Origin: Candidatus Nanoarchaeia archaeon
GTDB taxonomy: Archaea; Nanobdellota; Nanobdellia; Pacearchaeales; GW2011-AR1
Length of the DNA: 64,000 bases
Reading direction: 5' to 3'
NCBI GenBank assembly: GCA_035548435.1
Contig: DASZSY010000003.1
Span: forward strand, 5,311-69,310
Part shown: piece by piece, positions 1 through 64,000 of the stretch
Position numbering within the stretch: the stretch's first letter is position 1
Layout of the letters: every line of letters starts with the position of its first letter
Position numbers and translations under genes: made by a program
The notes under the pieces: generated by a model
What the model was told of the DNA's origin: nothing
The model's input: the letters and a program-made list of their open reading frames with translations, nothing else
The model's database searches: none

Positions 1-709
1 AAATTGTATTTCTATCTATTGTAAAAAATTGTCCCAAAATATCAATACCATCAACATGATTATTAGTTATAGTATTGTTTCTAATAATAATTCCGTTTGA
101 ATAAGTATTGTCTGTTGAATATCCCGATGCAATGTTTATACCTGCCTGCGAGCAATTAGATAAAAAGTTATTTTCAATTATTACTCTTGCAGTATTTCTT
201 ACATATATGCAACTAACTGAGTCTCCATATCCCACTGCATCCTTTACAGTAGAATTGGCAAAAACAAAACCAGTACCTCCAGGTCCGCTTGTTGCGGCAT
301 AAGCGATAACTCCGGGTACTCCTGTTCCTACCAAAGAAGAGTTGGCTGAGAAATTAGATATTTCAAAGAAATTTATAGTGACATTCGAGACTCTAGAATC
401 TATAGAAATACTACTACCTAAAAGAACCGGGCGGGTAGATGAGTTTGAAGTAAGCAAAGTATTGTTTTTAGAAATTGAAAGATTTTGAGAGTAAGTTCCA
501 TTTTCAACAACAACCGTATCTCCATTCAATATGTTGTTTAAAGCATATTGGATATCTCTCCAAGGAGCATTTAGACTACCTGCACTAGAATTAGAGCCCC
601 AAGTAGCTACATAATAGGTGTTTGCTTCAACAGAGTAAGTCAAAAAAATGCATATAAATATCAGAAAAAACAAAGAAGAGTACCTCTTACTAAAAGTTAA
701 TCCGAACAT
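1..709 (-). CDS. Secreted right-handed parallel beta-helix repeat protein, partial (C-terminus beyond window edge)
   Basis: Hand-translated minus frame from ATG at 707-709 is open to position 1. It starts MFGLTFSKRYSSLFFLIFICIFLTYSVEA (signal peptide), then NTYYVATWGSNSSAGSLNAPWRDIQYALNNILNGDTVVVENGTY, the typical N-terminus of pectate-lyase-fold/DUF1565 proteins. PbH1-like repeats follow (IIIRNNTITNNHVDGIDI). About 10 N-x-S/T sequons are present. It is not in the ORF track because it has no in-window stop. Confidence 0.5.
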   Translation of the reverse strand, partial: MFGLTFSKRYSSLFFLIFICIFLTYSVEANTYYVATWGSNSSAGSLNAPWRDIQYALNNILNGDTVVVENGTYSQNLSISKNNTLLTSNSSTRPVLLGSSISIDSRVSNVTINFFEISNFSANSSLVGTGVPGVIAYAATSGPGGTGFVFANSTVKDAVGYGDSVSCIYVRNTARVIIENNFLSNCSQAGINIASGYSTDNTYSNGIIIRNNTITNNHVDGIDILGQFFTIDRNTI

Positions 710-811
710 AAAAAAGATAACTAATATTCAGTTAAATACTTAACGAATAATTTATCAACCTTTCTAATAGACAACCACAACTTTATTAACGCTATTTAGA
801 CTGATTTTTGT

Positions 812-2179
812 ATGTTAGAAAAGCTTTCAGAAGCATTGAAAAAAACAACAGACAAGATAGCAAATGCTGTATTTCTTGACAAAAACCTTGTAGACCAGAT
901 AGTGAAAGATCTCCAGCGCGCCCTAATAGAAGCAGACGTTAATGTTGCCCTTGTTTTAGAAATAACCAAGAAAATAAAGCAAACTGCACTTGACGAGAGA
1001 ATTTCAGGACTTGAAAAAAAAGAACATATAATCAAGCTTCTTCATGATGAACTTCTTAAACTTCTTGGGGAGAAGAAAGAACTAAAGCTTTCTCCAAAAA
1101 GAAATGTCTTTATGATGCTTGGTTTATATGGACAAGGAAAAACAACAACAATATCAAAACTCGCATTATATTATGCAAAGCGTGGACACAAAGTCTGTGC
1201 AGTTGGACTTGACGTACACAGACCTGCGGCTTCAGAACAGTTAAAACAACTTTGTGATAAATTGAACATTGCTTGCTTTATCCAGCCCGGAGAGAAGGAC
1301 GTAAAAAAGATATGGAAAAAATATGAAACTCAAATTGAGGAATACAATCTTGTTTTAGTTGACACTGCAGGACGTGATGCACTTTCAGATGACTTAATAA
1401 AAGAAATAAAAGAAGTTTCAAAATTCTCAAAACCTACTGAAACAATTTTAGTAATGTCTGCAGATGTAGGACAAACAGCAAAGAAACAAGCTTCAACTTT
1501 CAAAGAAGCAGTAAACATCACGGGAGTAATAATCACTAAAATGGATTCCACTGCAAAAGCGGGTGGTGCTCTAACAGCCTGCAGCGAAGTAAAAGCACCA
1601 GTAGTATTTATTGGAACTGGAGAAACTCCTGCCGATCTTGAACTTTTCAATCCAGAATCATTCCTTTCTCGTCTTCTTGGAATGGGAGACCTTGCTTCAT
1701 TGATGGAAAAAATACATTCAATAATGGACAAAGATAAAATGTCTGAAGCTCAGAGAAATTTAGAGCAAGGAAAATTAACAATGACTGATTTTATAGGACA
1801 GTTAGATTCAATGTCCTCAATGGGTGGAATGGATAAACTTCTTTCCTACATTCCAGGTCTTGGTAACGCAGCAAGCAAGATTCCGAAAGAAGCATTAGCT
1901 CAGCAAGAAGCAAAAGTCAAACGTTGGAAAAACATTTACAATTCAATGTCAAAAGCAGAGAGAGAAAATCCAGAACTCCTTGAAAAACAAACAGCAAGAA
2001 TGCAGCGTATTGCCAAAGGCAGCGGCACAACAACCACTGAAATTCGTGCATTACTAAAACAATACAAACTTCTTCAGGACATGGTTAAATCACAATCTTC
2101 TCTAAGCAGCTCAGGCCAAATGGACCAAAAAACAATTATGAAAATGGCCAAGAAATTTGGCAGGAAAATGAAATTCTAA
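812..2179 (+). CDS. srp54: Signal recognition particle protein SRP54
   Basis: N domain plus GTPase G domain with P-loop GLYGQGKTTT, DTAGR and TKMD motifs; Met-rich C-terminal M domain. Confidence 0.9.
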   Translation: MLEKLSEALKKTTDKIANAVFLDKNLVDQIVKDLQRALIEADVNVALVLEITKKIKQTALDERISGLEKKEHIIKLLHDELLKLLGEKKELKLSPKRNVFMMLGLYGQGKTTTISKLALYYAKRGHKVCAVGLDVHRPAASEQLKQLCDKLNIACFIQPGEKDVKKIWKKYETQIEEYNLVLVDTAGRDALSDDLIKEIKEVSKFSKPTETILVMSADVGQTAKKQASTFKEAVNITGVIITKMDSTAKAGGALTACSEVKAPVVFIGTGETPADLELFNPESFLSRLLGMGDLASLMEKIHSIMDKDKMSEAQRNLEQGKLTMTDFIGQLDSMSSMGGMDKLLSYIPGLGNAASKIPKEALAQQEAKVKRWKNIYNSMSKAERENPELLEKQTARMQRIAKGSGTTTTEIRALLKQYKLLQDMVKSQSSLSSSGQMDQKTIMKMAKKFGRKMKF

Positions 2180-2181
2180 AT

Positions 2182-2673
2182 ATGGTAGACTGGATTACAG
2201 TAATAATCTCCGTTCTTTCAGCAATTATTGTCACAATTATAGGTGCGATAACTACACCCTATTTTCAACATCGGAGAAATTTAGAATTAATTCGACAAGA
2301 AGCTATTTTTAAAATAAGATTAGATAACTATCATTTTATATCTGAAACTTTAGATAATAGAATTAATCTTTATAATAAAATATTAAGAGACATTTGGAAT
2401 GGTTCTAGCAACATAGAGAAAGAAAACGTAGATTATATTCACAACTCGAATAAAGAATTAGACGAAGATATTTCGAAAAGATTATCTGCTTTCAGCACAT
2501 TCTCCTGGAAAGAATATGCTGCATTGAGTACAAAAGAAACACTTTTACTTATTATGCTCAAAAGTAAAGACAAGAAAGAAAACGTACAAAAAGAACTATT
2601 GAAGTTAGAAAATATAATTCATCGAATTAAATCTAAAATGTTAAAGGAATTGAATATAAATTTTAGAAAATGA
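2182..2673 (+). CDS. Hypothetical protein with N-terminal transmembrane anchor
   Basis: ORF packed between srp54 and bud32 with 4-nt overlaps; hydrophobic N-terminus; no recognisable motif. Confidence 0.3.
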   Translation: MVDWITVIISVLSAIIVTIIGAITTPYFQHRRNLELIRQEAIFKIRLDNYHFISETLDNRINLYNKILRDIWNGSSNIEKENVDYIHNSNKELDEDISKRLSAFSTFSWKEYAALSTKETLLLIMLKSKDKKENVQKELLKLENIIHRIKSKMLKELNINFRK

Positions 2674-3269
2674 CATCTAAAATACTCTTCCAAGGCGCTG
2701 AAGCAACAATAATAAAGCAGAAAAATACAATTCTCAAACAAAGGATACCAAAATTATACAGGCATCCTGAAATAGACAAGAAGCTCATAACCCAAAGAAC
2801 AAGAAAAGAAATAAAATTACTTGAAAAACTACAGGGCGTGATAAAAGTTCCAAGAGTTATTTCTTTTTCTGAAAATATAATTGCTCTTGAAGAAATAAAA
2901 GGCAAAAGACTATCAGAATGTCTTGATAAATTAGCAAATAAATCAAAAATTGCAAAAGAAATTGGCCTTTCTCTAGCAAAAATGCATAATTTAGGAATAA
3001 TTCATGGAGATTTAACAACTTCAAATATGATATACACAGGTAAAGAAATATATTTCATTGACTTTGGACTTGGCTATGAATCTGATAGCATTGAAGACAA
3101 AGCAGTTGACCTTCACGTCTTAAAAGAAGCATTAAATGCAAAACATCCAGCTATTTCACAATCTTTCTTCAAGTCAATTCTTTACTCTTACAAATCAAAA
3201 GATAGCGTTAAAGTTTTAGAAAGATTCGACATAGTAGAAAAACGCGGAAGATACAAAGCACAATATTAA
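2670..3269 (+). CDS. bud32: KEOPS complex kinase Bud32 (RIO-type)
   Basis: QGAEATII, RIPKLYRHPEIDKKL...RTRKE and catalytic HGDLTTSNMIY...FIDFG motifs typical of archaeal Bud32. Confidence 0.8.
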   Translation: MTSKILFQGAEATIIKQKNTILKQRIPKLYRHPEIDKKLITQRTRKEIKLLEKLQGVIKVPRVISFSENIIALEEIKGKRLSECLDKLANKSKIAKEIGLSLAKMHNLGIIHGDLTTSNMIYTGKEIYFIDFGLGYESDSIEDKAVDLHVLKEALNAKHPAISQSFFKSILYSYKSKDSVKVLERFDIVEKRGRYKAQY

Positions 3270-3293
3270 AAACTCAACGAACTTGCATTTGAT

Positions 3294-3602
3294 ATGCTAA
3301 AAAGAATAACAAAATTCAGAGGATTTTCAGTAACAAAAAGAGAAATTCTAGCAGATGTCTTTTTCCTCATAGTTTCATTTTCAATTTCGCTATTGGCAAT
3401 ATATATTTTTGATATCCATTGGAGCTTGTATCCAGGAGAAACCATATTTCCTCCAAGCAAACATGTAGGAATAGAACCCTCAAAGTATTATTTCTTCACA
3501 TTTGCTGGAACCATATTATTCTTCATAATATTAAAATTGATGATGCTTGGAATAAAAGAAGAAGAGAAAGAAATGATTAGTAAAGCACTTAAGAAAAGAT
3601 AG
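3294..3602 (+). CDS. Hypothetical small membrane protein
   Basis: Two predicted TM helices; no motif. Confidence 0.3.
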   Translation: MLKRITKFRGFSVTKREILADVFFLIVSFSISLLAIYIFDIHWSLYPGETIFPPSKHVGIEPSKYYFFTFAGTILFFIILKLMMLGIKEEEKEMISKALKKR

Positions 3603-3657
3603 AACTCACGGTTGGATGACAAAACCTTTTAAACCATCTTTATCCTTGTGTTATCAT

Positions 3658-3730
3658 AGCCCTGTCGTATAGTGGTCAAGTATACGGGCCTTTGGCGCCC
3701 GTGACCCCGGTTCGAATCCGGGCAGGGCTA
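3658..3730 (+). tRNA. tRNA-Gln (anticodon TTG)
   Basis: Cloverleaf folded by hand. Acceptor AGCCCTG/CAGGGCT, with the A1:U72 pair characteristic of archaeal tRNA-Gln. Anticodon stem CGGGC/GCCCG with loop CTTTGGC. T-arm CCCGG-TTCGAAT-CCGGG. Discriminator A. Confidence 0.85.
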
Positions 3731-3763
3731 TTAATATAAAAGCAAATAAATTCTGTATAGAAT

Positions 3764-4588
3764 ATGATAAAAAAGCACTTCAAAAAACAAGAAATATCTA
3801 TAAAAAAGCAATTTGAAAGTAGAAGAAAACTACTTATCCCATTCATAGAGAAATATAATGCCCCAGTAATTGTCCATTCAATTCATGATAAGAAAATATT
3901 CCATAAAATAATTACAGAAGGAAAAATAAAAATTCCTAGCAATCACAACACTCCCAGAAAAACACCATATATTGAGCAATTTTTAGATATTGATAATTGT
4001 ATATACTATAGTTTAGGATTTGTTTACTTTTCTTCATATGGGTGGAAATACAGCCTAATATTCAACCTAGACCAATTAAAAGAAATAGAGTATTACAACA
4101 ATTCTCTTAATTTTAAAGCAGCAAGAGCAGTTGTTGACTACTGGCACGATAATGATAAGCAATATTTAGACAAATTAGAAAAAGAAAATGAAACAACAAA
4201 GGCCGTTTTCAACAGATACTATAATGAACCATTTAACGGCAAGCTTAGATGCATCCTAGAATTTTGGAAAATAGAAAAAGAACTATTTGATTATATTAAC
4301 AATTATCCTCACAAAGATAAGATTATGACTTTGATTAAAGATACTAATAAGAAATTCTTTATAGAATATCCAAAATCAAAAGAAGATATTTTAGAAAATT
4401 ACACAAAAGAAAAAGCTCCAGAGATGATAAGTAGAAAAGATAACGATTTAACAAAAAACCCTTCTTTTATCGGATTTCACATTCATGGCAAGATAAGTAA
4501 AGACACCTTAAAGATATTGAAAGATAAATATAACGATAAAATAATATTTGACGGAAAAAGAATAAAAAAGATATCTGAAATAAAATGA
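3764..4588 (+). CDS. Hypothetical Lys-rich protein
   Basis: 274-aa ORF, no recognised motif. Confidence 0.3.
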   Translation: MIKKHFKKQEISIKKQFESRRKLLIPFIEKYNAPVIVHSIHDKKIFHKIITEGKIKIPSNHNTPRKTPYIEQFLDIDNCIYYSLGFVYFSSYGWKYSLIFNLDQLKEIEYYNNSLNFKAARAVVDYWHDNDKQYLDKLEKENETTKAVFNRYYNEPFNGKLRCILEFWKIEKELFDYINNYPHKDKIMTLIKDTNKKFFIEYPKSKEDILENYTKEKAPEMISRKDNDLTKNPSFIGFHIHGKISKDTLKILKDKYNDKIIFDGKRIKKISEIK

Positions 4589-4816
4589 AGAAAGCGTATT
4601 CAATAAAAATATACAGCTGCCTAGTATCCTTTCCAATTAACTTTGCTAGGCATACCTGGATAGATATAACTTATTTGGTCCAAACAGCAATACATTTACT
4701 CAAGATATAATAAATAATGCAAAACTGAAAGCTAAATTGCCTTAGAATGCAATTGGTAAGAATTATATTTTAACTTAATTAGGTATTTTTATAAAAGAGA
4801 AATATCTTGATTTATC

Positions 4817-5737
4817 ATGTTTTTGACCCTTCTAGTTATTGTAGTTGGTCTTTGTCTATTCGAAATAATAACTAGCGTTGACAACGCAATAATTAACGCA
4901 GATGTTCTATCCACAATGGATAAGAAAAACAGAAGGTTGTTTCTTATATTTGGAGTTATAGTAAGTGTATTTATTGTTCGTGGACTTCTACCTTGGATAA
5001 TAGTCTGGATAGCCAACCCTCATCTTGGGCCCTGGACTGCTTTAATCTCAAGTTTTAGTGCAGACCCTGCAATAAAAGAATCTGTGGAATCTTCTGCTCC
5101 AATGCTTCTAATAGCCGGAGGAGTATATTTGATATTTTTGTTTATGCATTGGTGGTTTGTTGAACCAAAAACCTATGGACTTGTTGGAGAAAGATTTGTT
5201 CATAGACAAGCAATTTGGTTCTATTCAGTAGTTTCATTAATATTAGCAATAATAGTCTGGCTTGCAGTAAAAATTCACCCTTGGATGGCATTTAGTGCAG
5301 TTATAGGTTCAACCGCTTTCTTTATTACCCATGGTTTCAAAGTAAACGCAGAAGAAAAAGAAAAAGACCTTAAGAAAAAACACCTATCGGATATGAGTAA
5401 AATTGCCTTCCTTCTTGTAATTGACTCAACATTTTCAATAGACAGCGTTCTAGGAGCATTTGCATTTACATTATCAGTTCCACTAATCTTCCTAGGTAAT
5501 GGAATTGGGGCAATAGTAGTTCAACAATTGACTGTTAGAGGAGTTGACAAAATAAAACAATATGTTTATTTGAAAAACGGAGCAATGTATTCTATACTAT
5601 TCTTAGGTTTAATTATGACTTTTGACTCTTTTGGAGTACATATTCCAGAATGGTTGTCTCCAATAGTTACAATCACAGTTGTAGGTTATTTCTTTTACAA
5701 ATCGCATAAAGCAAAAATTGAAAATATATTAGATTAA
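4817..5737 (+). CDS. TerC-superfamily / DUF475-like integral membrane protein
   Basis: About 8 TM helices; N-terminal FEIITSVDNAIINADVL resembles the conserved SVDNA element of TerC/DUF475 proteins. Confidence 0.45.
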   Translation: MFLTLLVIVVGLCLFEIITSVDNAIINADVLSTMDKKNRRLFLIFGVIVSVFIVRGLLPWIIVWIANPHLGPWTALISSFSADPAIKESVESSAPMLLIAGGVYLIFLFMHWWFVEPKTYGLVGERFVHRQAIWFYSVVSLILAIIVWLAVKIHPWMAFSAVIGSTAFFITHGFKVNAEEKEKDLKKKHLSDMSKIAFLLVIDSTFSIDSVLGAFAFTLSVPLIFLGNGIGAIVVQQLTVRGVDKIKQYVYLKNGAMYSILFLGLIMTFDSFGVHIPEWLSPIVTITVVGYFFYKSHKAKIENILD

Positions 5738-5883
5738 ATCTTTATTCCAGAATCTTTAGGATTTTTATCATGCTGATCCATTCTTCCAGCTATTAAACAA
5801 TCAAAGCAAGGACCTATTGTTCCATCTGCTTTCATTATTCTTCTTTTACCTTGACATTTTGGACAATCTGGTTGTTCTGCCAT
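5734..5883 (-). CDS. Small zinc-ribbon protein (49 aa), not in ORF track
   Basis: Hand translation gives MAEQPDCPKCQGKRRIMKADGTIGPCFDCLIAGRMDQHDKNPKDSGIKI with CPKC...CFDC. Its stop overlaps the stop of the convergent 4817..5737 gene. Confidence 0.4.
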   Translation of the reverse strand: MAEQPDCPKCQGKRRIMKADGTIGPCFDCLIAGRMDQHDKNPKDSGIKI

Positions 5884-5930
5884 ATAAAACACAGAAAAAT
5901 GAGACTTATAAAATTTTGTGAGATGTTGTT

Positions 5931-6248
5931 TTACTTGATATTTTGCCTAGATTCTTCAAAATCTGAATAATTTTGTAATATTTCTTCATCTTTCTTTATA
6001 TCTCTTAAAGCAACAAGATTTTCATTAAGCAAACCAATGTTTGGATTAGTTGAATGATTACAATACCTTATATCATCATGAGCTAAGTGCCATTTTCCAA
6101 GTTTTTTATCAAAGTATCCATAGTGTTTTATAATTTCCTTTTCACTTTCATTTAACTCATTGAACTGCTTTTCAGTCAATAATAAATCAAGTTTAATATT
6201 TGGACAATATATTTTCGTTCCTTTCTTTATATTTTCAGAAGCAAACAA
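5931..6248 (-). CDS. Small SET-domain-like protein
   Basis: FASENIKKGTKIY (SET N-region), RYCNHSTNPNI (NHSxxPN core) and EEILQNY (GEEL.Y-like) in 105 aa. Comparable to minimal viral/archaeal SET proteins. Confidence 0.4.
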   Translation of the reverse strand: MFASENIKKGTKIYCPNIKLDLLLTEKQFNELNESEKEIIKHYGYFDKKLGKWHLAHDDIRYCNHSTNPNIGLLNENLVALRDIKKDEEILQNYSDFEESRQNIK

Positions 6249-6301
6249 TCCAATTCCATGAACTTTACTTTTATCTAAATGTATTTGTATAAAAAAAATA
6301 T

Positions 6302-6592
6302 TTATGCTACTTTAGCCAATTGCTCTCTGTCTTGAAGTAGTGCAATTAAAGTACCTTCCATTCCCGATATGCTTCTCCAAGCTGCTTCCATCTCTTCAGG
6401 TTCTGCTTTCTTACCAGTTTTTCTATAATTGTTAATAAATTTTCTCAATCCAGATCCCTCACCCATATACATAGTATCGAATCCATCTCTGCTTAATTCA
6501 TCCAAATCTCCTCTGATTACATGATATTCTTTAGATAAAAATTGATAAAGAAAATCAAGAACAGCAAAGTCACGTATATTTTGATAATCCAT
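6302..6592 (-). CDS. Hypothetical protein, co-oriented with ribosomal protein genes
   Basis: 96-aa ORF upstream of S3Ae and L44e; family not recognised. Confidence 0.3.
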   Translation of the reverse strand: MDYQNIRDFAVLDFLYQFLSKEYHVIRGDLDELSRDGFDTMYMGEGSGLRKFINNYRKTGKKAEPEEMEAAWRSISGMEGTLIALLQDREQLAKVA

Positions 6593-6611
6593 TTTATTTC
6601 TAATTAAAAAT

Positions 6612-7169
6612 TTACTTAAGAAGTTGTGCTGGAGCCTTCACAGATTCAAGAACTCTTATTTCACAGAATGCTAAAGGGTATATCTTCTTTAGTTTTAGTG
6701 AAAGTTCTTTCTGAAGCTTGTTTGTCATCATATCTGAGAATATTTCTTGCAAAGTTCTTATTCTTACATATCCTTGTAAAAATTCTCTTGCTGTGTCTCT
6801 TAGAGAAGCTCTAACAGTTCTTGAAACTCTGTTTCTTGTTATCATAAATGGTTTTACTATAACTGTTCCATCCTTTGAATCAGTTGAGAATGAATCTTCA
6901 ACGTAATCTGTTCCTTTTCTCATGCTTCTTCTTATGAAAGAGCCTGCAAGAGCCATTCTTGATGGAACTCCATTTAGCTTATCTCCTTCTTTCTTTAAGT
7001 TCAATGTAACTTCGAAACTCTTTCCCCTTAGAGATCTTGTCATATCAAGTTTGATTGTTTTACCATCAAACTCTTCTAAATCAGTTCCATAAACATGTAG
7101 CTTTGCAGAAGTTATAGGAGCATTAACCTCAAAAAATCCTTTCTTTATTCCTTTCTTTGCTGTTGCCAT
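6612..7169 (-). CDS. rps3ae: 30S ribosomal protein S3Ae
   Basis: FEVNAPI...GKSFEVTLNL...KIYPL...IRVLE pattern matches archaeal S3Ae. Confidence 0.75.
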   Translation of the reverse strand: MATAKKGIKKGFFEVNAPITSAKLHVYGTDLEEFDGKTIKLDMTRSLRGKSFEVTLNLKKEGDKLNGVPSRMALAGSFIRRSMRKGTDYVEDSFSTDSKDGTVIVKPFMITRNRVSRTVRASLRDTAREFLQGYVRIRTLQEIFSDMMTNKLQKELSLKLKKIYPLAFCEIRVLESVKAPAQLLK

Positions 7170-7170
7170 T

Positions 7171-7533
7171 TTACTTTGCTATTTTCTCCCCTATTTCAAT
7201 TCTTGAGCTTCTTATAGCTTTTTTGATTCCCTTCATCTTGTTACACTTTTTACACTTGTACATAACTGTGATTCTCTTTGTAACTTTGGTTTTTCTCTTC
7301 CATGACTTTACAGCAGGTTTAGAATACTTTCCTTTGTTTCCGTATCCAGAACGCATTCCTCTTGCTTTTAATCTTGAAGTTGATCCACGAGATAATGGGT
7401 GAGTAGCGGAACGAGATCTTTGCTTTGCTGTTGTAACTAATTGAACTGTATGTTCTTTACATGTTGGACAATATCTTTTTGTTTCCTTTGGTAGTTTCAT
7501 GTTCCACTGGTCTATTGAAGAAGCTAACCTCAC
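7171..7533 (-). CDS. rpl44e: 50S ribosomal protein L44e
   Basis: KRYCPTCKEHTVQ ... GYGNKGKYSKP ... YKCKKCNK zinc-binding pattern of L44e. Confidence 0.8.
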   Translation of the reverse strand: MRLASSIDQWNMKLPKETKRYCPTCKEHTVQLVTTAKQRSRSATHPLSRGSTSRLKARGMRSGYGNKGKYSKPAVKSWKRKTKVTKRITVMYKCKKCNKMKGIKKAIRSSRIEIGEKIAK

Positions 7534-7635
7534 TCCGACCGAATAAGGGTAAACGCTTAGAAATACTCTGCAAAAGTGGTTTTTAAAGGTTTTGTTTAAC
7601 AGAATTTTGAAATCCGAAAGCTTTTTAATGCCTCT

Positions 7636-7980
7636 TTGCCGGTTTGTTTTATGGCAGAAACAACAGCTAAACCTGAATGGATGAAAATGTCAGCTAAAGA
7701 AGTTGAAAAATTAATTGTAGATTTAGCAAAGCAAGGAAATACTCCTGAAAAAATTGGACTTATTCTAAGAGACAAACACGGAATTCCAAAAGCAAAATTA
7801 GTAGGAAAAAAGATTTCTCAAGTTCTAAAAGAAGCTGGAATAACCTATGACACATTAAAGAACGTTCAAGAAAAAAGAATTTCTGCTTTAGACAATCACA
7901 TTAAGGCCCACAAGCATGATACTTCTGCAAAGCGTTCTCTAGCAAAAAGAATGTGGGTTGTCCACAAACTTAGTGCATAA
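7636..7980 (+). CDS. rps15: 30S ribosomal protein S15P/S13e
   Basis: PEWMKMSAKEVEKLIVDLAKQGNTPEKIGLILRD and C-terminal HIKAHKHDTSAKRSL matching the S15 family. Confidence 0.75.
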   Translation: MPVCFMAETTAKPEWMKMSAKEVEKLIVDLAKQGNTPEKIGLILRDKHGIPKAKLVGKKISQVLKEAGITYDTLKNVQEKRISALDNHIKAHKHDTSAKRSLAKRMWVVHKLSA

Positions 7981-8012
7981 TTTTTATAAAGCAACTTATC
8001 TATAATTGTTTT

Positions 8013-9329
8013 ATGCGTCAAGCAATAAAAGATTTGGTGATAAATTTTAATTCAAGTATTGCTGGAAAAAAACTTAGAATAATAAGTCATTTTGATACCG
8101 ATGGAATAACTTCTGCAGCAATAATGGCCAGAGCGTTGCAAAGAGCAGGAATTGTTTACACTCTAGATATTGTAAAAGGTCTTGAAGAAAGTTATATTCA
8201 AAAATTACCAGAAGACGAAATATTATTTTTCACTGACCTTGCTTCAGGAAGTCTTAACTATCTAGCAAATAAACCAAATAAAGTTTTTATTTTAGACCAT
8301 CACGAAATTGCTCAAAAAATTCCAAGCAATGTAACTATGGTAAACCCCCTTCTTTTCGACCATGAACAAATCTCTGGAGCGGGACTATGTTATTTATTTG
8401 CAAAAGAGCTATCTCTAAACAACAAGGATCTTGCAAAATTAGCAGTAATAGGGATGGTGGGAGATATGATGGACAAAGAAATAAACAAAGTATATAGTGA
8501 AATAATTCAAGATTCAGAAGTTGAAGTAAGAAAGGGTCTTCTACTTTATCCTTCCACTCGTCCTCTAGACAGGGCCCTTGAATATGCTTCAGGATTCTAT
8601 ATTCCTGGAGTCACTGGTTCATATAAAGGAGTTTTAGAGCTTCTAAGAGACGCAGGACTTGAAAAGAAAGATAATATGTTCAAAAGTTTGTATGAACTAA
8701 CAGAAGAAGAAATGTCTCGTCTAGTAACGGCAATAATGCTTCGTGTAGAAGATGAAAAATCAATGGAAAAAATGATTGGTAATCTGTATATAATCAATTT
8801 TCTTAATAAAAAAGAAGATGCAAGAGAAATTTCTGCGTTGATTAACGCCTGCAGTAGAATAGGTCGCTCTGATGTTGCGCTTGGATTCTGTCTTTCCAAC
8901 AAACAATACAGAGAGCAAGCTGAAAAAATATACATTGAGTATAAACAACATCTTGTTTCAGCTTTAAGATATGTTGAAGGCACTGAAAAAATAGCTGGAA
9001 AAAACTATGCTATAATTAATGCCAAAGATAACATAAAAGATACCATAATTGGAACTGTAACCTCTATAATTTCACATTCTCCTGTTTATACAACGGGTAC
9101 AATGATTATAGGTCTTGCATATAATGAAGACAAAATAAAAGTTTCAGCCAGAATAGCTGGAAGAGAAGGCAAAAACGTACGCGAAATATTATCTCAAGTT
9201 GTTGTTCCGTTAGGTGGAGAAGTCGGAGGACACCCAAATGCTGCCGGCTGCCTAATAAGTAAAGCCCATGAAGAGAAATTTATATCAGAATTACGCAGGG
9301 TTTTGGACATTGAGTTGCTAAAGGTTTAA
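8013..9329 (+). CDS. RecJ-like DHH-family phosphoesterase (archaeal GAN/RecJ-Cdc45 homologue)
   Basis: DHH motifs ISHFDTDGITSA and LDHHEI; GGHPNAAG near the C-terminus. Confidence 0.7.
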   Translation: MRQAIKDLVINFNSSIAGKKLRIISHFDTDGITSAAIMARALQRAGIVYTLDIVKGLEESYIQKLPEDEILFFTDLASGSLNYLANKPNKVFILDHHEIAQKIPSNVTMVNPLLFDHEQISGAGLCYLFAKELSLNNKDLAKLAVIGMVGDMMDKEINKVYSEIIQDSEVEVRKGLLLYPSTRPLDRALEYASGFYIPGVTGSYKGVLELLRDAGLEKKDNMFKSLYELTEEEMSRLVTAIMLRVEDEKSMEKMIGNLYIINFLNKKEDAREISALINACSRIGRSDVALGFCLSNKQYREQAEKIYIEYKQHLVSALRYVEGTEKIAGKNYAIINAKDNIKDTIIGTVTSIISHSPVYTTGTMIIGLAYNEDKIKVSARIAGREGKNVREILSQVVVPLGGEVGGHPNAAGCLISKAHEEKFISELRRVLDIELLKV

Positions 9330-9406
9330 ACATCAAAAATCAAGGATTTTTGTGGTCTAAAAGTTCTATAGGAACTTTTAAAACCCCTATCTATCTACTT
9401 TTTAAC

Positions 9407-9580
9407 ATGAGCGCAAGCAGATTCCTACGCATTGCATGCCCTAAGTGCGGGCGCACCCACGTAGTATTTGGTAAAGCAACAACTATGGTCAAATGCCACA
9501 GCTGTAATGCCCTACTTATGAAGCCAACAGGGGGTAAAACCCAAGTTAAAGCTCAGGTTAAAGACGTTCTATGGAAGTAA
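9407..9580 (+). CDS. rps27e: 30S ribosomal protein S27e
   Basis: C4 zinc ribbon CPKCGRTHVVFGKATTMVKCHSCNALLMKPTGGK. The start is taken at the internal Met at 9407, not the track start at 9350. Confidence 0.8.
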   Translation: MSASRFLRIACPKCGRTHVVFGKATTMVKCHSCNALLMKPTGGKTQVKAQVKDVLWK

Positions 9581-10263
9581 AAGAAGATGATTTTGTCCTT
9601 TGTACAGTAAAACAAATAGATGCGGCAGTTGTTTTTGTTGAATTAGAAAATGGAGAGAAAGGAAGCATTGCCATGTCTGAAGTAGCTGCTGGAAGAATAA
9701 GAAACTTAAGAGAATACGTTGTTTTAAACAAAAAAATAGTGTGTAAGGTACTTAGAAAAACTCCAGATCATCTAGAATTAAGCCTTCGCCGTGTAACAGG
9801 TAAGGAAAGAGATGAATTACTTGAGAAATATAAGAAAGAAAGAACTGCCGAAGCACTCCTAAAAGCAGCATTTAAAGGCTCAGAAAAAATACTAGACAAA
9901 ATTAAATCTGAAATGTCTCTTTCAGAATTTGTTGCCAAGGCCAGAGCCGACATAAGCTCAATATCCAAGTACCTAGGAAAAGAAGACTCTGCTTCATTAG
10001 AGAAGATACTTGCAGAAAAGAAAGAGAAAGAAAAATCTGCCAAAAAATCATTTATGCTTAAATCAAATTCCTCCGATGGACTTATGGAAATAAAAGAATT
10101 ACTTGATATAAAAAATGTGGACATAAGTTATTTAGGATCAGGTAAATTTTCAATTGAAGCCACTGCCGCAGACTTCAAACAAGCAAATGCAACAGTAGAA
10201 AAGTATGTAGAACAAATACAAAAGAAAGCTAAAGAAAAGAAAATGATTTTTGAATTAAAATGA
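9571..10263 (+). CDS. eif2a: Translation initiation factor 2 alpha subunit (aIF2-alpha)
   Basis: N-terminal S1 domain (DFVLCTVKQI...GSIAMSEVAAGRIRNLREYV...KVLRKTPDHLELSLRRV); conserved S27e-aIF2alpha adjacency. Confidence 0.8.
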   Translation: MEVKEDDFVLCTVKQIDAAVVFVELENGEKGSIAMSEVAAGRIRNLREYVVLNKKIVCKVLRKTPDHLELSLRRVTGKERDELLEKYKKERTAEALLKAAFKGSEKILDKIKSEMSLSEFVAKARADISSISKYLGKEDSASLEKILAEKKEKEKSAKKSFMLKSNSSDGLMEIKELLDIKNVDISYLGSGKFSIEATAADFKQANATVEKYVEQIQKKAKEKKMIFELK

Positions 10264-10377
10264 AACTAAAATTCTTTATAGATTCTAAAGGAAAAAAGCA
10301 ATATACTCTGAAAAATGAAGTAGGAAAAAAAGCAACCCTTGACGCACATTACAAATTTATTAAAATAAAATCAACTT

Positions 10378-10953
10378 CTAATGCAAGTTAGTTTCTTTCT
10401 TAACTATTTCCATGTCTTTTTCCCAGAGAGGAATTAATTTTCTATTGTATATTATAGCTGCTGGATGAAATAAAGGAATCAATTTTATTTTCATTCCTTC
10501 GAATTCAATAAATCTTACTTTTCCATGCAATTCTGTAATTCCTGGTTGCTCATTCATCTTATCAGGTTCAAATCCAGACAAAAAGAATTTTGTTGAATAA
10601 TTCCCTAAGCTACAAACCACTTCAGGCTTCATTTCCCTTATTTGCTGTATAAGCCAAGGAGTATGCATTTTAATTTCATCAGTTGTGGGATTCCTATTCT
10701 CTGGAGGTCTACATTTGAGTATGTTAGCAATGTAAATATCATTTGTAGTAAGTCCAACGTTTGCAAGTAATTTATCTAAGTTTTTTCCTGCAGCACCAAC
10801 AAAAGGCAAACCCTGCTCATCTTCATTTCTTCCAGGAGCTTCTCCAACAAAAAGTATTTTTGAGTTTATGTTTCCCCTCCCAATAACAATATTTTTACAG
10901 TTTTTAAAAATCTCAGTTTGTTTAACTTTCTGTATATAATCTAGTTCTTCCAT
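10378..10953 (-). CDS. udg: Uracil-DNA glycosylase, family 4
   Basis: GEAPGRNEDEQGLPFVGAAG and LKCRPPENRNPT motifs. Confidence 0.85.
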   Translation of the reverse strand: MEELDYIQKVKQTEIFKNCKNIVIGRGNINSKILFVGEAPGRNEDEQGLPFVGAAGKNLDKLLANVGLTTNDIYIANILKCRPPENRNPTTDEIKMHTPWLIQQIREMKPEVVCSLGNYSTKFFLSGFEPDKMNEQPGITELHGKVRFIEFEGMKIKLIPLFHPAAIIYNRKLIPLWEKDMEIVKKETNLH

Positions 10954-10988
10954 TAAAACAATAAAAATTAGAAACTAATAAACATTAC

Positions 10989-11477
10989 TTATACTACAAA
11001 TCCATAAATCTTATATTTCAAAAACAACAAAACAAGCAATACTATAACTGTGAAAACTACTGCTTTAGGGTTTGTCATTGCCCCATTGAATAATCCTATA
11101 TTGTTGTATTTTTTAGAGAATGGGAGCCATAAAGGCTTCGGCTCATCTTTGTGAGTTATAAAGTCAACCAAGTCATGCGCAATTAAACCTAAAAGAAATG
11201 ACTTTGCCTTAAAACCTACAAAAAAAGACAATATTCCAAAAAGAATTACTGCCGGAAATCCGTGTGCAAACCATCCTATTTGATGAAACCAAGTTTGAAT
11301 TGCCTTTGATTCAAATTTCAACATCCCTTTCAAAGTTCTAGGTTTAAACCCTGCAACTTTCAAAAAACTAAATATAAAAAAGAAGTCCAAAAAGATATTT
11401 CCAATCAAAAACCAAGTTAAATCAAGTTTGCCGTTATAAAACAACAAACCAACCAATATATGAATCAACCAATTCAT
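10989..11477 (-). CDS. Hypothetical polytopic membrane protein (possible YdjM/DUF457-like)
   Basis: Multiple TM helices; GLIAHDLVDFITH histidine-rich element. Confidence 0.3.
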   Translation of the reverse strand: MNWLIHILVGLLFYNGKLDLTWFLIGNIFLDFFFIFSFLKVAGFKPRTLKGMLKFESKAIQTWFHQIGWFAHGFPAVILFGILSFFVGFKAKSFLLGLIAHDLVDFITHKDEPKPLWLPFSKKYNNIGLFNGAMTNPKAVVFTVIVLLVLLFLKYKIYGFVV

Positions 11478-11527
11478 AAAAAGTCTAGAAACACAATCTT
11501 TAAAACACCTTCTTTCTAAATCAATTT

Positions 11528-12097
11528 ATGGTAGTAGAACAAACACTCGTGCTTTTGAAGCCAGATACAGTTCAAAGAAATTTAATTGGAAAAATAATTA
11601 CAAGATTTGAAGATGCCGGACTTAAGATTGCAGCAATGAAAATGGTTTGGGCCGATGAAAATATGGCAAAGAAACATTATCATCTAGATGAAACCTGGGC
11701 AAAAAACGTTTTCGACAAAACAAAAGCAGGATATGACAAGGAAGGAAAAAAGATGCCCTATAAAGATCACCTTGAACTCGGAAAAACAATTCAATCCTGG
11801 AATATGGATTTACTTCGTTCAGGTCCAATTATTGCTTTAGTCTTCGAAGGACCACATGCAGTTGAAGTCACAAGAAAAATGGTTGGCTCAACAGAACCTC
11901 GTCAGGCAGCTCCCGGAACAATTCGTGGGGACTTTGCAACACTTGAATCCTATGCTCTAGCAGATGTAAAGAAAAGAGTTCTTAGAAATTTAATTCACGC
12001 TTCAGACACTCCAGACAACGCAAAAAGAGAAATTTCCCTTTGGTTCTCTCCTGCAGAAGTACACAACTACAAGAAAGACTTAGACAAACACTTCTAA
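11528..12097 (+). CDS. ndk: Nucleoside diphosphate kinase with approx 35-aa insertion
   Basis: LVLLKPD ... NLIHASD catalytic His motif; 189 aa versus the usual approx 150. Confidence 0.85.
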   Translation: MVVEQTLVLLKPDTVQRNLIGKIITRFEDAGLKIAAMKMVWADENMAKKHYHLDETWAKNVFDKTKAGYDKEGKKMPYKDHLELGKTIQSWNMDLLRSGPIIALVFEGPHAVEVTRKMVGSTEPRQAAPGTIRGDFATLESYALADVKKRVLRNLIHASDTPDNAKREISLWFSPAEVHNYKKDLDKHF

Positions 12098-12129
12098 ATT
12101 TATTTAAAGTAGAATTCTCTTATTTTAAT

Positions 12130-12486
12130 ATGAAAAAATTAAAAGTTATAACTGGTTTACTAAACAGTAAAAAAACTCTTTTAGTAAGTATGAAAGTTAG
12201 TGAAGAGATATTAAGGAAACTTGATGAAATAATTGCAGATTTTGATAATTCTGAATACTTCAAATTTTACTTAGAAGAATATAATGATGTTCCAAAGGAA
12301 ATTTACAATCCTAAAAGCCCTTACCTAAAAAATAGCACAATAAGATTGTTTAAAGATGAAGAAACAGCTTTTCTAATAATAAGAGAAGAAACCTTGCAGA
12401 TGATAATACTAAAAAATTCGTCTAAATTTAAAGAACTAGAAAAGAAGTTATTTTCAGTATTTGACTTTGTTCCTGTTAAAAAATAG
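12130..12486 (+). CDS. Hypothetical protein
   Basis: Internal Met start chosen because the track start at 12040 overlaps the ndk 3' end. Confidence 0.3.
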   Translation: MKKLKVITGLLNSKKTLLVSMKVSEEILRKLDEIIADFDNSEYFKFYLEEYNDVPKEIYNPKSPYLKNSTIRLFKDEETAFLIIREETLQMIILKNSSKFKELEKKLFSVFDFVPVKK

Positions 12487-12521
12487 AATAGCTTTATAAA
12501 AAGACTTTTTGCTCCTATATT

Positions 12522-12836
12522 ATGAATAAACCCTATGAACAAGTAAATTATCAGTTATTTCTAGAGATAGCTGAAAGACAAACTCATCAAAAACCCCAGG
12601 CCAAAGGACTTGCAAGTAAAATACTAGGTTTAGCAAGACAAGAAAGAATCAGAATAGATCCATTAAATTCTCTGCCAATAAATGACTCTGACCTAACAAG
12701 AATTTACGCACATTATGCGCGGCCTGAGCAACAAGACATGCTTCCTGAAAGTTTAGGAAAGGGAGCATTTTGCGTTCTTCACAATTATTTAGTTCGTAGA
12801 GATTTGATTAGCTCAGAAGAAGTTACCTTAGGATAA
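12522..12836 (+). CDS. Hypothetical protein
   Basis: 104-aa ORF with slightly higher GC than neighbours; no motif. Confidence 0.3.
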   Translation: MNKPYEQVNYQLFLEIAERQTHQKPQAKGLASKILGLARQERIRIDPLNSLPINDSDLTRIYAHYARPEQQDMLPESLGKGAFCVLHNYLVRRDLISSEEVTLG

Positions 12837-12867
12837 TTTTAAAACACCCCTTCCTTGACTTTAATAA

Positions 12868-12941
12868 GCCCCCATAGTTTAGCCTGGATAGAACGAGACC
12901 TTGCGGAGGTCTTAACCGAGGTTCAAATCCTCGTGGGGGCG
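12868..12941 (+). tRNA. tRNA-Arg (anticodon GCG)
   Basis: Acceptor GCCCCCA/TGGGGGC, D-stem GTTT/GAAC, anticodon stem AGACC/GGTCT with loop TTGCGGA, T-arm CGAGG-TTCAAAT-CCTCG, discriminator G. Confidence 0.85.
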
Positions 12942-12942
12942 T

Positions 12943-13476
12943 TTAATTATTTATTTTCTTTTGTAAATAAGGAGAAAAGTATTTTCTGTATTTATTTTGT
13001 AATTCAGGCATTTTCCAGTCAGTAGGTCTAACAAACTTTCTACAATTTCCACTTCCACAATTACATTCAAAGTCATTTAAATGGTCGCCTTGGATAATCA
13101 AAGACTCACAAAAAGCATAATCAAAAGTAAGTTCCTCACCTTCTTTTATGTCTCTTATTGCAACCAATTTAATAGAACCATCAAAACCACAATTAGGTTC
13201 GCAAGAGTGATTAAAGACTCCTTTTTCTTCTAATTCCTTTCTGGATGTTGGTACAATAAAAAAATCTTCATCGAATTGTATGCCGACATGCCCCATAATC
13301 TTCCAGTATTTTTGTATATCATTTGCTGAGATAACAACTCCTCCCAAAACACCTACATTTTCTCCTTTTGAAATATTTTGTATTGCAATAACTCCAAGTC
13401 CTTCTATTGAAGAATTATATGCCTTTGCTTTTGAGGTTAGCCATCTATGGGTATACTTAGAATGCAAATCTTCCAT
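12943..13476 (-). CDS. SET-domain protein lysine methyltransferase with Cys-rich post-SET
   Basis: NHSCEPNC, GEELTFDY and post-SET CNCGSGNCRK motifs. Confidence 0.75.
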   Translation of the reverse strand: MEDLHSKYTHRWLTSKAKAYNSSIEGLGVIAIQNISKGENVGVLGGVVISANDIQKYWKIMGHVGIQFDEDFFIVPTSRKELEEKGVFNHSCEPNCGFDGSIKLVAIRDIKEGEELTFDYAFCESLIIQGDHLNDFECNCGSGNCRKFVRPTDWKMPELQNKYRKYFSPYLQKKINN

Positions 13477-13511
13477 AAACTTATACCCTGAAAGAACTTA
13501 AAAATATTTGC

Positions 13512-14072
13512 TTACTCAAAAACGCTTTTCACTTGCAGAAAACCATTTTTCCCTGCTTTGTTATTAATGTATTTAGTAAATTCAAAATCATCCTTATCGC
13601 ATGAAATTATTATTAGAGAGTTATCTCCAACCGGGAAAACAAAAGGATTTCCATCTCCCTTTGTAAAAACTGCTTGTCCTCCCCAGCTTGAATCCCATTT
13701 CTTTGCACTGTGATAAACAGCAACTATTCTTTTGTTTTGCTTGGCTTCATCATGTATCAGTGTAAAGTCTCTGTGTCCATATAGCCTATTTGCTCTTTCA
13801 ATTAACTTAATTTTTTTACCAGAAATCATCTCAACAAATTCTTGAAATTCTCTGCTTGATAAGAAAGTATCTCCATCTAAGGATTTATAAGAAAATAAAT
13901 CTGCTCTAAATAATTTTTTTCCTTTCTTTTTTGCAAAATGAAGCATTTGACTGTGTGCAGTTTTATCTAAAAAGTCTCCTAAAACTAAAATTCCGCCTTG
14001 CATTTTGAAAACAGAGGCCATTTCTTTCATAGTCTTTGGATTTCTATAAAGAGAATTTATCATTTTAGCCAT
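13512..14072 (-). CDS. Hypothetical protein
   Basis: 186-aa ORF between the SET and 2OG-oxygenase genes, overlapping the latter by 13 nt; no confident motif. Confidence 0.3.
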   Translation of the reverse strand: MAKMINSLYRNPKTMKEMASVFKMQGGILVLGDFLDKTAHSQMLHFAKKKGKKLFRADLFSYKSLDGDTFLSSREFQEFVEMISGKKIKLIERANRLYGHRDFTLIHDEAKQNKRIVAVYHSAKKWDSSWGGQAVFTKGDGNPFVFPVGDNSLIIISCDKDDFEFTKYINNKAGKNGFLQVKSVFE

Positions 14073-14656
14073 CCTCCAATAGCATATCTATCTTTCTTAC
14101 CTATAACTTCATCTACAGAATGCCAACTCTTGTTGCTTACAGCAAACATTGCTAAACTATTCCATTTAGGAGAATATTTTTTAACTGGCTTTCCAGGTTT
14201 TCCATTATCATCATCAAAAATGACTAATGCTCCCCCTTCTTTTTCTTTGAAATCATCACTTAAATAAAGAATATATGCAATTTTTCTGTCTTCAACTTTA
14301 TCATCGTGACAAAGAAGATAATTCGTATCTTTATACAAACTTCCAGCAAAATCAAGTACTCCAGGTTTAACATTAAGGCCTGAAACATCTTTCATAAAAT
14401 CAGCAAATTCTTTTGAAACAACAAAAGAGTGCATTTCTTTCAAGTCCTTATTTTTTGTTTGGGCTAAATCTGAAGTTTGCCAAAGATGGAACAAGTCCGA
14501 ATCTTTTTCTTTAAATTCTTCTTTTCTTATTGCCTTGGCAAGTCTCTGTGCATCTTTCTCATCTAAAAAATTCTCAATAACTAAATGAGGATAAGGCCTT
14601 GCTTCAGTAAATTTCTTATTTAGCTTCTTAGTATCGTGCTTAGATATGTCAAACAT
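14060..14656 (-). CDS. 2OG-Fe(II) oxygenase (prolyl-4-hydroxylase-like)
   Basis: PYPHLVIENFLDE N-terminal signature; CHDDKVEDRKIAYILYLS (H-x-D), later WHSVDEV (distal His) and RYAIGGWL (2OG-binding Arg). Confidence 0.65.
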   Translation of the reverse strand: MFDISKHDTKKLNKKFTEARPYPHLVIENFLDEKDAQRLAKAIRKEEFKEKDSDLFHLWQTSDLAQTKNKDLKEMHSFVVSKEFADFMKDVSGLNVKPGVLDFAGSLYKDTNYLLCHDDKVEDRKIAYILYLSDDFKEKEGGALVIFDDDNGKPGKPVKKYSPKWNSLAMFAVSNKSWHSVDEVIGKKDRYAIGGWLK

Positions 14657-14711
14657 TAAAGATATAGTAAAAAAGACGTTTTAAATATTGCTTCCTTAAA
14701 AGAAAGACAAA

Positions 14712-15401
14712 CTAATTATTTTCAACCAATTTAGTTTCATACCAAAACTCATATAACGGCCCAATGAGCATTCCTGTTAAAAAATACCAAATCATATCAT
14801 CTAAAGGCATATTTAAGAAAATAAAATTAGGAACATTAGTAAAATGCCAAAATTCTTCGACCCATCCAGGAGTTATAAGCTCAAGTAAACTATAAACAAT
14901 AAAAGCTATAAAAAGCATCAAGAACCCGGAAACGATTGAGTCTATTATCAAATCCTTACGTTTTAAATATATAATTAATGTTGGTACCGATAGAGTAATT
15001 ATTGTTGCAATAAAACTATTCAAATTAAAAAAATAAAAAGTGCCAAAAAATAAAAAAAGCATTAAAAGGGTTATCTTAAGTTCTTTAGCAAAAACTTTTT
15101 CCTTATTTACATTTTTTCTCTTTCTAATTCTCTTCTTAAACAAATCTTCATAGATAACTGTAGCAATTCCAGCAATGCAAAATCCAACTATAAAAGCTTC
15201 GAAACCTATACGTGTATTAGTTAAAGTCAGTGGACTCCACCAGTCTTGAGTATACAATATATCTGCTCCAACTCCTGCGAAACCAAAAATAAAAGATATA
15301 GAAATCATTTGTTTACGAGTATCTTCACGCCACAAATAAAGAATAAGCCAGATAATTAAAAAAATTAGACCCATGTAAGCATAGGTATACTGATAACTCA
15401 T
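14712..15401 (-). CDS. Hypothetical polytopic membrane protein
   Basis: About 7 TM helices; no motif. Confidence 0.3.
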   Translation of the reverse strand: MSYQYTYAYMGLIFLIIWLILYLWREDTRKQMISISFIFGFAGVGADILYTQDWWSPLTLTNTRIGFEAFIVGFCIAGIATVIYEDLFKKRIRKRKNVNKEKVFAKELKITLLMLFLFFGTFYFFNLNSFIATIITLSVPTLIIYLKRKDLIIDSIVSGFLMLFIAFIVYSLLELITPGWVEEFWHFTNVPNFIFLNMPLDDMIWYFLTGMLIGPLYEFWYETKLVENN

Positions 15402-15431
15402 TTATGTTAATACAAAAGATATAATTTAAAC

Positions 15432-16436
15432 TTACTCTTCTTCGTCTTTTACACCCTTAGTTGTAACATAGAACACAGTTTCATTGTCCGGTAAGTTTGG
15501 ACTATCTATTAATTTTGCAACTCTGCTTCCCTGTTTTCCACGTCTTAGATATATTCTATATGTACTTGCGTGTCCAACTATATTTCCACCAATAGCTGTT
15601 GTTGGATCTCCAAACATCATTGCAGGGTTTGCCATAACTTGATTTGTAAGATATATTGCAATATTGTGTTGCTCAGCAAGTCTCATTAATTGGTGTAAAT
15701 ATCTGTTAAGTTTATGCTGTCTGTCTGCAAGTTGTCCACGTCCAGCGAACTCAGCTCTAAAGTGTGCTGTCAAAGAGTCTATAATTACAAGTTTTATTGG
15801 TTGTCCATCTTTTATAAGTTCAGTAACCTTATCAACCAAAAGCATTTGATGGTCTGAATTAAATGCTCTTGCAACAAATATGTTTTTCAAAACTTTTTCA
15901 GGAACCGCTCCAACTCCTTCAGCTATCTGTCTTATTCTCTCAGGTCTAAATGTTCCTTCAGTATCTATGTAAACTGCCTTTCCATCCAACCCGCCTTGCT
16001 CTTTAGGCAATTGAACATTCACAGCCAATGTTAGTCCTAACTGTGTCTTTCCACTTCCAAAAGCTCCATAACATTCAGTTATTGCCTTTGTTTCTACTCC
16101 CTTTCCACCCAGAAGATTATTGAAATTTGAGCTTCCTGTAGTTATATGTCCCACATCTTCTCTTTTTTTAGCGAATTCAATTCCATCTGTGAAACCAAGT
16201 TTCATCAAATTTCTAGCAGCCTGTATTGCTTTTCTTGCAACAGCTTCTCCTATTCCAGCCATATCTGAAAGAGCAGCAGGAGACATAACTGCCATTCCCA
16301 TTAAATCATAAACTCCAGCAGCTTCTAATTTTGCAGCAATTCCTGGACCAATTCCAGGAATGTCTGTCAAAGAAGGTTCTTTTTCCTTAGAATCTTCAAT
16401 TTTCTCCTCTTTCTCCTCGGAAGATTTTCTGACCAT
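15432..16436 (-). CDS. radA: DNA repair and recombination protein RadA
   Basis: N-terminal HhH region ([16 protein letters not shown]), Walker [11 protein letters not shown], Walker B LVIIDSL. Confidence 0.9.
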
Positions 16437-16491
16437 TCAAATAATCGTTGTGTTTGCTATATAAAGATTATAACACTCAACTATACATTTG

Positions 16492-16941
16492 CTAAAAGAG
16501 TTTTAAAAACAAAAAAATCACTGCAAAAATACATATTCCCCAGAAAGTCATTTTTTCTGTAAAACTCCCCGTCGTAATTACTCCTTCAGTTTTATACCCT
16601 AGTGGCCAAAAAGGTACTATTCCTTCAACAGTTATGCTGTCAAGCAATAAATGAGAAGTATATCCTATGAAAAAAGCAAAAGCCAAAAAAGGATATACTG
16701 CTGAAATAAAGTAGCTTAAAACAAAACATAAAGTTAAACTATGAAAAACACCTCTATGTTTTATTATCCATTGTAAAGGCCTTAGAAAAAATCTGTTTCC
16801 AATAAAAGATTTAGTACTATCTATGTCAGGTAGCAAACTTGCAAAGACCGTTGTTGCAAATACTAGAACATTATAATCAAAAGAGAAAAAACAAATTATC
16901 CCCAGCAAAACTCCTAGAGCTATATGCGTTCTGAATAACAT
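16492..16941 (-). CDS. Membrane-bound metal-dependent hydrolase-like protein (DUF457/YdjM-like)
   Basis: Four TM helices with conserved His (HIALG, HSL, HLLLDS). Confidence 0.4.
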   Translation of the reverse strand: MLFRTHIALGVLLGIICFFSFDYNVLVFATTVFASLLPDIDSTKSFIGNRFFLRPLQWIIKHRGVFHSLTLCFVLSYFISAVYPFLAFAFFIGYTSHLLLDSITVEGIVPFWPLGYKTEGVITTGSFTEKMTFWGICIFAVIFLFLKLF

Positions 16942-16971
16942 GAATTTTCTAAAGGAAGAAAGAATATAAAA

Positions 16972-17904
16972 TTAAGCTTGAAGTTCTTTCAGTAAGCTGT
17001 CAAGGTTTACAGGTTCAATGCTATCTATTGAAAATTCCAAATTGTTGAAAAGTTGATTCATTTTTAATGTTCCTGAGAAATAAAGTTCTTCTCCAAGTAA
17101 TTCCTGTTTCTTAACATGAAAAGCTTCAAGAGAAAATAATTCTGCTTCTGAGACTCCAAATGCATATAATTCCTTGTCAGACAACAATGCCCTTGTGGTT
17201 TCAGTTCCATCATCAATCACTATATTTAGCAAGGCTCTTCTAACCGGTTGTATTTTTCCATGAACTGCACACTCTCCATCTATTGCCTTTTTTCTGCATT
17301 CTGGGCAAACTTCAAAATATCTTGGATCAAAAACCTGTACAATAACTGCTCTTGTTCTTATTCTATCTCCCTGTTTAGCATCCTTTAGCTCCTTCTGCTG
17401 TGTTGTCGGCTTTGTTGTAACCACCTGATCAATTGTATTTTTACTTAACTTTACATCAGAAAATGAAGAAAGATGTAGCTCTCCATTTCTAACACTTGCC
17501 CTGGATACTTCTAAAACATCTCCCTGCTTTATTTTATTCTGTTCTATTAAAGCAATGTGATTAACATCCCAGAAAACTGTTTTGACAGTTCCAGATTCAT
17601 CACCTAAAATCATATTTGCCACCTTTCCACTTCTTCCATTTTTCTCGTAACTTCTAACAGGATAAAGTGCAACAATTTTTCCTATAACACTTGCTTTTTT
17701 CATTCCTTCAATTAATTCAGCAACTTTCATTTTTTCTTCTTCAAAATTAATTCCAAGTTCTGCTGCAACTATCTGTGCAGCTCCTTCTTTAGAAACAAGT
17801 CCTGAAAGCTTGGCTCTTTTAGCTTCAACCTTTCTAGATACTTCATCTTTAGTAATTCCTGCCTGTTGTGAAACACGTTCAATTAACCTCTCATAATTAT
17901 CCAT
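16972..17904 (-). CDS. rpa: Replication protein A (ssDNA-binding, OB-fold + zinc finger)
   Basis: OB-fold segment (VANMILGDESGTVKTVFWD) and C4-type element CPECRKK...C..HGK. Confidence 0.7.
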   Translation of the reverse strand: MDNYERLIERVSQQAGITKDEVSRKVEAKRAKLSGLVSKEGAAQIVAAELGINFEEEKMKVAELIEGMKKASVIGKIVALYPVRSYEKNGRSGKVANMILGDESGTVKTVFWDVNHIALIEQNKIKQGDVLEVSRASVRNGELHLSSFSDVKLSKNTIDQVVTTKPTTQQKELKDAKQGDRIRTRAVIVQVFDPRYFEVCPECRKKAIDGECAVHGKIQPVRRALLNIVIDDGTETTRALLSDKELYAFGVSEAELFSLEAFHVKKQELLGEELYFSGTLKMNQLFNNLEFSIDSIEPVNLDSLLKELQA

Positions 17905-17976
17905 TAAACCTTCAGAAAACGACAGTTTAAAAGAATTGTTGTGAAACTTTATAAACCATGTATTTCATAATAAATT

Positions 17977-18249
17977 ATGGCTACAGTAATAGTAATAACA
18001 AAATTAATGCCTGAATCTCCTTCAGTAGACATGGCTGCAATGAAAAAAGCTGCAACTCTTGCTCTAGAAAAAGAAGGTGGAAAGAACATAAGCATTGAAG
18101 AGAAACCAATTGCATTTGGACTTAAAGCATTATACGTAAAAACAGACATGGATGAAAGCAAAGGAACAGATTTAATTGAAGAAGTTCTAGGAAAAATACC
18201 TAATGTTTCCTCAGTAACTATAGAAGACTATAGAAGAGCATTCGGATAA
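17977..18249 (+). CDS. ef1b: Translation elongation factor 1-beta (aEF-1beta)
   Basis: KLMPESPSVDM...EEKPIAFGLKALYV...VEDYRRA-like pattern typical of aEF1B, about 90 aa. Confidence 0.75.
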   Translation: MATVIVITKLMPESPSVDMAAMKKAATLALEKEGGKNISIEEKPIAFGLKALYVKTDMDESKGTDLIEEVLGKIPNVSSVTIEDYRRAFG

Positions 18250-18260
18250 GTCTTTAATTT

Positions 18261-18761
18261 TTGATATACAGATTAAAAAGCAATAATCATTATATAGTTA
18301 AAATAAGAGAGGATTATATGCTAGAAGCACTTCCCTCCTGTTCTAGAAAATCCTGGAGACTTAATTACAAAAGCCCTTCTTTTTTTGACTTTGATGCAAT
18401 AAAATCTGCTTTAGTTTCAGAAAAAAATCTTATTTACACAATCCATCATAAAGATGAAAGAAATCCCGTTTACATTGGAGCCATTGGAAAAGAAATATTT
18501 CTGATTGCAGATAATAGACTTCATGTCTATGGGGAAGAAGCTAGTTTAGATTTAGTAGCAGCTCAAATAACCCAAGGAATATCAACTGTCAGAATTGCAC
18601 AAAACCTACCTGAAATGAAAGTTAGTCAAATTACAGAACCGGACAAAGAATTCCTTGGAAGATTAGAAAAAGATTACCTTACAGTTATTGAATCTATATC
18701 TCAAACCCCTTCCTATTCGAATATACAATCTCTTAAGGCAATAATTGAAGGTTCATCATAA
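18261..18761 (+). CDS. Hypothetical protein
   Basis: 166 aa; no motif. Confidence 0.3.
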   Translation: MIYRLKSNNHYIVKIREDYMLEALPSCSRKSWRLNYKSPSFFDFDAIKSALVSEKNLIYTIHHKDERNPVYIGAIGKEIFLIADNRLHVYGEEASLDLVAAQITQGISTVRIAQNLPEMKVSQITEPDKEFLGRLEKDYLTVIESISQTPSYSNIQSLKAIIEGSS

Positions 18762-18792
18762 AAACTATAAATCCCTTCTTTCTCTATAATCC

Positions 18793-19419
18793 ATGGCATT
18801 AACACAAGAGCAAATAACTGAATTAAAAAACCAACTTCTAAGTCAAGTTCAGCATTTACCTGCAGAGCAAAAAGCAGAAGCAGAACAACAAATACAAGAA
18901 CTTTCTCCAGAAGCACTTGAAATGATGCTCTCACAACAAAGAGAAAAAAATAAAGGTCCTAAAAAAACAATATTTCGTTCGATAGTAGATAATGATGTCT
19001 CAAGCATAGTTGTTGAAGAAAACAAAATAGCAAAGGCAGTAATGGATATAACTCCAATATCAAAGGGCCACGTCCTAATAATTCCAATCAAACCTGTACA
19101 AGATGCCAAGCAACTACCAGTTGCAACATTTTCACTTGCTAAGAAAATTGCACTGCGAATATCAAAGAAACTAAACTCAAAATCAAATCTAATTCAAACT
19201 GAAAATAAATTCGGAGAATCGGTTATACATGTAATTCCGTCATACACTGAAAAAGTTTTAGATCTTTCTTCAGAAAGATCCAAAGCAAAAACTGAAGAGC
19301 TTGAATCAGTTTCATCTCTTATAAGAGCACCTGCAAAAAAACAAAGAATAGAAAAAATAAAAGTATCTAAGTCAGTGCAACCAACCAATGCTGTCCAAAT
19401 AAAAAGAAGAATACCATAA
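18793..19419 (+). CDS. HIT-like hydrolase domain protein with degenerate histidine triad and Lys-rich tail
   Basis: TIFRSIVDNDVSSIVVEENKIAKAVMDITPISKGHVLIIPIKP matches the HIT N-region, but the triad position reads SVIHVIP (only one His). Confidence 0.5.
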   Translation: MALTQEQITELKNQLLSQVQHLPAEQKAEAEQQIQELSPEALEMMLSQQREKNKGPKKTIFRSIVDNDVSSIVVEENKIAKAVMDITPISKGHVLIIPIKPVQDAKQLPVATFSLAKKIALRISKKLNSKSNLIQTENKFGESVIHVIPSYTEKVLDLSSERSKAKTEELESVSSLIRAPAKKQRIEKIKVSKSVQPTNAVQIKRRIP

Positions 19420-20197
19420 ATAGATAGGTAAGCAAGAAGACTGGCACAAATGGAATTCCTTCTTTTATCAAAACTTTTTTATTTGCCTTAATAAGTAAAT
19501 CTATTTCCTTTTCAGACAACCCATGAACTGTTGCTTTTATTGTTTTATTTCCTATTCTAACGTCTTGTTGTAACCAATCTCCAGCAGTTAATTTTTTTGG
19601 AGAGTACAGTTTGTTCATACATTTGTCCACAGAAACAAAGTAAGGATAACATAAAAGAGTGAATGAGATTATTGCAGACAAGCAAGAAATAACTGCATCA
19701 TTTAACTTAAATGACATAAAAGCTAATACGAAAACTATCGGAGCTGAAAGATAATATAGTTTAATTTTTTTCTCAAATTCTTTAATAAAACTTTTTTTAT
19801 TTACAAAAGCAATCCTTATGCTAAATAAAAAGCTGTAAATTGCACCTAAAACAAGTAAAGCTAATATAAAGATAAAAATATTTGTTAGAACTTGGTTAAT
19901 TGTTGTTCCAGGTATAAATAATGAAAGCCCCCTAAGCAACTTTGTGTCCCCTCCAGCAAAAACCTTTCCATAATAAAAAGCTAAAGATAAAACAAATAAA
20001 ACTGCAAAAGATAAAACTCCCATAAACAATACATTCCAATCTTTAGTTTCAATACCATAAAATAGCCTAGCAAAGAAACCTATACCTATAAGTGAGAGTG
20101 TAACCCAGTTTGCAACCTCTTTGCTTCTCAAATCCTGAACTGCTCCAAAAACAAGCCATATTCCTACAATTATTGAAAGAAAAATCCATATAATCAT
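19367..20197 (-). CDS. Type IV prepilin / preflagellin peptidase (PibD/FlaK-like A24 aspartyl protease)
   Basis: Polytopic; Asp about 22 (AVQDLRS) and second catalytic motif AGGDTKLL (GxGDxKL), matching the PibD D23/D80 arrangement. Confidence 0.65.
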   Translation of the reverse strand: MIIWIFLSIIVGIWLVFGAVQDLRSKEVANWVTLSLIGIGFFARLFYGIETKDWNVLFMGVLSFAVLFVLSLAFYYGKVFAGGDTKLLRGLSLFIPGTTINQVLTNIFIFILALLVLGAIYSFLFSIRIAFVNKKSFIKEFEKKIKLYYLSAPIVFVLAFMSFKLNDAVISCLSAIISFTLLCYPYFVSVDKCMNKLYSPKKLTAGDWLQQDVRIGNKTIKATVHGLSEKEIDLLIKANKKVLIKEGIPFVPVFLLTYLFMVFFFLFGQHWLVALT

Positions 20198-20232
20198 GAA
20201 TACCTATATTACCTAACGTTTATTAATCTTAT

Positions 20233-21240
20233 TTGCCTAAAATGAAAATGAAAGAGGATAATCAAAACATTAAATTTAGAGCTTCTCTTTTTTGGATAGT
20301 CCTTGCAACTTTAGTAGTTTTATCGTTTTTTATATTAAAACCGTTTATAATCCCTATAGTTTCAGCCTTTGTTTTAAGCTATCTCGCAATGCCAATATAT
20401 GAAAAGATAAAGAAATCTTCAAATCAGCATATTGCCGCAATACTAACCATAGTACTTCTAATTGGAATTGTTATTATTCCAGTAGCTTTGATGCTTAGCT
20501 CTTTAACTTCTCAAGCTCAATCAGCCATATCAGCATCAGACATTGAATCTTTAACTCAAAAAGTTAAATCTCTTGAAATATTTAATAAATTACATATAAA
20601 TCTAGAAAAACTTAAAGAAAATATTCTTGAAGCTATAATAAATTCCATAGGAAAAACCTTGAAAGAAATTCCTTCAATGATTATCTCTGTGGTTATAACC
20701 ATTTTAGCCACATATTACATGCTTCTTAAGAGAGATTCTATGGTTAAAGTTGTAAAAGAATTTATCCCATTCTCAAATAAAGATAAATTAACCTCTGAAA
20801 TAGCTTCTGCAACAAGGCACATTATGTATGGATATTTCCTTGTGGCATTTCTTGAATTTATAGTAGCAGGAGTTGGTTTTTACGCTGCTGGAATAAACAA
20901 TTATCTCATATTTGCTTCATTAATTTCAATGCTTGCATTCATTCCGGGCCTTGGCCCAGGAATTGTTTGGATTCCAACATTTATTTTGAGCGTTTTATCT
21001 GGGGATTACCTTCAAGCAATAATAATATTAGCAACAGGTCTTACAATTAGTGTTTTGATAGAAACATTCCTTCTAAGTAAAATAATAGGACACAAAGCTT
21101 CAATTCATCCTTTAATACTGTTAATAGGAATCCTGGGAGGAGTTCCAATATTTGGAATATTTGGATTTATTATAGGTCCAATTGTACTAGCATATACAAT
21201 TAAGATTCTTGAGCAGGCTGTTGGCGTGAAGAAAGATTAG
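20233..21240 (+). CDS. AI-2E family transporter (UPF0118/PerM-like permease)
   Basis: About 8 TM helices, FIPGLGPGIVWIP motif. Confidence 0.5.
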   Translation: MPKMKMKEDNQNIKFRASLFWIVLATLVVLSFFILKPFIIPIVSAFVLSYLAMPIYEKIKKSSNQHIAAILTIVLLIGIVIIPVALMLSSLTSQAQSAISASDIESLTQKVKSLEIFNKLHINLEKLKENILEAIINSIGKTLKEIPSMIISVVITILATYYMLLKRDSMVKVVKEFIPFSNKDKLTSEIASATRHIMYGYFLVAFLEFIVAGVGFYAAGINNYLIFASLISMLAFIPGLGPGIVWIPTFILSVLSGDYLQAIIILATGLTISVLIETFLLSKIIGHKASIHPLILLIGILGGVPIFGIFGFIIGPIVLAYTIKILEQAVGVKKD

Positions 21241-21353
21241 CTGTCCTCATAGCTCCGCCACGCTTAAATCTATTGAATCTTGCCTTAGCTCTTTTATCGT
21301 TCTTTGATTTTCTTCTGTCAGGTGTGGCGTAATCCATTTTAGCTTTTAGAAAA

Positions 21354-21806
21354 TTAAGCAGATGTAACGAATGTAGAACAAGCTGCAGGTTCAGAATTTC
21401 CAACAGCAATCAATTGCTTTCCAGACAATTTCTCATTAGTACAATATTCTTTTGCACTGGAAGGTGTAACTCCAGAACATAATGTTGAGAAAGTGCTTGA
21501 TACTGTTTTATCCATAACATTCTGTATAGCAGAATATTCGCATGTAGCATATATGCTTTGTCCATTAACTTCAATTTCTCTGAATTTTTGACAGTAATCT
21601 GCCTTAAGTTCCTGACTTCCCGCAATTTCACAAGCCTTTGCAGCTACATCTAGTTTAGATCCAGCCGAGTCAGTAGCATTGTTAACCTTATCAAAGAATC
21701 CAGTTGCGAATAATATTACAAGAACAACAACTACAATTCCTAAGATCATAAGTAAAATAGTTGTAAGAGTTACTCCCTCCTGTCCCCTTTTATTGTCCAT
21801 AGCCAT
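21354..21806 (-). CDS. Pilin-like protein with class III (type IV prepilin) signal peptide
   Basis: MAMDNKRG|QEGVTLTTILLMILGIVVVVLVIL: basic N-terminus, Gly at -1, Q/E after cleavage site, about 20 hydrophobic residues. Confidence 0.55.
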   Translation of the reverse strand: MAMDNKRGQEGVTLTTILLMILGIVVVVLVILFATGFFDKVNNATDSAGSKLDVAAKACEIAGSQELKADYCQKFREIEVNGQSIYATCEYSAIQNVMDKTVSSTFSTLCSGVTPSSAKEYCTNEKLSGKQLIAVGNSEPAACSTFVTSA

Positions 21807-21821
21807 TAGTTAGATTGAGTT

Positions 21822-22277
21822 TCATTTATTTATAAACCTTGTGAACTCGCCGTTAATTGTAGCTTCAGTGTTCAAATTCCACTCTCTCTTCCATATGCTT
21901 TCTCCCGCCCTTGATTGTACAAACACTCCTTCAACCTCTAATATTACCTTATTTCCATTTCTTGTTATTTTGAACTCTCCATTCTCTATTTTTGAGAAGA
22001 AATTACCCTGTCCTTCTAAGTGCAAGTCTCTTTTTTCTGCAGATTGCCTCAAAACATCAGGAGTAAACCCTTGTTTTATGAAATCTTCAATAATTAAAGA
22101 AGAAGAGCTTTCAATGTATTGCTGCATAACATTTACATCTGTTGACATCTTTGAAATATTCATAGAAGCTGCAGCGTAGTTATCATCTAAATTAAGATAA
22201 GATAATGCTGCAAAAGTGCAAGCTATCAAAGCAATAAGAGGCAAGAAAGCAAATGCAATATTTCCTTTGTTATTCAT
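21822..22277 (-). CDS. Pilin-like protein (class III signal peptide)
   Basis: MNNKG|NIAFAFLPLIALIACTFAAL. Confidence 0.45.
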   Translation of the reverse strand: MNNKGNIAFAFLPLIALIACTFAALSYLNLDDNYAAASMNISKMSTDVNVMQQYIESSSSLIIEDFIKQGFTPDVLRQSAEKRDLHLEGQGNFFSKIENGEFKITRNGNKVILEVEGVFVQSRAGESIWKREWNLNTEATINGEFTRFINK

Positions 22278-22794
22278 CTATACACCTTCCCAAATAAGAT
22301 TCAACATAATATTTTTCCTCTGGATTTAGGAAAGAGAAAGTATAATTTCTAATTTGTGAACTTCCCATGTAACCTTCTCGAGGATTTGCCACAAAGTCTT
22401 GGAAAAATGAATATTCTTTTTCTGTTCCATTTACAAAAACAACTGCTTCTTGCTTATCATTTTTAGGTCCAAATGTTATTTTATAATATAGATATAAACA
22501 TCCATTTAAAGGAGCAATTTCCTTTAATCCAGACCTCATTTCTTCATCAAGTCCATGTTTTCTAACTCCTTCAATAAAAGTCATATTTTCAAACTGCCCA
22601 GAACTGTTTTCAACATTTATTTTTTCAAAAACAACTGGCAAGTAAGTTGTTCCAAAAGCAGCTTCCTTGCTTGACAATGAGTGAGTTCCAAAAACTCCTG
22701 CCATTATTAGTGCATAAACAATCATTATAAGAAATACTGCAATAAAGATAGGCATTGCTTCAATTCCTTTATCTAAAACTCCTCTTCTGTTCAT
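22270..22794 (-). CDS. Pilin-like protein (class III signal peptide)
   Basis: MNRRG|VLDKGIEAMPIFIAVFLIMIVYALIMAGVF. Confidence 0.45.
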   Translation of the reverse strand: MNRRGVLDKGIEAMPIFIAVFLIMIVYALIMAGVFGTHSLSSKEAAFGTTYLPVVFEKINVENSSGQFENMTFIEGVRKHGLDEEMRSGLKEIAPLNGCLYLYYKITFGPKNDKQEAVVFVNGTEKEYSFFQDFVANPREGYMGSSQIRNYTFSFLNPEEKYYVESYLGRCIDE

Positions 22795-23243
22795 TTCTTC
22801 ACCTCCGACTCAACATTATTTCCAGTTAAAACATAAACTTCAGTATCTTTTCCATCTATCTTCAGATTAACTTCAGTCTTTATACATCTAGGATATTGTT
22901 CTCCCTTATCTTGCAGTCCGCAAGCCACGGTATTTCCATACCTAAAGAAAGATTCTGTTTGGGAATTTATAGAAACAATAAATCCTTTTTCAAATAATTT
23001 TTCATCAAAATTACAAGTTAAAAATAAATTAGAAATGTCTTCTTTCTTTAACACTTCAACATTCTTCAAACAATCAATTATTTTTCCAGACAACACTTCA
23101 GATTCTGACACTCTTATATCATACGGCTTTCCAGAAATAAGAAGATCTCCAACAACTATACCTCCAAGTATTATAAGTAGTATAAATAAGAAGTAAACTA
23201 AAAATATTTGGTCTCCAGATTCTGCTTTTTTATTCATTTTCAT
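22791..23243 (-). CDS. Pilin-like protein (class III signal peptide)
   Basis: MKMNKKAESG|DQIFLVYFLFILLIILGGIVVG. Confidence 0.45.
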   Translation of the reverse strand: MKMNKKAESGDQIFLVYFLFILLIILGGIVVGDLLISGKPYDIRVSESEVLSGKIIDCLKNVEVLKKEDISNLFLTCNFDEKLFEKGFIVSINSQTESFFRYGNTVACGLQDKGEQYPRCIKTEVNLKIDGKDTEVYVLTGNNVESEVKK

Positions 23244-23655
23244 TCTCCGTTCTCTTTTCTATTTTAAAGTTCAAGAAATTTTGAGGAACTCCAAGTTCCA
23301 TGCTTGTTTGCGTTACAATAACATCATTAAAGTAAGGATAGCATTTCCCTCCACTAACGCTGAGTTGAACACAAATTCTTCTATTCTTAGCATCAAACAA
23401 AAACATATTTCCAGCTTCCTGAATATCTATCCCATTTCTTTTAGCTATGCTCGTTGCCTTTTGAACTTCAAGTCTTAGCACATCTCCAGCCTGAGATGAA
23501 TCAACAACTCTTGCAAGCTCCTTGGCATAGAAATCTTCCCACAGTGCGCTACTGTTTGCTCTATTAAATAAAAATCCCCATATAAGTAAAACAAAAAAAG
23601 CTAATAAAATCAAATACATTATATTTTCAGTTAGTACATTTGCTTTTTTGTTCAT
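23230..23655 (-). CDS. Pilin-like protein (N-terminal basic + hydrophobic segment)
   Basis: MNKKANVLTENIMYLILLAFFVLLIWGFLF; the Gly at -1 is not obvious. Confidence 0.4.
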   Translation of the reverse strand: MNKKANVLTENIMYLILLAFFVLLIWGFLFNRANSSALWEDFYAKELARVVDSSQAGDVLRLEVQKATSIAKRNGIDIQEAGNMFLFDAKNRRICVQLSVSGGKCYPYFNDVIVTQTSMELGVPQNFLNFKIEKRTENENE

Positions 23656-23656
23656 T

Positions 23657-24196
23657 TTATCCCGTCTTTACTTTATTACTGTCTAATTTTATTTTAGCAA
23701 AAACAGTTTTATCACTGTTGGTTATTAAACTCATCTCACAACTTCCAACGCTTTCAGGCAAAACATATTTTTCCTGTTCCATAGAAGAATCTCCAGCATA
23801 TTCAACATCAACTCTTTGATAATCTAACTTCTGACAAACTCCCTTGCTTTGGCATTTTTCTGCCACATTTCCAGAAGCAGCCAAAGGACAAACGCATATA
23901 CAGCTATCAAAATAACACTTATCGGGTCTACCTTCCTGCCCAGCACTCCAAGCTGCCACAAACCAATTTCTAGAATTAGGGAATCCTTGAACAATAAAAG
24001 AAACATTTCCTTTCTCTGCAAATTTAAGCTTCTCAACAAATAAATCAAGAGTATTTTTGGCATTTCTGTTTTCTGAGTCCATGAAAACGCTAGCCACTTT
24101 AATTATTCCATATACTATCCCCGCAATTATTAAAACTGCAATTAAAATTGAAATAACTTCATTTAATGTTACTTCTCCTTTTCTTTGTTTATTCAT
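23657..24196 (-). CDS. Pilin-like protein (class III signal peptide)
   Basis: MNKQRKG|EVTLNEVISILIAVLIIAGIVYGII. Confidence 0.55.
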   Translation of the reverse strand: MNKQRKGEVTLNEVISILIAVLIIAGIVYGIIKVASVFMDSENRNAKNTLDLFVEKLKFAEKGNVSFIVQGFPNSRNWFVAAWSAGQEGRPDKCYFDSCICVCPLAASGNVAEKCQSKGVCQKLDYQRVDVEYAGDSSMEQEKYVLPESVGSCEMSLITNSDKTVFAKIKLDSNKVKTG

Positions 24197-25245
24197 ATAT
24201 TCCCCTCAAGAGTTCCACAAAGATTTCTAATATTATCTACACTGTATGGAAATGCCTGAAGCAAAGAACATCCTTTATTTGCTTCCTTATTATCTGAAAC
24301 AAATGTTCCGCAATATCCAGTAGCTGCAATTTGACTTTGCCATGAATTGTAAGATCCATAACCTGCAATTCCTACTGCAGCCAATGCAACTGCTCCTGCA
24401 GTATAGGGATTTGAAAATACTAATCTTGTAGCACTTACAGCAGCAACAGGTTTAGCTATGAACGCTCCTCCTCCAATAACTCCTGCAGCTGTAAGTTGAT
24501 TTTCTAAAACTTCAGGTATTGTTTTAGCTTTAATTTGCATAAATATGAAAGCAGTTTCGTTTGCCGCACTGTCTTCTATTTTAACTGAATTGTCTTGTTT
24601 AACTTCTCCTTTTCCTTCTCCCTTGAATGTTGAATAGCTGCTTGTTGCCCCATCAGTCATTGCTTGAACATAAGTCAAAGAACTTCCTGGAGTAGTATAT
24701 TTTTCCATGTATCTGTTTACGTCTACCTTACCCAATACGCTAGCAGAAACATCATTTCCTATTGCAACTCTTGTGCAAACAACACATCTTGATTTTGATT
24801 GTTCGAATCCATATCCTTCCTTTAGAGTTCCAAACAAATCAAGTTTTCCCTGTCCCATCATATTCCAACAGTTGAGCATTGAATTCGCCATTTGTTTTTC
24901 TATTTCTCTTGCCTGCTCTTCTTCTCCGGCAGCATCTTTAGCTTTATTCTTGGGCAACACAATCTTTACAACATTCTTCTCTCCAACAAATTGTTTACAG
25001 TCTCCAGCGCTAGTCTCAACAAGACATATCTTTGATGTGGTACATTGTAGTGGAACAAGTGACTGTGTTCCCTGTTTGACTTCTGCTGCAGTAGCTCTAC
25101 TTACAACTGAAAGCTTACAAACCTCATCAGAAGTATAATTGTCTGTTTTAAGTTGCATATAGAAAGCAAGCAGTATCAAAAATCCAAGTATTGCCAAAAC
25201 AATCATTATTATCTGTGTTGACGTCAATTCTCCTCTTTTAATCAT
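24193..25245 (-). CDS. Large pilin-like protein (class III signal peptide), 350 aa
   Basis: MIKRG|ELTSTQIIMIVLAILGFLILLAF; long Cys-containing, Ser/Thr/Gly-rich C-terminal domain. Confidence 0.55.
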   Translation of the reverse strand: MIKRGELTSTQIIMIVLAILGFLILLAFYMQLKTDNYTSDEVCKLSVVSRATAAEVKQGTQSLVPLQCTTSKICLVETSAGDCKQFVGEKNVVKIVLPKNKAKDAAGEEEQAREIEKQMANSMLNCWNMMGQGKLDLFGTLKEGYGFEQSKSRCVVCTRVAIGNDVSASVLGKVDVNRYMEKYTTPGSSLTYVQAMTDGATSSYSTFKGEGKGEVKQDNSVKIEDSAANETAFIFMQIKAKTIPEVLENQLTAAGVIGGGAFIAKPVAAVSATRLVFSNPYTAGAVALAAVGIAGYGSYNSWQSQIAATGYCGTFVSDNKEANKGCSLLQAFPYSVDNIRNLCGTLEGNI

Positions 25246-25284
25246 AAATTCTCAATGCAAATTCTCTTTATAACTATTACTAGC

Positions 25285-25398
25285 TTAGGTTAGCTTACTG
25301 AAGATGTATATTCCAACGCCAAAGCCTATAATCAAAAATACTATCCAAAGAAGTATTGTAACCAAATTGTCTCCTAAAAGCTGTCCCTTTCTATGCAT
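25285..25398 (-). CDS. Minor pilin-like mini-protein (37 aa), not in ORF track
   Basis: Hand translation gives MHRKG|QLLGDNLVTILLWIVFLIIGFGVGIYIFSKLT; essentially only the class III signal and helix. Confidence 0.45.
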   Translation of the reverse strand: MHRKGQLLGDNLVTILLWIVFLIIGFGVGIYIFSKLT

Positions 25399-26200
25399 TG
25401 CACTTCTCTCCTGCCTTGTTTAAATCAACAAGCAAGTATCTTCCTTCGCTTAAGTAACTTGTTCCAACCTTCTTCAAACAAAATTGAGTGCCCTGGACAG
25501 TTATTGCCGGGTTCTTAAACACGCTATCTCTCCAAATTGTTGCATTTTGGTTTATAACTATAGATTGGACCTCGTTAAATGGATTTACAGGGGCACTATC
25601 AGATGAAGATTGAACCACTCCATAAAATTCTCCATTATTATTTCCATTAAAGAATAATATTCCATACTCAGATTTTCCTTTTGAAACAAAAGCAATAACT
25701 GTTCCCCTTGAATATACTGGAGCAGTGTTTAAGGTCCATTGTCCAATTCCATAACCTATCCATCCTCCAACATTATACCAAGAAGGTTTTTCAGGTTCTA
25801 AACTCTTTGATTTTGCAATCTCAGTTACCTTAACATTATATTCTCCATTGTTAAATATTTCAGCAGAGTTCCTCTTAGACTTATCAAAATAATAATCCTC
25901 GAATATCTGATTCATTTCAGATTCTGTTGTTTCTTTCTTTAGGCCATCAAACTTTGTGTTTGTGGTTAAATCATTCCATCTTTCTCCATCATAAAGTTGA
26001 ACCTTGTCCATTTCAATATCGTATCTTACAATTCCTATCTTCATAGGCTCCTTTGAAGTATCATTGAATCCGGGAGTATTATCAAAATAATTCTGTATTT
26101 TATCAAACCCTTTCATAGGCCCAAGAAATATGATCAAAAGTAAAACAACTGCAATAATAGCTGAAAGAAAAACCCAATTTATCTGTGCTTTATTTTTCAT
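25391..26200 (-). CDS. Pilin-like protein (class III signal peptide)
   Basis: MKNKA|QINWVFLSAIIAVVLLLIIFLG (Ala at -1, Gln at +1). Confidence 0.5.
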   Translation of the reverse strand: MKNKAQINWVFLSAIIAVVLLLIIFLGPMKGFDKIQNYFDNTPGFNDTSKEPMKIGIVRYDIEMDKVQLYDGERWNDLTTNTKFDGLKKETTESEMNQIFEDYYFDKSKRNSAEIFNNGEYNVKVTEIAKSKSLEPEKPSWYNVGGWIGYGIGQWTLNTAPVYSRGTVIAFVSKGKSEYGILFFNGNNNGEFYGVVQSSSDSAPVNPFNEVQSIVINQNATIWRDSVFKNPAITVQGTQFCLKKVGTSYLSEGRYLLVDLNKAGEKCNA

Positions 26201-26204
26201 TTTC

Positions 26205-26357
26205 TTATCCTGCCCTCAGCATATTTTTAATGTAGTCTATTGCTCCGTTTCCTTTTCCACTTAAAGTCATATAAAGAATAATCATAAGTATCAAAACTCC
26301 AATTCCTATAATCCATGGAACTAATGTTTCCCATACTTGCCCTCTTTTATTATTCAT
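26205..26357 (-). CDS. Minor pilin-like mini-protein (50 aa), not in ORF track
   Basis: Hand translation gives MNNKRG|QVWETLVPWIIGIGVLILMIILYMTLSGKGNGAIDYIKNMLRAG. Confidence 0.45.
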   Translation of the reverse strand: MNNKRGQVWETLVPWIIGIGVLILMIILYMTLSGKGNGAIDYIKNMLRAG

Positions 26358-26440
26358 TCTTTTCCGAAAGAGATTTAGTTATTAAGTTTATCGTCTATGC
26401 ATAAAAGTTATAAGTCAAAAGACACTTTATTGTTCACATT

Positions 26441-27265
26441 ATGGTTTCATACAAACTAAGTCTTCATTCGCATACCTCTAATTTCGCTCATTTTCTAGCT
26501 TTCAGTCCCAACAAAAAAGAATATCTTGAAGAGTTAATAAGAAAATTGACAAAAAAACATGGAAACATTGTTCTGGGCGTTTCAAACTTCAATGATGATA
26601 GATATGGCCTTCTCCTCAAGGCAACTTCTCTTCTTTCAAAAGAATATAAAGTAAATACAGACCACAAAGAATGTTTCTTCTCAGTAAAATATCAAAATAA
26701 GAGTATTCATTTTGTCAAATCAGATGAAATAAACACTGAAAAAGGACATATCTTAATAGTAGGATATACAAAAAGCATCCATAATCATAATCTTCATGAT
26801 ATTCTAAAGGCAGCACACAAACAACATTGTATAATTATAGCAAATCATCCTCTTCACACTCCGAGCACTTCCTATTTTTTTGTTAAGAAAATCTTTGGAC
26901 TTCATTCAGACATAAGTTTAACTTCAGAAGACATTAAAAAACACAAAAAAGATTTTGATGCAGTTGAATTAAACTCTTATTTTCCAGAAGATTGGCATAA
27001 AATAAGAGAGTTCAGTAAAAAAACAGGAATTCCAACAGTATCTGATTCAGATTCCCACTTCCTCAATGAAATGTTCACTTCATGGTATGAAATAAAAGAT
27101 CTTTCTTTTTCCAGCCCAAATAAATTCAAGAAAAGTCTTAAGAAAGGCCTTAGGAAAGGTCTTCATATTCATGCAGCCAAATATGGATTTTTGGCAGTTT
27201 ACAAGCATGTTCTGCAAGTAATGATAGAACACTTTGGAAGAAAATTAGGAATATATGTAAATTAG
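26441..27265 (+). CDS. PHP-domain metal-dependent phosphoesterase
   Basis: N-terminal LSLHSHTSNF (H-x-H of the PHP fold); further His/Asp positions (IANHP, DSDSH). Confidence 0.5.
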   Translation: MVSYKLSLHSHTSNFAHFLAFSPNKKEYLEELIRKLTKKHGNIVLGVSNFNDDRYGLLLKATSLLSKEYKVNTDHKECFFSVKYQNKSIHFVKSDEINTEKGHILIVGYTKSIHNHNLHDILKAAHKQHCIIIANHPLHTPSTSYFFVKKIFGLHSDISLTSEDIKKHKKDFDAVELNSYFPEDWHKIREFSKKTGIPTVSDSDSHFLNEMFTSWYEIKDLSFSSPNKFKKSLKKGLRKGLHIHAAKYGFLAVYKHVLQVMIEHFGRKLGIYVN

Positions 27266-27321
27266 CTGTTCTTTGCAGCGCCGTGCAGTAAAGGTTTATA
27301 ACATATTTTTCCCTTGTTTGA

Positions 27322-29433
27322 ATGGTAAAAAAGATGGGAAATACAGACGAAATTATTAGTAAATACAAGAAAAGAATTGAATCTCAACTTTCAGATTCTG
27401 TCGTTTCTTCTTCAACAGAATATCAAGCTTTCAAAGGAGAAATGATTCCGCAGGTATCAAGATATGAGAAATTTGCCCTTTCTCTTGGAAATTTAATTAA
27501 AATAAACGTAGCAGAAAAAGATAAAGTAAAAATTCAAAGAGAACTTGATGCAGCACACGCAAGCGTTACTGCTTCCCAAGCAATTGCTCTTGCAATGTTT
27601 TCTCTTCTTACCTTATTTTTCCTAACTGTTGCAGCAAGTGTTTCAATATATCTTATAACTGGAACTGCTCCAATTCTTTTTGGAGTGCTAGGTTTAATGA
27701 TAAGCTTCTTTGCTTTCTACTATGCATACAGCATGCCTAAAAGATTAGCAAACGAGTGGAGACTTCAAGCAAGCTCACAAATGGTTCCTGCAATTCTTTA
27801 CCTTGTGGTTTATATGAAACATACTTCAAACCTAGAAAGAGCAATTGAATTTGCTTCACAACATCTTGAGGGTCCTTTAGCACTTGATTTCAAAAAATTA
27901 CTTTACAATGTAGAAATAGGAAAGTATTCCACAGTAAAACAATCTCTTGATTTGTATTTAGAGCAATGGAGAGATTACGCTCCAGAATTCATTGAATCTT
28001 TCCACTTAATTGAATCCTCTCTCTACGAACCTTCAGAGTCAAGAAGAGTACAAATCCTTGAAAAGTCTCTGCAAGTAATTCTTGATGGAGTTTATGAAAA
28101 AATGCTCAAATATTCTAGAAGTATTCGTTCCCCACTTACAAACGTATACATGCTTGGAATAATTCTTCCAACTCTTGGTCTCGCTCTTCTTCCTCTTGCT
28201 TCAGCTCTTATGGGAGGAGTGATAAAATGGACTCATGTCTTCCTTCTTTTCAACATAATTGTTCCTTTCCTTGTATTTTACATGTCTTCTGAAGTTTTAT
28301 TGCGTCGTCCTGGAGGTTATGGAGAAACTTCACTGCTTGAAAAAAACCCAGAGTATTCTTCATATGCTTCAAAAACTCCTTGGATTCTAGCTTCAATAAT
28401 TGCAATTCCTCTTTTGATAATAGGATTCTTGCCATTTATTTTACAGTCAGATATTTCTTTAGAGTCTCTTGGACTAGGAATGTTTGGAGAATTCCTTTTT
28501 GACTTCAAAACAATTGCCGGAGTGAGAGTAGGCCCATTTGGTCCAGGTTCTGTTCTCCTTTCTCTTTGTATTCCTATTGCTCTAGGAACTTTCTTTGCAG
28601 TTGCCTATAGTCAAAAAACTAAAAAGTTAATCAAAGCTCGTGAGCAAACAAAAACTCTTGAAGAAGAATTCACAAACTCTCTTTTCCAGTTAGGAAACAG
28701 ACTTGGAGATGGAGTTCCAGCAGAAATTGCTTTCGCTAAAGTTGCTGAAAGCACACAAGGACAAATGACTCACAATTTCTTCTCCGTTGTAAACAAAAAT
28801 ATACAACAAGGTGGAATGTCAGTTGAAAAAGCAATATTTGACCAAAGACAAGGAGCAATAATATACTATCCTTCTGCTTTAATTGCCACCGCAATGAGAA
28901 TTCTTGTTGAATCAGTTAAGAAAGGATTACAAGTTGCAGCCCGTTCTTTAATGTCAATATCTGAATATGTAAAAAACATAGATAAAATAAATCAACGTCT
29001 CAAAGACTTGCTAGCAGAAATAGTTTCAGACATGCGTTCAAATATGACTTTCCTTGCTCCTCTTCTAGCAGGAATTGTTGTCGGTCTTTCAGTGATGATA
29101 ACTTCCATACTTAACAAACTTCAATCCTATCAAACAACCGTTGGTTCTGGCGCGTCTGGCCTTGGAGCATTTGGTTCAATTCCTCAATTGTTCAATGTAT
29201 CAGAAATGGTTCCACCTTATTTCCTTCAAATGAGTATTGGTATTTACATTGTTGAAATAATCTTCATATTAACAATGGCCCTTGTAACAATTGATGCAGG
29301 CCGTGATCCTCTGCGTGAGAAGTTCGACATTGCCCAGAATATAAAGCGCGGCCTCACCCTTTACATCTTAACAGCAGCAGTGTCAACCATTGCTCTGACA
29401 TTATTATCTACAATAGCGTTGGGAAGCCTGTGA
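27322..29433 (+). CDS. Polytopic membrane platform protein, FlaJ/TadC (T2SS-F)-like
   Basis: 703 aa with large cytoplasmic segments alternating with clusters of TM helices. Its size, topology and position in the pilus locus are the basis for this call. Contextual only. Confidence 0.45.
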   Translation: MVKKMGNTDEIISKYKKRIESQLSDSVVSSSTEYQAFKGEMIPQVSRYEKFALSLGNLIKINVAEKDKVKIQRELDAAHASVTASQAIALAMFSLLTLFFLTVAASVSIYLITGTAPILFGVLGLMISFFAFYYAYSMPKRLANEWRLQASSQMVPAILYLVVYMKHTSNLERAIEFASQHLEGPLALDFKKLLYNVEIGKYSTVKQSLDLYLEQWRDYAPEFIESFHLIESSLYEPSESRRVQILEKSLQVILDGVYEKMLKYSRSIRSPLTNVYMLGIILPTLGLALLPLASALMGGVIKWTHVFLLFNIIVPFLVFYMSSEVLLRRPGGYGETSLLEKNPEYSSYASKTPWILASIIAIPLLIIGFLPFILQSDISLESLGLGMFGEFLFDFKTIAGVRVGPFGPGSVLLSLCIPIALGTFFAVAYSQKTKKLIKAREQTKTLEEEFTNSLFQLGNRLGDGVPAEIAFAKVAESTQGQMTHNFFSVVNKNIQQGGMSVEKAIFDQRQGAIIYYPSALIATAMRILVESVKKGLQVAARSLMSISEYVKNIDKINQRLKDLLAEIVSDMRSNMTFLAPLLAGIVVGLSVMITSILNKLQSYQTTVGSGASGLGAFGSIPQLFNVSEMVPPYFLQMSIGIYIVEIIFILTMALVTIDAGRDPLREKFDIAQNIKRGLTLYILTAAVSTIALTLLSTIALGSL

Positions 29434-29467
29434 GATGGAAAATAAAGATAGAAAATTTTCTCTTCTG

Positions 29468-29815
29468 TTAATTAGATTTTTTATACTTCACGATTTTATA
29501 TTTAAAACCTTCTAAGGTAATATTATCTAATTCTGAACCATATTTCATAATACCCAATCTATCTTCAACAAAACCCAAGATTGCACCTATTTGGCGAAAT
29601 TCTCTCTCTAAATCATTTTTTAGCATAGAAAAACCACCATCCGTAAAAGCCCAATAGCCTCCAACATAATTATTAATAAACTTAAGATTTTTTATATTAA
29701 CATGAGTAGCATATCCTTCAACGATTGCATCTCCGTCTTTATCACAAAAATAAAAACGAATCTCTTTAAAATTTTTTAAATCTTTTTTATTTAAGACATT
29801 TTGCATATTTGACAT
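29468..29815 (-). CDS. Hypothetical protein
   Basis: Last gene of the ATPase transcription unit; no motif. Confidence 0.25.
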   Translation of the reverse strand: MSNMQNVLNKKDLKNFKEIRFYFCDKDGDAIVEGYATHVNIKNLKFINNYVGGYWAFTDGGFSMLKNDLEREFRQIGAILGFVEDRLGIMKYGSELDNITLEGFKYKIVKYKKSN

Positions 29816-29856
29816 TTTAATTAACAGCAGCCTATTAATTTAAGCCTTTTCACCAA

Positions 29857-30129
29857 CTAGACAACACAACTAAATATTCGTGGATGAACAAATTCAAAAT
29901 AAAGATACACTAACCAAATAAGAAACATGTAGGGACTAATATATCCTAAAAAATAAGCGTCAAACCCTTGAATACTCCAGATTAAGAGCAGTATGAAGGT
30001 ATATATAATTGCTAAATAAAGATAAATCTTATTTGATATCGGATCTAATTTTTGGAGATTTTGTTGTGATTTAATATATTTTTTATTATGCATTTCATCT
30101 CCTTTCCTACACCATTCTAAGAAACCCAT
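29857..30129 (-). CDS. Small membrane protein
   Basis: Two TM helices. Confidence 0.3.
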   Translation of the reverse strand: MGFLEWCRKGDEMHNKKYIKSQQNLQKLDPISNKIYLYLAIIYTFILLLIWSIQGFDAYFLGYISPYMFLIWLVYLYFEFVHPRIFSCVV

Positions 30130-30169
30130 GCTAAGCTATATAACTTATTTTATTTAAATCTGTCTTCAA

Positions 30170-30460
30170 CTAATTTTCAACATCACCAACATAAACTGAT
30201 TTTAGAACATCGTTGCCCTTCTTACAAACACAGACTTCAGAATCTGGGTCGTAGAAACCCCATTTTGTATCTTCCCAATAAGTTGTTAAGGCAGAGTTAT
30301 CTTCGCAAACTTCATAACTACAATAATTGTCCATTCTTTCTTCATGAGCAATTGAAACTCCACCAATAATAAAAATTGAAGTTTCAAGCAAAAATAAAAT
30401 TATAAAAATTATTGCAGTAATTCTCCAACCAGAATTAACTTTATTGCTTTCTAAAGGCAT
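30170..30460 (-). CDS. Small N-terminally anchored Cys-rich protein (possible pilin-like)
   Basis: MPLESNKVNSG|WRITAIIFIILFLL then C..C....C.C cysteines. Confidence 0.3.
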   Translation of the reverse strand: MPLESNKVNSGWRITAIIFIILFLLETSIFIIGGVSIAHEERMDNYCSYEVCEDNSALTTYWEDTKWGFYDPDSEVCVCKKGNDVLKSVYVGDVEN

Positions 30461-30490
30461 TATTAATCAAATTAATACTTCTATTTAAAC

Positions 30491-32764
30491 CTATTTCATC
30501 CCAATCTGCTTGTAAAACCATTTCTTCCACTCAGGGAAAACATGTTCACTCAAAGGAAGGCCGTACTTTTCTCTTGCTTCGTCTGAAAGTCTGTGGAAAG
30601 CAGTGTTTGACTTAACTATGAACTCAGCCTCTAGAATATCATCTCTTCCCAGCGTTTCAGCAGCTTTAACAATTTCTTCTTTTATCATTGCCCTAAGGTT
30701 AATGTTATCATATACAGCATCCCAGTTTCCAGCCCATCCTTTTACATTTCCTGCAATGCTTTTTAGTATTTCACTATCTCCATTCATAAGTTCAGGAGTT
30801 GGCTCTAGCTCATCTTTCTCAACATTATATCTTAGAAGGTCTACAAATCCTCCCTCTCTCGCAGGATCGTTGTCCCAGTGCTTTCTTACTTCAGTAACCT
30901 GCATAACTCTTTTTATTGCATGCATTCCATCTGCAGTTTTAACTGGATTTGCAACTATAATCAAATCAGTAGCTTTGAAAGAAGTTGCAGGCACTCCAAG
31001 GTCGTTTACAACTCTATCAAATACTCCGTAGGGACTATCTCCGTGTATTGTTCCAGCAACAACGTTTGCGAGTGCTCCAACTCTCATTGCTTCATATAGT
31101 GCCTTAGCTTCAGTACTTCTTACTTCTCCAACAATTAAAGCGCTGTCTCCAAGTCTAAGGCTTGTTCTTATTCCCTCGCTTGCTTCAACTTCGCTGCTTC
31201 CTTCAACAAGAGCAGAACGCACTTTCATTCGGAGTACATCATAACCTATTTTCCTAAGAGCATCAATTGGAAGTTCTAAAGTATCTTCAATAACTATTGT
31301 TCTAAACTTAGGCATTATTTCAAGGAGCAAGCTTCCGAGCAGTGAAGTTTTTCCGCTGCTTCTTGTTCCAGCAACAAGCAATGTTCTATTTCCATCAATC
31401 AAAAATGAAAGAAGTCCTGCTGCAAATGGAGTAAGCATTTTATGTTTTACAAATAAAGGTAATGTCCAAGGTTTGTCTCTGTGTCTTCTAATTGAATAAG
31501 CAAGTCCTGATGGAGAAAGAGGCTCTTTTATTGCTGCAACTCTTGCTCTTATTTCTCCAAATACCATATCAGTGTCAAGAATAGGATTTGCTTCGTCTAA
31601 AGGGCGACCGGATTGCAATCTTAATTTCGCAGCCCATGAATCTCCATCTTCATAACTTGGAATGATGTTTGTTATACATTCTTCATAACTTTGATGTCTT
31701 ATGAATATTGGATTCTGTGCAATTGGAGCGTTTATTGAAATATCTTGTATCTTATCATCAAGAAGAAGTATTTCAAGTAATCCAAATCCTATAGTATATC
31801 TTACAAGAATATTTGAAAGTCTTATAAGTTCCTTATGTGAGAGAGAAACATTTCTTGTTCTTGAAAGCTCTGAAAGTAAATCTCTTGAAACATTAAAGAA
31901 AACCTGCCTTGTTCTTTCAGGGTCTGTAAATTCCTCTGCCTTTGGTCTATGTTCAGTCAAAACATTTCTTGCCAGTCCCAAGAGTAAATGATGTTCTTCA
32001 GTTAAAGAATATTCAGGAGGAAGAATATGATAAATAAATTTAGGGTCATCTATTTTCTTAAGTATTGTAACTGGAATTGTGTCTCCTTCATACGAAAGAG
32101 TATATTGGTCAACAAGCTCTGCATCATTTGGAAGCTGAGCAACAAGTCTTGTGAATGTGAAATTAGGTAATATGTCTGGTCTGAATGCTGCCTTGTACAA
32201 TTCCCTACTTCCATATGAGTATCTTGTCATTGAACTCTGGAAAGATTTCATAAAATTAGTGTTTTGCAGCATTAAAGCAAATTTTTCCAAGAATCTTATG
32301 TATTGAAGTAATCCAGAAGCATTCATTACTTCCCCAGAGCTTAATTGGTTTCTAAGTGCTGAAATTCTACTTTTTAGTTCAGAGTAACAAGCTAGTGGAT
32401 CCTGCTTAAGAAGAGAAAGAAGGTAAGAAAGGTCAGCGTGAACCTCTGGAACATTTCCAAAAAGAGAAAGTCTTTCAGTTGAAAGTATATTTTCTTGTTT
32501 TGTTAAAAAAGAATAAAGTCTTGATATATCCAAAAGTAGTTTCACCTGCTCAAAACCATGGTGATAATTTCTTTGTTGAACAAAAACTATTCTAGAAATT
32601 GAAGGGTGTTCCTGCAAAACATCTATTGTTCTTGCAAAAACAGAAGGCATATCAGCTAGTGAAGGAACAAATGGAGCATTAAGATAGTTGACATACAAAA
32701 CTTCTTCTCCCTGTCTTCTTTCTACCTCAACAGAGTATAGCTCGGCCCCTTCTTTAAACATCAT
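30491..32764 (-). CDS. Type II/IV secretion system ATPase, FlaI/PilB/VirB11 family, with approx 300-aa N-terminal extension
   Basis: Walker A GTRSSGKTSLL, Asp box IVIEDTLEL, Walker B/His box ALIVGEVRSTEA...GTIHG. Confidence 0.8.
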   Translation of the reverse strand: MMFKEGAELYSVEVERRQGEEVLYVNYLNAPFVPSLADMPSVFARTIDVLQEHPSISRIVFVQQRNYHHGFEQVKLLLDISRLYSFLTKQENILSTERLSLFGNVPEVHADLSYLLSLLKQDPLACYSELKSRISALRNQLSSGEVMNASGLLQYIRFLEKFALMLQNTNFMKSFQSSMTRYSYGSRELYKAAFRPDILPNFTFTRLVAQLPNDAELVDQYTLSYEGDTIPVTILKKIDDPKFIYHILPPEYSLTEEHHLLLGLARNVLTEHRPKAEEFTDPERTRQVFFNVSRDLLSELSRTRNVSLSHKELIRLSNILVRYTIGFGLLEILLLDDKIQDISINAPIAQNPIFIRHQSYEECITNIIPSYEDGDSWAAKLRLQSGRPLDEANPILDTDMVFGEIRARVAAIKEPLSPSGLAYSIRRHRDKPWTLPLFVKHKMLTPFAAGLLSFLIDGNRTLLVAGTRSSGKTSLLGSLLLEIMPKFRTIVIEDTLELPIDALRKIGYDVLRMKVRSALVEGSSEVEASEGIRTSLRLGDSALIVGEVRSTEAKALYEAMRVGALANVVAGTIHGDSPYGVFDRVVNDLGVPATSFKATDLIIVANPVKTADGMHAIKRVMQVTEVRKHWDNDPAREGGFVDLLRYNVEKDELEPTPELMNGDSEILKSIAGNVKGWAGNWDAVYDNINLRAMIKEEIVKAAETLGRDDILEAEFIVKSNTAFHRLSDEAREKYGLPLSEHVFPEWKKWFYKQIGMK

Positions 32765-32849
32765 CTCAAATACAGAGAGAGAACAGATTAAATATCTTGC
32801 TCATGTTATCGATAGCACGGTTTATAAAGTCTAAAAGGTTCATGTCTAA

Positions 32850-33161
32850 ATGGAAGAGGATGGTAGCCAGGTCTTTATGGACCTGAACACTAGAATAAGA
32901 GAACTTGAAGAAAGACAAAGACTCTTAAAAGATAGGACATTTTTAATTGGACGTGGAGTGGTAGACATAAAAGAAAAAGCTTCTTTGGAATTAAGAGAAT
33001 TAAGAAAAGCAGTTACAATATTGCAACAAGAAAATGCACAACTTAAAGAAACTATGCAGCTAATGTCTGAAAAATTAAATAACACCTCAAATAAAGAAGA
33101 ACTTCAAATGGTGTTAAGACAACTTAACATATTAAGAGGAGTAAAGAATGGGAACAGTTGA
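32850..33161 (+). CDS. Coiled-coil protein
   Basis: Heptad-like ELEERQRLLKD...LRELRKAVTILQQENAQLKE. Confidence 0.35.
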   Translation: MEEDGSQVFMDLNTRIRELEERQRLLKDRTFLIGRGVVDIKEKASLELRELRKAVTILQQENAQLKETMQLMSEKLNNTSNKEELQMVLRQLNILRGVKNGNS

Positions 33162-33786
33162 AGAAGTAGCTTTCATGAAAAGAGAAGGAAGATCAGATGC
33201 AGAAATAGCTTCAAATCTAAGAAAGAAAGGTTTACCTGAACAAGAAATAACTTCGGCAATATCCCAAACAAAAATAAAAGAAGCCGTTGCAGCCCCTTCC
33301 GCAGAAGAAGCACATACTCAAGAATATGGTGAAGAGCAAATGTCTCCTTCTCTTATGTCTCCTGGAGCACAGTATCAATCAGCTCCTGTAGAAGAACAGC
33401 CGCAGCAGGAAGCAGCTGTAGAACAACAATCTGCTTATCCTGAATATCAATCATATGCCCAAACAGGAAGCTACGACCAACAACAATACGCTTCTGGAAA
33501 TATTGGAGCAGAAGTCATAACAGAGATTGCAGATCAAGTTGTAGCAGAAAAACTTTCTCCAATTCTAGGTGCAATGGATAAAATACTTGATATGAAATCA
33601 AATACCGAAGCACAGCTGAGATACCTTGATGAAAGGCTAAAAAGAATTGAAAAAATAATAGATAGACTTCAACTTTCTGTTCTGCAGCGCGTGGGAGAAT
33701 ATGTTTCAAACGTGGAAGAAATAAAACAAGAAATGCAAGAAACTCAAAAAACCTTCAAAGCACTAGTTGATAAAAAAGGAATGTAA
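33148..33786 (+). CDS. Acidic Q/E-rich coiled-coil protein
   Basis: Low-complexity Q/E/A/Y stretch followed by a coiled coil; overlaps the previous gene by 14 nt. Confidence 0.35.
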   Translation: MGTVEEVAFMKREGRSDAEIASNLRKKGLPEQEITSAISQTKIKEAVAAPSAEEAHTQEYGEEQMSPSLMSPGAQYQSAPVEEQPQQEAAVEQQSAYPEYQSYAQTGSYDQQQYASGNIGAEVITEIADQVVAEKLSPILGAMDKILDMKSNTEAQLRYLDERLKRIEKIIDRLQLSVLQRVGEYVSNVEEIKQEMQETQKTFKALVDKKGM

Positions 33787-33807
33787 AAATTTGATTTTCA
33801 GTAATCT

Positions 33808-34227
33808 TTAATTTATTCTAAAAAATCTAACTTCATCTCCATATTCCGCTAAAACATCTTCAACTCTGTGTTCGTATGCATGTCCATATCCCCACTTAGA
33901 TAATATCTGACCTGGCTGCATAATTCTTCCTATGTGCGCTTGTTCTCTCATTCCTGGCAATCCAGAAATGTAAATTGCTAAATCTCCAACTTCTGGAACA
34001 TAAACTTCTCTATGTCCATCACAAAATAACACTACATCATCAAAGTAAACTGGCTTTGGAAATTGATTCCATTCAAATAAATAAGTGAGACATTGAACTC
34101 CAATCATTTCATCCATTTTTCTATTCCTTCTTTCTGCTAAGGTTATTCCATCAAATACAAATTCATCTGGATTAAGTCCATGAACTCTTGAAATTTCAAT
34201 TCTTCTTTCAGTTATAGGTAAATGCAT
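33808..34227 (-). CDS. Possible CHAP/NlpC-P60-like papain-fold domain protein
   Basis: GVQCLTYLFEW (QC catalytic-Cys context) and PEVGDLAIYISG...AHIGRIM (pGDl...gHvgiv-like His region). No signal peptide. Slightly higher GC. Tentative. Confidence 0.3.
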   Translation of the reverse strand: MHLPITERRIEISRVHGLNPDEFVFDGITLAERRNRKMDEMIGVQCLTYLFEWNQFPKPVYFDDVVLFCDGHREVYVPEVGDLAIYISGLPGMREQAHIGRIMQPGQILSKWGYGHAYEHRVEDVLAEYGDEVRFFRIN

Positions 34228-34255
34228 TATTTTCTTCTAAAAAGTCAGTTTATAA

Positions 34256-34792
34256 CTATTTCTTTCCAGGCTTTGCTGCGTCCATGGCAGGTTTAGCAAT
34301 TATGAAACTTATAACTGCAGTTATTATAATCAAAAGAATAGCTCCAAACACACGAGGAGAGAAAATCCAATCAGTCACAACTAAAATGTTTGGATCTCCA
34401 CCTGCAGGAGAGTTCCAAGGCAAGTATGGGCTAAAGTAAGATGAAAATACAACCACTCCAGAAACTACAAAGAAAACAATCAATACAATTCCAAATACTT
34501 TAGGCATTGCTTTATCCCATTCTTTAAAGTCGAAAAATCCTTTAGTCATTGCAAGAATAAGGAAAAAGCTCACAAGAAGTACTGCAAACCATGGGATAAT
34601 ACTTGAAACATATGTTCTAGGTCCAGCTGCACTTACAAATACTGTAGCAATGATGAAAGAAGTGAAAAGATGCATAAATTCAGAAGTGAATATCTTTGCT
34701 GTTTTAGATGCAGCATAAACTACAATGAAAACAACAAAATAAGTTAGTAAAGGTACAAAATATCCAAATGAAGTTAAATCTATTCCTGCCAT
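34256..34792 (-). CDS. Paralogous 4-TM membrane protein (copy 3 of 3)
   Basis: Same length class and TM layout as the two upstream copies. Confidence 0.4.
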   Translation of the reverse strand: MAGIDLTSFGYFVPLLTYFVVFIVVYAASKTAKIFTSEFMHLFTSFIIATVFVSAAGPRTYVSSIIPWFAVLLVSFFLILAMTKGFFDFKEWDKAMPKVFGIVLIVFFVVSGVVVFSSYFSPYLPWNSPAGGDPNILVVTDWIFSPRVFGAILLIIITAVISFIIAKPAMDAAKPGKK

Positions 34793-34796
34793 ATTG

Positions 34797-35342
34797 TTAA
34801 CTTCTTACAACTCCAGGTGGAGTCTTTCCAGCTGGGCCTTTTATAGGAGCGCTTTCCCAATTCCAAGGTTCTGCAATAACTACAATCAAAGCAAGTAAAA
34901 GTCCTCCAATGATTACAACAGAACCATATTGGTCCCACCAAACTCCTCCGTCAGATAAGTTCCAACCAAGGAAGTCAAATGCCTTGTAAATAACTGTCAC
35001 AGCTATAACTGCAGAAACTGCCCACATTGTTCCATACCATCCCTTAAGCCATTCTCCAGGTATAAACATTGCAGACATTATAAGTAAAACAACAAGCACT
35101 GAAAGACCTATTCCAAATCTTGGGAATATCTCAGAGAAAAATACAGGAACATAATCAAATCTTAAAGATATCAAAGCAACTGCCAAGGCAACTGTTAATG
35201 TAACTCCTTTGTTTGAACCAAGAACATTTGTAGCACTAAGTATTCCAAAAACTACTGCAAAAATTATCAAGAAGGGCAATACATAATCAAATACTCCATA
35301 TGCTTCCCAATCAGCTATAACGTTAACAAAACTAAATACCAT
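34797..35342 (-). CDS. Paralogous 4-TM membrane protein (copy 2 of 3)
   Basis: FDYVLPFLIIFAVVFGILS aligns with GVLPFILVFSLVYAVL of copy 1. Confidence 0.4.
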   Translation of the reverse strand: MVFSFVNVIADWEAYGVFDYVLPFLIIFAVVFGILSATNVLGSNKGVTLTVALAVALISLRFDYVPVFFSEIFPRFGIGLSVLVVLLIMSAMFIPGEWLKGWYGTMWAVSAVIAVTVIYKAFDFLGWNLSDGGVWWDQYGSVVIIGGLLLALIVVIAEPWNWESAPIKGPAGKTPPGVVRS

Positions 35343-35401
35343 AAATCATATACCTCTGTGTCGTTTATATATATTTCGTTAGAAAATTAGTTCTATTAAC
35401 C

Positions 35402-35929
35402 TTACTTCTTTCCTTCTTCGCTTCCGCCAGATTTTCCGCTGAAAGCCATCACAACTGCAATAGCGCCAGCCACCAAAACAACAAATAATATGTTGCTCCA
35501 AAGTCCATCACTACTTGTATCAAAATAATCTGATATTGTATCTATACTTCCAGTGTAATAAAGAACTGCTCCTGCAGTAACTATTGCTGCCAAGATTCCT
35601 ATAGCATATTTAACATATTTGTGCATTTCAAACTTTCCAGGCTCATATGCCATTCCCCACATTACCATAAATACAAGTAAAACAACAAGACCTACAGCCA
35701 ACACAGGAACAAGTTGAACAATAACACTAACTGCGTTAGCAAATGCAATTGTCAAAAGTGCAACAGAAAATGAAACTAATGCATCAAGTTGATTTTTTCC
35801 TTCTCCTAGAACCTTTGATTTTTGTAAAACTGCATAAACAAGTGAGAAAACAAGAATGAAAGGTAAAACTCCTTCAACAAAGAAAGGACTTGATAGGATT
35901 GTAAAACCGCCGTATGTTGGACTAGCCAT
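35402..35929 (-). CDS. Paralogous 4-TM membrane protein (copy 1 of 3)
   Basis: See the two downstream copies; tandem triplication. Confidence 0.4.
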   Translation of the reverse strand: MASPTYGGFTILSSPFFVEGVLPFILVFSLVYAVLQKSKVLGEGKNQLDALVSFSVALLTIAFANAVSVIVQLVPVLAVGLVVLLVFMVMWGMAYEPGKFEMHKYVKYAIGILAAIVTAGAVLYYTGSIDTISDYFDTSSDGLWSNILFVVLVAGAIAVVMAFSGKSGGSEEGKK

Positions 35930-35939
35930 TGTAAATTAT

Positions 35940-36230
35940 CTAAATTGCAGGCTCTTCAGCTTCTTCCATACCTGCATCAGAATCATCTCTATTTGGTAAT
36001 GAAGCTCTGTTAACTACTACCACATCTCCAATTGCCTTAACAAACTGGTGTGGAATAACTGCTCCTCTTGCTCCACCAAGCATTGTCATAAAGCTTCCAT
36101 TTATTCTTACTTTCCATCCATCTACCTTATTATCAGAAAGGTTAACATCTTCAATTGTTCCAAAGTAATCTCCATCAGAGGTATATACCTGTTTTCCTAG
36201 TATTTCACTAATCTTTTTTATCTTCAGCAT
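35940..36230 (-). CDS. PRC-barrel domain protein
   Basis: ILGKQVYTSDGDYFGTIEDVNLSDNKVDGWKV... pattern typical of PRC barrels. Confidence 0.55.
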   Translation of the reverse strand: MLKIKKISEILGKQVYTSDGDYFGTIEDVNLSDNKVDGWKVRINGSFMTMLGGARGAVIPHQFVKAIGDVVVVNRASLPNRDDSDAGMEEAEEPAI

Positions 36231-36310
36231 GTCAAAATCTGTTAAATTCAGTATTTATACTTTATGCTTGTCTGGTGAATATTATTTATTTGATATTATT
36301 TAGCATTAGT

Positions 36311-36937
36311 TCACTTTTTTGCCTGCATAAAAACAAGTTTTCTCTTAAGTTTAGGTTGCTTTAAAACCACTTTAAATCTTTTTTCAGACAGCTTCTGGAC
36401 TTTAAATTTTTTAAATAATTTTCTCACTTCCGCCTTGGAAAAGAAATGGCAAATAATCCCGTTCTTTTTCATAATAGTGTTTTTCTCAATAATATTTCCC
36501 CCAGATTTTTCCTGCCTTAAATCTCCTCTCATAAAATCTTCAAATATCAATACTCCTCCCTTGCGAAGAATTCTGTGCATTTCCTTTACAGCTAATTTTC
36601 TATCTTTCTCAAGTAAGTTGTTTAAAACATAATAGCAAAGAATAACATCAAAAGCTTCATCAGCAAATCCTGAATTGATTATATTTCTTTGGACAAATTT
36701 AATATTTCTTTGATTGAATTTTCTTTTGCAGATTAATATTGCTTGTTTTGATGAATCTATGGCAGAAACAAGTTTAGGTCTTTGATTGATTATTTCAGCT
36801 AAATTCTTTCCATTTCCAACCCCAATCTCCAAGATTACCTTATTTTTCAAAACTTTGGGAATAGAGTGCCTTTCCCTTCTCCATTTACTATTATTTTGCT
36901 TATATTCGTAATCCCATATTTCTTCTTGATTTTCCAT
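36311..36937 (-). CDS. Class I SAM-dependent methyltransferase
   Basis: Motif I ILEIGVGNGKN; acidic residue after beta2 (AIDSS). Confidence 0.65.
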   Translation of the reverse strand: MENQEEIWDYEYKQNNSKWRRERHSIPKVLKNKVILEIGVGNGKNLAEIINQRPKLVSAIDSSKQAILICKRKFNQRNIKFVQRNIINSGFADEAFDVILCYYVLNNLLEKDRKLAVKEMHRILRKGGVLIFEDFMRGDLRQEKSGGNIIEKNTIMKKNGIICHFFSKAEVRKLFKKFKVQKLSEKRFKVVLKQPKLKRKLVFMQAKK

Positions 36938-37021
36938 TATAAAAAGTGTAAAATAAAGCTCTTAATGCTATCGCTAATCAATATACATAATCTTTATATA
37001 AAAAGCAAAACTGTCTAGTAT

Positions 37022-37648
37022 ATGAATAAAGAGGAAATAGTGCACGTTCTGTCTGCAATAGTTATTTTTACCATAGTTTTAGCTTTTAGTAAGATAATTT
37101 CTGGAAATTTCCTTTATCTAGGAACTGCATTTATTTCTGCTGCAGTTGTAATAGTTTCAAATATCTTTGGAAAAAAAATAATGGCAAACATGCTTGATTC
37201 AGATGTTTCTCATAGAATTTGGTTTAGCAATTATTTTGGAGCAAAACAGCTATCAAAACCCTTCCCTACAGGAGTTGTTTTACCTCTTTTAGCAACACTT
37301 CTTACCTCTGGAACATTAAAAATAGGATCCATACTAGAATACGAAACTTCTGCTAAAAAGATAAGAGCTGCAAAAAGATTTGGTTACTATAGCTATGCAG
37401 AAATGACTGATTGGCACAATGCATTAATTGGAGCAGCAGGAATAGTAATGACGTTAATAATTCTAGCAATAACTTATGTAGCAGACTTTGAACCAATAGC
37501 AAAAGCAGCAGCATTCTATATGTTCTGGAATATGATTCCGGTTTCAAACACTGATGGAACTCAAATCTTCTTTGGTTCTAAGATACTTTGGACAATTCTT
37601 TCTATACTCTCATTAATGTCTGCACTATATGCTGTAGCTTTAATTTAA
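37022..37648 (+). CDS. Hypothetical polytopic membrane protein
   Basis: About 6 TM helices. Confidence 0.3.
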   Translation: MNKEEIVHVLSAIVIFTIVLAFSKIISGNFLYLGTAFISAAVVIVSNIFGKKIMANMLDSDVSHRIWFSNYFGAKQLSKPFPTGVVLPLLATLLTSGTLKIGSILEYETSAKKIRAAKRFGYYSYAEMTDWHNALIGAAGIVMTLIILAITYVADFEPIAKAAAFYMFWNMIPVSNTDGTQIFFGSKILWTILSILSLMSALYAVALI

Positions 37649-37652
37649 TCCC

Positions 37653-39194
37653 ATGGTGTTGAAAGTTCAGGCAAGAGATTATCAGAAAAAAATATATGAA
37701 ACTGCACTATATCATAACACTCTAGTTGTATTGCCGACAGGTCTTGGAAAAACCTTAATTGCTTTAATGCTTTCAGTTAAACGTCTTCAAGAACATCCAG
37801 GTAAGAAAGTACTTCTTGTTGCTCCAACCAAACCTTTAGTTGAACAACATGCTAAAAGCTTCAAAGCAGAAATACCTGAATTATTTGCAGATGTACAAGT
37901 ATTAACTGGAGAATCCAACGCAACCCTTAGAGCTAAAACCTGGAACACTGCAGATATTATAATTGCAACTCCTCAAAGTATTGCCAATGATTTAGAAAAG
38001 TATCTTTATACCCTAGAAGACGTTTGTTTGGTAATAATAGACGAAGCACATAGATGTTTGAAAAATTATGATTACACTAAAATAGTTCAAAGATATAAAA
38101 GTACTTCACCTACACAAAGAATTTTGGGTTTGACAGCTTCTCCAGGTTCAAATATTGATAATGTAAGAGAAATATGCAATCATTTAGATGTTGAAGAAAT
38201 AGAAATAAGAAATAGAGAATCGCTTGATGTTAAACCATATTTACAAGAAAGAGAACACGATAAAATAGAAGTTCCCTTTCCTCCAGAGTTTGAAGAATTA
38301 AGATTCTTCCTTAGAAAAATATATGATATGAAAGTAGATCAACTGCGAGAAAGGTCTCTTCTTTTCGGACCTGCAAACAAAATTACTTTGCTTAAGCTTC
38401 AGCAGCGTTTGGCGATGCAAGCTTCTCAAAAAAATGGAAATGCGATGTATGGAATGTCTTTAACTGCCCAAGCAATAAAAATAAGTCATGCAGTTGAATT
38501 ACTAGAAACCCAAACTCTCTCAGGACTAAAAGCATACCTTGATGGATTATTAGAGCAAGCAAATAATAAACAAACAAAGGCTGCAGAAAATTTAGTAAAA
38601 ATGCCTGAATTCAATGGAGCTTATATTTCTGTGAATAATTTATTAGCTCAAAAAAAAGAACATCCTAAAATAACTGCCATAGTCCAGCTTGTAAAAGAAA
38701 CCTTAAAGGAAAAAGCAAATGGAAAAATAATTGTGTTCACCCAGTTTAGAGAATCTGCTTCTCAAATATCTCTGCAATTAAACTCCATAGAGAATGTAAA
38801 AGCAAAAATTTTCATAGGACAAACAAAAAAGAAAGATATGGGAATGTCTCAGAAAGAACAAAAACAAATTTTAGACCAGTTTAGAAGCGGAGATATAAAT
38901 GTTTTATGTGCAACTTCCATAGGAGAAGAGGGCTTAGATATTCCTGAAGTGGATATGGTTGTTTTCTATGAGCCTATTCCCTCGGCAATAAGAAAAATAC
39001 AGCGCGCAGGTCGTACAGCCCGTCTAGCCCCAGGAAAAATAGTGATGCTTATAACAAAAGACACAAAAGACGAAGCAAACAACTATGCTTCAACTGCCCG
39101 TGAAAAAAAGATGTATTCAATAATAGAAAAAGTCAAGCAAGAAATTTCTAAAAAATCTATTTCTTTATCTAGATTTTCTCCCAAGTCTGTCTAA
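37653..39194 (+). CDS. hef: Hef-like SF2 helicase (FANCM/ERCC4-helicase domain)
   Basis: Walker A PTGLGKT, DEAH box IIDEAHRC, motif VI QRAGRTAR; 513 aa with no nuclease domain. Confidence 0.75.
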   Translation: MVLKVQARDYQKKIYETALYHNTLVVLPTGLGKTLIALMLSVKRLQEHPGKKVLLVAPTKPLVEQHAKSFKAEIPELFADVQVLTGESNATLRAKTWNTADIIIATPQSIANDLEKYLYTLEDVCLVIIDEAHRCLKNYDYTKIVQRYKSTSPTQRILGLTASPGSNIDNVREICNHLDVEEIEIRNRESLDVKPYLQEREHDKIEVPFPPEFEELRFFLRKIYDMKVDQLRERSLLFGPANKITLLKLQQRLAMQASQKNGNAMYGMSLTAQAIKISHAVELLETQTLSGLKAYLDGLLEQANNKQTKAAENLVKMPEFNGAYISVNNLLAQKKEHPKITAIVQLVKETLKEKANGKIIVFTQFRESASQISLQLNSIENVKAKIFIGQTKKKDMGMSQKEQKQILDQFRSGDINVLCATSIGEEGLDIPEVDMVVFYEPIPSAIRKIQRAGRTARLAPGKIVMLITKDTKDEANNYASTAREKKMYSIIEKVKQEISKKSISLSRFSPKSV

Positions 39195-40086
39195 GTAGTC
39201 TAGTTGGAGCTTCTCCATATTTATCAGGTCTAAATTGCCAATTCCAAGACTGTGTAAAGACATATTGAAACAATGAAGATAAAGTATGTTTAGGATCTCT
39301 TTTTCCTTTTTCAGCTAAATTTTTCCAAAAATTAACGCTTGCTAAACAAGAAGGCCAAAGATGACTAAGCCAGTGTTCTGAAGTAATCCTATAGTCCTGC
39401 GTTCCATCAACTTCTTTGACAAGCTTAAATTTAGATTTTGCACAATTTTCTAATTGACCTTGTTTAGGATAATAACAACCAAGATTTCCTAAAACGAAAG
39501 CATAATGCATATTATCAGAGTTCCAAGGTAATGAAAGAGGATTTTGTTGTACTACCAAAGGATCTGGAATTCTGTTATAATGTATTGCAGTTGTAACAAA
39601 TCTCTGCCCTCTCCCTAAAAATGAACTAACTCTATCAAATAAATCTACATATATTTTATCTTGTTTACCTTCAGCAGCATCCTGCGGAGTAACAAAGTGT
39701 TCTAAAGAACCATTTGCAATAACTCCATGAAAACTACCAACATGAAAAGGAGTAACATCTCTATAATCTTGTAAGAGTACAACAAGTCCCTTCTTATTGC
39801 ATCTTTTAACTTGTATTGGTGAGATTGTAAGTCCTACTCCAGATATTCTTCTTTCTTTAGCAGCCTCAAGCAAGGTTCCATTCCCGCACCCAATTTCCAA
39901 AATTCTACCTCCCTCTTGCGGAAGATGTAATTCATCTAAAATAAAATTGTGTTGATTTCTCTGTGCTTCTAAATAAGGAGTCAGTGGATTTCCATTGTAA
40001 ATTCCTTCTGTAAAATCTTCTATTCCTTGTCCAACCCACGAATCAATTAAATCATAAAAAGAAACTGCAGTTTTATTTCTACTCAT
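39169..40086 (-). CDS. Class I SAM-dependent methyltransferase (CFA-synthase-like)
   Basis: Motif I ILEIGCGNGTLLE; 305 aa. Confidence 0.55.
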   Translation of the reverse strand: MSRNKTAVSFYDLIDSWVGQGIEDFTEGIYNGNPLTPYLEAQRNQHNFILDELHLPQEGGRILEIGCGNGTLLEAAKERRISGVGLTISPIQVKRCNKKGLVVLLQDYRDVTPFHVGSFHGVIANGSLEHFVTPQDAAEGKQDKIYVDLFDRVSSFLGRGQRFVTTAIHYNRIPDPLVVQQNPLSLPWNSDNMHYAFVLGNLGCYYPKQGQLENCAKSKFKLVKEVDGTQDYRITSEHWLSHLWPSCLASVNFWKNLAEKGKRDPKHTLSSLFQYVFTQSWNWQFRPDKYGEAPTRLLRQTWEKI

Positions 40087-40136
40087 CTCTTTTTTCTAAA
40101 AATAATGTTAATAAATATGATTATACTTAATTTACT

Positions 40137-40772
40137 GTGCCTCTAGACATATTTAGAAAAGCAATAGAAAAAAAGCCAGAAAAAACAAAAATAATTGTTG
40201 ATTTCAGAGAGAAGAACTCTCTTGTTCCCTCAGAACTTGTCAACCTTGATTGTCATATTGATTTCAAGCAATTAGAAGTTGGAGATTACATTTCAGGTCA
40301 ATATATTATAGAAAGAAAAACCATGCAGGATTTGCAAGCATCCCTGATTTCCAAAAGAATATTTTCTCAAATTCAGTCTTTGAAATTGCAAAAAAATCCA
40401 ATTTTAATAATAGAAAATAAAGAAGAATGGAAATTAAATAAAAATGCATTTTATGGGCTTGTATTATTTATAGTAAAAACAAATATTCCTTTAATATTTT
40501 CAAATAATCCTAAAGAAACTGCTAAGTATATCAAATTATTTTCAACTGAAAAAAAGCAAAAAGAATTTTCCTATAGATTCAATAAAAAAGCAGGTTCAAA
40601 AGAAGATATTGCAAAATATGTTTTAGAAGGCTTCCCAGGTATAGGCAGGGCAACTTCAGAGAAATTGCTTAAAAAATTTGGAAACCTGAAAAATATATTT
40701 CTAGCTTCAGAAGAAGAGCTACAAGAAGTTTTAGGTAAAAAAGCTCTTGAATTCAAGAAAATTATAGATTAG
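40137..40772 (+). CDS. xpf: XPF/ERCC4-type nuclease with C-terminal HhH2
   Basis: GDYISGQYIIERKTMQDL (ERK nuclease motif) and EGFPGIGRATSEKLLKKFG (HhH). Confidence 0.75.
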   Translation: MPLDIFRKAIEKKPEKTKIIVDFREKNSLVPSELVNLDCHIDFKQLEVGDYISGQYIIERKTMQDLQASLISKRIFSQIQSLKLQKNPILIIENKEEWKLNKNAFYGLVLFIVKTNIPLIFSNNPKETAKYIKLFSTEKKQKEFSYRFNKKAGSKEDIAKYVLEGFPGIGRATSEKLLKKFGNLKNIFLASEEELQEVLGKKALEFKKIID

Positions 40773-41737
40773 CTAGCAACCTTATCTACATTCTTGTAAA
40801 CTATGCTTGAGATTTTAGACATTACTCTATCTGCCTCAAACTCATCTGCCCCAGTACTCATTATACATAAGATATATGGTTTTACAGGATGATATATAAT
40901 TCCACAATCGTGATAATGATTTATCCCCTCTGAATAAAGATATCCTACTTTATGTGAAACTGGAACTTCTTTCGGAACTCCAGCTGGAAGTTGAGTGTTA
41001 TAATCTGTTTCAGACATTATTGATAAAGCAAGTTCAGAGAAAGTTCTTCTTAAATATGCTGAGTAGTATAATGATCTTAAAATATTACTATACTGTTTAG
41101 GCCCTAGGTAGCTTATATGGTCTCCATCTATAGGTAGACCCATTGCAAGTCTTGCTTCAAGAATATCTTCTGTAGTTAAAAAGTTGGTTTGAAGAACTCT
41201 TAAAGCAGTATTATCAGATTCCTTAATTAAATATTCCAGCAATTCTTTTATTGTTAAAGTGTATCCTGCTCCTTTCTGAGCTAAAGTCCCAGACATAAAG
41301 TTTAGGTCATCCTGTGTTAAGGTGACTTTTTGCTCTAAACTTAATTCTCCTTTTTCAACTCTTTTAAGAATTGCAACCATTACTGGTACTTTCAATAAAC
41401 TAGCTGAAATGAATTCTTCTTTTTCATTTAGTCCAATCCATGCCCCTGTCTTCAAATCCTCAAAATATAGCCCATACTCTCCTTGCAAGTTTGAATTATT
41501 CATAAATTCAATTAAATCAGTTCTCATATCTTGGAATCCAACAGAATATTGATTTTGTACCTCAAGAAAATCCTCTGTTTCCATCCAAGCAATATCTGGA
41601 GAAATATGTGCAAACTTAGGAGTATACTTCACAGTATAATAATGAGAAATATAAAAGTTTAGCCCAATGGAAATTAAGAGTGAAACAAAGACTGCTGCAA
41701 GTAGTTTGTTATTCTTTAAAGTCTCTTTAATTTGCAT
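40769..41737 (-). CDS. Class A beta-lactamase-like serine hydrolase (membrane-anchored)
   Basis: SxxK (ASLLK), SDN (ESDNTA) and K[ST]G-like (HKVGY) motifs; N-terminal TM helix. Confidence 0.5.
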   Translation of the reverse strand: MQIKETLKNNKLLAAVFVSLLISIGLNFYISHYYTVKYTPKFAHISPDIAWMETEDFLEVQNQYSVGFQDMRTDLIEFMNNSNLQGEYGLYFEDLKTGAWIGLNEKEEFISASLLKVPVMVAILKRVEKGELSLEQKVTLTQDDLNFMSGTLAQKGAGYTLTIKELLEYLIKESDNTALRVLQTNFLTTEDILEARLAMGLPIDGDHISYLGPKQYSNILRSLYYSAYLRRTFSELALSIMSETDYNTQLPAGVPKEVPVSHKVGYLYSEGINHYHDCGIIYHPVKPYILCIMSTGADEFEADRVMSKISSIVYKNVDKVAS

Positions 41738-41773
41738 ACGTGAATATATATTTAATAGTTATAAATTATGCGT

Positions 41774-42973
41774 TCACTCAGGCACCACTGCCACGGTACT
41801 ATACTCTTTTATCTTTGCAACCTTTTTTACATCTGAAAGTTTTATTTTTCTTATTCTTTCTTCAAAATCATAATAATCCTCTGCCCTTCCAGTCATTGCT
41901 TCCGTAAACAATAGTTCATTCATTACATCTCCACTTTCCTCTGAAGACAGTCTCCTTAGTCCAATTATTCTAGTTTTAGCTTCTTCTAAGTCTTTTTCAG
42001 TCATTTTATCAACTTTTTTGAATTCATCTAAGATTATTTTCTTAACTTCTTCCACTGCCTCTTTTTTAGTACCAACATATATGTAATAATAACCATAATT
42101 CTTTTCTCTGCTAACATCTCCTCTCACACTATAAGCAAGTCCCTTCTCTTCCCTTATTTTCAAAAACAGTCTTGAAGACATTCCATTTGCAAGATACATG
42201 TTAAGAAGTTGCATTGCTTCAAATTCTTTTTCATCCAGAGGAGCATGCATTCCAAAAACAAAGTGTGCCTGATCTATTCCCTTTCTTTTTTCAACCACTG
42301 ATTTATTTTGCTTCTTTATTTCAACAGGATTAAAGTTAAATTCTTTCTTTTCAAATGCTTTTTCAAGTTTATCACACACCTTTTCAAAATCAGCATCTCC
42401 AACAACAACTGCAACATAATTGGAAGGGCAATATCTTTCTTTGTAATACTTGTAAACAAAATCTCTCTTTAAATTTGAAACGCTCTCTTTAGTACCTATG
42501 ACTAGTTCTCCAAATGGCTTAGCATATAGATTCTGCTCAAGCAAATTACTTGCATGCATTCTTGGACTGTCATGATACATTTTTATTTCTTCTAAAATAA
42601 CTTTTTTTTCTTTCTCAAACTTCTCTTCATCCATAATAGAGTTGTTTAGCATGTCAATGAGTATATCCATCCCTGAAAAAAGATGTTCACTTGGGAGCTT
42701 AAAGTGGAAACTTGTTACCTCGTGACTTGTAAAAGCATTCATTACTCCACCTTTCTTTTCTATTTCTCTAGAGATATCTTCATGATTTCTTGTTTTTGTA
42801 CCTGTGAAAAGCAAATGTTCTATAAAGTGAGCAATTCCTTTTGTTTTAGAATCCTCATAGCTTCCTCCAATCTTGTTAGCAATGCAAAAAGAAACAACTG
42901 GAAGCTCTCTTTTCTCCATTAAAACAGTCATTCCATTCTTTAGCTTCTTTCTTAAAAGTTTCATAACAATCAA
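41774..42973 (-). CDS. M16-family (pitrilysin/insulinase-like) zinc peptidase
   Basis: Inverted zincin motif HFIEHLLF (HxxEH) near the N-terminus. Confidence 0.8.
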   Translation of the reverse strand: MIVMKLLRKKLKNGMTVLMEKRELPVVSFCIANKIGGSYEDSKTKGIAHFIEHLLFTGTKTRNHEDISREIEKKGGVMNAFTSHEVTSFHFKLPSEHLFSGMDILIDMLNNSIMDEEKFEKEKKVILEEIKMYHDSPRMHASNLLEQNLYAKPFGELVIGTKESVSNLKRDFVYKYYKERYCPSNYVAVVVGDADFEKVCDKLEKAFEKKEFNFNPVEIKKQNKSVVEKRKGIDQAHFVFGMHAPLDEKEFEAMQLLNMYLANGMSSRLFLKIREEKGLAYSVRGDVSREKNYGYYYIYVGTKKEAVEEVKKIILDEFKKVDKMTEKDLEEAKTRIIGLRRLSSEESGDVMNELLFTEAMTGRAEDYYDFEERIRKIKLSDVKKVAKIKEYSTVAVVPE

Positions 42974-43011
42974 AGCGAAAAGCTATTAATAAAGATTTTC
43001 AGTGTAATTTT

Positions 43012-43920
43012 ATGCCAATAAATGCAGGATACGAATATTTTGCAGCCGAAAAGAAATATGCTGCTGCTAAAACAACAGATGAAAAGATAGCTGCGCTAGA
43101 AGAAATGATTAAGGCTGCACCAAAACATAAATCCAGTGAGAACTTCGTCGCTAATTTAAAACAAAGACTAAATAAGACGATTGAAAAAAAAGAAAAAAGC
43201 AAGAAAACAGGAAAATCCACTAAAAAAAGTATAAGAAAAGAAGGTTTTCAGTGCGTTCTGACAGGATTTACAAATTCTGGAAAATCTGCTCTTCTTTCCA
43301 AATTAACAAATGCTAAACCTCTAATTTCTCCTTATGCTTTCTCAACATACGCTCCAGAACTTGGAACAATGGATTTTACGGGAGTAAAATCTCAAGTAAT
43401 AGACATGCCTGCAATTGGAGCGGAAGCATTTGATATAGGCCTTGTAAACACTGCAGATTGCGTTCTTGTAGTTATAACCGATCTTCAAGAATTAAACAAC
43501 CTAAATCCCATTCTTCAGAAAGCAATTGGAAAAAGAATAATAGTTTACAATAAAATAGATTTGAAAAGTGATGAAGAAAGAAGAAAACTAGAAGCAACCA
43601 TAAAAAGCAAAAAAATTGATGCAGTTATAGTTTCAGCACAGACTGGAGAAGGAATTGAAGAGTTAAAAGAAAAAATATTTAGTAAAATGGGTGTGATGAG
43701 AATATATATGAAAGAACCTGGAAAAGAGCCTTCAAAAATACCTTTAGTTTTAGATATAGGATCCACAATCCAGGATGCTGCAGAATCCATTCTCAAGGGC
43801 TTCTCAAAAAGAATCAAAGAATCAAAAGTTACAGGTCCTTCCGGAAAATTCCCAAATCAGAAGGTTGGAATCTCCCACGTTCTCAAAGATAGAGATGTAA
43901 TTGAATTTCACACCAATTAG
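43012..43920 (+). CDS. OBG/DRG-family GTPase with C-terminal TGS domain
   Basis: G1 GFTNSGKSALLSKLT, G3/G4 regions, TGS-like C-terminus (KVGISHVLKDRDVIEF). Confidence 0.55.
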   Translation: MPINAGYEYFAAEKKYAAAKTTDEKIAALEEMIKAAPKHKSSENFVANLKQRLNKTIEKKEKSKKTGKSTKKSIRKEGFQCVLTGFTNSGKSALLSKLTNAKPLISPYAFSTYAPELGTMDFTGVKSQVIDMPAIGAEAFDIGLVNTADCVLVVITDLQELNNLNPILQKAIGKRIIVYNKIDLKSDEERRKLEATIKSKKIDAVIVSAQTGEGIEELKEKIFSKMGVMRIYMKEPGKEPSKIPLVLDIGSTIQDAAESILKGFSKRIKESKVTGPSGKFPNQKVGISHVLKDRDVIEFHTN

Positions 43921-43954
43921 TAATGTATAAAAAACAACATCTTCTAAAGAATAT

Positions 43955-44383
43955 ATGGCTCTAGTTACAGAAATTGAAGCAACAATTCTTTTTAGAATAG
44001 TTATTGCACTTATTCTCGGTCTAGCACTTGGAATACAAAGAGAAAGAAAGAAAACAGAAGAAAATAGCCTAGGTCTAGCAGGTCTAAGAACTCACACAAT
44101 AGTTACAATTGGTTCGGCGCTAGTATCTGCAATAGGATTTGTAGCAATATCTGAAGACCCTCTTAGACTAGCTTCTTCTATATTAACAGGTATTGGTTTT
44201 ATAGGCGCTGGAACAATTATTGCAGATAAAAATAGAGTAAAGGGTCTTGTTAACGCAGCAACAATTTGGACTGCTGCAACAATAGGAATGGCAGCAGGCC
44301 TTGGATTTTATGTTTCAGCAACAGTTGTAACTTTGATGACAATAGTCATTCTAGAGCTAAAAAGATTTGAGAAAGTAGAATAA
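43955..44383 (+). CDS. mgtC: MgtC/SapB family membrane protein
   Basis: RIVIALILGLALGIQRERKK ... GLRTHTIVTIGSAL signature. Confidence 0.7.
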   Translation: MALVTEIEATILFRIVIALILGLALGIQRERKKTEENSLGLAGLRTHTIVTIGSALVSAIGFVAISEDPLRLASSILTGIGFIGAGTIIADKNRVKGLVNAATIWTAATIGMAAGLGFYVSATVVTLMTIVILELKRFEKVE

Positions 44384-45409
44384 TTAACTATAAGCTTCCT
44401 TGTAAAGCTGCTGTATCTTTTTGTTTGACCTAACAGGTTCAATTAATGAATTTAGCTCCTTTGCAAAAGATTTCTTTAAATCCATAGGATGTAATTTCTT
44501 TGCAATAAAGTCTGCCTCAATTTCTTCATAAGTAGAATAAGACTTATTTCCTCCAAATTTCTCAGGTCTTTCAACAACAAATTTTTGTTTATTGTCTGTT
44601 TTCCAAACCATTATCATGTACTTCAAGAAAGGTAATATTCCATTCTGAGGATTTCCTTCTTCGCATGCAGCCTTATTTATTTTTGTTTGCACAGCTTCTG
44701 CAGAGTCAATCATATCTATCTTGCTTCCAGGAACACTTGAAGACATTTTCTGACCTATTAAACCAGGCAAGATATAATTCATTAATTCAACTCTTGGCTT
44801 GTACCCTAACTTTGGAAGAAATTCTCTAGCATAAACAAATATTTTTCTTTGATCAGTTCCTCCAAATTGAATATCTACCTTAAGATATTCTTCATCGAGA
44901 GCTTGCATTAAAGGATACATTATTCCCCCCAGTTTTGGATTCTCTCCAAGCTTAACAACTTCAGAAGCAGCCCTATTTGCATCATGCACAGTAGTCTGTG
45001 TAGAAAGCTTAAGTAAATCTTTGAAATATTCTCCTTTAAGCTGTATTGAGCTTCCTTCAACAAATTCAAGCTTCTTTACATCTACTCCTAGAGACTTTAA
45101 CATTTCTGGAATTAATGCCTTGTAATATGCTTGTCTTTTAGCCAAAATCTCCCAAGGAACTCCATCCAGTGCTGCATGAAGGTCTGCAAGTAATATTTTA
45201 ACTTTTAATCCTGCTTCTAAAAAGTCTCCTATCTTATATAATGGATAAAGATATGAAACATGAGGGCTTCCGGTAGGCATTGTTCCCCAGTAAACAGAAA
45301 CTTCCTTTTTATTTGAAAGTATTTCCTTAAGTTCATCTGATCCTATAACCTCTTGAAGATTTCTTGTTATAAGATTAAACTTCTCATCTGCACTTAGTTT
45401 CTTTACCAT
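44384..45409 (-). CDS. tyrS: Tyrosyl-tRNA synthetase (archaeal type)
   Basis: LLADLHAAL, KMSSS motif, degenerate HIGH region PTGSPHVSY. Confidence 0.75.
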   Translation of the reverse strand: MVKKLSADEKFNLITRNLQEVIGSDELKEILSNKKEVSVYWGTMPTGSPHVSYLYPLYKIGDFLEAGLKVKILLADLHAALDGVPWEILAKRQAYYKALIPEMLKSLGVDVKKLEFVEGSSIQLKGEYFKDLLKLSTQTTVHDANRAASEVVKLGENPKLGGIMYPLMQALDEEYLKVDIQFGGTDQRKIFVYAREFLPKLGYKPRVELMNYILPGLIGQKMSSSVPGSKIDMIDSAEAVQTKINKAACEEGNPQNGILPFLKYMIMVWKTDNKQKFVVERPEKFGGNKSYSTYEEIEADFIAKKLHPMDLKKSFAKELNSLIEPVRSNKKIQQLYKEAYS

Positions 45410-45455
45410 ACTCTAGAAGAGAAAAACATTAATTTAAAGGTTCCTATATAAAAAG

Positions 45456-45776
45456 GTGGAAAAAACTACCTTCCTCTTATTTCTCCTTCTGTCTGGTTCA
45501 TTTATTTATCTAACAGTTCAGTTAAATTCAAACCCTCTTGAAATAAATGATAATTCAATTTCATCTTTTCCAGAAAATACTTACCTAAAGCTCACAGGCA
45601 CCCCTACAAATATAAGGACATATCCAGAAGAAATAACTTTCAAAATAAACAATGTGAGCATTAGGGCAAGAACTTCTTTCTCACTTTCAAACAAATCAGC
45701 TGTTATTTTTGGTAAAGTAAATACCTATGAAAATCAAACTTATATTAGAGTAGAAAAAATAAAATATGATACTTGA
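45456..45776 (+). CDS. Hypothetical secreted/anchored protein
   Basis: N-terminal hydrophobic segment. Confidence 0.3.
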   Translation: MEKTTFLLFLLLSGSFIYLTVQLNSNPLEINDNSISSFPENTYLKLTGTPTNIRTYPEEITFKINNVSIRARTSFSLSNKSAVIFGKVNTYENQTYIRVEKIKYDT

Positions 45777-46950
45777 AATTTTTCTTTCTTTAATACTTGG
45801 ATTAGTTTGTGGAACAATTACAGGTCTACTTCCAGGTATTCACATAAACCTTGTTATTACATTTCTTCTTGGATTAACATTTACAAATTCATTAAGTCTT
45901 CCTTTAGCCATATTCATAATTGCTCTTTCTTTTACACACATCTTAATCGACTTTATTCCAACAACTCTTCTAGGCGTTCCAACAGAAGAAAACTATCTTT
46001 CAGCCCAACCAGCTCATAGATTAGTTATGCAAGGAAAAGCAAATCAAGCAATTAATGTAGCATTCCTAGGTGTTCTAATGTCTATTCCACTCATAATTGT
46101 TCTTTCTCCAATATATGCATTTGTTTTACCAAGTTTGTTTGAATTTTTACAAGAAATAATACCTTACCTTATTCTCTTAATGTCTCTTTATTTGATATTT
46201 CAAGAAGATAATATAATTTCAGGTATTCTGATATTCTTACTTTCTGGAATTTTAGGATTTTTTGCTTTTGACCTTCCCGTTAAAGAACCCCTGCTTCCTC
46301 TTCTATCTGGACTATTTGGACTTTCAGCAATATTTTCAAGTATGTTTTATAATTCAACAATTCCAAAGCAAGAAACTACAAAAACTAAAATAAAATTAAC
46401 AAGATTTCTTAGGCCTCTGTCAGCTTCTTTTTTTATTTCTCCTATTCTTTCATTTTTTCCAGGAATTGGAGCAGGACACATTTCATTATTTTCAGCACAA
46501 ATAATAAATCCTAGTTCAAAACAATTCATCTTCCTTAACAGTATTTCTTCAAGTCTCAATATGGCTCTAAGCATTATAGCTGCCTATTCTATACAAAAAA
46601 CAAGAACTGGCACTTCTGCAGCAATATTACATTTACTTTCCCCAATATCAATAAATATTTTATGCATTCTTATTTTATCAATTATAATTTCAATAATTTT
46701 TGCCTATAAATTAGGCAAACTAATTTGTATCCCTCTAATTTCTATTTACAATAAAATTTCATATGGCAAGATTTCTTTAATTACTGCAATATTTGTTATC
46801 TTAGTAAATACATTTTTCACAAACTCTTTAGGTTTAATCATCCTCGCATCTGGAACACTCATCGGACTAATATGCCAAAAAATAGGTGTAAGAAAAATAC
46901 AAATGATGGGTGCTCTTTTACTTTCAACCCTGTTGTATTATTTCTTGTGA
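45766..46950 (+). CDS. TctA/DUF112-family membrane protein
   Basis: Two internal repeats each with a GxLPGIG-like motif (GLLPGIH; FFPGIGAGH). Confidence 0.45.
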   Translation: MILEIFLSLILGLVCGTITGLLPGIHINLVITFLLGLTFTNSLSLPLAIFIIALSFTHILIDFIPTTLLGVPTEENYLSAQPAHRLVMQGKANQAINVAFLGVLMSIPLIIVLSPIYAFVLPSLFEFLQEIIPYLILLMSLYLIFQEDNIISGILIFLLSGILGFFAFDLPVKEPLLPLLSGLFGLSAIFSSMFYNSTIPKQETTKTKIKLTRFLRPLSASFFISPILSFFPGIGAGHISLFSAQIINPSSKQFIFLNSISSSLNMALSIIAAYSIQKTRTGTSAAILHLLSPISINILCILILSIIISIIFAYKLGKLICIPLISIYNKISYGKISLITAIFVILVNTFFTNSLGLIILASGTLIGLICQKIGVRKIQMMGALLLSTLLYYFL

Positions 46951-46984
46951 TAATGTTTAAATATTACTTTATCTTTTTAATAAA

Positions 46985-47461
46985 GTGAGAGAGGTGCATA
47001 AAGGAATATTTCCTGAAGTTCCACTATCAGATGGAAACTTTCATTCTAGAGCTTTAACCGTACTTGAAACAAATCCTTCCTTGTTTGGCGAAAGAAAAGA
47101 TACTTGCATAACAATAAATCGCGAGCCTGAAAGAAAAGACAGAAGTTTAACTTACCAAGAAAGTGTAGACTTAATTTTTATTTATGATAGACTTAAGAGA
47201 AGATCACAAAGATATGGAGTTGCAATTGAATTAAAAACAATTGAAAGAGGAGAATTAAGTTTAAGAGATAGAGCTAAAGCAGAAAGTCAATTATTTAATG
47301 GAATACGATATATATCCTCGAGATATGATAGTGTTGCACATACACCATATGGAATACTTGTAACAGTATCTCGTGAAGGAGTTTATGAGTGGGAAAGGAT
47401 ATATGCAGATGAGTTAAGATGGCGTTGGGAATTTAATCAAGAAATTAAAAGAAAACGTTAA
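46985..47461 (+). CDS. Hypothetical protein
   Basis: 158 aa, Arg/Glu-rich, no motif. Confidence 0.3.
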   Translation: MREVHKGIFPEVPLSDGNFHSRALTVLETNPSLFGERKDTCITINREPERKDRSLTYQESVDLIFIYDRLKRRSQRYGVAIELKTIERGELSLRDRAKAESQLFNGIRYISSRYDSVAHTPYGILVTVSREGVYEWERIYADELRWRWEFNQEIKRKR

Positions 47462-50400
47462 AACCACTTATTGAGCCCTTCCTGAGTTTCCTTATCTTTT
47501 CCAAATATACTTTCTATATATGATTGAGTTAATTCTAAACTTTCAAGAAGGTAAGGACTCACATTATAATTTCTTGCGAGTGCGAGTGCAGGTTCCATAT
47601 ACTTCAAAATACTTCCTTCAGAAATAGTAAATATTATTTTACTTCCACATGAAGTGCATTTTCCAACCAATGGGGGCCTTCTATATTTAGAGTTACAAGT
47701 AACGCATCTAAATCCTTGTTGAGAGAATTTTCTTAGGTTTCCTCTTGTATCTCTTATGAAGTGTCTTTCAATTATTAATCTTGCAGCATCGCTTGCATCA
47801 ACTGCTCTTATCTTTTTACATAAATGCATCATTCCATCTACCTTCTCCTGCATTGTTGGTAATGTTTTATAACTTGAACATAAAGCTCCTTTGTTTAAAT
47901 CAGAAGTATCGTGTGTGAAATTTAACTCTGTAAACTCTTTGTTTCCTCCAAGTCTATTCTTTACCTGTTCCATCTTAACTTCAGAAGGATGTTTTTTTTC
48001 TTTTGCCGCTGCATAAAGTTCATATGGAACTTCTTTTGTAACATCTAAGTCGAAAATCATATCATCAACTTCGTTTGCCCTTATTCTCATATTAAGAACA
48101 AGTGGCGCGTCTTGAGTTCCTCCCCTATGAGATGGAATAAACTTCCTTGAAAAATTCAAAAGTAAGTCCATAAGCATCATAACTGCTGCCTCGTCTCCGT
48201 CACAATCTCTTCTCATTGCCGCGTGAATATATGGACTTGCCAAAAGTGCTTGTATCTTTGAAAATCCAACAAGTCTTCCAACTGCCACTGCAGAAGTGTG
48301 TGGAGACATACAACCAAAAAGAGAACCTACAAGATCTTCTCTCTTTTTTGCATTGAAGTAGGTGTTTGTATTATATATTTTAACAAGTTCTTCATCTATG
48401 AATCTTCCAACGCTTAAGAAAACATCATCTGCTCTTTCATCAGGAGTTTCTGGACAGGCAGGCAATATAATATCATGTGGAAAAAGCTCAAGTATTTGAT
48501 TATCTGTTTTCAATTCTTCTCCATATATATCTTTTTCATAACCTAAAGAAACAAGTTTTGCAACTGAGGTTCCAACTTCTGCAGGTCTAAAATGAGTTAT
48601 AGGCATTTCAGTCATGTCATATCTTATAGTTCCGTCTTTGTTTACGTGAAGTCCGTGCTTTGCTCTTAGTAATCCCTTTGCAAGATGTTCACATACGTGT
48701 TCACTGTTAGAAGTTCCTTTCACTCCCTTAACAACACTTGGAACCTCATCATTTCTCATTCCAATTAATTTTCTAGCAGAATCAAAATAAGATTTTATTT
48801 CAATAGACCTTTCTGCTTCTCTTCCATAGCTATTTTCTTGCTTTTCAACTTCTTCAAGTTTACAATAATTCCCGCAAGTTTCACATTTTCTATATATGCT
48901 TTCTCTTTTACATGTATTACAGAAATAATTTGGAAAGTCTGCTCTTACTATTCCATTTTCAACTGCAGTTTGCACACTTCTCATTCTTCCACCTTCTTCT
49001 CCAACAGGGAAAAGAACGTGTGGACTTCCAATTAACTTTCTAAGCTTTGCTTTTTCAGGACGACCCATTCTTGCTCCAATAAAAGTTCCACTCTTGTCTG
49101 CAATCTTTACAGCACATAATTTAGAAATAATTTCTAGTGGCAACTTATCAGATTCTTTCTTTATTTCAAGTGAAATCCTATCAACTCCCTGATCTAAAGG
49201 CTCATGCATTGATAACCCTAAATTAAATAATAGTGCTTCAGAATATGGTTGTTTTATCAAAACATCTTCCAAAGCCACGTCATGTTCACAACCAAGCAGT
49301 TCTAAAGCTCTTTTACCCTGAGCAAATCTTTCTCTATGTAACTTAGAATATGGTAAAGCAAAAACTCCATTTCTTATTATTCCGTGTGCAATCCAGTCAA
49401 TCAAACCAAGAAGCTGCTCTGTAGAAATCTCTTTCCAAAAGAAAGAATATTTTGGATGGAGGGGAATGTCATACTTTTGAGAAATCTCAACTGCCTCAGA
49501 AAAAGAAATATTTTTATTTGCCTCTCCCCCTGCTTTTTTCAAATCCACTGCCCAATATTCTTCAACATATCCTGCTTTTTCTAAACCGTGGTTTCTATTT
49601 ATAAAATCACCAAATGGAACTAAAATATCTCCAAGGTAAACTATTTCTTTAATTCTTGGCTGAAGTTTAACAGCTTCATCATAATCATTTACAAATTTTA
49701 AACTTCCATCATCAAGAATAACTATAGGTCCATCAATAGTATCACATGAAGCCACAGTACATCCTTTGGTAGGTTTCTCAATTTTAAGTTGTGTTCCAAC
49801 TGCAATAAAACCATTTGTTATAGCCATTGTTGCTGGATGAACTGCCAGCGTAGAATATCCTGTTGTTCTACATCTTCCATATCTTAGTCTAAATCCTCCC
49901 GACTGTGAAGGGTGTGAAAATATAGGTCTCCCTCCTACAATGTCTTGAATATATGTAGCTCCCCCTCTTGAAGCATCAGACTTCTTTCCTTCTTTTATTT
50001 TCTTTTGAAGTTTTACAAATTCCTCAAGCCAAGTCCAATCAGAAAGTTTAAACCCTTGTTGTTTTAGTTTCAAAACTCTTTTCAAACATTTAGGAGCTTT
50101 CTGTGCCATTCCTTCAGCTCCAACAAGACAAAAACCAGAACGTAAGATGTTTGTTTCAATTCTTGGCAAATCCTTATAGTTGAAAACTTCTCTTTCTTCA
50201 CTAGGGTCTCCAGAAAGTTGTATAGGAAGATTTCTAAACATAAAGTCAAGTTCTTGTTCTGAAGGAAGATATTGCAAGTTTGTTATTCTTTCATGATATT
50301 CATAACATTCATGTATTCCTCTTTTAACTTCATCTTCAGTAGGATCATATTTAGCATATCCAAATAGCTCTCTTAAATAATCAACAACCACTAGAGAGAA

Positions 50401-50877
50401 TGCTGCTTCACTTCCTCCTGCAGATCTTATAGGTCCAGAATAATAAGGTGCAAGATAATCTTTTCCATCTGCGGTTTTCTTAACCTTAAGCTGAATAAAT
50501 CCTTCAATAGGTGAAGAAACATATCCTAATGTTAAATAACCTAAAGCAACTCTTATACCTGCCTCTATCGCTTCTAAATGACTTTTGAATTTACAGAATT
50601 TTTCTTTTGCAACTTCTTCTGCAATACTTAAAGCAACTGCAGGGTCTAAAGGACCATATTGTTTTTCAAGTTCATGCACTCTTTCAACTATTCTTTTGTC
50701 ATTTATTTGAGGATAAAGGACACTAACAAGTCCCAAGACTCTTTCAGCTAGAGAGGTTGCAACCGGCACTTCAACACTATCAGAAGGGTCTATTCCTTTC
50801 TTTCTAGCTATATTTGCATGAGCATATGCTTCTCCCACAGACTTTTCAAGTTGTTTGAAATATTGTTCAACCTGCAT
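47458..50877 (-). CDS. polD2: DNA polymerase II (PolD) large subunit DP2
   Basis: 1139 aa; N-terminal region, catalytic core and C-terminal Cys clusters (CNTC...CETC, CVTC...CTSC); no intein-sized insertion. Confidence 0.9.
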   Translation of the reverse strand: MQVEQYFKQLEKSVGEAYAHANIARKKGIDPSDSVEVPVATSLAERVLGLVSVLYPQINDKRIVERVHELEKQYGPLDPAVALSIAEEVAKEKFCKFKSHLEAIEAGIRVALGYLTLGYVSSPIEGFIQLKVKKTADGKDYLAPYYSGPIRSAGGSEAAFSLVVVDYLRELFGYAKYDPTEDEVKRGIHECYEYHERITNLQYLPSEQELDFMFRNLPIQLSGDPSEEREVFNYKDLPRIETNILRSGFCLVGAEGMAQKAPKCLKRVLKLKQQGFKLSDWTWLEEFVKLQKKIKEGKKSDASRGGATYIQDIVGGRPIFSHPSQSGGFRLRYGRCRTTGYSTLAVHPATMAITNGFIAVGTQLKIEKPTKGCTVASCDTIDGPIVILDDGSLKFVNDYDEAVKLQPRIKEIVYLGDILVPFGDFINRNHGLEKAGYVEEYWAVDLKKAGGEANKNISFSEAVEISQKYDIPLHPKYSFFWKEISTEQLLGLIDWIAHGIIRNGVFALPYSKLHRERFAQGKRALELLGCEHDVALEDVLIKQPYSEALLFNLGLSMHEPLDQGVDRISLEIKKESDKLPLEIISKLCAVKIADKSGTFIGARMGRPEKAKLRKLIGSPHVLFPVGEEGGRMRSVQTAVENGIVRADFPNYFCNTCKRESIYRKCETCGNYCKLEEVEKQENSYGREAERSIEIKSYFDSARKLIGMRNDEVPSVVKGVKGTSNSEHVCEHLAKGLLRAKHGLHVNKDGTIRYDMTEMPITHFRPAEVGTSVAKLVSLGYEKDIYGEELKTDNQILELFPHDIILPACPETPDERADDVFLSVGRFIDEELVKIYNTNTYFNAKKREDLVGSLFGCMSPHTSAVAVGRLVGFSKIQALLASPYIHAAMRRDCDGDEAAVMMLMDLLLNFSRKFIPSHRGGTQDAPLVLNMRIRANEVDDMIFDLDVTKEVPYELYAAAKEKKHPSEVKMEQVKNRLGGNKEFTELNFTHDTSDLNKGALCSSYKTLPTMQEKVDGMMHLCKKIRAVDASDAARLIIERHFIRDTRGNLRKFSQQGFRCVTCNSKYRRPPLVGKCTSCGSKIIFTISEGSILKYMEPALALARNYNVSPYLLESLELTQSYIESIFGKDKETQEGLNKWF

Positions 50878-52429
50878 TCTTTATTTCCTCCTCATCTCCA
50901 AAATCAAGAACCTTGAGTTCTCTTGTTTTCAAATTAAGAATGGGTACCTTTGCAGGATCAGGAATATTTCCAACTTTTTCTTCGAAAGGAGTCTGTGCCT
51001 GCCAGCAACTTCCAGTTATAATTAAAACACCATTATAACTTTCTATATCTAGTCTGTGAACTTCTCCTGTACATAGTACATCTGGAACTTCTTGTATAAC
51101 TAAAGAATCACTTTCCTTATTTGGAATATAGGTTACTTCTCCGTGTGTTGGAGCTAAATGTCTTCTTTTAAGCATGTGTCTTACTGCTTTAGCTGGAGTT
51201 CTGTGTGCTTTAATTTCTCGCAGTTCTTGAATTTCATTTATGAAAGCGTGAATACTTGCTCCATGATACATCAAGACCTTAAACTCTTTATCTCCTTCTA
51301 GTATCTTAACAAGACAAGGATTAGTTACTAGAACAAGATTATCAAATCCGTATAGTTCTGGAGCATAATTTTTATCAATTATTGGCTGTGGTTCTGCAAC
51401 TCTTGAAGCGTCGTGCTGCCCTGGACACATGAATATTGTTATGTCTTTAGGAATCCTTCTTATGTAAGATGCAAGCAAAGCATATTGTTCTTTCATACTT
51501 CCAAGTTTCAAAAGTTTTTCTTGTCCAGGGAAAATTCCAACCCCATCAACATTATCTCCTGTAAAGAAAACATATTTTACTTTCTTTGCCAGTTCATCTC
51601 CACTATTTATCCAATTCAAGAAATTATTAAAACTACTTTCAAGATGTCTATCGCTACCTGCGTGAACATCAGATAAGAAGGCTACACAAACCTCTTCATT
51701 AAATTTAACTTTTTCATTAATGAATGAGTCTGGGAAGAAAATGTCGTGAATAAATGTAAGGTCTTTATTTCCAGATGCTCTTACTCCCACAACATCGTCT
51801 AGTTGAAGTTCATTTGCTATAGCAAATAACTCTGCATTGTCTACCTTAACAAGACCATTTATAGTTCCTGTTAAATCTTCAAATTTAATTATAAGATTTT
51901 TATTTTTAGTCATTCTTTTTTCAGTCACCATTCCAATAAAACTAAAGAGCTGTCTATCTGATGAAACCTTGTTTAATGCAATCAAGTTTTTCAGTGCTGG
52001 TCTATTCATAAGAATTCTTTGAAGCATCTGGTATCTAGATCTAAAGTTTCCAACAAAGTCTGCAACTTCAAGCTTTTTATCTGCCTTTGTATTAGCATAA
52101 AATAATCTATAGTTTTGACTGTTTTTCTTTACTATTTCAGGCGTCTGTTGTATTTTTGTTTCTCTTTTAACTTCAATATTTATTCCAAGTTTAACAAAAA
52201 CACTTTCAACAAGACTCTTATCTGTTCCCGGTAGTTTGGAAATAGACTGATGAGATATATTCTTAGTTAGGTTGGATTTAGTTATTATTTTTTGTCCTGC
52301 TGATTGTTCGAGCTGTGCAATTAAATTTTTAGCCTCATTTGTGTCTGCAATATTTGAAACCAAGTCAAATATCTCTTTTTCTAAAAGAATTCCTTTTTCC
52401 CTTAAATAAGAAAGCACCTCGGAGTTCAT
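50867..52429 (-). CDS. polD1: DNA polymerase II (PolD) small subunit DP1
   Basis: Calcineurin-like phosphoesterase motifs FLSDVHAGSD, GDNVD, GQHD; overlaps DP2 by 11 nt. Confidence 0.85.
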   Translation of the reverse strand: MNSEVLSYLREKGILLEKEIFDLVSNIADTNEAKNLIAQLEQSAGQKIITKSNLTKNISHQSISKLPGTDKSLVESVFVKLGINIEVKRETKIQQTPEIVKKNSQNYRLFYANTKADKKLEVADFVGNFRSRYQMLQRILMNRPALKNLIALNKVSSDRQLFSFIGMVTEKRMTKNKNLIIKFEDLTGTINGLVKVDNAELFAIANELQLDDVVGVRASGNKDLTFIHDIFFPDSFINEKVKFNEEVCVAFLSDVHAGSDRHLESSFNNFLNWINSGDELAKKVKYVFFTGDNVDGVGIFPGQEKLLKLGSMKEQYALLASYIRRIPKDITIFMCPGQHDASRVAEPQPIIDKNYAPELYGFDNLVLVTNPCLVKILEGDKEFKVLMYHGASIHAFINEIQELREIKAHRTPAKAVRHMLKRRHLAPTHGEVTYIPNKESDSLVIQEVPDVLCTGEVHRLDIESYNGVLIITGSCWQAQTPFEEKVGNIPDPAKVPILNLKTRELKVLDFGDEEEIKNAG

Positions 52430-53631
52430 AGGTCTATTGCCTTATCAAGTATCTCCTTTGCTTTTGTTTTTATTTGTGGAGAAAGCATGAGTTTTATTTC
52501 TCTTGTTCTTCCCTGCCTTCCCTTACTTATGACTCTCGCATTTATTATTCCAAGCATGTCAAACTCTGCAATTATATCTGAAACTCTTCTCTGAGTTAAA
52601 ACCTCATTTCTAGTTTTTTGACAAAATTCCTGATAAACATTATAAACATCTCCCGTAAATATTTCCTCAACTTCTTTTTTATCATCTAAATTCATTATGG
52701 CCTTTAAAACAAGTTGAAATTGCTTAGGTTCGCTTTCAATTATATCAAGCATTTTATCTCTCTCAATCTTTTGATTAGCGGAATCTATGTGTGTTTCTTC
52801 TATTTTCTTTTTTCCATCTCTTTCAGCTAGTTCTCCTGCAACTCTTAATAAATCTAAAGCTCTTCTAGCATCTCCATGTTCTCTGGCAGCAAACGCAGCA
52901 CATTTAGCAATAACTCCCTCATCTATAGCTCCTTCCTTAAACGCAATCTCTGCTCTTTCTTTTAATATGTCTTGCAGCTGCAGAGCATTATATGGTGAAA
53001 ATACAAGTTCTTCTTCTCCAAGTGAACTTCTTACTCTAGGATCTAGGTTATCCATAAATGTCAAACTGTTACTTATTCCTATAATACTTATTTGAGCATT
53101 TTTAAGTTCAGTATTTAGCCTTGTAAGTGTGTAAATAAAGTTGTCATTTATTTTTTTAACTGCCTGATCTATTTCATCTAAGACAATAAGTATAATCTGT
53201 TTCTTTTTATCAATCATTTCAATAAATCTAGAATATACCTGGTCTGTAGGAAGTCCCGTAGCTGGAACAGTTCCACCCATTTCGTTAATTAATTCAGCTA
53301 AAATTCTATATTCAGTATCAGAAACTTTCTTTAATTTACAATTAATATATGTAAAAACAAGTTCATCTTTGTTCATTTGCTTCATTTTATCAATTAATCT
53401 ATTTCCTACATGCTGAACAGAAAGTGTTTTTCCAGTTCCAGTCTTTCCATAAATGAAAAGATTACTAACTCTTTCTCCTCTTAAAGCAGGAGCAAGAATT
53501 GAAGCAACAGATTCTATTTGATCATCTCTATGAGGTATTGTTTCCGGAGTATAGTTAGACTGAAGAGCAGATTTATTCTTAAATAATCCAGAAGAAGCAA
53601 TTGAATCAAATAATTTATCAATTTTATCCAT
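52426..53631 (-). CDS. cdc6: Orc1/Cdc6 replication initiator
   Basis: AAA+ Walker A GKTGTGKT, Walker B LDEID, C-terminal winged helix; 4-nt overlap with DP1. Confidence 0.9.
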   Translation of the reverse strand: MDKIDKLFDSIASSGLFKNKSALQSNYTPETIPHRDDQIESVASILAPALRGERVSNLFIYGKTGTGKTLSVQHVGNRLIDKMKQMNKDELVFTYINCKLKKVSDTEYRILAELINEMGGTVPATGLPTDQVYSRFIEMIDKKKQIILIVLDEIDQAVKKINDNFIYTLTRLNTELKNAQISIIGISNSLTFMDNLDPRVRSSLGEEELVFSPYNALQLQDILKERAEIAFKEGAIDEGVIAKCAAFAAREHGDARRALDLLRVAGELAERDGKKKIEETHIDSANQKIERDKMLDIIESEPKQFQLVLKAIMNLDDKKEVEEIFTGDVYNVYQEFCQKTRNEVLTQRRVSDIIAEFDMLGIINARVISKGRQGRTREIKLMLSPQIKTKAKEILDKAIDL

Positions 53632-54014
53632 AAATATTTTATATAAAATCTTATTATAAATGTATGTGTGTTTGAGGCATCATTTCCACTGAAAGGTTCT
53701 CTTTTCTCGAATAAAATTAATTATTAAAATAAAAAAATAATGAAAACACAGACACCTCTGTTTCTATTGGAAAATGAAAACTAAAACCTTCCAAGTTAGT
53801 ATTAACACGAACTTATATTACTATATATAATATATATAATATATAATATAAATATTTATAATATAAAATTAAAGAAAAAGAAATTTCAATTTTTCTTTTT
53901 AAATGTTTTTGTTATTTTCCATGTGAAATAATAGGGTGTGGGTGTTTGTAAAAAATATTTATCTATATAATGTAGTAAAGAAACATTTATATATCGCTTT
54001 CATTAAACTACGCT
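53632..54014. other. Predicted chromosomal replication origin (oriC): AT-rich unwinding element flanked by ORB-like dyads
   Basis: 383-bp non-coding region immediately upstream of orc1/cdc6. TTCCACTGAAA (53684-53694) is preceded by GT tract TGTATGTGTGTTTGAGG. TTCCATGTGAAA (53917-53928) is followed by GGGTGTGGGTGTTTG. They flank an almost pure (TA)n tract at 53812-53870. Confidence 0.55.
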
Positions 54015-54275
54015 ATGGTACTTGATAAAAAGCCATTAAAAGAGATTGTTGGACGCCTTGTTGTAACAAAAGAAGGTAAAAGACTTGGATTTGTAAAAGA
54101 TATTAACTTTGAAACAAGAACTGGAGAACTTATTCAGATCGTTCTAAGAGAACCTACTGCTTATGCAAAGTCATTAAATCTAGAGTCTTCTCAGGAGAAA
54201 GATGTTCTAGTTCCATACAATACAATTATTGCTATCGGTGACTTCGTTGTTATTTCTGAAGAAGATTTGATTTAA
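54015..54275 (+). CDS. PRC-barrel domain protein
   Basis: GRLVVTKEGKRLGFVKDINFETRTGELIQIVL pattern. Confidence 0.5.
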   Translation: MVLDKKPLKEIVGRLVVTKEGKRLGFVKDINFETRTGELIQIVLREPTAYAKSLNLESSQEKDVLVPYNTIIAIGDFVVISEEDLI

Positions 54276-54311
54276 CACAACATTTAAATAAGATTACCAA
54301 GAAACATTAAC

Positions 54312-54749
54312 ATGAACCTTATAGGATTTGCTTTTACAAAACTACACGCAGAGAAAGTTGCAGCTATGTCTAAAAAAGTAGCAAAGGTAAATGATATTCA
54401 TATTACAAATGTTGAGAAAGAAGAAGTTCCTATACAAATGAAAACAGATGCCTATAGAATTTCATTTAGATTTGTTTTAACTTACAATGATAAGGATGCT
54501 AAAAAAGAAGCAAAGTTAGGAGAAGTAATTATTGAAGGATATATTATAACCTCTCTTACTGAAAACGAAGGAAAAGAATTCTTTAAGAGCTGGAAAAAGA
54601 AAGAGGTTCCTGAGAGCTTTAGACCTGCAATATTTAGTTTAATAATGAAGAAATGTTCACCAAAGGCAATTGATCTTGAAGACACTATATCTTTACCTTT
54701 CCATGTTCCAATTGTTCCACAGTTAAGATTCAACAATTCTGAAAAATAA
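54312..54749 (+). CDS. Hypothetical protein
   Basis: 145 aa; no motif. Confidence 0.3.
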   Translation: MNLIGFAFTKLHAEKVAAMSKKVAKVNDIHITNVEKEEVPIQMKTDAYRISFRFVLTYNDKDAKKEAKLGEVIIEGYIITSLTENEGKEFFKSWKKKEVPESFRPAIFSLIMKKCSPKAIDLEDTISLPFHVPIVPQLRFNNSEK

Positions 54750-54757
54750 AAGCGTTT

Positions 54758-55471
54758 TTAGTTAATTTCTTTTAATTTACCAAATTCAAAGTTTTCTAAT
54801 TCATTTCCAACAGCAATTACTTTAAACTCTTCAAGTTCTAAAGGCCAAGGTAATTTAGTTAAGTAATCTCTAGGATCCGTGCCTTCATTACTACTTATAA
54901 AACTAGGACAAATAATAAAATTCTTATCTTTATATTTCCCTTCAAGAAAACACTTATACTTCTCAGATTTTACTCCATCTCTTAGAACTATAGCGGGATG
55001 TAAATGCCCTATAACTATTGTTTTTATTTTTTTATCTTTAATTAAGTCAAAATCCCTATCTCCGTGTAAAAACGCAATTTCTTCAGACAAATAATAATCT
55101 TTAATTTCTAAATTATCTTTTTTAGGTAAATAATTTATTAAAACATCATGGTTTCCCTTTGTAATTATAAGTTTTTCAGTTCTTTTTTCTAATTTTTCTA
55201 TTATTTTTTCAAATTGCTGCCTTTCTTCTTTTAATATAGAACCAAAAGTGTGTTTTATATCTCCTAAAAGAACAATTTCATTAAATTTATCTTTAAATTC
55301 AAATAACTCATCAAAAGACTTCTCAACTTCTTCAAAAATATACCTATTAATAAAAATTCCTGCCTGATTAAGTGCAGATTCGAACCCTAAATGAAGATCT
55401 CCTACAACTAGTATTTCCTTTTCTTTTTGTTTAATGATAAGAAACTTTCCTTTATACGTTATTTTGTTCAT
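54758..55471 (-). CDS. Metallophosphoesterase (Lhr-associated MPE-like nuclease)
   Basis: VVGDLHLGFE, GDIKH, GNHD, GHLH motifs; overlaps the 3' end of the Lhr gene by 20 nt. Confidence 0.7.
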   Translation of the reverse strand: MNKITYKGKFLIIKQKEKEILVVGDLHLGFESALNQAGIFINRYIFEEVEKSFDELFEFKDKFNEIVLLGDIKHTFGSILKEERQQFEKIIEKLEKRTEKLIITKGNHDVLINYLPKKDNLEIKDYYLSEEIAFLHGDRDFDLIKDKKIKTIVIGHLHPAIVLRDGVKSEKYKCFLEGKYKDKNFIICPSFISSNEGTDPRDYLTKLPWPLELEEFKVIAVGNELENFEFGKLKEIN

Positions 55472-58052
55472 TTTTTTCTCCTATTGCCTTAAGATGCAAT
55501 TGATGCATTCTTTTTAGGAAAGCAACCCTATCTTCTATCTTAATTAAATCACTCTTTCCATGCATCCAAACCCCAAGTCCGAAAGGAGAAACTATGGGTG
55601 TTTTAATCTGCTTTATCTTTATTCTTCCATCTTCTATTGCAGCAAGAACTTTTGTTGCATTCTTTAAATCCATAAGATCTTCTAGTACCTCTCTTCTTGC
55701 TTCTTGTAATATTGGGAAGGAATCACCTATTTTTCTTACAGCCGCAAAAAGAAACTCGGAATGAACTTGCTGCTTTCCTACACTCTTACTCCTACCCTTA
55801 TAACTTCGAAGTATCATTAAACTTCTTCCAGCACAGTGTCTAAATCTTCTTTTCAAAACATCTGTTTTTTCTAAAGCTTCTTTTATTATGAGTTTCAAGT
55901 CTTTACTTTTGACAAAATCAAGTATTTTCTTATCTTCCAAATGTTCTGCAGAGATATAAAATCCATTATCGTTTATTCCAAGCTCAACGTCTCTATGTTT
56001 AAGTCTTGCAGCTGCATATGCATATGCTCTAGAAAGAACGTCATTAACCCTTCTTCCATATAAGCTATGAAAAACCATAACTTCCTTCAAATCTTTGAAT
56101 TTCTCAACAACCAGTGTTTTTTCATCAGGCACAGCAGCAAAATCTCTCTGGTTTTTGAAATAGTTATATATTTCTTCAGCCACATACTTCTTGCAATATG
56201 TGTATTTTTCAATAAATTCAACACAATCTTTCTTATTGTCTAGTCTTTCCTTAACAAGTGCCCTAAATTTACCAATTGCACATGCAACATCAAAATGTAA
56301 GGGCAACATTTCACTTGCCCATGAAGGAATTGTAGGGTTTCTAGATACATCTGCCTTAACAAAAGCTTTCATCCCTCTTGTATATAGAAATTGATACTTT
56401 TTTCCTCCAAGAACAAATACATCTCCTCTTTTCATTCTTTCAACAAAACTCTCATCTACCTGTCCTACAATTGCCCCAGTTCTTTCTGCATCATTTACAA
56501 CTACTGAAATAAAGCTTTCATCAGGTATAGATCCTACATTTGTAGAGTAAATAACTTTAGCAAGCATTCCTCTTTTCCCAATCTGTTGTTTTTCTAAATC
56601 ATACCATATTTTAGCATAAACGTGTCTATGTTCAAGGGCATATTCTCCTGCTAGATAACTAAGAACGCCCATAAAATCTTCATCACTTAAGGTAGAGTAA
56701 CAGTAAGCCCTTCTTATACAATCTTTCATTTCCTGAACTCCCCAAACCTTTGTTATTGCCATACCATATATCTGCTGAGCAAGAACATCTAGCGCATTTC
56801 TAGGTATCTGAATTCTATCTATTTGTTTTTCAACCATTGCTTTCATTAAAATAGCACATTCAACAAGATCATCTCTATCCAAAACAATAAACTTTCCCTT
56901 TGGATGTTCATGAAGCTGGTGTCCTGCTCTTCCAATTCTTTGCAGGGCCCTAGCTACACCCTTAGGAGACTTAATTAAAATAACAATATCTATGCTTCCT
57001 ATATCTATTCCAAGTTCAAGACTTGTGGAAGAAACAACCACCTTCAGTTCACCCTTTCTAAGTCTTTCCTCAATCATAAACCTCTGCTCTTTACTCATAG
57101 AGCTATGGTGTGCCCCGATAAATCCAGTGTACTTTCCAGGATATCTTGTTTCCAGGTGATGTATTATTCTTTCTGTAGCGTTTCTAGTATTTGTGAAAAT
57201 AAGGGTTGTTCTATTTGCGCTTATAATCTCATCAAGCATCTTGTAAAGTTTTGTTTGACTGTCTGTACTTTCAGATTCAAGAATGTCATCTCCAGGGAAA
57301 TCAAGGTCTATTTCAATACTTTTTACAAGTTTCACATCAGCAATCAAGCAATCTCTCTGCTCTCCAACAAGGAATTTAGCAACTTCCTCTAAAGGGAATA
57401 TTGTTGCACTAAGTCCAATACGTACAGGGTCAATTAAACTCATGTGTGCTATTCTTTCCATTGTTAAATTAAGGTGAACTCCTCTTTTGTTTGTCATTGC
57501 GTGTATCTCATCTATGATTATGAATTCGAGTGCAGTCATTTTTTGAGAAAATTTGCCTGTAGTGATAACTATAGCTAAACTTTCAGGTGTTGTAACAAAT
57601 ATATGGGGGCATTTCTTAGCCATTTTACTTCTTTCATATGCAGTTGTGTCTCCAGTTCGTAGACCGACTCTAATTTCTTGCATCTGCAGTCCCTTTTTCT
57701 TTGCAAGTTCTTGCATTTCTTCCAAGGGGCGTTGCAAATTAACATAAATATCATTACTTAGTGCCTTTAGCGGGCTACAATATACTGCATATATCTTATC
57801 CTCAAGCTCTTTTTTCAGTGCAAGCCCCACAATATAATTTAAAATTCCTAAAAATGCAGATAAAGTTTTGGTTCCTCCAGTAGGTGCACTTATAAGTATA
57901 TTTTTTCTTTCGTATATATTCTTTACAGCATGTCTTTGTGTTAGTGAGAAGTCCTCAAATCTTGAAAAAAACCATTCTTTAACAAGAGGATGTAATGTTT
58001 CCTCTACTTCTTTCTTGCTAAATTCTTTTGTTTGAGTTATTTGTCCCATCAT
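55452..58052 (-). CDS. lhr: Lhr-like SF2 helicase
   Basis: Walker A APTGGTKT, DEIH box IIDEIHAM, motif VI QRIGRAGH; 866 aa including the Lhr-core C-terminal region. Confidence 0.8.
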   Translation of the reverse strand: MMGQITQTKEFSKKEVEETLHPLVKEWFFSRFEDFSLTQRHAVKNIYERKNILISAPTGGTKTLSAFLGILNYIVGLALKKELEDKIYAVYCSPLKALSNDIYVNLQRPLEEMQELAKKKGLQMQEIRVGLRTGDTTAYERSKMAKKCPHIFVTTPESLAIVITTGKFSQKMTALEFIIIDEIHAMTNKRGVHLNLTMERIAHMSLIDPVRIGLSATIFPLEEVAKFLVGEQRDCLIADVKLVKSIEIDLDFPGDDILESESTDSQTKLYKMLDEIISANRTTLIFTNTRNATERIIHHLETRYPGKYTGFIGAHHSSMSKEQRFMIEERLRKGELKVVVSSTSLELGIDIGSIDIVILIKSPKGVARALQRIGRAGHQLHEHPKGKFIVLDRDDLVECAILMKAMVEKQIDRIQIPRNALDVLAQQIYGMAITKVWGVQEMKDCIRRAYCYSTLSDEDFMGVLSYLAGEYALEHRHVYAKIWYDLEKQQIGKRGMLAKVIYSTNVGSIPDESFISVVVNDAERTGAIVGQVDESFVERMKRGDVFVLGGKKYQFLYTRGMKAFVKADVSRNPTIPSWASEMLPLHFDVACAIGKFRALVKERLDNKKDCVEFIEKYTYCKKYVAEEIYNYFKNQRDFAAVPDEKTLVVEKFKDLKEVMVFHSLYGRRVNDVLSRAYAYAAARLKHRDVELGINDNGFYISAEHLEDKKILDFVKSKDLKLIIKEALEKTDVLKRRFRHCAGRSLMILRSYKGRSKSVGKQQVHSEFLFAAVRKIGDSFPILQEARREVLEDLMDLKNATKVLAAIEDGRIKIKQIKTPIVSPFGLGVWMHGKSDLIKIEDRVAFLKRMHQLHLKAIGEKNEQNNV

Positions 58053-58163
58053 TTGTCTTCAAATCTTTGGTATTTAACTGTTTATACCAACTTTAAAGTG
58101 AATTATTTTTTGTAGGAGAAATGAAAACCGAATAACTTATAAGCACAGCTAACAAAAACAAGT

Positions 58164-58475
58164 ATGCCTAGACTATCAGAAAAGAAAAAAACAAAAATAT
58201 CAGAACAAATTCTGTATTATTTGTTCAGTTGCGCTCCAGAGTCTAAATTTACTTCAGAGATAGCAGAAGAGATAGTACGAGACGAAGAATTTGTTAAAGA
58301 TTTATTGAAAAAACTCTTTGAAAAGAAGCTAGTGGTATTAGTTTCTAAGAATTCTTCTGGCGTAGAATATCAAAAACGTCAACGCTGGCGTCTTTCAAAC
58401 CAAGCATATGAAGTGTATGTCAGTAGACAACAGTCTTTAGTTAAAAGACAGCCTTCTTTTCAACAAGATCTTTAA
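58164..58475 (+). CDS. Small winged-helix-like protein
   Basis: EQILYYLFSCAPESKFTSEIAEEIV...LVVLV resembles a wHTH. Confidence 0.35.
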   Translation: MPRLSEKKKTKISEQILYYLFSCAPESKFTSEIAEEIVRDEEFVKDLLKKLFEKKLVVLVSKNSSGVEYQKRQRWRLSNQAYEVYVSRQQSLVKRQPSFQQDL

Positions 58476-58564
58476 ATTTTTCAATAAAAAAATGGAAAAA
58501 TAATATTTCATACTACATATTAATTGCAATAATGTTTATAATCCAGTCATTTATCTAGAATATA

Positions 58565-59209
58565 ATGGATCCAATCAAAGAGGCATTCACAAAAGTTAGA
58601 CAAGATATTTCAGATTTAAAGACTTCCATCTCATTTTTAATGCAAGAAATAGAAGATATTAAACGAACTCTTAATGAACAAAAAAACACAACAATTAAGC
58701 CTATTCTAACCTCCCAAATAAGTGAAATTCCAACAAACCAACAAACAGATTCTGATAAAGTAGCTTTATACGGTCTAAAAAGCCCAAATACTCAATTTTC
58801 CAGTGGAAATAGGGGGGTTCCAACAAACAGACAGACAAACCAACAAACAGACCAACAGATTCCTAGCACGTTGGCATCCACTGTACAGGCCGTTGATTCA
58901 CTGAAATTAAGCTTAAAAAACACTTTTTTGAGCCTTACAAAGCAAGAAAGAGAAGTATTTTTGATGCTTTATGATCTCGAAGAACGAGGTTTTACCGTCG
59001 ATTATCCTTTGCTGGCGCAAAAACTTAATCTAACAGAAAGTTCAATAAGAGATTATGTTCTTAAGATGATTCGTAAAGGTGTTCCAATACAAAAACTTAA
59101 GGAAAACAACAAAAAAGTCTTCTTATCCGTTGCTCCAGAGCTTAAAAAAATGGCTAATTTAGCTTCATTTCAATCTTTATACTCTATAAAACAGGAGTTC
59201 ATCGGTTAA
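58565..59209 (+). CDS. Coiled-coil + low-complexity (PTNQQTD repeats) + C-terminal wHTH protein
   Basis: C-terminus TKQEREVFLMLYDLEERGFTVDYPLLAQKLNLTESSIRDYVLKMIRKGV aligns with the C-terminus of 59429..60064. Confidence 0.4.
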   Translation: MDPIKEAFTKVRQDISDLKTSISFLMQEIEDIKRTLNEQKNTTIKPILTSQISEIPTNQQTDSDKVALYGLKSPNTQFSSGNRGVPTNRQTNQQTDQQIPSTLASTVQAVDSLKLSLKNTFLSLTKQEREVFLMLYDLEERGFTVDYPLLAQKLNLTESSIRDYVLKMIRKGVPIQKLKENNKKVFLSVAPELKKMANLASFQSLYSIKQEFIG

Positions 59210-59428
59210 CCGATAAATTATCATAATTTCTTATATCTTCCAATAGGAAAATATTCGTATTAAAAGTTCGCACTATATCCTCACTTCTAACACTTTCTCA
59301 CAACTCTTTTTTTACCTCAGGAGCGTTGATCTCTTAACCCCAAAGCTCCCTCACTTTTGGCGGAAAATATTAACTTTCTAATACCTCTATAGCACTCACT
59401 TTTATTGTTTTTAGTGCAAACTCTCACT

Positions 59429-60064
59429 TTATTCATGTTTTTCCTCTGTTTCAGGGGCTTTTTTCTTGCCTCTAACTCTCACTTTTGCGTATTTTGACAG
59501 TTTTTCCTTCATTTCGTCAGGTATAAACACTCTCTTTTTCCCATTTTTCTCTAAAAGCTCCTCAATTAGGCCCTCACTCTTCTGTTTTATCGCATTTATT
59601 TGCCCTCTTACAGTTGATCTCTCTTTCCCGAGAAGAAGTGCTAAATCTTCATAACTCAGCTTCATTTCGCTCTGTAAAAGTGTAAATATTATTAATCTTT
59701 CATTTGAACTTAAACTCTTCAAAAAATCAGAAAAATTGCCTGTTTGAACAGGTGTTTGAACACCTTCTTGAACAGCTTGGACAGCTGTTTGTTTGCCCAA
59801 AACAGCCGAATTTTTCAACAGCTGTTTGTTTTCAGCGTTCATTTCTACCAGATCAATTCCCTCTCTTAGCGAGTCCACCTCTGTTCTAATCGACGATAAA
59901 TCTCTTTTTATTTCAGAAAGTACATCAAACAGCTGTTTGTCGGTCTCATCAAGGTGTTTAATCCACTTTCCAACCTTCTCAATATCTTCCTTAACCAAAG
60001 AAAATGATTTCTTAGTTTCTTCCTCTAATTTTTTATTGTTCTTACCAAATAACCATCTAAACAT
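59429..60064 (-). CDS. Paralogous coiled-coil + QTAVQAVQ low-complexity + wHTH protein
   Basis: SSNERLIIFTLLQSEMKLSYEDLALLLGKERSTVRGQINAIKQKSEGL, homologous to the 58565..59209 C-terminus; convergent arrangement. Confidence 0.4.
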   Translation of the reverse strand: MFRWLFGKNNKKLEEETKKSFSLVKEDIEKVGKWIKHLDETDKQLFDVLSEIKRDLSSIRTEVDSLREGIDLVEMNAENKQLLKNSAVLGKQTAVQAVQEGVQTPVQTGNFSDFLKSLSSNERLIIFTLLQSEMKLSYEDLALLLGKERSTVRGQINAIKQKSEGLIEELLEKNGKKRVFIPDEMKEKLSKYAKVRVRGKKKAPETEEKHE

Positions 60065-60477
60065 AATTGTATACCAACATCCAGGCTATATAAATATTGC
60101 GCTTTTAGAGCTTAAAAACACATATTCCAACACATCTTCTAAGTAGTAAATAAACAGCATTATCTGTACTATTTATTGACTTAAACACCCTTATTTAGTT
60201 AACAAACAGCTGTTTAATCACCTCTAAACAGGCATTTTTTAGCCTCAAAACACCTGCCCATTTTCAAAATTTTTCTTTTCTAAAAATCAAACAAAAAACA
60301 GCACTTCCAACACCCCAAAAATAAAACCAACAGCCAGCCAAACACCCCTCAAACACCTGTTTGATCTGAAAAAACAACCTAAAAGACCAAAAAAACATGG
60401 GGAAAAGTATATAAACTAAAGAGTTTTATGGTATATATGTCCTTAATCTTCAAAAACTTGAAAGGAGGGATGAAAAA

Positions 60478-60663
60478 ATGAACACAGTTGACTGGATTGC
60501 ACGAGTTCTCGTCATTGTTGGAGCACTAAATTGGGGATTTGCTATATGGGACTTTAACCTTGTAATGACCCTATTTGGCTCAGTATCATGGCTTGTAACT
60601 TTAGTATATGCTCTAGTTGGTCTATCAGGTGTCTGGGAAGTAGTAAAGCTATTCCAGAACTAA
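60478..60663 (+). CDS. DUF378-like small membrane protein
   Basis: Two TM helices with the ALNWGF element. Confidence 0.45.
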   Translation: MNTVDWIARVLVIVGALNWGFAIWDFNLVMTLFGSVSWLVTLVYALVGLSGVWEVVKLFQN

Positions 60664-60686
60664 GGACCTAAACAACCTTTATTTTT

Positions 60687-60959
60687 TTGTTTATCTTAGA
60701 TTTTATGAAGATTATGCAAACAAAACGCTCTTTTCGCCTTGAGTTTAAGCGTCAAGTTCGTTTGGCAGTGACTGCAGCTATTGGTTTTTCCATAGCCTAT
60801 GCCTGGAGACAAGCGATTTTTGACACTTTTCAAAGTTTTGTGGTCCGTTTCCTTGATGTCCCAGAAGGACATTACCTGTCTGAAAATTATACTGCCCTAG
60901 CAATCACCCTTGCAGGAGTATTAGTCATACTTTTAACCTCTAAAGTGTTAAAAGATTAA
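60687..60959 (+). CDS. Small 2-TM membrane protein
   Basis: AIGFSIAYAWRQAIFDTF aligns with AAFGLVAALAWNGAIQSLF of the next ORF. Confidence 0.35.
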   Translation: MFILDFMKIMQTKRSFRLEFKRQVRLAVTAAIGFSIAYAWRQAIFDTFQSFVVRFLDVPEGHYLSENYTALAITLAGVLVILLTSKVLKD

Positions 60960-61009
60960 GTTAAATTAACCTTATTTTCCTTAAGATCAATCTGAAAGGA
61001 GGGTAAAAA

Positions 61010-61228
61010 ATGAAAAAAGAAGTATTAGAAAAGATAGAAACCTTTGTAACTGCAGCTTTCGGACTAGTTGCAGCTCTTGCTTGGAATGGAGCAATTCAAT
61101 CTCTTTTCGCAGATGGAGGAGCATTACACTTTCTAGCTGCTGGAGGGCCTTGGGTTTACGCTGTTTTAGTCACAATTATCGCAGTGTATGTTACAATTGT
61201 AATAAGCAAGATCAAACCAACCAAATAA
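61010..61228 (+). CDS. Small 2-TM membrane protein (paralogue of 60687..60959)
   Basis: See previous feature. Confidence 0.35.
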   Translation: MKKEVLEKIETFVTAAFGLVAALAWNGAIQSLFADGGALHFLAAGGPWVYAVLVTIIAVYVTIVISKIKPTK

Positions 61229-61229
61229 A

Positions 61230-61364
61230 ATGGCAAAAAAGAACACCTCAGCTATCCTTTCAGTTATAGCAGGAATATTGGTCCTTGTTTTCCCATCTTT
61301 TTTGGCATGGGCAGTTGGACTTTATCTTTTGATAACTGGAGGCCTAGAACTACTAGGCAAATAA
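61230..61364 (+). CDS. Mini membrane protein (44 aa), not in ORF track
   Basis: Hand translation gives MAKKNTSAILSVIAGILVLVFPSFLAWAVGLYLLITGGLELLGK; it starts 2 nt after the previous stop. Confidence 0.3.
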   Translation: MAKKNTSAILSVIAGILVLVFPSFLAWAVGLYLLITGGLELLGK

Positions 61365-61429
61365 AAGCAAGTCATAAATTACTTGCTTAAACTTTTTATT
61401 TATTATTAAAACTTTCAGCATACACCAAT

Positions 61430-61442
61430 AGTTCGCATTAAT
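61430..61442. repeat. Dispersed intergenic motif AGTTCGCATTAAT (copy 1 of approx 7)
   Basis: The same or near-identical 13-mer occurs at 61651-61663, 62567-62579 (AGTTCGTATTAAT), 62495-62508, 59254-59275, 62003-62015 and 63203-63215 (TTCGCTTAATAT variants), always intergenic. Confidence 0.4.
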
Positions 61443-61782
61443 CGCATTTTTCTTAATTTTTTATTGCCTTCTTAAATCTTTATCAATCCTTTAATAGTTC
61501 TAAAACCTCTGTTTTTTGGAGGTAGATCATGGCAAAAAAAGCAAAACCAGCAAAACCACAGGATGCCCAACAACCTGCACCAACACCAGCAAACTAATAA
61601 TTTAGTTGGTAAAACAACATAAAAACTGCTTTATTTTTATTCATTTTACAAGTTCGCATTAATTTTTACCCCTTTCCCCTTCCAAAGAACAATTACCTTA
61701 ATAGTCTAGGAGGCGCGAAGCGCCGACTCGCGCCGACCTTCCAGAACCAAAAGTATATTAAGTTGAAGGTTCTAAATAGAAA

Positions 61783-61989
61783 ATGACTTTACTAACTAAG
61801 ATCAAAGAAATTACTCTAGTAGATTGGATTTTCATCCTTCTAGGAGTGGCTAGCTTAATTGTCTCAATTCTAGCTTATATTCATGCAAATGATGCAATAA
61901 CTCAGGTAAATAATCTTTATACTTCCGGCAATAATTTAGTATCTAATACTGGGGACAGCTCATTTGTGCTTGCCACCATTGGTCAATAA
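61783..61989 (+). CDS. Small membrane-anchored protein
   Basis: One TM helix. Confidence 0.3.
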   Translation: MTLLTKIKEITLVDWIFILLGVASLIVSILAYIHANDAITQVNNLYTSGNNLVSNTGDSSFVLATIGQ

Positions 61990-62077
61990 GGGTTATTTTA
62001 CCATTCGCTTAATATATCTTGTGCGAAGTTTTAGCCTATTTTAGGGTCTTTTTGACCATAATTGGAGAAAGCTAGTA

Positions 62078-62398
62078 TTAAACAGACAACTCTCTAAGAG
62101 CTTTATTATCGTTCAAATGTTTTTCAGATAAAATCCTTTGTAAATTAACATCTTTTTTGTTATATATTGTAAACTTCAATTTTTGAGTTGATTCTACCTT
62201 TTTACTAGAGTTTAGATCTGCTAATTTCTCTAAACCGGGAATTCTAACACTTACATTACCTGTCTTATCTTTCGCAGTTAAAACAGATAGCTCAAACTCA
62301 ATAGGGCCCTGAATAGTAAATTTTTCAGGTGTAGCAGAGTCTATTTTTTCCAGAGTTTTTTTGATAAAGTCTTGCAAATCCACATCTTCTTCGTTCAT
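62078..62398 (-). CDS. Hypothetical protein
   Basis: 106 aa; no motif. Confidence 0.3.
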   Translation of the reverse strand: MNEEDVDLQDFIKKTLEKIDSATPEKFTIQGPIEFELSVLTAKDKTGNVSVRIPGLEKLADLNSSKKVESTQKLKFTIYNKKDVNLQRILSEKHLNDNKALRELSV

Positions 62399-62715
62399 AA
62401 AATCATAAGCTAATAGTGACTAATAAATCTTTCTATATAGCGTAATCTTTCTAAAATCTCTTAAAACTTTCAGCATAGGATTAAACAAGTATAAAGTTCG
62501 TTTTATTATATTAAAATTATAGCGTAATGTTTTAGCTTATGATAGAAATGTTAAGCATAGACAATAAGTTCGTATTAATTAAAGTTTTAATATCTTTAAT
62601 TTGGAACCAAAATAGAAAAGATAAAAAGAAGAAGAGTTTAGACATTATATACCTTCCTAGTTGTATTTTCAACTATAGCAATCTTTAAAACCTTTAGAAA
62701 ACGTTTAAGATTTTA

Positions 62716-63057
62716 ATGAGGTATGATTCTATTCAGACAGTTAAGGATTATCTTGATGCTGTTGCTCTTTTAAAACAAGGGACAGTAGGAGATGACTATA
62801 GAGAAGCCTCAAAACATCTTGCTTCTTTAGCTTCAAAGTTGATATTTAGAGCAATAGGTCATCAAGTCACTGGAAGAGGTCATAGAGATTATAAGCTAGA
62901 TGGGGAAGTTTTACTAACTAGGTCAGTAACTCCTTCAACTCCAATAAAAGATTTACCTATAGTACTTGTTGATCCTGGAGATTATGATCTTGGATCAAAA
63001 GTTAGCATATTTGCAAATAACCACTTAAGTGACAGAGTTGTTGCTATAGCAAGTTAG
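62716..63057 (+). CDS. Hypothetical protein
   Basis: 113 aa; no motif. Confidence 0.3.
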   Translation: MRYDSIQTVKDYLDAVALLKQGTVGDDYREASKHLASLASKLIFRAIGHQVTGRGHRDYKLDGEVLLTRSVTPSTPIKDLPIVLVDPGDYDLGSKVSIFANNHLSDRVVAIAS

Positions 63058-63278
63058 AATTATCTTTTAAGAAAAGCTGAAGCTACCCAAGCAAATGCTA
63101 CAATGCAGAATCCAACTATGGTTCCTGCGAAAGCCTGCTTTGCAGTTATTTTTTGTGCCTTCATATCCTAAAGAAGAATTTATCTCTTTTAAAGCTTAGC
63201 ATGTTCGCTTAATATCTTAAGCAATGACAGCAATCTTTAAGCTTTGGCCTTATAAATTCAACAAAATCAGGTATTTTC

Positions 63279-64000
63279 TTACTTTTTATCGTTTTTTATC
63301 TGCTTATACAAATGGTCAAAATATTCATTTTTATTGGTTTTAGACATTCTTTCAACAATCAATTCAGGGGTTGATCTTGCAAGTTTACCTAAAACAGGAT
63401 TGTGGTTTACTATAAGCTCAAACTTTTCATTAAGTCCTATTGCTTCTATTCCATCAATTCTAGTATTTGCAGGCTGTTGTTTCTGAAGTTCCTGCCCTAA
63501 GTGAGTAGCGATGACCATATAACATCCCCTAGGAACAAAATACTCTATAGTTGCTTGCATTATTCTACCAGCAACTCCAGGTTCTGTAACTGCCTCAACT
63601 TCATCAGCTAAAATAATCGTTTGTTTTCCAGGTTTTATTGTTGCAAGCTGTGTTAAAAGGGTTTCAAAAGCTCCCTTACTTGCAGATCCTTTGTTTTTGG
63701 CAAAGTAATATACTTCAGAGAAAATAGGGGTCTTTATTCTGCCTTCAGAAGGAAGGCCAAGGTTAGATTGAACAATTATTTGTATTATGTGTTCAAGAAG
63801 AGTAGTCTTTCCTCCACTATTTGCTCCAGTAAGTATTGAACAAGGGAATTTCTCTGAAAGGTGGAAGGATATTGGTTCTGCCCTGTCAATTAATTTATTT
63901 TTAGATTCTTCAATAACTAATTCTGTTGATATTTCTATTCTATCGTTGTTGTTTGCAATTTCTCTTCCTATTCCTCCAACGAAATCAAGGTAAATTAGGT
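63279..64000 (-). CDS. MutS-family ATPase (MutS2-like), N-terminus beyond window edge
   Basis: Hand translation upstream of the track ORF stays in frame with no stop: ...CSILTGANSGGKTTLLEHIIQ (Walker A) ...TIILADEVEAVTEPGVAGRIMQATIEYF...MVIATHLGQEL (Walker B and TH motifs). Confidence 0.6.
   Translation of the reverse strand, partial: LIYLDFVGGIGREIANNNDRIEISTELVIEESKNKLIDRAEPISFHLSEKFPCSILTGANSGGKTTLLEHIIQIIVQSNLGLPSEGRIKTPIFSEVYYFAKNKGSASKGAFETLLTQLATIKPGKQTIILADEVEAVTEPGVAGRIMQATIEYFVPRGCYMVIATHLGQELQKQQPANTRIDGIEAIGLNEKFELIVNHNPVLGKLARSTPELIVERMSKTNKNEYFDHLYKQIKNDKK

Follow-up and report, generated by a model that had tools for sequence, protein, structure and literature searches.

Two adjacent genes in a Nanoarchaeia MAG, the source of the 64-kb stretch of DNA analysed here (the window), encode as separate proteins the two domains of the ribosomal prolyl hydroxylases OGFOD1 and Tpa1. 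The reading that best accounts for the locus as a whole, with a probability of roughly 0.55, is that this coupled pair forms a two-subunit OGFOD1/Tpa1-like prolyl hydroxylase of ribosomal protein uS12, that the neighbouring SET-domain gene (SET177) stands apart from it, and that a second, minimal SET gene (mini-SET) belongs to a third unit. Sequence and structure comparisons show that the two genes (NTD and CTD, for the N- and C-terminal domains) are homologous to those domains, collinear with them and conserved as a pair, and that only the NTD gene has an intact catalytic tetrad. The most likely function, a two-subunit hydroxylase of uS12, is argued from this homology together with a conserved target motif and, in four genomes, the adjacency of uS12-uS7. 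The features of the locus are:

12868..12941, plus strand: tRNA-Arg(GCG), found by ARAGORN, abutting the 3' end of SET177 and marking the edge of its slot
12943..13476, minus strand: SET177, a SET plus post-SET lysine methyltransferase-like protein of 177 aa
13498..13503, minus strand: TATA-like hexamer TTTTAA within the 35 nt that separate the CTD gene from SET177, 22-27 nt ahead of the SET177 start codon
13512..14063, minus strand: CTD gene, 183 aa from its ATGA start (186 aa if the start is 14072); the predicted product is a non-catalytic double-stranded beta-helix (DSBH), orthologue of the OGFOD1/Tpa1/Ofd1 C-terminal domain
14060..14072, minus strand: stop/start overlap of the NTD and CTD genes, ATGGCTAAAATGA
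14060..14656, minus strand: NTD gene, 198 aa, predicted catalytic 2OG-Fe(II) oxygenase, orthologue of the OGFOD1/Tpa1/Ofd1 N-terminal domain
14680..14686, minus strand: ATTTAAA, a TATA-like element 24-30 nt ahead of the NTD start codon
14712-15401, minus strand: membrane protein with a Lycopene_cyc domain (Pfam), upstream of the pair
15432-16436, minus strand: RadA (Pfam), upstream of the pair

The predicted catalytic subunit and its partner

The initial annotation recognized a prolyl-hydroxylase-like 2OG-Fe(II) oxygenase at 14060-14656, and this is borne out by Pfam, where the NTD protein passes the curated thresholds of PF13661 (1.3e-29) and PF13640 (1.2e-17). Its best solved relatives in a PDB sequence search are OGFOD1 (9.9e-29) and Tpa1 (1.8e-15). 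H117, D119 and H179 are the predicted Fe ligands and R190 the predicted 2OG-binding residue; all four are invariant across 28 homologues and align in the PDB search with H155, D157, H218 and R230 of OGFOD1 (chain numbering minus a 20-residue tag). An AF2 model of the NTD (pLDDT 95) has OGFOD1 (TMq 0.90, 29-30% identity) and Tpa1 (TMq 0.88-0.91) as its top Foldseek matches, with other families reaching a TMq of at most 0.79 (PasI 0.77-0.79; PHD2, P4H and PolD ~0.70). Assignment to the cyclophane-peptide oxygenase YhhC (NCBIfam NF041706) was rejected, the score being 47.9 bits against an equivalog cut-off of 150.

The gene lying between the oxygenase and SET177 had been given no interpretation. 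Its product matches PF10637, Ofd1_CTDD (4.8e-9, 36.5 bits against a cut-off of 27), and residues 465-540 of the OGFOD1 chain in the PDB; its AF2 model (pLDDT 96.7) has OGFOD1 (TMq 0.88), the C-terminal domain of S. pombe Ofd1 (6e0t) and Tpa1 as top Foldseek matches, and in fused proteins of Rozella and a fish the CTD profile picks up the C-terminal half. The CTD and NTD profiles also align with each other (hhalign 99.3%, E 1.5e-20). In this alignment the distal His falls on Thr or Val in the CTD and the 2OG Arg on Gly, and the third position of HxD is variable. The CTD is on these grounds a paralogous beta-helix protein without the catalytic tetrad, which is intact in the NTD gene only; the eukaryotic CTD is likewise without a metal-binding site (Horita et al. 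2015, PMC4396695). The CTD gene currently carries the annotation "hypothetical protein".

OGFOD1 (human), Tpa1 (S. cerevisiae), Ofd1 (S. pombe) and Sudestada1 are prolyl 3-hydroxylases of uS12 (RPS23), and both of their halves are found here in collinear order. Relative to OGFOD1/Tpa1 the NTD has the HxD...H and Arg residues, 28-30% identity and a TMq of ~0.9, and the CTD corresponds to the non-catalytic Ofd1_CTDD-like DSBH of OGFOD1/Tpa1/Ofd1 with a TMq of up to 0.88. Motifs held in common with these enzymes are (W/M)INPxYL opening each domain, GGW(F/L)H ending the NTD, and HRDYTLLHD and SFVKYVNH within the CTD. Unlike the one-polypeptide enzymes with their linker, the halves are encoded here and in 34 related loci by two ORFs in different frames. 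The inter-domain linker, 31 residues in OGFOD1 and 95 in Tpa1, is absent, as are the acidic loop and the Tpa1 dimerisation inserts, so that each half is only ~185-200 aa long. In OGFOD1/Tpa1/Ofd1 the domains pack via minor beta-sheets into one globular enzyme, whereas association of the archaeal halves is suggested by adjacency, translational coupling and mirrored phylogenies. The single-domain Pseudomonas PPHD and animal PHD2/EGLN belong to the same DSBH prolyl-hydroxylase superfamily and have the same catalytic tetrad, and PPHD, which acts on EF-Tu, resembles the proposed role of the pair in having a translation protein as its target; however, the similarity of PPHD and PHD2/EGLN to the NTD is much lower (Foldseek TMq 0.66-0.73, 16-20% identity) and, unlike the NTD, they have no Ofd1_CTDD partner.

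Conservation, phylogeny and probable promoter of the pair

A genome scan with a 12-sequence CTD alignment recovered 31 species-representative genomes, and the NTD gene directly precedes the CTD gene in every one of them as well as in three of three close relatives. All 31 loci are in genomes titled Woese-, Pace- or Nanoarchaeota or, in five cases, "uncultured Methanosarcinales". In one relative the first Fe ligand of the NTD is replaced by Gln, and in another the pair is degraded; the function therefore appears to be dispensable in some lineages.

In a NJ tree the NTDs and CTDs are split from one another with 100/100 support and the fused (partly eukaryotic) sequences fall inside each half, which places the duplication before the divergence of split and fused forms. 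The sub-clades of the NTD and CTD subtrees mirror each other. When the two subtrees are rooted on each other, monophyly of the DPANN sequences is unsupported (14/100 and 2/100 in the two halves).

TATA-like hexamers in the window show a sharp peak 27-30 nt upstream of start codons. The ATTTAAA at 14680..14686 is the probable promoter of a leaderless bicistronic NTD-CTD transcript; 16 of 26 relatives carry the same element ahead of the NTD gene, and the window-wide hexamer scan detected no TATA-like element upstream of the CTD gene.

Proposed function and the question of substrate

That the target might be a ribosomal or translation protein had been suggested before, and as an idea it is supported. 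In four Woesearchaeota genomes (4 of 35 loci) the pair lies tail-to-tail with a convergent uS12-uS7 operon, ~1.0-1.4 kb from uS12, and in these loci peroxiredoxin and Fe/Mn SOD genes precede the pair on the same strand. The uS12 proteins of the four loci contain EAKQPNSAMRK, the loop that holds the proline hydroxylated by OGFOD1, which in human uS12/RPS23 is Pro62 (PMC4396695). The target-loop peptide of uS12 reads ...VLEKRQIEAKQPNSAMRKAC...; the uS12 gene is not encoded within the 64-kb window.

In the proposed mechanism the NTD and CTD products would be made in equimolar amounts and would pair up as a heterodimer resembling the two-domain enzyme. Using O2 and 2OG, this complex would hydroxylate the conserved uS12 proline (...EAKQ-P-NSA...) at the decoding centre, so that the accuracy of translation or its termination might be tuned to O2, Fe or 2OG. 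Many DPANN archaea are regarded as anaerobes without a TCA cycle, and the supply of O2 and 2OG is for this reason uncertain.

It is possible, although unlikely, that the pair is an OGFOD1-like oxygenase with some other substrate. On the same strand, RadA precedes the NTD gene by no more than 900 nt in the window and in 12 related loci; the distance is 55 nt or less in seven loci, and it is 31 nt in the JGI relative. The pair follows RadA in ~40% of loci, and UDG, a RecJ-like DHH protein, NDK and an OB-fold/DUF2240 protein recur nearby. Such neighbours could point to a target in DNA or RNA repair or recombination, by AlkB-like dealkylation or by hydroxylation of RadA or RPA, and Tpa1 was once proposed to be an alkylated-DNA repair enzyme, a proposal cited in PMC6746446. 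A translation factor is a further candidate, given that a single-domain bacterial P4H that hydroxylates EF-Tu (PDB 4iw3) is among the Foldseek matches listed. However, both sequence and fold are clearly closest to OGFOD1/Tpa1 and not to AlkB, and none of the 50 Foldseek matches listed is an AlkB-family structure. The sub-clade that shows uS12-uS7 adjacency does so in place of the RadA linkage. Moreover, even with RadA only 30 nt away a separate promoter-like element precedes the pair, so that adjacency to RadA may reflect inherited gene order.

SET177 as a separate gene

SET177 was initially described as a SET plus post-SET protein, and both its match to PF00856 (E 6e-15, 56 bits against a cut-off of 22.4) and its alignment with MLL1 bear this out. 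It aligns end to end with the SET and post-SET regions of MLL1, including NHSCEPNC, ELTFDY and CxCxxxxC. Among 28 family members G28, N89-H90-S91-C92, E115, D119 and Y120 are invariant, as are C138, C140 and C145, which together with C92 form the post-SET Zn-cluster cysteines and align with the MLL1 post-SET. The GxG, NHSCxPN, ELxFDY and post-SET CxCxxxxC Zn motifs are common to SET177 and MLL/SET1, and SET177 is, like Go1-SET of M. mazei, a small stand-alone SET protein (PMC3980110). Unlike MLL/SET1 and the prokaryotic SET proteins (Go1-SET, chlamydial and Legionella) it has no pre-SET or partner-binding regions and carries family-specific extensions, DLHxxWxHRW at the N-terminus and DWK...YFSPY at the C-terminus. 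A 6-residue insert is unique within the family to this genome.

SET proteins had been considered sporadic in archaea, a view that fits this type poorly: more than 550 close relatives of SET177 occur in DPANN and Patescibacteria, with ~55-74% identity among the 120 matches listed. SET177 is, as judged from these relatives, a predicted methyltransferase from a family exchanged between DPANN archaea and Patescibacteria. Its composition (GC 0.318, GC3 0.213) is not anomalous against the window means (0.332 and 0.226) and so gives no sign of recent transfer. A viral origin was considered and rejected: a single-sequence scan found no viral homologue, and a family-profile scan recovered 73 viral SET genes, the best of them 38% identical to SET177 as against 55-74% among the cellular relatives listed, which provides no evidence for a viral source.

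By analogy with Legionella RomA/LegAS4 and the chlamydial SET proteins, SET177 might be an effector that the episymbiotic archaeon secretes or injects so as to methylate proteins of its host, as opposed to a housekeeping enzyme acting on its own proteins. This would suit a family that is ~60% identical between two host-dependent groups, DPANN and Patescibacteria, and whose genomic contexts vary as those of accessory genes do, and bacterial SET effectors are documented (PMC3980110). The proposal is nevertheless rather improbable, since no signal peptide was seen in SET177 and no secretion-associated neighbour in the contexts of SET177 and its homologues, and the strong conservation with the extra C-terminal motif DW...YFSPY would fit a conserved intracellular substrate equally well.

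The initial annotation joined SET177 and the oxygenase into one co-operonic methylation/hydroxylation module, with chromatin or ribosomal/translation proteins as its target. The two genes do share a strand, and the SET177 start follows the CTD stop by only 35 nt, so that some read-through co-transcription is possible; both enzyme classes modify proteins, and in eukaryotes both SET enzymes (PMC4023394) and OGFOD1 (PMC4396695) modify ribosomal proteins. Synteny, however, largely refutes such a module and leaves it very improbable. SET177 is absent beside the pair in 34 of 34 related loci examined, and the three genes were never found syntenic elsewhere. It is missing next to the oxygenase pair in three of three closest relatives, and no SET ORF occurs within ~6 kb of the pair in the two of these three compared at the DNA level or in the 31 species-representative genomes; the only SET in the relative L003 is its mini-SET, ~6.6 kb from the pair. 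Between the stop codon of the CTD gene and tRNA-Arg(GCG) lies a variable slot that SET177 fills exactly and that in the relatives L003 and L004 is occupied by unrelated small ORFs; homology with these two ends at the CTD stop and is restored at the tRNA, which both retain without a SET gene. In addition, SET177 is preceded at the canonical distance by a TATA-like element of its own, and its homologues in five other, unrelated contexts have no 2OG oxygenase neighbour and no conserved neighbour that would hint at a substrate. SET177 is thus, by its position and predicted promoter, an independent lineage-specific gene that is probably transcribed separately and lies outside the hydroxylase unit.

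The junction between the two halves

The 13-nt overlap reported earlier is real but joins the oxygenase to the intervening CTD gene; with the second ATG, as in the depositor's gene call, it is 4 nt (ATGA). The oxygenase had also been placed downstream of SET177, whereas in transcription order it is upstream, the series being oxygenase, 183/186-aa gene, SET177. The stop/start overlap indicates translational coupling of the two halves, and of 33 related loci 25 have overlaps of 1-14 nt. The point of division coincides exactly with the boundary between the eukaryotic domains (...GGWLK* / MINSLY...).

A split of this kind could in principle be an artefact or a sign of decay: a pseudogene with a frameshift, a misassembly, or programmed -1 frameshifting that produces one fused protein. 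In favour of this, the ORFs lie in different frames with an overlap, slippage by -1 at the CUA-AAA-UGA A-run before the stop would lead into MINSLY..., and fused proteins of 416-428 aa are found elsewhere; but these readings are rejected as extremely improbable because the same split is present in 34 independent assemblies in which junction types vary (overlaps of 1, 4, 8, 11 and 14 nt and some short gaps) such that no single mechanism fits all, both ORFs are full length and conserved, and the CTD always starts at a conserved M-I-N-x-x-Y with its own start codon.

The mini-SET and its ribosomal-protein cluster

The second SET gene of the window lies at the end of a cluster of ribosomal-protein genes:

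5931..6299, minus strand: mini-SET, with a probable ATT start that gives 122 aa; minimal SET domain, post-SET absent
6302-6592, minus strand: ORF96, 96 aa, no Pfam match, immediately upstream of the mini-SET
6612-7169, minus strand: S3Ae/eS1 (Pfam), upstream of the mini-SET
7171-7533 (start uncertain), minus strand: L44e/eL42 (Pfam), upstream of the mini-SET

A second, minimal SET protein of 105 aa had been proposed at 5931-6248. The SET assignment of this ORF stands (PF00856, 1.4e-11, above the curated threshold), but its length probably does not, the likely start being the ATT at 6299. Reading in frame from this ATT adds 17 conserved codons ahead of the TTG (IFFIQIHLDKSKVHGIGLFAS, as against MFFIKIHLDKSKVHGIGLFAS in L003, which has an ATG at this position), and the segment that they encode matches the N-terminal strand and GxG of the MLL3 SET domain in an alignment. 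The 122-aa form covers Pfam profile positions 1-104 (51 bits) and aligns over residues 5-119 with MLL3, at a weak similarity of E ~6e-3, while the 105-aa TTG version is without the conserved HGIGLF segment. A complete SET core, with N-terminal beta-strand and GxG, is predicted for the mini-SET only if it starts at ATT 6299. Only three weak matches, of 28-29% identity, were returned by a metagenome scan for the mini-SET.

The mini-SET is the last gene of an L44e(eL42)-S3Ae(eS1)-ORF96-SET cluster, in which the L44e-S3Ae-ORF96 spacers are 1 and 19 nt and carry no canonical TATA-like element. The same cluster is present in L003, and in the JGI relative the SET gene begins 2 nt after S3Ae. Lying within a cluster of ribosomal-protein genes, the mini-SET forms a third unit unrelated to the other two. 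Yeast SET enzymes methylate eL42 (PMC4023394); Rkm3 and Rkm4 of yeast and Set13 of S. pombe are SET methyltransferases of eL42/Rpl42, and the mini-SET gene clusters with eL42 and eS1 in three related genomes. The link to Rkm3/Rkm4/Set13 is one of gene neighbourhood only, and the mini-SET is a bare 122-aa SET core.

Origin and significance

The OGFOD1 subfamily was described as "found only in eukaryotes" (Horita et al. 2015, PMC4396695), and reviews together with the OGFOD1 structure paper state that protein hydroxylation by 2OG oxygenases is common in eukaryotes and many prokaryotes "but not archaea" (PMC4396695). The eukaryote-only distribution does not hold, the pair being present in a DPANN archaeon and in related genome loci. 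Literature searches turned up no paper connecting OGFOD1, Tpa1 or prolyl hydroxylases to DPANN, Asgard or Woesearchaeota.

The pair bears on the origin of the eukaryotic enzyme, which may have arisen by duplication, loss of catalysis and fusion, or alternatively by transfer followed by fission. A tentative proposal, to which only a small share of the probability is given, is that the DPANN pair represents the pre-fusion state of the eukaryotic ribosomal prolyl hydroxylase: a single-domain prolyl hydroxylase would have been duplicated in tandem, and one copy would have lost catalysis, become an obligatory partner subunit and later been fused in the eukaryotic lineage. If this is true, the hydroxylation of uS12 at its decoding-centre proline, dependent on O2, Fe and 2OG, would have originated in archaea and would still be at work in Nanoarchaeota, and would not be a eukaryotic innovation.

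For annotation, the locus is a case in which the partner is labelled hypothetical and a neighbouring SET gene invites a false "module" reading. As a secondary point, the ~60% identity of the SET177 family across DPANN and Patescibacteria suggests inter-domain gene exchange among ultra-small symbionts. The split pair itself constitutes a natural experiment on the role of the enigmatic C-terminal domain, because the halves can be expressed, mixed and mutated separately. A conserved archaeal version of the enzyme with separate subunits would extend ribosomal or translational hydroxylation to the Archaea.

Two genes for the two domains of OGFOD1/Tpa1

The main finding is a conserved two-gene OGFOD1/Tpa1-like system, which lies in the window (GC ~32%) among the following features.

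16436-15432, minus strand: RadA
15401-14712, minus strand: membrane protein of 229 aa with a Lycopene_cyc domain (PF18916, 6.6e-10)
14656-14060, minus strand: catalytic 2OG-Fe(II) oxygenase of 198 aa (PF13661 and PF13640), termed NTD
14063 or 14072 to 13512, minus strand: ORF of 183 or 186 aa overlapping NTD (PF10637, Ofd1_CTDD), termed CTD
13476-12943, minus strand: SET and post-SET protein of 177 aa (PF00856, E 6e-15), termed SET177
12868-12941, plus strand: tRNA-Arg(GCG), abutted by the SET177 gene
5931-7533, minus strand: tight L44e(eL42)-S3Ae(eS1)-ORF96-SET cluster, the SET being its last gene
5931-6248 (to 6299 if started at ATT), minus strand: small SET ORF (PF00856), termed mini-SET

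These Pfam matches uphold the initial annotation in its calls of a 2OG oxygenase, a SET plus post-SET protein and a second small SET protein; SET177 in addition aligns end to end with the SET plus post-SET region of MLL1.

The CTD ORF scores 36.5 bits against PF10637 (gathering score 27), and its sole significant PDB sequence match is the C-terminal half of human OGFOD1; among solved structures NTD is closest to the catalytic N-terminal domain of OGFOD1 (E 1e-28), followed by that of yeast Tpa1 (2e-15). AlphaFold gives confident models for NTD (pLDDT 95.0) and CTD (96.7). In Foldseek comparison with the PDB, NTD matches OGFOD1 with TMq 0.90 and Tpa1 with 0.88-0.91, other families falling lower (PasI 0.77-0.79; PolD, bacterial P4H and PHD2 ~0.70), and CTD matches OGFOD1 with 0.88, the isolated S. 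pombe Ofd1 CTD (6e0t) with 0.79 and Tpa1 with 0.74-0.76, as compared to PHD2 at up to 0.73 and others at ~0.6-0.7. On the basis of these sequence and structure matches, NTD and CTD are almost certainly the two domains of the eukaryotic uS12 (RPS23) prolyl 3-hydroxylase, separately encoded in the same order. The gene break coincides with the eukaryotic domain boundary: NTD ends in GGWLK where the eukaryotic fused enzymes read SGWFHG, and CTD begins with MINSLY where these read WINPxYL. Since the pair has the sequence and structure of both domains but is neither a single polypeptide nor eukaryotic, as the OGFOD1 subfamily has been described to be exclusively (Horita et al., PMC4396695), it is a split, archaeal version of the OGFOD1/Tpa1 system rather than a plain member.

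In alignment with OGFOD1, residues H117, D119, H179 and R190 of NTD fall on its Fe ligands and its 2OG-binding Arg (H155, D157, H218, R230), and they are invariant across 28 NTD homologues. In CTD the distal His is replaced by Thr or Val and the Arg by Gly, and the third "HxD" position is freely variable; the eukaryotic CTD likewise has no metal-binding site (Horita et al., PMC4396695). Profile-profile alignment of NTD with CTD is significant over the whole length (99.3%, E 1.5e-20), and the two are by this comparison ancient paralogues. One relative has LLCQDD instead of LLCHDD, making the first Fe ligand a Gln, and another has a truncated pair consisting of a 65-aa NTD remnant and a 114-aa CTD remnant (the two loci being L013:4643-5251 and L033:1850-2412); these sequences indicate that the predicted activity is occasionally lost.

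Conservation and expression of the pair

A word-indexed search added three CTDs that stand alone, at 75%, 67% and 46% identity, and directly follow a 198-aa NTD gene. Scanned in full with HMMER and the CTD profile, 1.84 billion cluster representatives yielded 656 matches, the best 150 of which are nearly all stand-alone proteins of 170-220 aa, with a handful of fused forms that include the eukaryotes Rozella and a fish. Among GTDB species-representative genomes 31 loci were found, titled Woesearchaeota, Pacearchaeota or Nanoarchaeota and, for 5 of the 31, "uncultured Methanosarcinales"; in all 31 NTD is directly upstream of CTD on the same strand. The CTD start codon overlaps the 3' end or stop of NTD by 1-14 nt in 25 of 33 loci (TAATG, ATGA and similar), an arrangement typical of translational coupling. 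Because the junction type varies between lineages, the split can be neither an assembly artefact nor a recent pseudogene, and no single programmed-frameshift mechanism explains it. Of 92 NTD homologues, almost every one is ~200 aa long, and some sources give them the generic names 2OG oxygenase or "Tpa1-like"; the CTD genes carry the name "hypothetical protein".

A promoter scan of the 84 called genes of the whole window gave a sharp maximum of TATA-like hexamers 27-30 nt ahead of start codons: 44 occurrences at these offsets among the 58 genes whose spacer is 30 nt or longer. The sharp peak indicates that leaderless mRNAs predominate with one promoter per unit, and implies that promoter-bearing spacers are minimal, ~30 nt. 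A TATA-like element is present for NTD and separately for SET177 and is absent for CTD; from this pattern NTD and CTD are expected to share a bicistronic mRNA and SET177 to have an mRNA of its own, with some read-through possible.

Relation to the fused enzymes

A neighbor-joining tree was constructed from 39 NTD and 39 CTD sequences, i.e. 31 DPANN pairs and 8 fused proteins cut at GWFHG, for which eukaryotic origin was verified only in the case of Rozella. The NTD/CTD bipartition has 100/100 bootstrap support with the fused proteins nested within each half, and the duplication thus predates the divergence of the split and fused forms. Sub-clades of the NTD half mirror those of the CTD half, indicating that the two genes are co-inherited. 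CTD evolves faster than NTD both in DPANN (mean identity 29% vs 44%) and in the fused forms (45% vs 59%). Within the NTD half the fused forms group as one clade (96/100). Their placement relative to the DPANN sequences is supported at only 14/100 and 2/100, so that either an ancestral split followed by fusion or a transfer followed by fission would account for the tree. Three OGFOD1-like proteins that are fused but compact (416-428 aa, short linker), P0173 (L042:6001-7281), P0217 and P0240, come from metagenome contigs; that of P0173 shows dense, prokaryote-like gene packing and also encodes a radical SAM protein, a Na+/H+ exchanger, pyruvate kinase and acyl-CoA dehydrogenase. These three could be prokaryotic fused forms relevant to fusion or fission.

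Proposed substrate of the pair

In the proposed mechanism a heterodimer of NTD and CTD would hydroxylate the decoding-centre proline of uS12. Four Woesearchaeota genomes (L016:2973-6741; L018:2923-7878; L033:188-4235; L034:3903-8376) have peroxiredoxin (AhpC/TSA), Fe/Mn SOD, NTD and CTD genes in this order on the same strand, the uS12-uS7 operon lying with its 3' end towards the pair, with 1-5 nt between the CTD and uS7 stops in two of the four. Their uS12 carries EAKQPNSAMRK, which we take to match the human RPS23 sequence. OGFOD1 hydroxylates a proline in that loop, Pro62 in human uS12 (PMC4396695). At these loci the putative substrate gene thus lies in an O2-stress context; the stress genes show that these lineages encounter O2, which is circumstantial evidence from one sub-clade only. 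Expected from homology, uS12 hydroxylation by the heterodimer has about an even chance of being correct, and the explanation as a whole is assigned a probability of about 0.55.

A role of the pair in DNA repair is a competing signal, inasmuch as RadA precedes the pair on the same strand, at a distance of up to 55 nt in 7 loci and up to 900 nt in the window plus 12 related loci, and genes for UDG, NDK, a RecJ-like DHH protein and an OB-fold/DUF2240 protein are recurrent neighbours; but the modeled NTD fold is prolyl-hydroxylase-like, not AlkB-like, and NTD has its own promoter-like element even with RadA just 30 nt away. The conserved DPANN neighbourhood of the pair comprises OB-fold/DUF2240, YdjM, RadA, NDK, UDG and RecJ-like DHH/DHHA1 genes (in the window also at 16972-17904, 8013-9329, 10378-10953 and 11528-12097), each recurring in 8-17 of 33 loci. 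RadA ORFs of ~830-845 aa (L012:2203-4689, L015:1618-4104, L035:2602-5085, L013:9280-11814), compared to ~334 aa elsewhere, suggest intein-containing genes. The Lycopene_cyc membrane protein, between RadA and NTD here and after CTD in the JGI relative, is a mobile neighbour whose role in a reduced genome is not obvious.

The SET proteins

The initial annotation had joined SET177 and the oxygenase in a co-operonic methylation/hydroxylation module, which the comparison with relatives does not bear out. DNA homology with the close relatives L003 and L004 ends at the CTD stop codon and restarts at the tRNA-Arg gene, and this slot holds SET177 in the window, a 98-aa ORF in L003 and a 70-aa ORF in L004. 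Around the pair, the 31 genome loci and L004 are free of SET ORFs to a distance of ~6 kb; the lone SET of L003 is mini-SET, ~6.6 kb away, and mini-SET is the only SET in the gene table of the JGI relative. In five other genomic contexts of the SET177 family, neighbours are not conserved and an oxygenase is absent.

The family of SET177 is large and highly conserved, with proteins of ~170 aa (>550 matches), the 120 matches listed being ~55-74% identical, with source names that include Nanoarchaeota, Micrarchaeota and Patescibacteria/Parcubacteria. Identity of ~55-66% between the DPANN (Nanoarchaeota, Micrarchaeota) and Patescibacteria/Parcubacteria members implies inter-domain transfer among ultra-small symbionts. 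SET177 composition is not anomalous, and single-sequence and family-profile viral scans found no close viral relative. A GxG motif, NHSC, E115, D119-Y120 and the CxCxxxxC post-SET motif are invariant in the family, which also has specific terminal motifs, and SET177 is plausibly an active lysine methyltransferase. The post-SET motif of the window protein is preceded by an insert of 6 residues, IIQGDH, that is unique to it (family alignment A6). Stand-alone SET proteins are already known from archaea and bacteria (PMC3980110).

Mini-SET probably starts at a non-canonical ATT (6299), giving 122 aa: the 17 codons preceding the annotated TTG keep its frame and are conserved in L003, which has ATG in place of the ATT. 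The longer form includes the conserved HGIGLF strand, aligns with the MLL3 SET over residues 5-119 and raises the Pfam score from 45 to 51 bits. Its cluster is kept in L003, and in the JGI relative, which is more distant, a SET gene begins 2 nt after S3Ae; Pfam gave no match for the 96-aa ORF. The SET enzymes Rkm3 and Rkm4/Set13 methylate eL42 in yeasts (PMC4023394), which together with the eL42 cluster makes a ribosomal-protein methyltransferase a reasonable lead for mini-SET.

Significance

Protein modifications by 2OG oxygenases have been described as common in eukaryotes and many prokaryotes "but not archaea" (Markolovic et al. 2015), and full-text literature searches found no paper that links OGFOD1, Tpa1 or prolyl hydroxylases to DPANN, Asgard or Woesearchaeota. 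The two-gene system bears on 2OG oxygenases, ribosome modification and eukaryogenesis.

Follow-up and report, generated by a model that had tools for sequence, protein, structure and literature searches.

PRC barrels are generic adaptor domains: RimM and CdvA contain one, as does the H subunit of the photosynthetic reaction centre. The H subunit is the founding PRC-barrel protein and sits on two homologous polytopic subunits, L and M. Type IV filament systems have accessory sub-complexes of their own (PilM/N/O in bacteria; ArlX or ArlCDE, and ArlF/G, in the archaellum), and in DPANN archaea a type IV pilus-like system is believed to serve host contact. PRC-barrel proteins have recently been found to be necessary for archaeal cell division, and how they are tied to the membrane outside the haloarchaea is the question addressed here. 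The PRC-barrel proteins CdpB1 and CdpB2 function in division based on FtsZ and polymerise close to the membrane (bioRxiv 10.1101/2023.03.28.534543, 10.1101/2023.03.28.534520). In Haloferax volcanii they are tied to the membrane, together with SepF, by CdpA, a multi-TM anchor that organises the division ring (PMC12126565). CdpA has 328 aa, comprising a 4-TM N-terminal domain, a long disordered cytoplasmic linker and a small C-terminal domain, and CdpB is bound by its cytoplasmic N-terminal helix (PMC12126565).

We analysed a window of 64,000 nucleotides from a Candidatus Nanoarchaeia archaeon (contig DASZSY010000003.1), which offers a concrete candidate for such a tie: an operon in which a probable CdpB-type PRC barrel is encoded together with three dedicated membrane proteins, here called A, B and C. 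The comparison also brings to light a conserved gene block around the DPANN type IV pilus-like system. As in the CdpA-CdpB1/CdpB2-SepF system, a small single-domain PRC protein, apparently of CdpB type, is paired with multi-pass membrane proteins whose soluble parts near the PRC-binding side are short, and we propose that here too a PRC-barrel layer is held to the inner membrane face. The genes are linked in an operon, whereas the CdpA and CdpB papers describe no cdpA-cdpB operon (PMC12126565, 10.1101/2023.03.28.534543). [quoted passage not shown] CdpA (HVO_0739) is compared with A, B and C by its described architecture, and the association with a PRC protein is seen in gene order.

A PRC barrel at the cytoplasmic face of homologous polytopic subunits, as proposed here, also recalls the reaction centre H subunit. 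Unlike the reaction centre, the locus has no cofactor-binding subunits and no photosynthesis genes, its PRC protein has no TM helix, and there is no relationship of A, B and C to L and M, PDB searches having given no match. CdvA, of the archaeal ESCRT/Cdv division system, combines a PRC barrel and a coiled coil in one membrane-associated scaffold; the likeness is one of domain type only, the PRC gene here having two coiled-coil genes as conserved neighbours. These are, however, separate proteins encoded in convergent operons, and there are no CdvB or CdvC genes nearby. With PilM/N/O, ArlX/ArlCDE and ArlF/G the locus shares small membrane and coiled-coil proteins encoded beside an assembly ATPase and a platform (here a candidate one), but there is no sequence or fold relationship, and none of those systems is known to include a PRC barrel or three paralogous 5-TM proteins.

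A conserved PRC-A-B-C operon in Nanoarchaeota

Five minus-strand genes occupy positions 33808-36230 of the window in the order PRC, A, B, C and a 139-aa ORF (Table 1). The intergenic gaps are 10 bp between PRC and A, 59 bp between A and B, and 4 bp between B and C. The TATA-like element upstream of the operon lies 22-29 nt 5′ of the PRC start codon, which suggests a leaderless transcript. The motifs VLPFILVFSLVYAVL, VLPFLIIFAVVFGILS, GVQCLTY and AHIGRIM are all found in the encoded proteins.

Table 1. Coordinates of features in the window
Feature	Position	Strand	Remarks
Prepilin peptidase	19367-20197	-	Peptidase_A24, E 3.3e-11
AI-2E-family transporter	20233-21240	+	AI-2E_transport, E 4.3e-44; inside the 19367..25245 span, outside the pilus context
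Run of pilin-like genes	21354-25245	-	Class III signal peptide-like N-termini, as read from translations
Polytopic membrane protein, 703 aa	27322..29433	+	Adjoins ATPase gene (conserved); position alone makes it a candidate pilus platform
Type II/IV secretion-family ATPase, 757 aa	30491..32764	-	FlaI/TadA-related; N-terminal extension of ~300 aa
cc103, coiled-coil protein, 103 aa	32850..33161	+	Co-transcribed with cc212; divergent from ATPase gene
cc212, 212 aa	33148..33786	+	N-terminal three-helix domain, Pro/Gln-rich linker, conserved C-terminal coiled coil (alignment)
NlpC/P60-like (papain-fold) protein, 139 aa	33808..34227	-	Predicted cytoplasmic; lineage-specific accessory gene
TATA-like element TTATAAA	34249-34255		Directly after the C stop codon; belongs to the 139-aa gene
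Membrane paralogue C, 178 aa	34256..34792	-	Most divergent of the trio (hhalign)
Membrane paralogue B, 181 aa	34797..35342	-	Matches A by BLASTP and hhalign
Membrane paralogue A, 175 aa	35402..35929	-	Five hydrophobic segments
PRC-barrel protein, 96 aa	35940..36230	-	First gene of the operon; single domain with variable acidic C-terminal tail
TATA-like element TATAAATA	36252..36259	-	Read from the sequence
SAM-dependent methyltransferase	36311..36937	-	Methyltransf_11 (Pfam), E 6e-19; between mem208 and PRC genes
mem208, degenerate site-2-protease (M50)-like membrane protein	37022..37648	+	Weak Pfam M50 match
Second PRC-barrel gene	54015-54275

The A/B/C family comprises 2,807 cluster representatives, and all named ones are Nanoarchaeota, Woesearchaeota or Pacearchaeota; the 456 confirmed matches among species-representative genomes are likewise, where named, all Nanoarchaeota. 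Synteny was compared in 80 GTDB reference-genome loci with PRC-A-B-C. The order in these loci is nearly invariant: PRC-A-B-C, a convergent pair of coiled-coil genes, and a type IV pilus-type ATPase. The PRC gene precedes A in the same orientation in 75 of 77 loci, at a distance of at most 400 bp in 61, and both B and C were found in 66 of 71; C was undetected in a few genomes (L044, L084). The arrangement is retained in a distant lineage whose A protein is ~35% identical. In approximately 15 of the 77 loci, unrelated genes spanning 0.4-7.5 kb lie between PRC and A, and co-transcription is therefore not obligatory. In other genomes unrelated insertions occur around the four genes of the operon, among them toxin-antitoxin genes, regulators and a methyltransferase. 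These comparisons identify PRC-A-B-C as a conserved operon of Nanoarchaeota (Woesearchaeota- and Pacearchaeota-type DPANN archaea).

The organisms are uncultivated, and the analysis of PRC-A-B-C covers sequences, gene order and predicted structures. An apparent B-C fusion in L020, a Rosetta-stone candidate, was an artefact of a masked run of N.

Several flanking genes are conserved with the operon. Both coiled-coil genes, cc103 and cc212, are present in 58 of 64 loci, and all 584 members of the cc212 family come from this lineage. Profile searches with the two proteins gave weak coiled-coil noise only (for example DivIVA, E 0.015, and DUF7310). The name 'MerR regulator' attached to some JGI homologues of cc212 is a record label, which we did not accept as evidence. 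The 757-aa ATPase, adjacent in 50 of 52 loci, matches Pfam T2SSE (E 4.8e-14) and the NCBIfam TadA-family and FlaI models (6.8e-40 and 8.6e-36, both under the curated cut-offs). The 703-aa membrane protein matched neither T2SSF nor other profiles nor PDB entries, and profile and PDB searches likewise gave no support for the pilin-like proteins. The preliminary description of the locus had included neither the convergent coiled-coil pair nor the pilus-type ATPase with its adjoining large membrane protein. On the other side of the operon, mem208 is present in 70 of 73 loci and is divergent from the PRC gene in most relatives; it retains the motif NxxPxxxLDG, and HExxH is found in only 3 of 69 members.

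The membrane paralogues and the PRC-barrel protein

A, B and C were compared with one another by BLASTP, which gave E values of 2e-10 for A-B, 1e-3 for A-C and 4e-3 for B-C, and by hhalign with profiles built from 72-85 orthologues per paralogue. The profile alignments scored 99.7% for A-B (E 1.8e-26, 153 columns), 99.2% for A-C (E 2e-19) and 98.5% for B-C (E 1.5e-15), and the negative control, an unrelated polytopic membrane family encoded at these loci, scored 0.2%. Comparisons based on one alignment (A2) were inflated because it includes the B and C proteins of the window itself, and were discarded in favour of clean ones. The similarities are far above chance, and the three proteins are genuine paralogues of ancient origin.

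Kyte-Doolittle hydropathy gives five hydrophobic segments in each protein, and the helices of the AlphaFold models agree. Lys and Arg residues, all of those in A and nearly all in B and C, are confined to loop 1, loop 3 and the C-terminal tail. This clean positive-inside pattern indicates an N-out, C-in topology. Only 10-20 residues follow the last hydrophobic segment. Conservation peaks at TM1, cytoplasmic loop 1 and TM2, and in A it is highest over the N-terminus, TM1, loop 1 and TM2 (TILSSP...LPFLLVF..VFAILQKSKILG.GKKQIDA). When A, B, C and 36 homologues were searched against Pfam and NCBIfam, scattered sub-threshold matches to membrane families were obtained, with no consistent family, and none of these proteins matched the T2SSF profile of pilus platforms (PilC, TadB/C, ArlJ). 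PDB searches with A, B and C gave no relative of solved structure, and no account of the PRC-A-B-C module turned up in literature searches. The three proteins represent an uncharacterised membrane-protein family without known relatives. The N-terminus of A was also considered as a class III (pilin-type) signal, a reading rejected because there is neither a basic n-region nor a Gly/Ala cleavage motif.

The PRC protein matches Pfam PF05239 over residues 6-74 (E 8.3e-10, 39.0 bits against a cut-off of 21.2). Among PRC-barrel proteins in the PDB it matches 8QZO (E 1.3e-9), 8ONW (E 1.5e-8) and MTH1895 (1PM3; E 1.3e-3), of which the first two are probably the published CdpB1:CdpB2 crystals. It is better conserved than any other protein of the module (79 orthologues) and appears to be the single-domain archaeal form of the CdpB type. 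The second PRC-barrel gene in the window is compatible with a CdpB1/CdpB2-like pair.

The locus had been described earlier as a tandem triplication of a 4-TM membrane protein downstream of a PRC-barrel gene. The Pfam match, above its curated threshold, confirms the PRC assignment, and the BLASTP and profile-profile alignments bear out the common descent of the three membrane proteins. A recent triplication does not fit the data, since each of the three has its own orthologues, conserved across the lineage in the same order, and the number of hydrophobic segments is five rather than four.

Candidate roles of the module

Our preferred reading, which is tentative and draws on the analogy with CdpA and CdpB, is that PRC-A-B-C may be a membrane-anchored, CdpB-like PRC scaffold with A, B and C as its heteromeric anchor. 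The three 5-TM, N-out/C-in proteins would join as a hetero-oligomer in the cytoplasmic membrane; the structure predictions themselves are of monomers. The separate conservation of three paralogues in a fixed order argues for distinct subunits of one complex. The PRC protein, perhaps by way of its acidic tail, would dock on cytoplasmic loops of A, B and C that are short, conserved and rich in Lys, and docking would set a PRC-barrel layer or polymer right beneath the membrane. The client machinery would be that of division-ring or envelope organisation. Against this reading count the departures of A, B and C from the CdpA architecture, above all the predicted extracellular N-terminus where CdpA has a CdpB-binding cytoplasmic helix, the loci in which PRC and A are separated, and the generic adaptor nature of PRC barrels; moreover, neither ftsZ nor sepF was identified in the neighbourhood.

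The conserved genes nearby belong instead to a type IV pilus-like system, and in this respect they favour the main alternative over a division anchor. PRC-A-B-C together with cc103 and cc212 could be an accessory inner-membrane and cytoplasmic sub-complex of a Nanoarchaeotal type IV pilus-like machine, serving in alignment or as a stator or scaffold; the machine itself would comprise the 757-aa ATPase and the 703-aa membrane protein as well as the pilins and the A24 peptidase. Taken singly this role is rather unlikely, but we consider it nearly as likely as the division-type anchor. The adjacency of the ATPase gene in nearly all loci and the common divergent promoter region of cc103 and the ATPase speak for it, as does the retention of the whole PRC-A-B-C-cc212-cc103-ATPase block in the distant L090/L092 lineage despite a changed upstream flank. 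Rearranged loci also keep the module beside pilus genes. Between PRC and A lie pilin-like genes and an A24-like peptidase in L042, and a 900-aa protein with a pilin-like N-terminus in L065; directly 3′ of C lie the ATPase in L086 and a 703-aa-type protein in L025; and an A24-like peptidase follows just past cc103 in L060. In the window itself, the stretch 19367-36230 is pilus-related except for a few ORFs, and motifs in the extracellular loops of A, B and C are conserved (for example TG.WDY in A). Against this, a Hef helicase gene is equally conserved in the same block, so synteny here reaches beyond functional units, and PRC-A-B-C is a transcription unit of its own, convergent with the coiled-coil pair. 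Four loci (L004, L013, L078, L089) have no pilus gene in the available flank. PRC-barrel proteins are known from no type IV filament system, and the 'platform' and 'pilins' of this locus are without profile support.

The two readings could be combined if A, B, C and a CdpB-type PRC protein coupled a PRC-barrel layer to the pilus-like machine, with the coiled-coil pair and the extended ATPase as the physical link. This is unlikely, but if true it would be a new, Nanoarchaeota-specific kind of coupling scaffold, linking division-type scaffolding to the host-attachment apparatus of ultra-small symbionts. Less probable still is that A, B and C make up a small heteromeric transporter or channel for ions or small solutes, with the PRC protein as a cytoplasmic regulatory or gating subunit. 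Three small polytopic paralogues in one operon are a frequent layout of membrane transport complexes, conservation is strongest within and beside the TM helices, and profile searches assign A, B and C no other function. Yet the TM cores have no conserved charged or polar residues hinting at a permeation path, the operon has no gene for an ATPase or substrate-binding protein, and PRC barrels are not known as transporter regulators.

The 139-aa papain-like protein

The nearest kind for the 139-aa protein, and for that protein only, is NlpC/P60 (clan CA, family C40), a group of cysteine peptidases and acyltransferases that includes E. coli MepS, LytE and CwlO of B. subtilis, and human PLAAT/HRASLS. 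The protein is predicted to adopt a papain-like alpha+beta fold, and Cys46, His98, Ser110-Lys-Trp-Gly and His120 are invariant in all four family members. Cys46 and His98 are 52 residues apart, compared with 51 for the corresponding pair in E. coli MepS. The hhalign match of the family to MepS is weak (E 0.075); it places the GDLAIY strand on GDLVLF, is ungapped and misplaces the His. The correspondence of the Cys, His and Ser residues is a manual reading. The position of the third MepS residue (His +12) is held by the invariant Ser110. Unlike in NlpC/P60 members, the third catalytic position would then be Ser110, or possibly His120. In the structure model, residues 43-56 around Cys46 have a pLDDT below 50. 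No match to the NLPC_P60, CHAP or LRAT profiles was obtained even at E values up to 10. The sole profile match, shared by all four members, was a sub-threshold one to Pfam DUF7689 (best E 0.0016), of which literature searches found no description; sequence and profile searches of the PDB with the family gave nothing useful.

An earlier view of this protein as a CHAP/NlpC-P60-like enzyme thus agrees with the predicted fold and with the invariant Cys46 and His98 at MepS-like spacing, but not with the profile searches. It had also been said to have no signal peptide, and indeed no N-terminal hydrophobic segment is present. With no signal peptide, and in an archaeon that lacks a murein wall, the protein is not a cell-wall hydrolase.

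The preliminary description further proposed that the protein is a partner of the membrane module, so that A, B, C, the PRC protein and the 139-aa protein would form one unit with a cytoplasmic amidase- or transglutaminase-like enzyme. In the window the gene follows C after 28 bp and runs in the same direction, it always occupies the slot between C and cc212 (four of the four loci that have it), and the predicted fold with conserved Cys and His suits an enzyme. It is, however, found in only 4 of ~92 loci and in none of the 80 reference-genome loci carrying PRC-A-B-C, and only three homologues exist among 5.8 billion proteins. In L007, one of the four loci, it is encoded on the other strand, a separate TATA-like element precedes it in the window, and, as described above, the slots of the operon take unrelated insertions in other genomes. 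We regard such a unit as very improbable; as a general statement the proposal is largely refuted, and the 139-aa gene is a separate accessory insertion, a rare add-on. The methyltransferase gene in the slot between PRC and mem208, found there only in the window and in a close relative (L009), is likewise outside the conserved module.

Operon layout and membrane proteins

The five reading frames of the preliminary description lie exactly as described, all on the minus strand, in a window from a DPANN archaeon of low GC content (about 33%). They encode a PRC-barrel protein (PRC), three membrane paralogues (A, B and C) and a 139-aa papain-like protein, separated in turn by 10, 59, 4 and 28 bp. 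Protein A corresponds to NCBI VHA12_00685 ('Candidatus Nanoarchaeia archaeon' MAG; 100% identity). A TATA-like element, TATAAATA, is located 22–29 nt 5′ of the PRC start codon. Another, TTATAAA, lies directly 3′ of the C stop codon and 22–28 nt 5′ of the 139-aa start codon, so this last gene may have its own, separate transcription.

Features of the window in coordinate order
Feature	Coordinates	Strand	Remarks
A24 prepilin peptidase	19367-20197		E 3.3e-11
Pilin-like genes	21354-25245		about seven small proteins; class III signal-like N-termini
Polytopic membrane protein			703 aa; platform candidate
T2SSE-family ATPase			757 aa; N-terminal extension of roughly 300 aa
cc212	33148-33786	+	coiled-coil
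139-aa ORF	33808-34227	-	139 aa
C	34256-34792	-	178 aa
B	34797-35342	-	181 aa
A	35402-35929	-	175 aa
PRC	35940-36230	-	96 aa
Methyltransferase	36311-36937		
mem208	37022-37648	+	208-aa membrane protein
Hef helicase part	37653-39194	+	
Methyltransferase	39169-40086		strand opposite to Hef genes
Hef ERCC4-nuclease part	40137-40772	+	
Beta-lactamase-family protein	40769-41737	-	class A; Pfam Beta-lactamase2, E 6e-42
Second PRC-barrel gene	54015-54275	+	stand-alone; 86 aa; PDB 8QZO, E 1.2e-7
Unannotated ORF	54312-54749		145 aa

The PRC protein scored above the Pfam threshold for the PRC barrel and matched the solved archaeal single-domain proteins 8QZO and 8ONW (E about 1e-9) and MTH1895; its sequence places it in this family, as had been proposed. 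Within the module no other gene is as well conserved; the protein carries a variable acidic tail.

By hydropathy, A, B and C each carry five hydrophobic stretches, instead of the four transmembrane segments reported earlier. In A all Lys and Arg residues sit in loops 1 and 3 or the C-terminal tail, as do nearly all in B and C, and loop 4 is acidic or aromatic, implying a predicted N-out, C-in topology. An AlphaFold model of A (mean pLDDT 72.8; above 90 at residues 20–60) has helices at 15–38, 46–94, 104–126, 128–136 and 142–167. Conservation peaks in the stretch from the extracellular N-terminus through TM1 and cytoplasmic loop 1 to TM2 (TILSSP..LPFLLVF..VFAILQKSKILG.GKKQIDA), and is also strong in TM3 and the TG.WDY motif of outer loop 4. 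No consistent family match was found in Pfam or NCBIfam for A, B, C and 36 homologues.

Pairwise alignment revealed significant similarity between A and B (BLASTP 2e-10, 32% identity over 85 residues), A and C (1e-3) and B and C (4e-3). With small orthologue alignments hhalign gave 98.2% (A-B), 97.6% (A-C) and 73.6% (B-C). With profiles of 72–85 orthologues per paralogue from reference genomes, these values were 99.7% (E 1.8e-26 over 153 columns, nearly full length), 99.2% and 98.5%. An unrelated polytopic membrane family of the same loci scored 0.2% against the A, B and C profiles, which, when run over 3,492 ORFs, matched only the expected genes. These comparisons show that A, B and C are homologous. 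Each has separate orthologues, in fixed A-B-C order throughout the lineage; the tandem triplication noted previously is thus old, having yielded three distinct subunits, and not a recent event.

Distribution and gene order

Searched with a profile, 1.84 billion cluster representatives yielded 2,807 matches at E ≤1e-3 (1,267 at E ≤1e-10), and all named family members were Nanoarchaeota, Woesearchaeota or Pacearchaeota. At least 456 matching stretches were confirmed in GTDB species-representative genomes. In the best 80 of these loci, ORFs were called and scored with profiles of every gene, and features were counted relative to the loci with room to see them. The order was near-invariant: Hef(−) mem208(−), PRC A B C (+), cc212(−) cc103(−), an ATPase of about 757 aa (+) and a membrane protein of about 717 aa. 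PRC lay upstream of A on the same strand in 75/77 loci (61 within 400 bp), B and C were both present in 66/71, the convergent coiled-coil pair cc212/cc103 in 58/64, the ATPase in 50/52, and mem208, usually divergent from PRC, in 70/73. In a distant lineage, with A about 35% identical, PRC-A-B-C-cc212-cc103-ATPase was kept despite a TraB/PrgY-like gene inserted upstream; TraB/PrgY/GumN-family genes lie between the mem208 homologue and PRC at L090:2265-2936 and L092:6826-7527. No published description of the module was found in a literature search. PRC-A-B-C is a genuine, so far undescribed operon found across the lineage, and A, B and C make up an equally undescribed family of membrane proteins.

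The methyltransferase gene next to PRC is an insertion that only one relative (L009) has in common with the window, and unrelated genes separate PRC from A or A from B in other genomes; gaps within the conserved backbone are insertion sites for variable genes. Such insertions span 0.4–7.5 kb (L042, L065, L041, L053, L079, L084, L044). They comprise pilin-like genes and an A24-like peptidase (L042:763-7989), a 900-aa protein whose N-terminus is pilin-like (L065:5139-7995) and, elsewhere, nucleotidyltransferase/HEPN-like pairs, Lrp/AsnC-like regulators and a cysteine desulfurase-like gene.

Possible roles of the module

The operon firmly links A, B and C to the PRC barrel, with which they act whatever their function. 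CdpB1 and CdpB2, of the same PRC-barrel type, form membrane-proximal polymers required for FtsZ-based division (bioRxiv 10.1101/2023.03.28.534543, 10.1101/2023.03.28.534520), and in haloarchaea the 4-TM protein CdpA ties them to the membrane (PMC12126565). On these grounds we tentatively favour A-B-C as a heteromeric membrane anchor for a PRC-barrel scaffold. A, B and C would hetero-oligomerise in the membrane, the PRC barrel would dock on them, and the scaffold would serve some client machinery. A, B and C do not have the architecture that defines CdpA and are its analogues at most; a scaffold role is plausible. The second PRC-barrel protein of the window could be a CdpB2-like partner.

The main alternative, nearly as probable, is that the module and the coiled-coil pair form an accessory part of a pilus-like machine. 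A type IV pilus-like locus spans 19367-32764, and the module again lies beside pilus genes in rearranged loci (L042, L065, L086, L025, L060). The 'platform' and 'pilins' had no profile support (the 703-aa protein lacked a T2SSF match), being too divergent for current profiles. The archaeal helicase Hef, surely unrelated to the module, is also conserved in the block, including in the window, and neighbourhood alone is therefore weak evidence. A transporter with PRC as regulatory subunit is unlikely. Most improbable is the membrane complex with a cytoplasmic amidase suggested originally. The 139-aa gene was found at 0/80 loci, and only three of 5.8 billion proteins are homologous to its product; the gene occurs in the window, L007, L008 and L009, always between C and cc212 and once on the opposite strand. 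It is incidental to the module.

The 139-aa protein has no signal peptide, as stated before, and is thus predicted to be a cytoplasmic papain-fold protein. Cys46, His98, Ser110-Lys-Trp-Gly and His120 are invariant in its family. In E. coli MepS the counterpart of its GDLAIY...AHIGRI strand is GDLVLF...RHVGIY, and the Cys-His spacing there is 51 residues against 52 here. The model was moderate (mean pLDDT 64.5), good at residues 60–139 and poor around Cys46. No NLPC_P60, CHAP or LRAT profile matched, and DUF7689 matched below threshold in all four members. Of the suggested CHAP/NlpC-P60 likeness, what holds is membership of the NlpC/P60 superfamily by fold alone.

Neighbouring genes

mem208 resembles a degenerate site-2 protease (M50) retaining the C-terminal FWNxIPxSxLDG motif; HExxH occurs in only 3/69 family members, so it is probably catalytically inactive. 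The cc212 family (584 members, all of the same lineage; 186–336 aa) has three parts: a conserved N-terminal domain of three helices, a low-complexity linker that is rich in Pro and Gln and differs greatly in length between members, and a C-terminal helix under strong conservation (RLKRIEKIID.LQ.SVL..VG.YV). No support was found for the name 'MerR regulator' in some JGI records. Hef is split into helicase and ERCC4-nuclease genes, as in related loci, here with a methyltransferase gene between them. The beta-lactamase-family gene, which the close relative L009 shares, may reflect horizontal acquisition or a non-lactamase role in this archaeon. An unannotated ORF follows the second PRC-barrel gene.

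Follow-up and report, generated by a model that had tools for sequence, protein, structure and literature searches.

Hef encoded as two separate genes in an archaeal lineage, with an antisense methyltransferase gene between the helicase and nuclease halves in one small subclade

Organization of the locus

The window (the whole 64,000-nucleotide stretch of DNA analyzed here) carries a Hef helicase gene and a Hef nuclease gene on the forward strand, separated by a methyltransferase gene on the opposite strand (Table 1). Hef is an archaeal, ancestor-like relative of the eukaryotic proteins FANCM, XPF and MUS81, and to our knowledge reviews describe it as one helicase-nuclease chain that is restricted to the euryarchaea. 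The three open reading frames (ORFs) and their strands, first described in a sequence-only reading of this DNA, were reproduced from the sequence. The 3′ ends of the helicase and methyltransferase genes are convergent and overlap by 26 nt (39169-39194), as described there, and the separation of ~940 bp between helicase and nuclease is 942 nt when measured from the helicase stop to the nuclease start. The start codon of the nuclease is GTG, directly preceded by an in-frame TAA (40128-40130). It is backed by homology, with relatives opening with M-[SPV]-L-D-I-F at the equivalent place. Scans of the window for Rfam families and tRNAs found only two tRNAs, both outside the Hef locus.

The same three-gene order, with the same 26-nt overlap, is present in a related locus (L002) from a separate sequencing run and an independent assembly, with ~78% DNA identity to the window. 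In addition, the helicase and nuclease proteins of the window are each on record from two contigs.

Table 1. Features of the split Hef locus, in coordinates of the window.
Feature	Position	Strand	Basis or location
Hef helicase half, 513 aa	37653..39194	+	ORF list, Pfam, Hef profile
Walker A, P28-T34	37734-37754	+	within helicase half
DEAH box, D130-H133	38040-38051	+	within helicase half
PIP-box-like motif S-I-S-L-S-R-F, residues 502-508	39156..39176	+	helicase C-terminus
CMAS-family class I SAM-dependent methyltransferase, 305 aa	39169..40086	-	ORF list, Pfam
A/T-rich divergent intergenic region, 50 bp	40087..40136	.	methyltransferase start to nuclease start
Hef nuclease half, ERCC4+HhH2, 211 aa	40137..40772	+	ORF list, Pfam, Hef profile
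N-terminal peptide M-P-L-D-I-F-R-K and Lys-rich spacer, residues 1-17	40137..40187	+	clade-specific; precedes nuclease core
Nuclease motif G49-D50-Y51...E59-R60-K61...D65	40281-40331	+	read from sequence
HhH2 domain, about residues 155-210	40599-40769	+	within nuclease half

The helicase core is complete, with Hel1, the inserted helical 'thumb' domain (PF21210) and Hel2. Pfam identifies DEAD, RNA_helicase_helical and Helicase_C domains but no ERCC4, in agreement with the earlier description of a helicase that lacks a nuclease domain. The protein matches the helicase domain of P. furiosus Hef (1wp9) over residues 5-487 with an E value of 9e-119, and the helicase motifs are intact in all 120 clade members compared. 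The separate nuclease ORF contains ERCC4 (PF02732, 77 bits) and HhH domains. Asp22, Glu25, Asp50, Glu59, Arg60, Lys61 and Asp65 are invariant; the GDXnERKX3D motif is invariant in 80 homologs, and ERK is found in 120 of 120 clade nucleases. The catalytic motifs of both halves are therefore kept. In the AF2 model the nuclease core has pLDDT values of 92-95, whereas residues 1-16 are coil with a pLDDT of about 62.

The two ORFs were aligned to the full-length Hef model NF010337 of NCBIfam (781 positions, full-length cutoff 610 bits). The helicase covers positions 15-513 with 558 bits, and the nuclease covers positions 565-766 with 155 bits. Together they span the profile, and the helicase is of the genuine Hef type. 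The fission proposed in the sequence-only reading is borne out. Each ORF scores below the cutoff for a single-polypeptide Hef, and an antisense gene lies between them. Hef is thus encoded here by two separate genes that correspond to one gene of related lineages, as in other split genes of DPANN archaea, and both parts are conserved.

Both halves are under purifying selection. Between the window and L002, dN/dS is 0.031 for the helicase and 0.23 for the nuclease, which is the faster-evolving of the two. A recombination tract was considered for the different protein identities in this pair (95% for the helicase and 63% for the nuclease) and rejected, as the helicase DNA is only about 82% identical, with dS of about 1.4, and the difference lies in dN.

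The helicase ends with a PIP-type motif, as the helicase portion of Hef does. Its key residues are Leu505 and Phe508, and it lies 5 residues before the C-terminus in the window. The pattern [LIMV]xx[FYW] is found within the last 16 residues of 115 of the 120 helicases, with at most two residues past the aromatic one in 88. The clade consensus of the helicase end is K-P-K-T-L-x-D-F-K-stop, relative to which S-L-S-R-F of the window is somewhat degenerate. The same type of motif is found at the matching place in the linkers of fused relatives, and the break point lies just past the Hef PIP box.

There is an experimental precedent for this terminus in Thermoplasma acidophilum Hef (taHef), whose motif at residues 502-508 binds PCNA, with Ile505 and Phe508 being critical (PMC4838364). 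[quoted passage not shown] 2016), is likewise a helicase-only protein of ~510 residues with a PIP-type motif at its end; the helicase of the window lies within the range of about 500-520 residues for such proteins and has no ERCC4 domain. On the other hand, a cognate nuclease gene is still found downstream in most genomes of the split clade, and the motif in the window is more degenerate than that of taHef.

The nuclease begins with a short peptide, F-x-D-I-F-S-K or more broadly F-x-[DN]-I-F-S-K in the clade and M-P-L-D-I-F-R-K in the window. [DN]-I-F is found at the N-terminus of 117 of the 120 nucleases, Ile5 and Phe6 are at least 90% conserved, and the spacer that follows has a median length of 17 residues, 33% of them Lys or Arg. 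This peptide was not seen in the linkers of fused Hef proteins or in TACK XPFs.

Distribution of split and fused Hef

The related genomes were surveyed for the fused and split states, as the sequence-only reading had proposed. Among 80 species-level genomes, 33 loci are split, 39 are fused and 8 have no nuclease in view. At helicase identities of about 44% and above all loci are split, and the split is common to all 33 related loci that show both genes. The more distant loci are all fused and belong to other DPANN lineages, Methanosarcinales and Archaeoglobaceae. The best 120 helicase homologs are all 501-561 residues long and lack ERCC4, and the best 120 nuclease homologs are all 210-264 residues long. 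The fission is thus an old event shared by the whole clade and is not specific to the genome of the window. The clade is a large one within DPANN (Nanoarchaeota), probably the Pacearchaeota-like lineage; the taxon labels of the metagenome-assembled genomes (MAGs) are unreliable.

In the split loci the nuclease is always on the same strand as the helicase and 3′ of it. The two genes abut or overlap in 16 of the 33 (gap of at most 80 nt), with TAATG and ATGA junctions and overlaps of 17 nt. In the remaining loci, about half, the gap contains unrelated and varied cargo, which includes 25 singleton ORFs.

Several genes are known to be split in DPANN archaea, including those for reverse gyrase, AlaRS, DNA polymerase I, Dph1/2 and others (PMC6349945). 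As in those cases, a multidomain information-processing protein is encoded by two genes in a reduced genome, and the split is a trait of the lineage, not an ancestral one. Since such genes are already known there, genome streamlining is a plausible setting for the split of Hef as well. However, Hef is absent from the cases named in that work, its halves mostly keep their adjacency and order, and a protein-interaction motif marks the break. A literature search, incomplete in its coverage, found no description of a split Hef in DPANN.

Polarity of the split and origin of the nuclease

The split helicases form one clan with a bootstrap value of 1.0. When the helicase tree is rooted on Archaeoglobaceae, this clan is single and derived and lies inside the fused DPANN Hefs, showing a single origin of the split. 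The support for its sister relationship to particular fused DPANN lineages is only 0.5, and the bootstrap values for the same sister lineages are at most 0.03 in the nuclease tree, which does not resolve the split clade within the fused DPANN Hefs (fused clan only 0.5). Helicase and nuclease had congruent sister groups in the first best trees only, with support of 0.5 and 0.13-0.22, and these were gone after the addition of TACK sequences; they were not retained. As the sister support is only 0.5, the preference for fission over fusion depends mainly on parsimony.

The reverse polarity, with the split state being ancestral and the single-chain Hef arising by fusion, is improbable. Unrooted trees give no polarity, helicase-only Hefs that stop at the PIP box are frequent in the metagenomic representatives, and the XPF of TACK archaea is nuclease-only. 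Nonetheless, the fused form occurs throughout Euryarchaeota and other DPANN lineages, the Archaeoglobaceae rooting makes the split clan a derived one (with the weak sister support noted above), and the N-terminal peptide of the nuclease is clade-specific.

A second alternative, raised in the sequence-only reading, is that the nuclease is a crenarchaeal-type short XPF unrelated to the helicase: the helicase would have lost its nuclease domain and acquired a TACK-type protein downstream. The nuclease resembles the crenarchaeal/TACK XPFs (S. solfataricus; A. pernix, 2bgw) in being a stand-alone ERCC4 and HhH2 protein, of 211 residues compared to ~210-250, with a predicted homodimeric nuclease fold. 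Its best pairwise match among solved structures is A. pernix XPF (86 bits), and the profile margin, Hef minus Xpf, is intermediate, at 41-73 bits. This difference in profile scores was rejected as a discriminator, as A. pernix XPF itself scores 186 with the Hef model and 172 with the Xpf model. With A. pernix XPF as the single outgroup, the nuclease of the window is about equally distant from it and from the fused Hef domains (1.46 and 1.48), and A. pernix XPF joins the split clade in 21-23% of bootstraps.

Because of this ambiguity more TACK-type XPFs were collected, 18 in all, with A. pernix XPF as the query of metagenomes, and these resolved it. In the neighbor-joining trees, with distances that are saturated at about 1.3-1.6, the distance of the split nucleases is 1.31 to the fused Hef domains and 1.56 to the TACK XPFs, and the TACK XPFs are equidistant from the split and fused proteins. 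The split nucleases form one clan (bootstrap 0.997), and the split and TACK clans are separate (0.96 and 0.997). The mixed XPF alignment contains no conserved 7-10-mer.

The layout of the two types of protein is also reversed. The last residues of crenarchaeal XPF mediate PCNA binding (PMC2836553), and the crenarchaeal-type XPFs recovered here begin at the core, without an N-terminal peptide, and have a C-terminal tail of 25-35 residues with the pattern [KR][ST][LI]x[DE][YF]. In comparison, the nuclease of the window ends with EFKKIID right after HhH2 and lacks such a PCNA-interacting tail. Its score with the Xpf model NF040956 is 98.6 bits, far under the cutoff of 300. Moreover, the TACK XPFs have no Hef helicase as a neighbor. 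The split nuclease directly follows its helicase in the same orientation, and in many species coupling overlaps join the two genes. The distances of helicase and nuclease co-vary as tightly in the split pairs (r = 0.75) as in the fused proteins (r = 0.77). With the nuclease closer to fused Hef domains, lacking the PIP tail and diverging together with the helicase, an acquired XPF is improbable.

The title of the sequence-only reading implied that the methyltransferase gene split Hef. It is a member of the CMAS family (PF02353, 44.9 bits compared to a cutoff of 27), is matched by several class I SAM methyltransferase models as well, and falls far below the equivalog cutoffs of NCBIfam for cyclopropane synthase (41.5 compared to 400). 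dN/dS is 0.15 between the window and L002, and the gene is therefore taken to be functional in the window. In these two loci it occupies the entire gap and overlaps the 3′ end of the helicase, as might be expected if its insertion had broken an intact Hef gene. However, such a course of events is very unlikely. Relatives without the insert (L001 and the 16 species loci with nothing between the genes) are already split, abutting or overlapping, and conserved clade-wide motifs are present at both new termini. The split clan is also far older than the methyltransferase subclade, with helicase identities down to about 44-49% compared to 59-95% among the methyltransferase loci.

The methyltransferase has only about 6 close homologs, one of which sits in an unrelated gene context. 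It is found between the Hef halves only in the window and at most four relatives (L002, L005, and L006 and L014, which are the same locus), and the copy in L005 is interrupted by an in-frame stop. A search of the other relatives for remnants of the gene, made in order to date its insertion, was negative. As the split is clade-wide, many of the gaps are empty and the methyltransferase is rare, its arrival is later than the split and not its cause. It is a secondary insertion, one of many later and unrelated insertions into the gap, and it looks incidental, its function having no evident tie to Hef.

Although the window comes from a metagenome-assembled genome, the chance that a frameshift or misjoin in assembly or gene calling produced the apparent split is negligible, because L002 shows the same order and overlap in an independent assembly, Hef is split in dozens of independent MAGs and hundreds of protein clusters, and a full-length gene under selection lies between the halves.

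A model for the two-gene Hef

The explanation we favor, and consider highly probable, is a single in-situ fission of an ancestral Hef into two genes, followed by later insertions. An ancestral one-chain Hef would have been broken once in this clade, in the short linker between helicase and nuclease, just past the PIP box. One product would be a helicase-only Hef with a C-terminal PIP-like peptide, as in Thermoplasma acidophilum. The other would be a stand-alone ERCC4 and HhH2 nuclease, which gained its own start codon, the F-x-[DN]-I-F-S-K peptide and the Lys-rich spacer. In the ancestral split state the two genes were presumably coupled in translation, the stop codon of the first overlapping or abutting the start codon of the second. 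Erosion of gene order would then have placed unrelated genes between the halves in about half of the lineages, an antisense CMAS-family methyltransferase in the subclade of the window, and in some others it would have taken the nuclease out of the locus.

With the antisense gene in between, co-transcription is unlikely and the nuclease of the window must then use its own promoter, which would be located in the divergent intergenic region. A TATA-like ttaataaata is found there about 25 nt 5′ of the GTG, although such A/T-rich boxes are weak evidence in a genome of ~32% G+C. Both halves would be catalytically competent. They most likely still act in trans, as a pair of separately recruited subunits, where replication forks are stalled or branched, and PCNA is a plausible recruiter. 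At a fork the Hef domains are believed to take turns instead of working at the same time (PMC5717133), which would make the split mechanistically tolerable.

It is also possible, though we regard this as tentative, that docking peptides at both new termini, together with the PCNA trimer or a direct contact, replace the linker and give a non-covalent Hef on the clamp. The C-terminal PIP box kept or evolved by the helicase, and the PIP-like F-x-[DN]-I-F of the nuclease on its Lys-rich tether, may be the parts of such a reassembly.

Compared to the euryarchaeal Hefs (P. furiosus, T. kodakarensis and H. volcanii; 1wp9, 1j22-1j25, 1x2i), the helicase core with its inserted helical domain, the ERCC4 and HhH2 nuclease and the PIP-type motif at the boundary between helicase and linker are the same, and profile positions 15-766 of 781 are spanned by the two ORFs together. 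The differences are the two polypeptides, the missing long disordered linker of Thermococcales and the new N-terminal peptide of the nuclease. The helicase and nuclease of the family are on separate polypeptides in eukaryotic FANCM and XPF/MUS81 as well, but those split events are not orthologous to the one described here. In FANCM the nuclease domain is retained but dead, and the protein partners with FAAP24. Its PIP box is also terminal, located at the N-terminus (PMC4838364).

Annotation pipelines name the two proteins only 'DEAD/DEAH box helicase' and 'ERCC4 domain-containing protein', and surveys of DNA repair in DPANN will miss Hef as a result. A two-gene Hef in a large DPANN clade, broken exactly past the PCNA-binding motif, shows that helicase and nuclease activity need not be coupled in vivo. 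The fused, abutting and separated genes, and the loci from which the nuclease is missing, form a natural series, and they offer a testable route to helicase-only (Thermoplasma or FANCM-like) and nuclease-only (XPF-like) forms. If the docking peptides do function as suggested, the clade would be a natural experiment in the separation of helicase and nuclease in the Hef/FANCM/XPF family, and a possible model for the origin of nuclease-only XPF and of helicase-only Hef or FANCM-like proteins.

A single-chain enzyme encoded as two genes

The sequence-only reading held that Hef, normally one helicase-nuclease chain, is divided in the window into separate helicase and XPF-nuclease genes by an antisense methyltransferase gene. 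The layout is confirmed: all three ORFs lie where it had placed them, with the 26-nt overlap, and the helicase has no ERCC4 domain. By Pfam, the helicase ORF contains the DEAD, RNA_helicase_helical and Helicase_C domains without ERCC4, the middle ORF matches CMAS and class I SAM methyltransferase models, and the nuclease ORF contains ERCC4 and HhH. The two Hef ORFs align to separate parts of the full-length protein, a comparison that the same reading had proposed. On the curated Hef model (NF010337, 781 positions), the helicase spans positions 15-513 (558 bits) and the nuclease positions 565-766 (155 bits). The helicase also matches the sequence of the crystallized P. furiosus Hef helicase domain (E 9e-119). 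The nuclease starts at a GTG directly 3' of an in-frame TAA, and this start is corroborated by homologues, which open with M-[PSV]-L-D-I-F at this point. The G+C content of the window is ~32%, and at 100% identity the window matches proteins annotated in a 'Candidatus Nanoarchaeia archaeon' MAG.

Features of the window locus and of related loci (L) and protein cluster representatives (P)
Source	Feature	Position	Strand	Remarks
Window	Methyltransf_11 gene	36311-36937	-	208 aa; two genes upstream of helicase
Window	Hef helicase half	37653-39194	+	513 aa
Window	Methyltransferase	39169-40086	-	305 aa; 3' end shares 26 nt with helicase 3' end
Window	A/T-rich divergent spacer	40087-40136		50 bp
Window	Nuclease half	40137-40772	+	211 aa
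Window	Beta-lactamase2-family gene	40769-41737	-	322 aa; covers nuclease stop codon, 4-nt overlap
L001	Helicase/nuclease overlap			1 nt (TAATG)
L002	Antisense methyltransferase between halves			same as window
L003/L004	Membrane ORF between halves			102 aa
L087	ORF between halves			122 aa
L005	Methyltransferase between halves	1176-2111		in-frame stop interrupts gene; ORFs of 196-202 and 72-78 aa
L006=L014	VapB, PIN-domain protein, methyltransferase, two small ORFs between halves
L006 (=L014)	VapB/PIN (VapC-like) toxin-antitoxin pair	6796-7376 (=3352-3932)		between helicase and methyltransferase
L038	TctA, Obg-like GTPase, diphthamide-synthase genes	6278-10442		between helicase and nuclease
L088	Locus without nuclease	5001-7717
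P0361, P0362, P0367, P0388, P0396	Intein at helicase DEAH-box position	about HMM 127-132
P0376	Intein	about motif VI
P0365	Intein	inside ERCC4 domain

Two neighboring genes also recur in L002, a close relative of the window locus. The Methyltransf_11 gene, a second class I methyltransferase unrelated to the first, is weakly constrained there (61% identity, dN/dS 0.23). The Beta-lactamase2-family gene converges on the nuclease and also adjoins the helicase in the P0123 contig; other relatives have a gene for a LigT-like 2'-5' RNA ligase in its place.

Distribution of the split and content of the gap

The 120 best helicase homologues (501-561 aa) all lack an ERCC4 domain, and the 120 best nuclease homologues (210-264 aa) are all stand-alone; MAGs of Nanoarchaeota, Pacearchaeota and Woesearchaeota are the source of both. 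A species survey, with one genome per species scanned and ORFs classified by HMM search, gave 80 loci. Where the helicase is ~44% or more identical to that of the window (L007-L047), 33 loci have a separate nuclease ORF, downstream on the same strand, and the remaining 8 have no nuclease in view. Where identity is 39-45% (L048-L086), every locus has a single fused ORF. The closer helicases are split or nuclease-less and the distant ones fused, and the split is not peculiar to the window genome; the sequence-only reading had misjudged its scope. The fused group includes other Woesearchaeota and Nanoarchaeia MAGs, Methanosarcinales-labelled contigs and one Archaeoglobaceae, while the Pacearchaeota-labelled loci of the survey are all in the split group (5/5). 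Among the best 150 cluster representatives at 50% identity from an exhaustive search, 94 are fused and 56 lack ERCC4.

In a neighbor-joining tree of the helicases, the split loci form a single clan (bootstrap 1.0). Rooted on Archaeoglobaceae, this clan is derived and lies within the fused DPANN sequences, with a support of 0.5 for the sister relationship. Submitter taxon labels are unreliable, and three archaeal contigs carry bacterial ones: L008, L019 and L076, each with an archaeal Hef locus, were deposited under the names 'Saccharibacteria bacterium', 'bacterium' and 'Alphaproteobacteria bacterium', probably through mis-binning or mislabelling. In the helicase tree, several 'Methanosarcinales' TPA labels are intermixed with DPANN sequences. 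Inteins (Intein_splicing and LAGLIDADG) are inserted at helicase catalytic motifs of Hef genes in related lineages, with two inserts in P0367.

Relatives with shared flanking synteny (genes for a PRC-barrel protein, the 208-aa membrane protein, helicase, nuclease, M16 peptidase, a GTPase and an aminoacyl-tRNA synthetase) vary widely between the halves (L001-L006, L014 and L087 in the table). The gap between the halves is at most 80 nt in 16 of the split species loci, with geometries typical of coupling (TAATG or TGATG, ATGA, a 17-nt overlap, or +1/+2), and 247-5286 nt in the other 17. Its cargo is heterogeneous: C25 peptidases, an IMPDH-family enzyme, a nucleotidyltransferase, an amidohydrolase, a cytidylate-kinase-like protein and a bPH protein occur there, and 25 ORFs are singletons. 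In L038 the gap holds genes that usually flank the locus, which points to local rearrangement and not to an influx of foreign DNA.

Apart from the window, only L002, L005 and L006/L014 have the methyltransferase between the Hef halves, and a search for its remnants in other relatives found none. As other relatives are split without an insert, the fission is older than the insertion and independent of it. The methyltransferase is therefore a late passenger, not the cause of the split as the sequence-only reading had implied. It is an unremarkable member of the CMAS family, and nothing evident connects it to Hef; a 61%-identical homologue sits in an unrelated gene context, and distant homologues (42-50%) are widespread, including one in a bacterium. 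In L005, tblastn aligns methyltransferase residues 1-305 in a single frame, and the interrupted gene is either decaying or the product of a sequencing error.

The nuclease gene is absent from the locus in two close relatives (helicase 71-75% identical) and in L043 and L047. Nuclease-less loci (the P0123 contig, L088, L043 and L047) have a beta-lactamase-like or M16 peptidase gene directly 3' of the helicase, or no nuclease within 6.7-7.9 kb.

Origin of the nuclease and position of the break

A nuclease of crenarchaeal short-XPF type, unrelated to the helicase, would be the alternative to fission. Pairwise comparison with PDB sequences is equivocal: the nuclease scores 86 bits against A. pernix XPF and 68 + 24.5 bits against the Hef nuclease and HhH2 fragments. 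The curated Hef and Xpf (NF040956) profiles were dropped as a discriminator, as even A. pernix XPF gets its better score from the Hef model. Subtracting the Xpf score from the Hef score leaves 41-73 bits for split nucleases and 14 for A. pernix, compared with 100-131 for fused domains. For comparison, 21 crenarchaeal-type XPF loci were collected from metagenomes. These XPFs are stand-alone, begin directly at the nuclease core and lack a helicase neighbor within 3 kb. Their HhH2 domain is followed by a 25-35-residue tail with a [KR]-[ST]-[LI]-x-[DE]-[YF] PIP motif, in agreement with PCNA binding by the last C-terminal residues of Sulfolobus XPF (PMC2836553). The split DPANN nuclease has the opposite layout. 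Three defining features of the crenarchaeal XPF family were checked and none was found in it, and membership was rejected. The XPF tails of L089-L107 ([KR]-[ST]-[LI]-x-[DE]-[YF]-[LFY]) are similar to the PIP box of the Hef linker ([KP]-[TS]-L-x-D-F), though on the opposite side of the nuclease module.

A nuclease tree built from 34 split, 37 fused and 18 TACK sequences places them in three separate clans (support 0.997, 0.5 and 0.96, respectively). Mean distances are 1.31 for split-fused, 1.56 for split-TACK and 1.50 for fused-TACK, which speaks against the crenarchaeal alternative; a Hef-derived lineage that evolves somewhat faster is expected to give this pattern. Helicase and nuclease distances covary as tightly when the two are split (r = 0.75) as when they are fused (0.77), and the nuclease gene occupies exactly the position of the nuclease domain in fused Hef. 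From these distances, the covariation and the gene position, we conclude that the split most likely arose by in-situ fission, as first proposed, although nesting of the nuclease within DPANN fused Hefs lacks tree support.

Fused relatives have a short linker with one conserved motif, [KP]-[TS]-L-x-x-[FY], 8-15 residues N-terminal of the nuclease core. In the split clade this motif is the helicase C-terminus (consensus K-P-K-T-L-x-D-F-K-stop). An [LIMV]xx[FYW] motif lies within the last 16 residues of 115/120 helicases, with at most 2 residues after the aromatic in 88 of these; the window helicase ends S-I-S-L-S-R-F-S-P-K-S-V (with L505 and F508). Hef of T. acidophilum (taHef) is helicase-only, and its C-terminal residues 502-508 are a PIP box with a KD of 1 µM for PCNA, whereas neither the ΔC7 deletion nor the I505R/F508S mutant binds (Rohleder et al., PMC4838364). 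The same motif is found at the helicase/linker boundary of fused Hefs (PMC4838364). The DPANN fission therefore lies directly after the PIP box. Many helicase-only representatives outside the split clade likewise end at a PIP-like motif. About 40 such clusters fall in P0374-P0510 (for example ...QKTLGDF, ...QKTLEEF and ...QKNLKEF). Judged by these termini, archaeal Hef helicases may have come to end at the PIP box repeatedly, with Thermoplasma not the sole case.

At its N-terminus the nuclease half has a peptide specific to the clade, M-x-[FL]-x-[DN]-I-F-S-K-K. The [DN]-I-F element is present in 117/120 nucleases, and conservation of I5 and F6 reaches 90% or more, on par with that of catalytic residues. 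The peptide is followed by a spacer of ~17 residues, one-third Lys/Arg. In the AlphaFold model the nuclease core has pLDDT 92-95 and residues 1-16 are a low-confidence coil, as expected if they are a linear motif.

Constraint on the two halves and possible mode of action

Walker A, DEAH and motif VI are retained in 120/120 helicases, and ERK in 120/120 nucleases. Selection was compared between the window (37653-40772) and L002 (3504-6633), which are ~78% identical in DNA, with dS of ~1.2-1.6 for the three genes. Protein identity and dN/dS are 95.3% and 0.031 for the helicase, 70% and 0.15 for the methyltransferase, and 63% and 0.23 for the nuclease, values that indicate purifying selection on all three genes. 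A recombination tract was ruled out as the cause of helicase conservation, as helicase DNA identity is only ~82%. The nonsynonymous rate of the nuclease is ~6x that of the helicase in this lineage. Nuclease constraint is as weak here as that of the least conserved neighboring gene. Clade-wide, the nuclease/helicase distance ratio is 1.34 for split pairs and 1.15 for fused pairs, a rise consistent with modest relaxation after uncoupling.

Published work argues against simultaneous engagement of a fork junction by the two Hef domains and for their action in alternation (PMC5717133), which makes a two-subunit Hef mechanistically plausible. The helicase half would be recruited to PCNA via its C-terminal PIP box, by homology to taHef, and the nuclease half would act as a dimeric ERCC4/HhH2 endonuclease. 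More speculatively, the nuclease N-terminal peptide might dock to PCNA or to the helicase. In the window the halves are unlikely to be co-transcribed across the antisense methyltransferase, so the nuclease probably uses its own promoter within the divergent spacer.

In reviews, Hef is a euryarchaea-specific protein with helicase and nuclease on one chain (PMC7776575), and taHef is described as the only one without a nuclease among those compared (PMC4838364). Targeted literature searches found no description of split Hef in DPANN, and Hef is not among the genes in the published lists found of DPANN split genes, which are themselves recognized. The two-gene Hef is strictly outside the single-chain Hef equivalog; it pairs a taHef-like helicase with a nuclease partner that was retained and modified. 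The finding is clade-wide and mechanistically suggestive, yet what varies is the architecture of a well-known enzyme, in a group where split genes had been recognized before.
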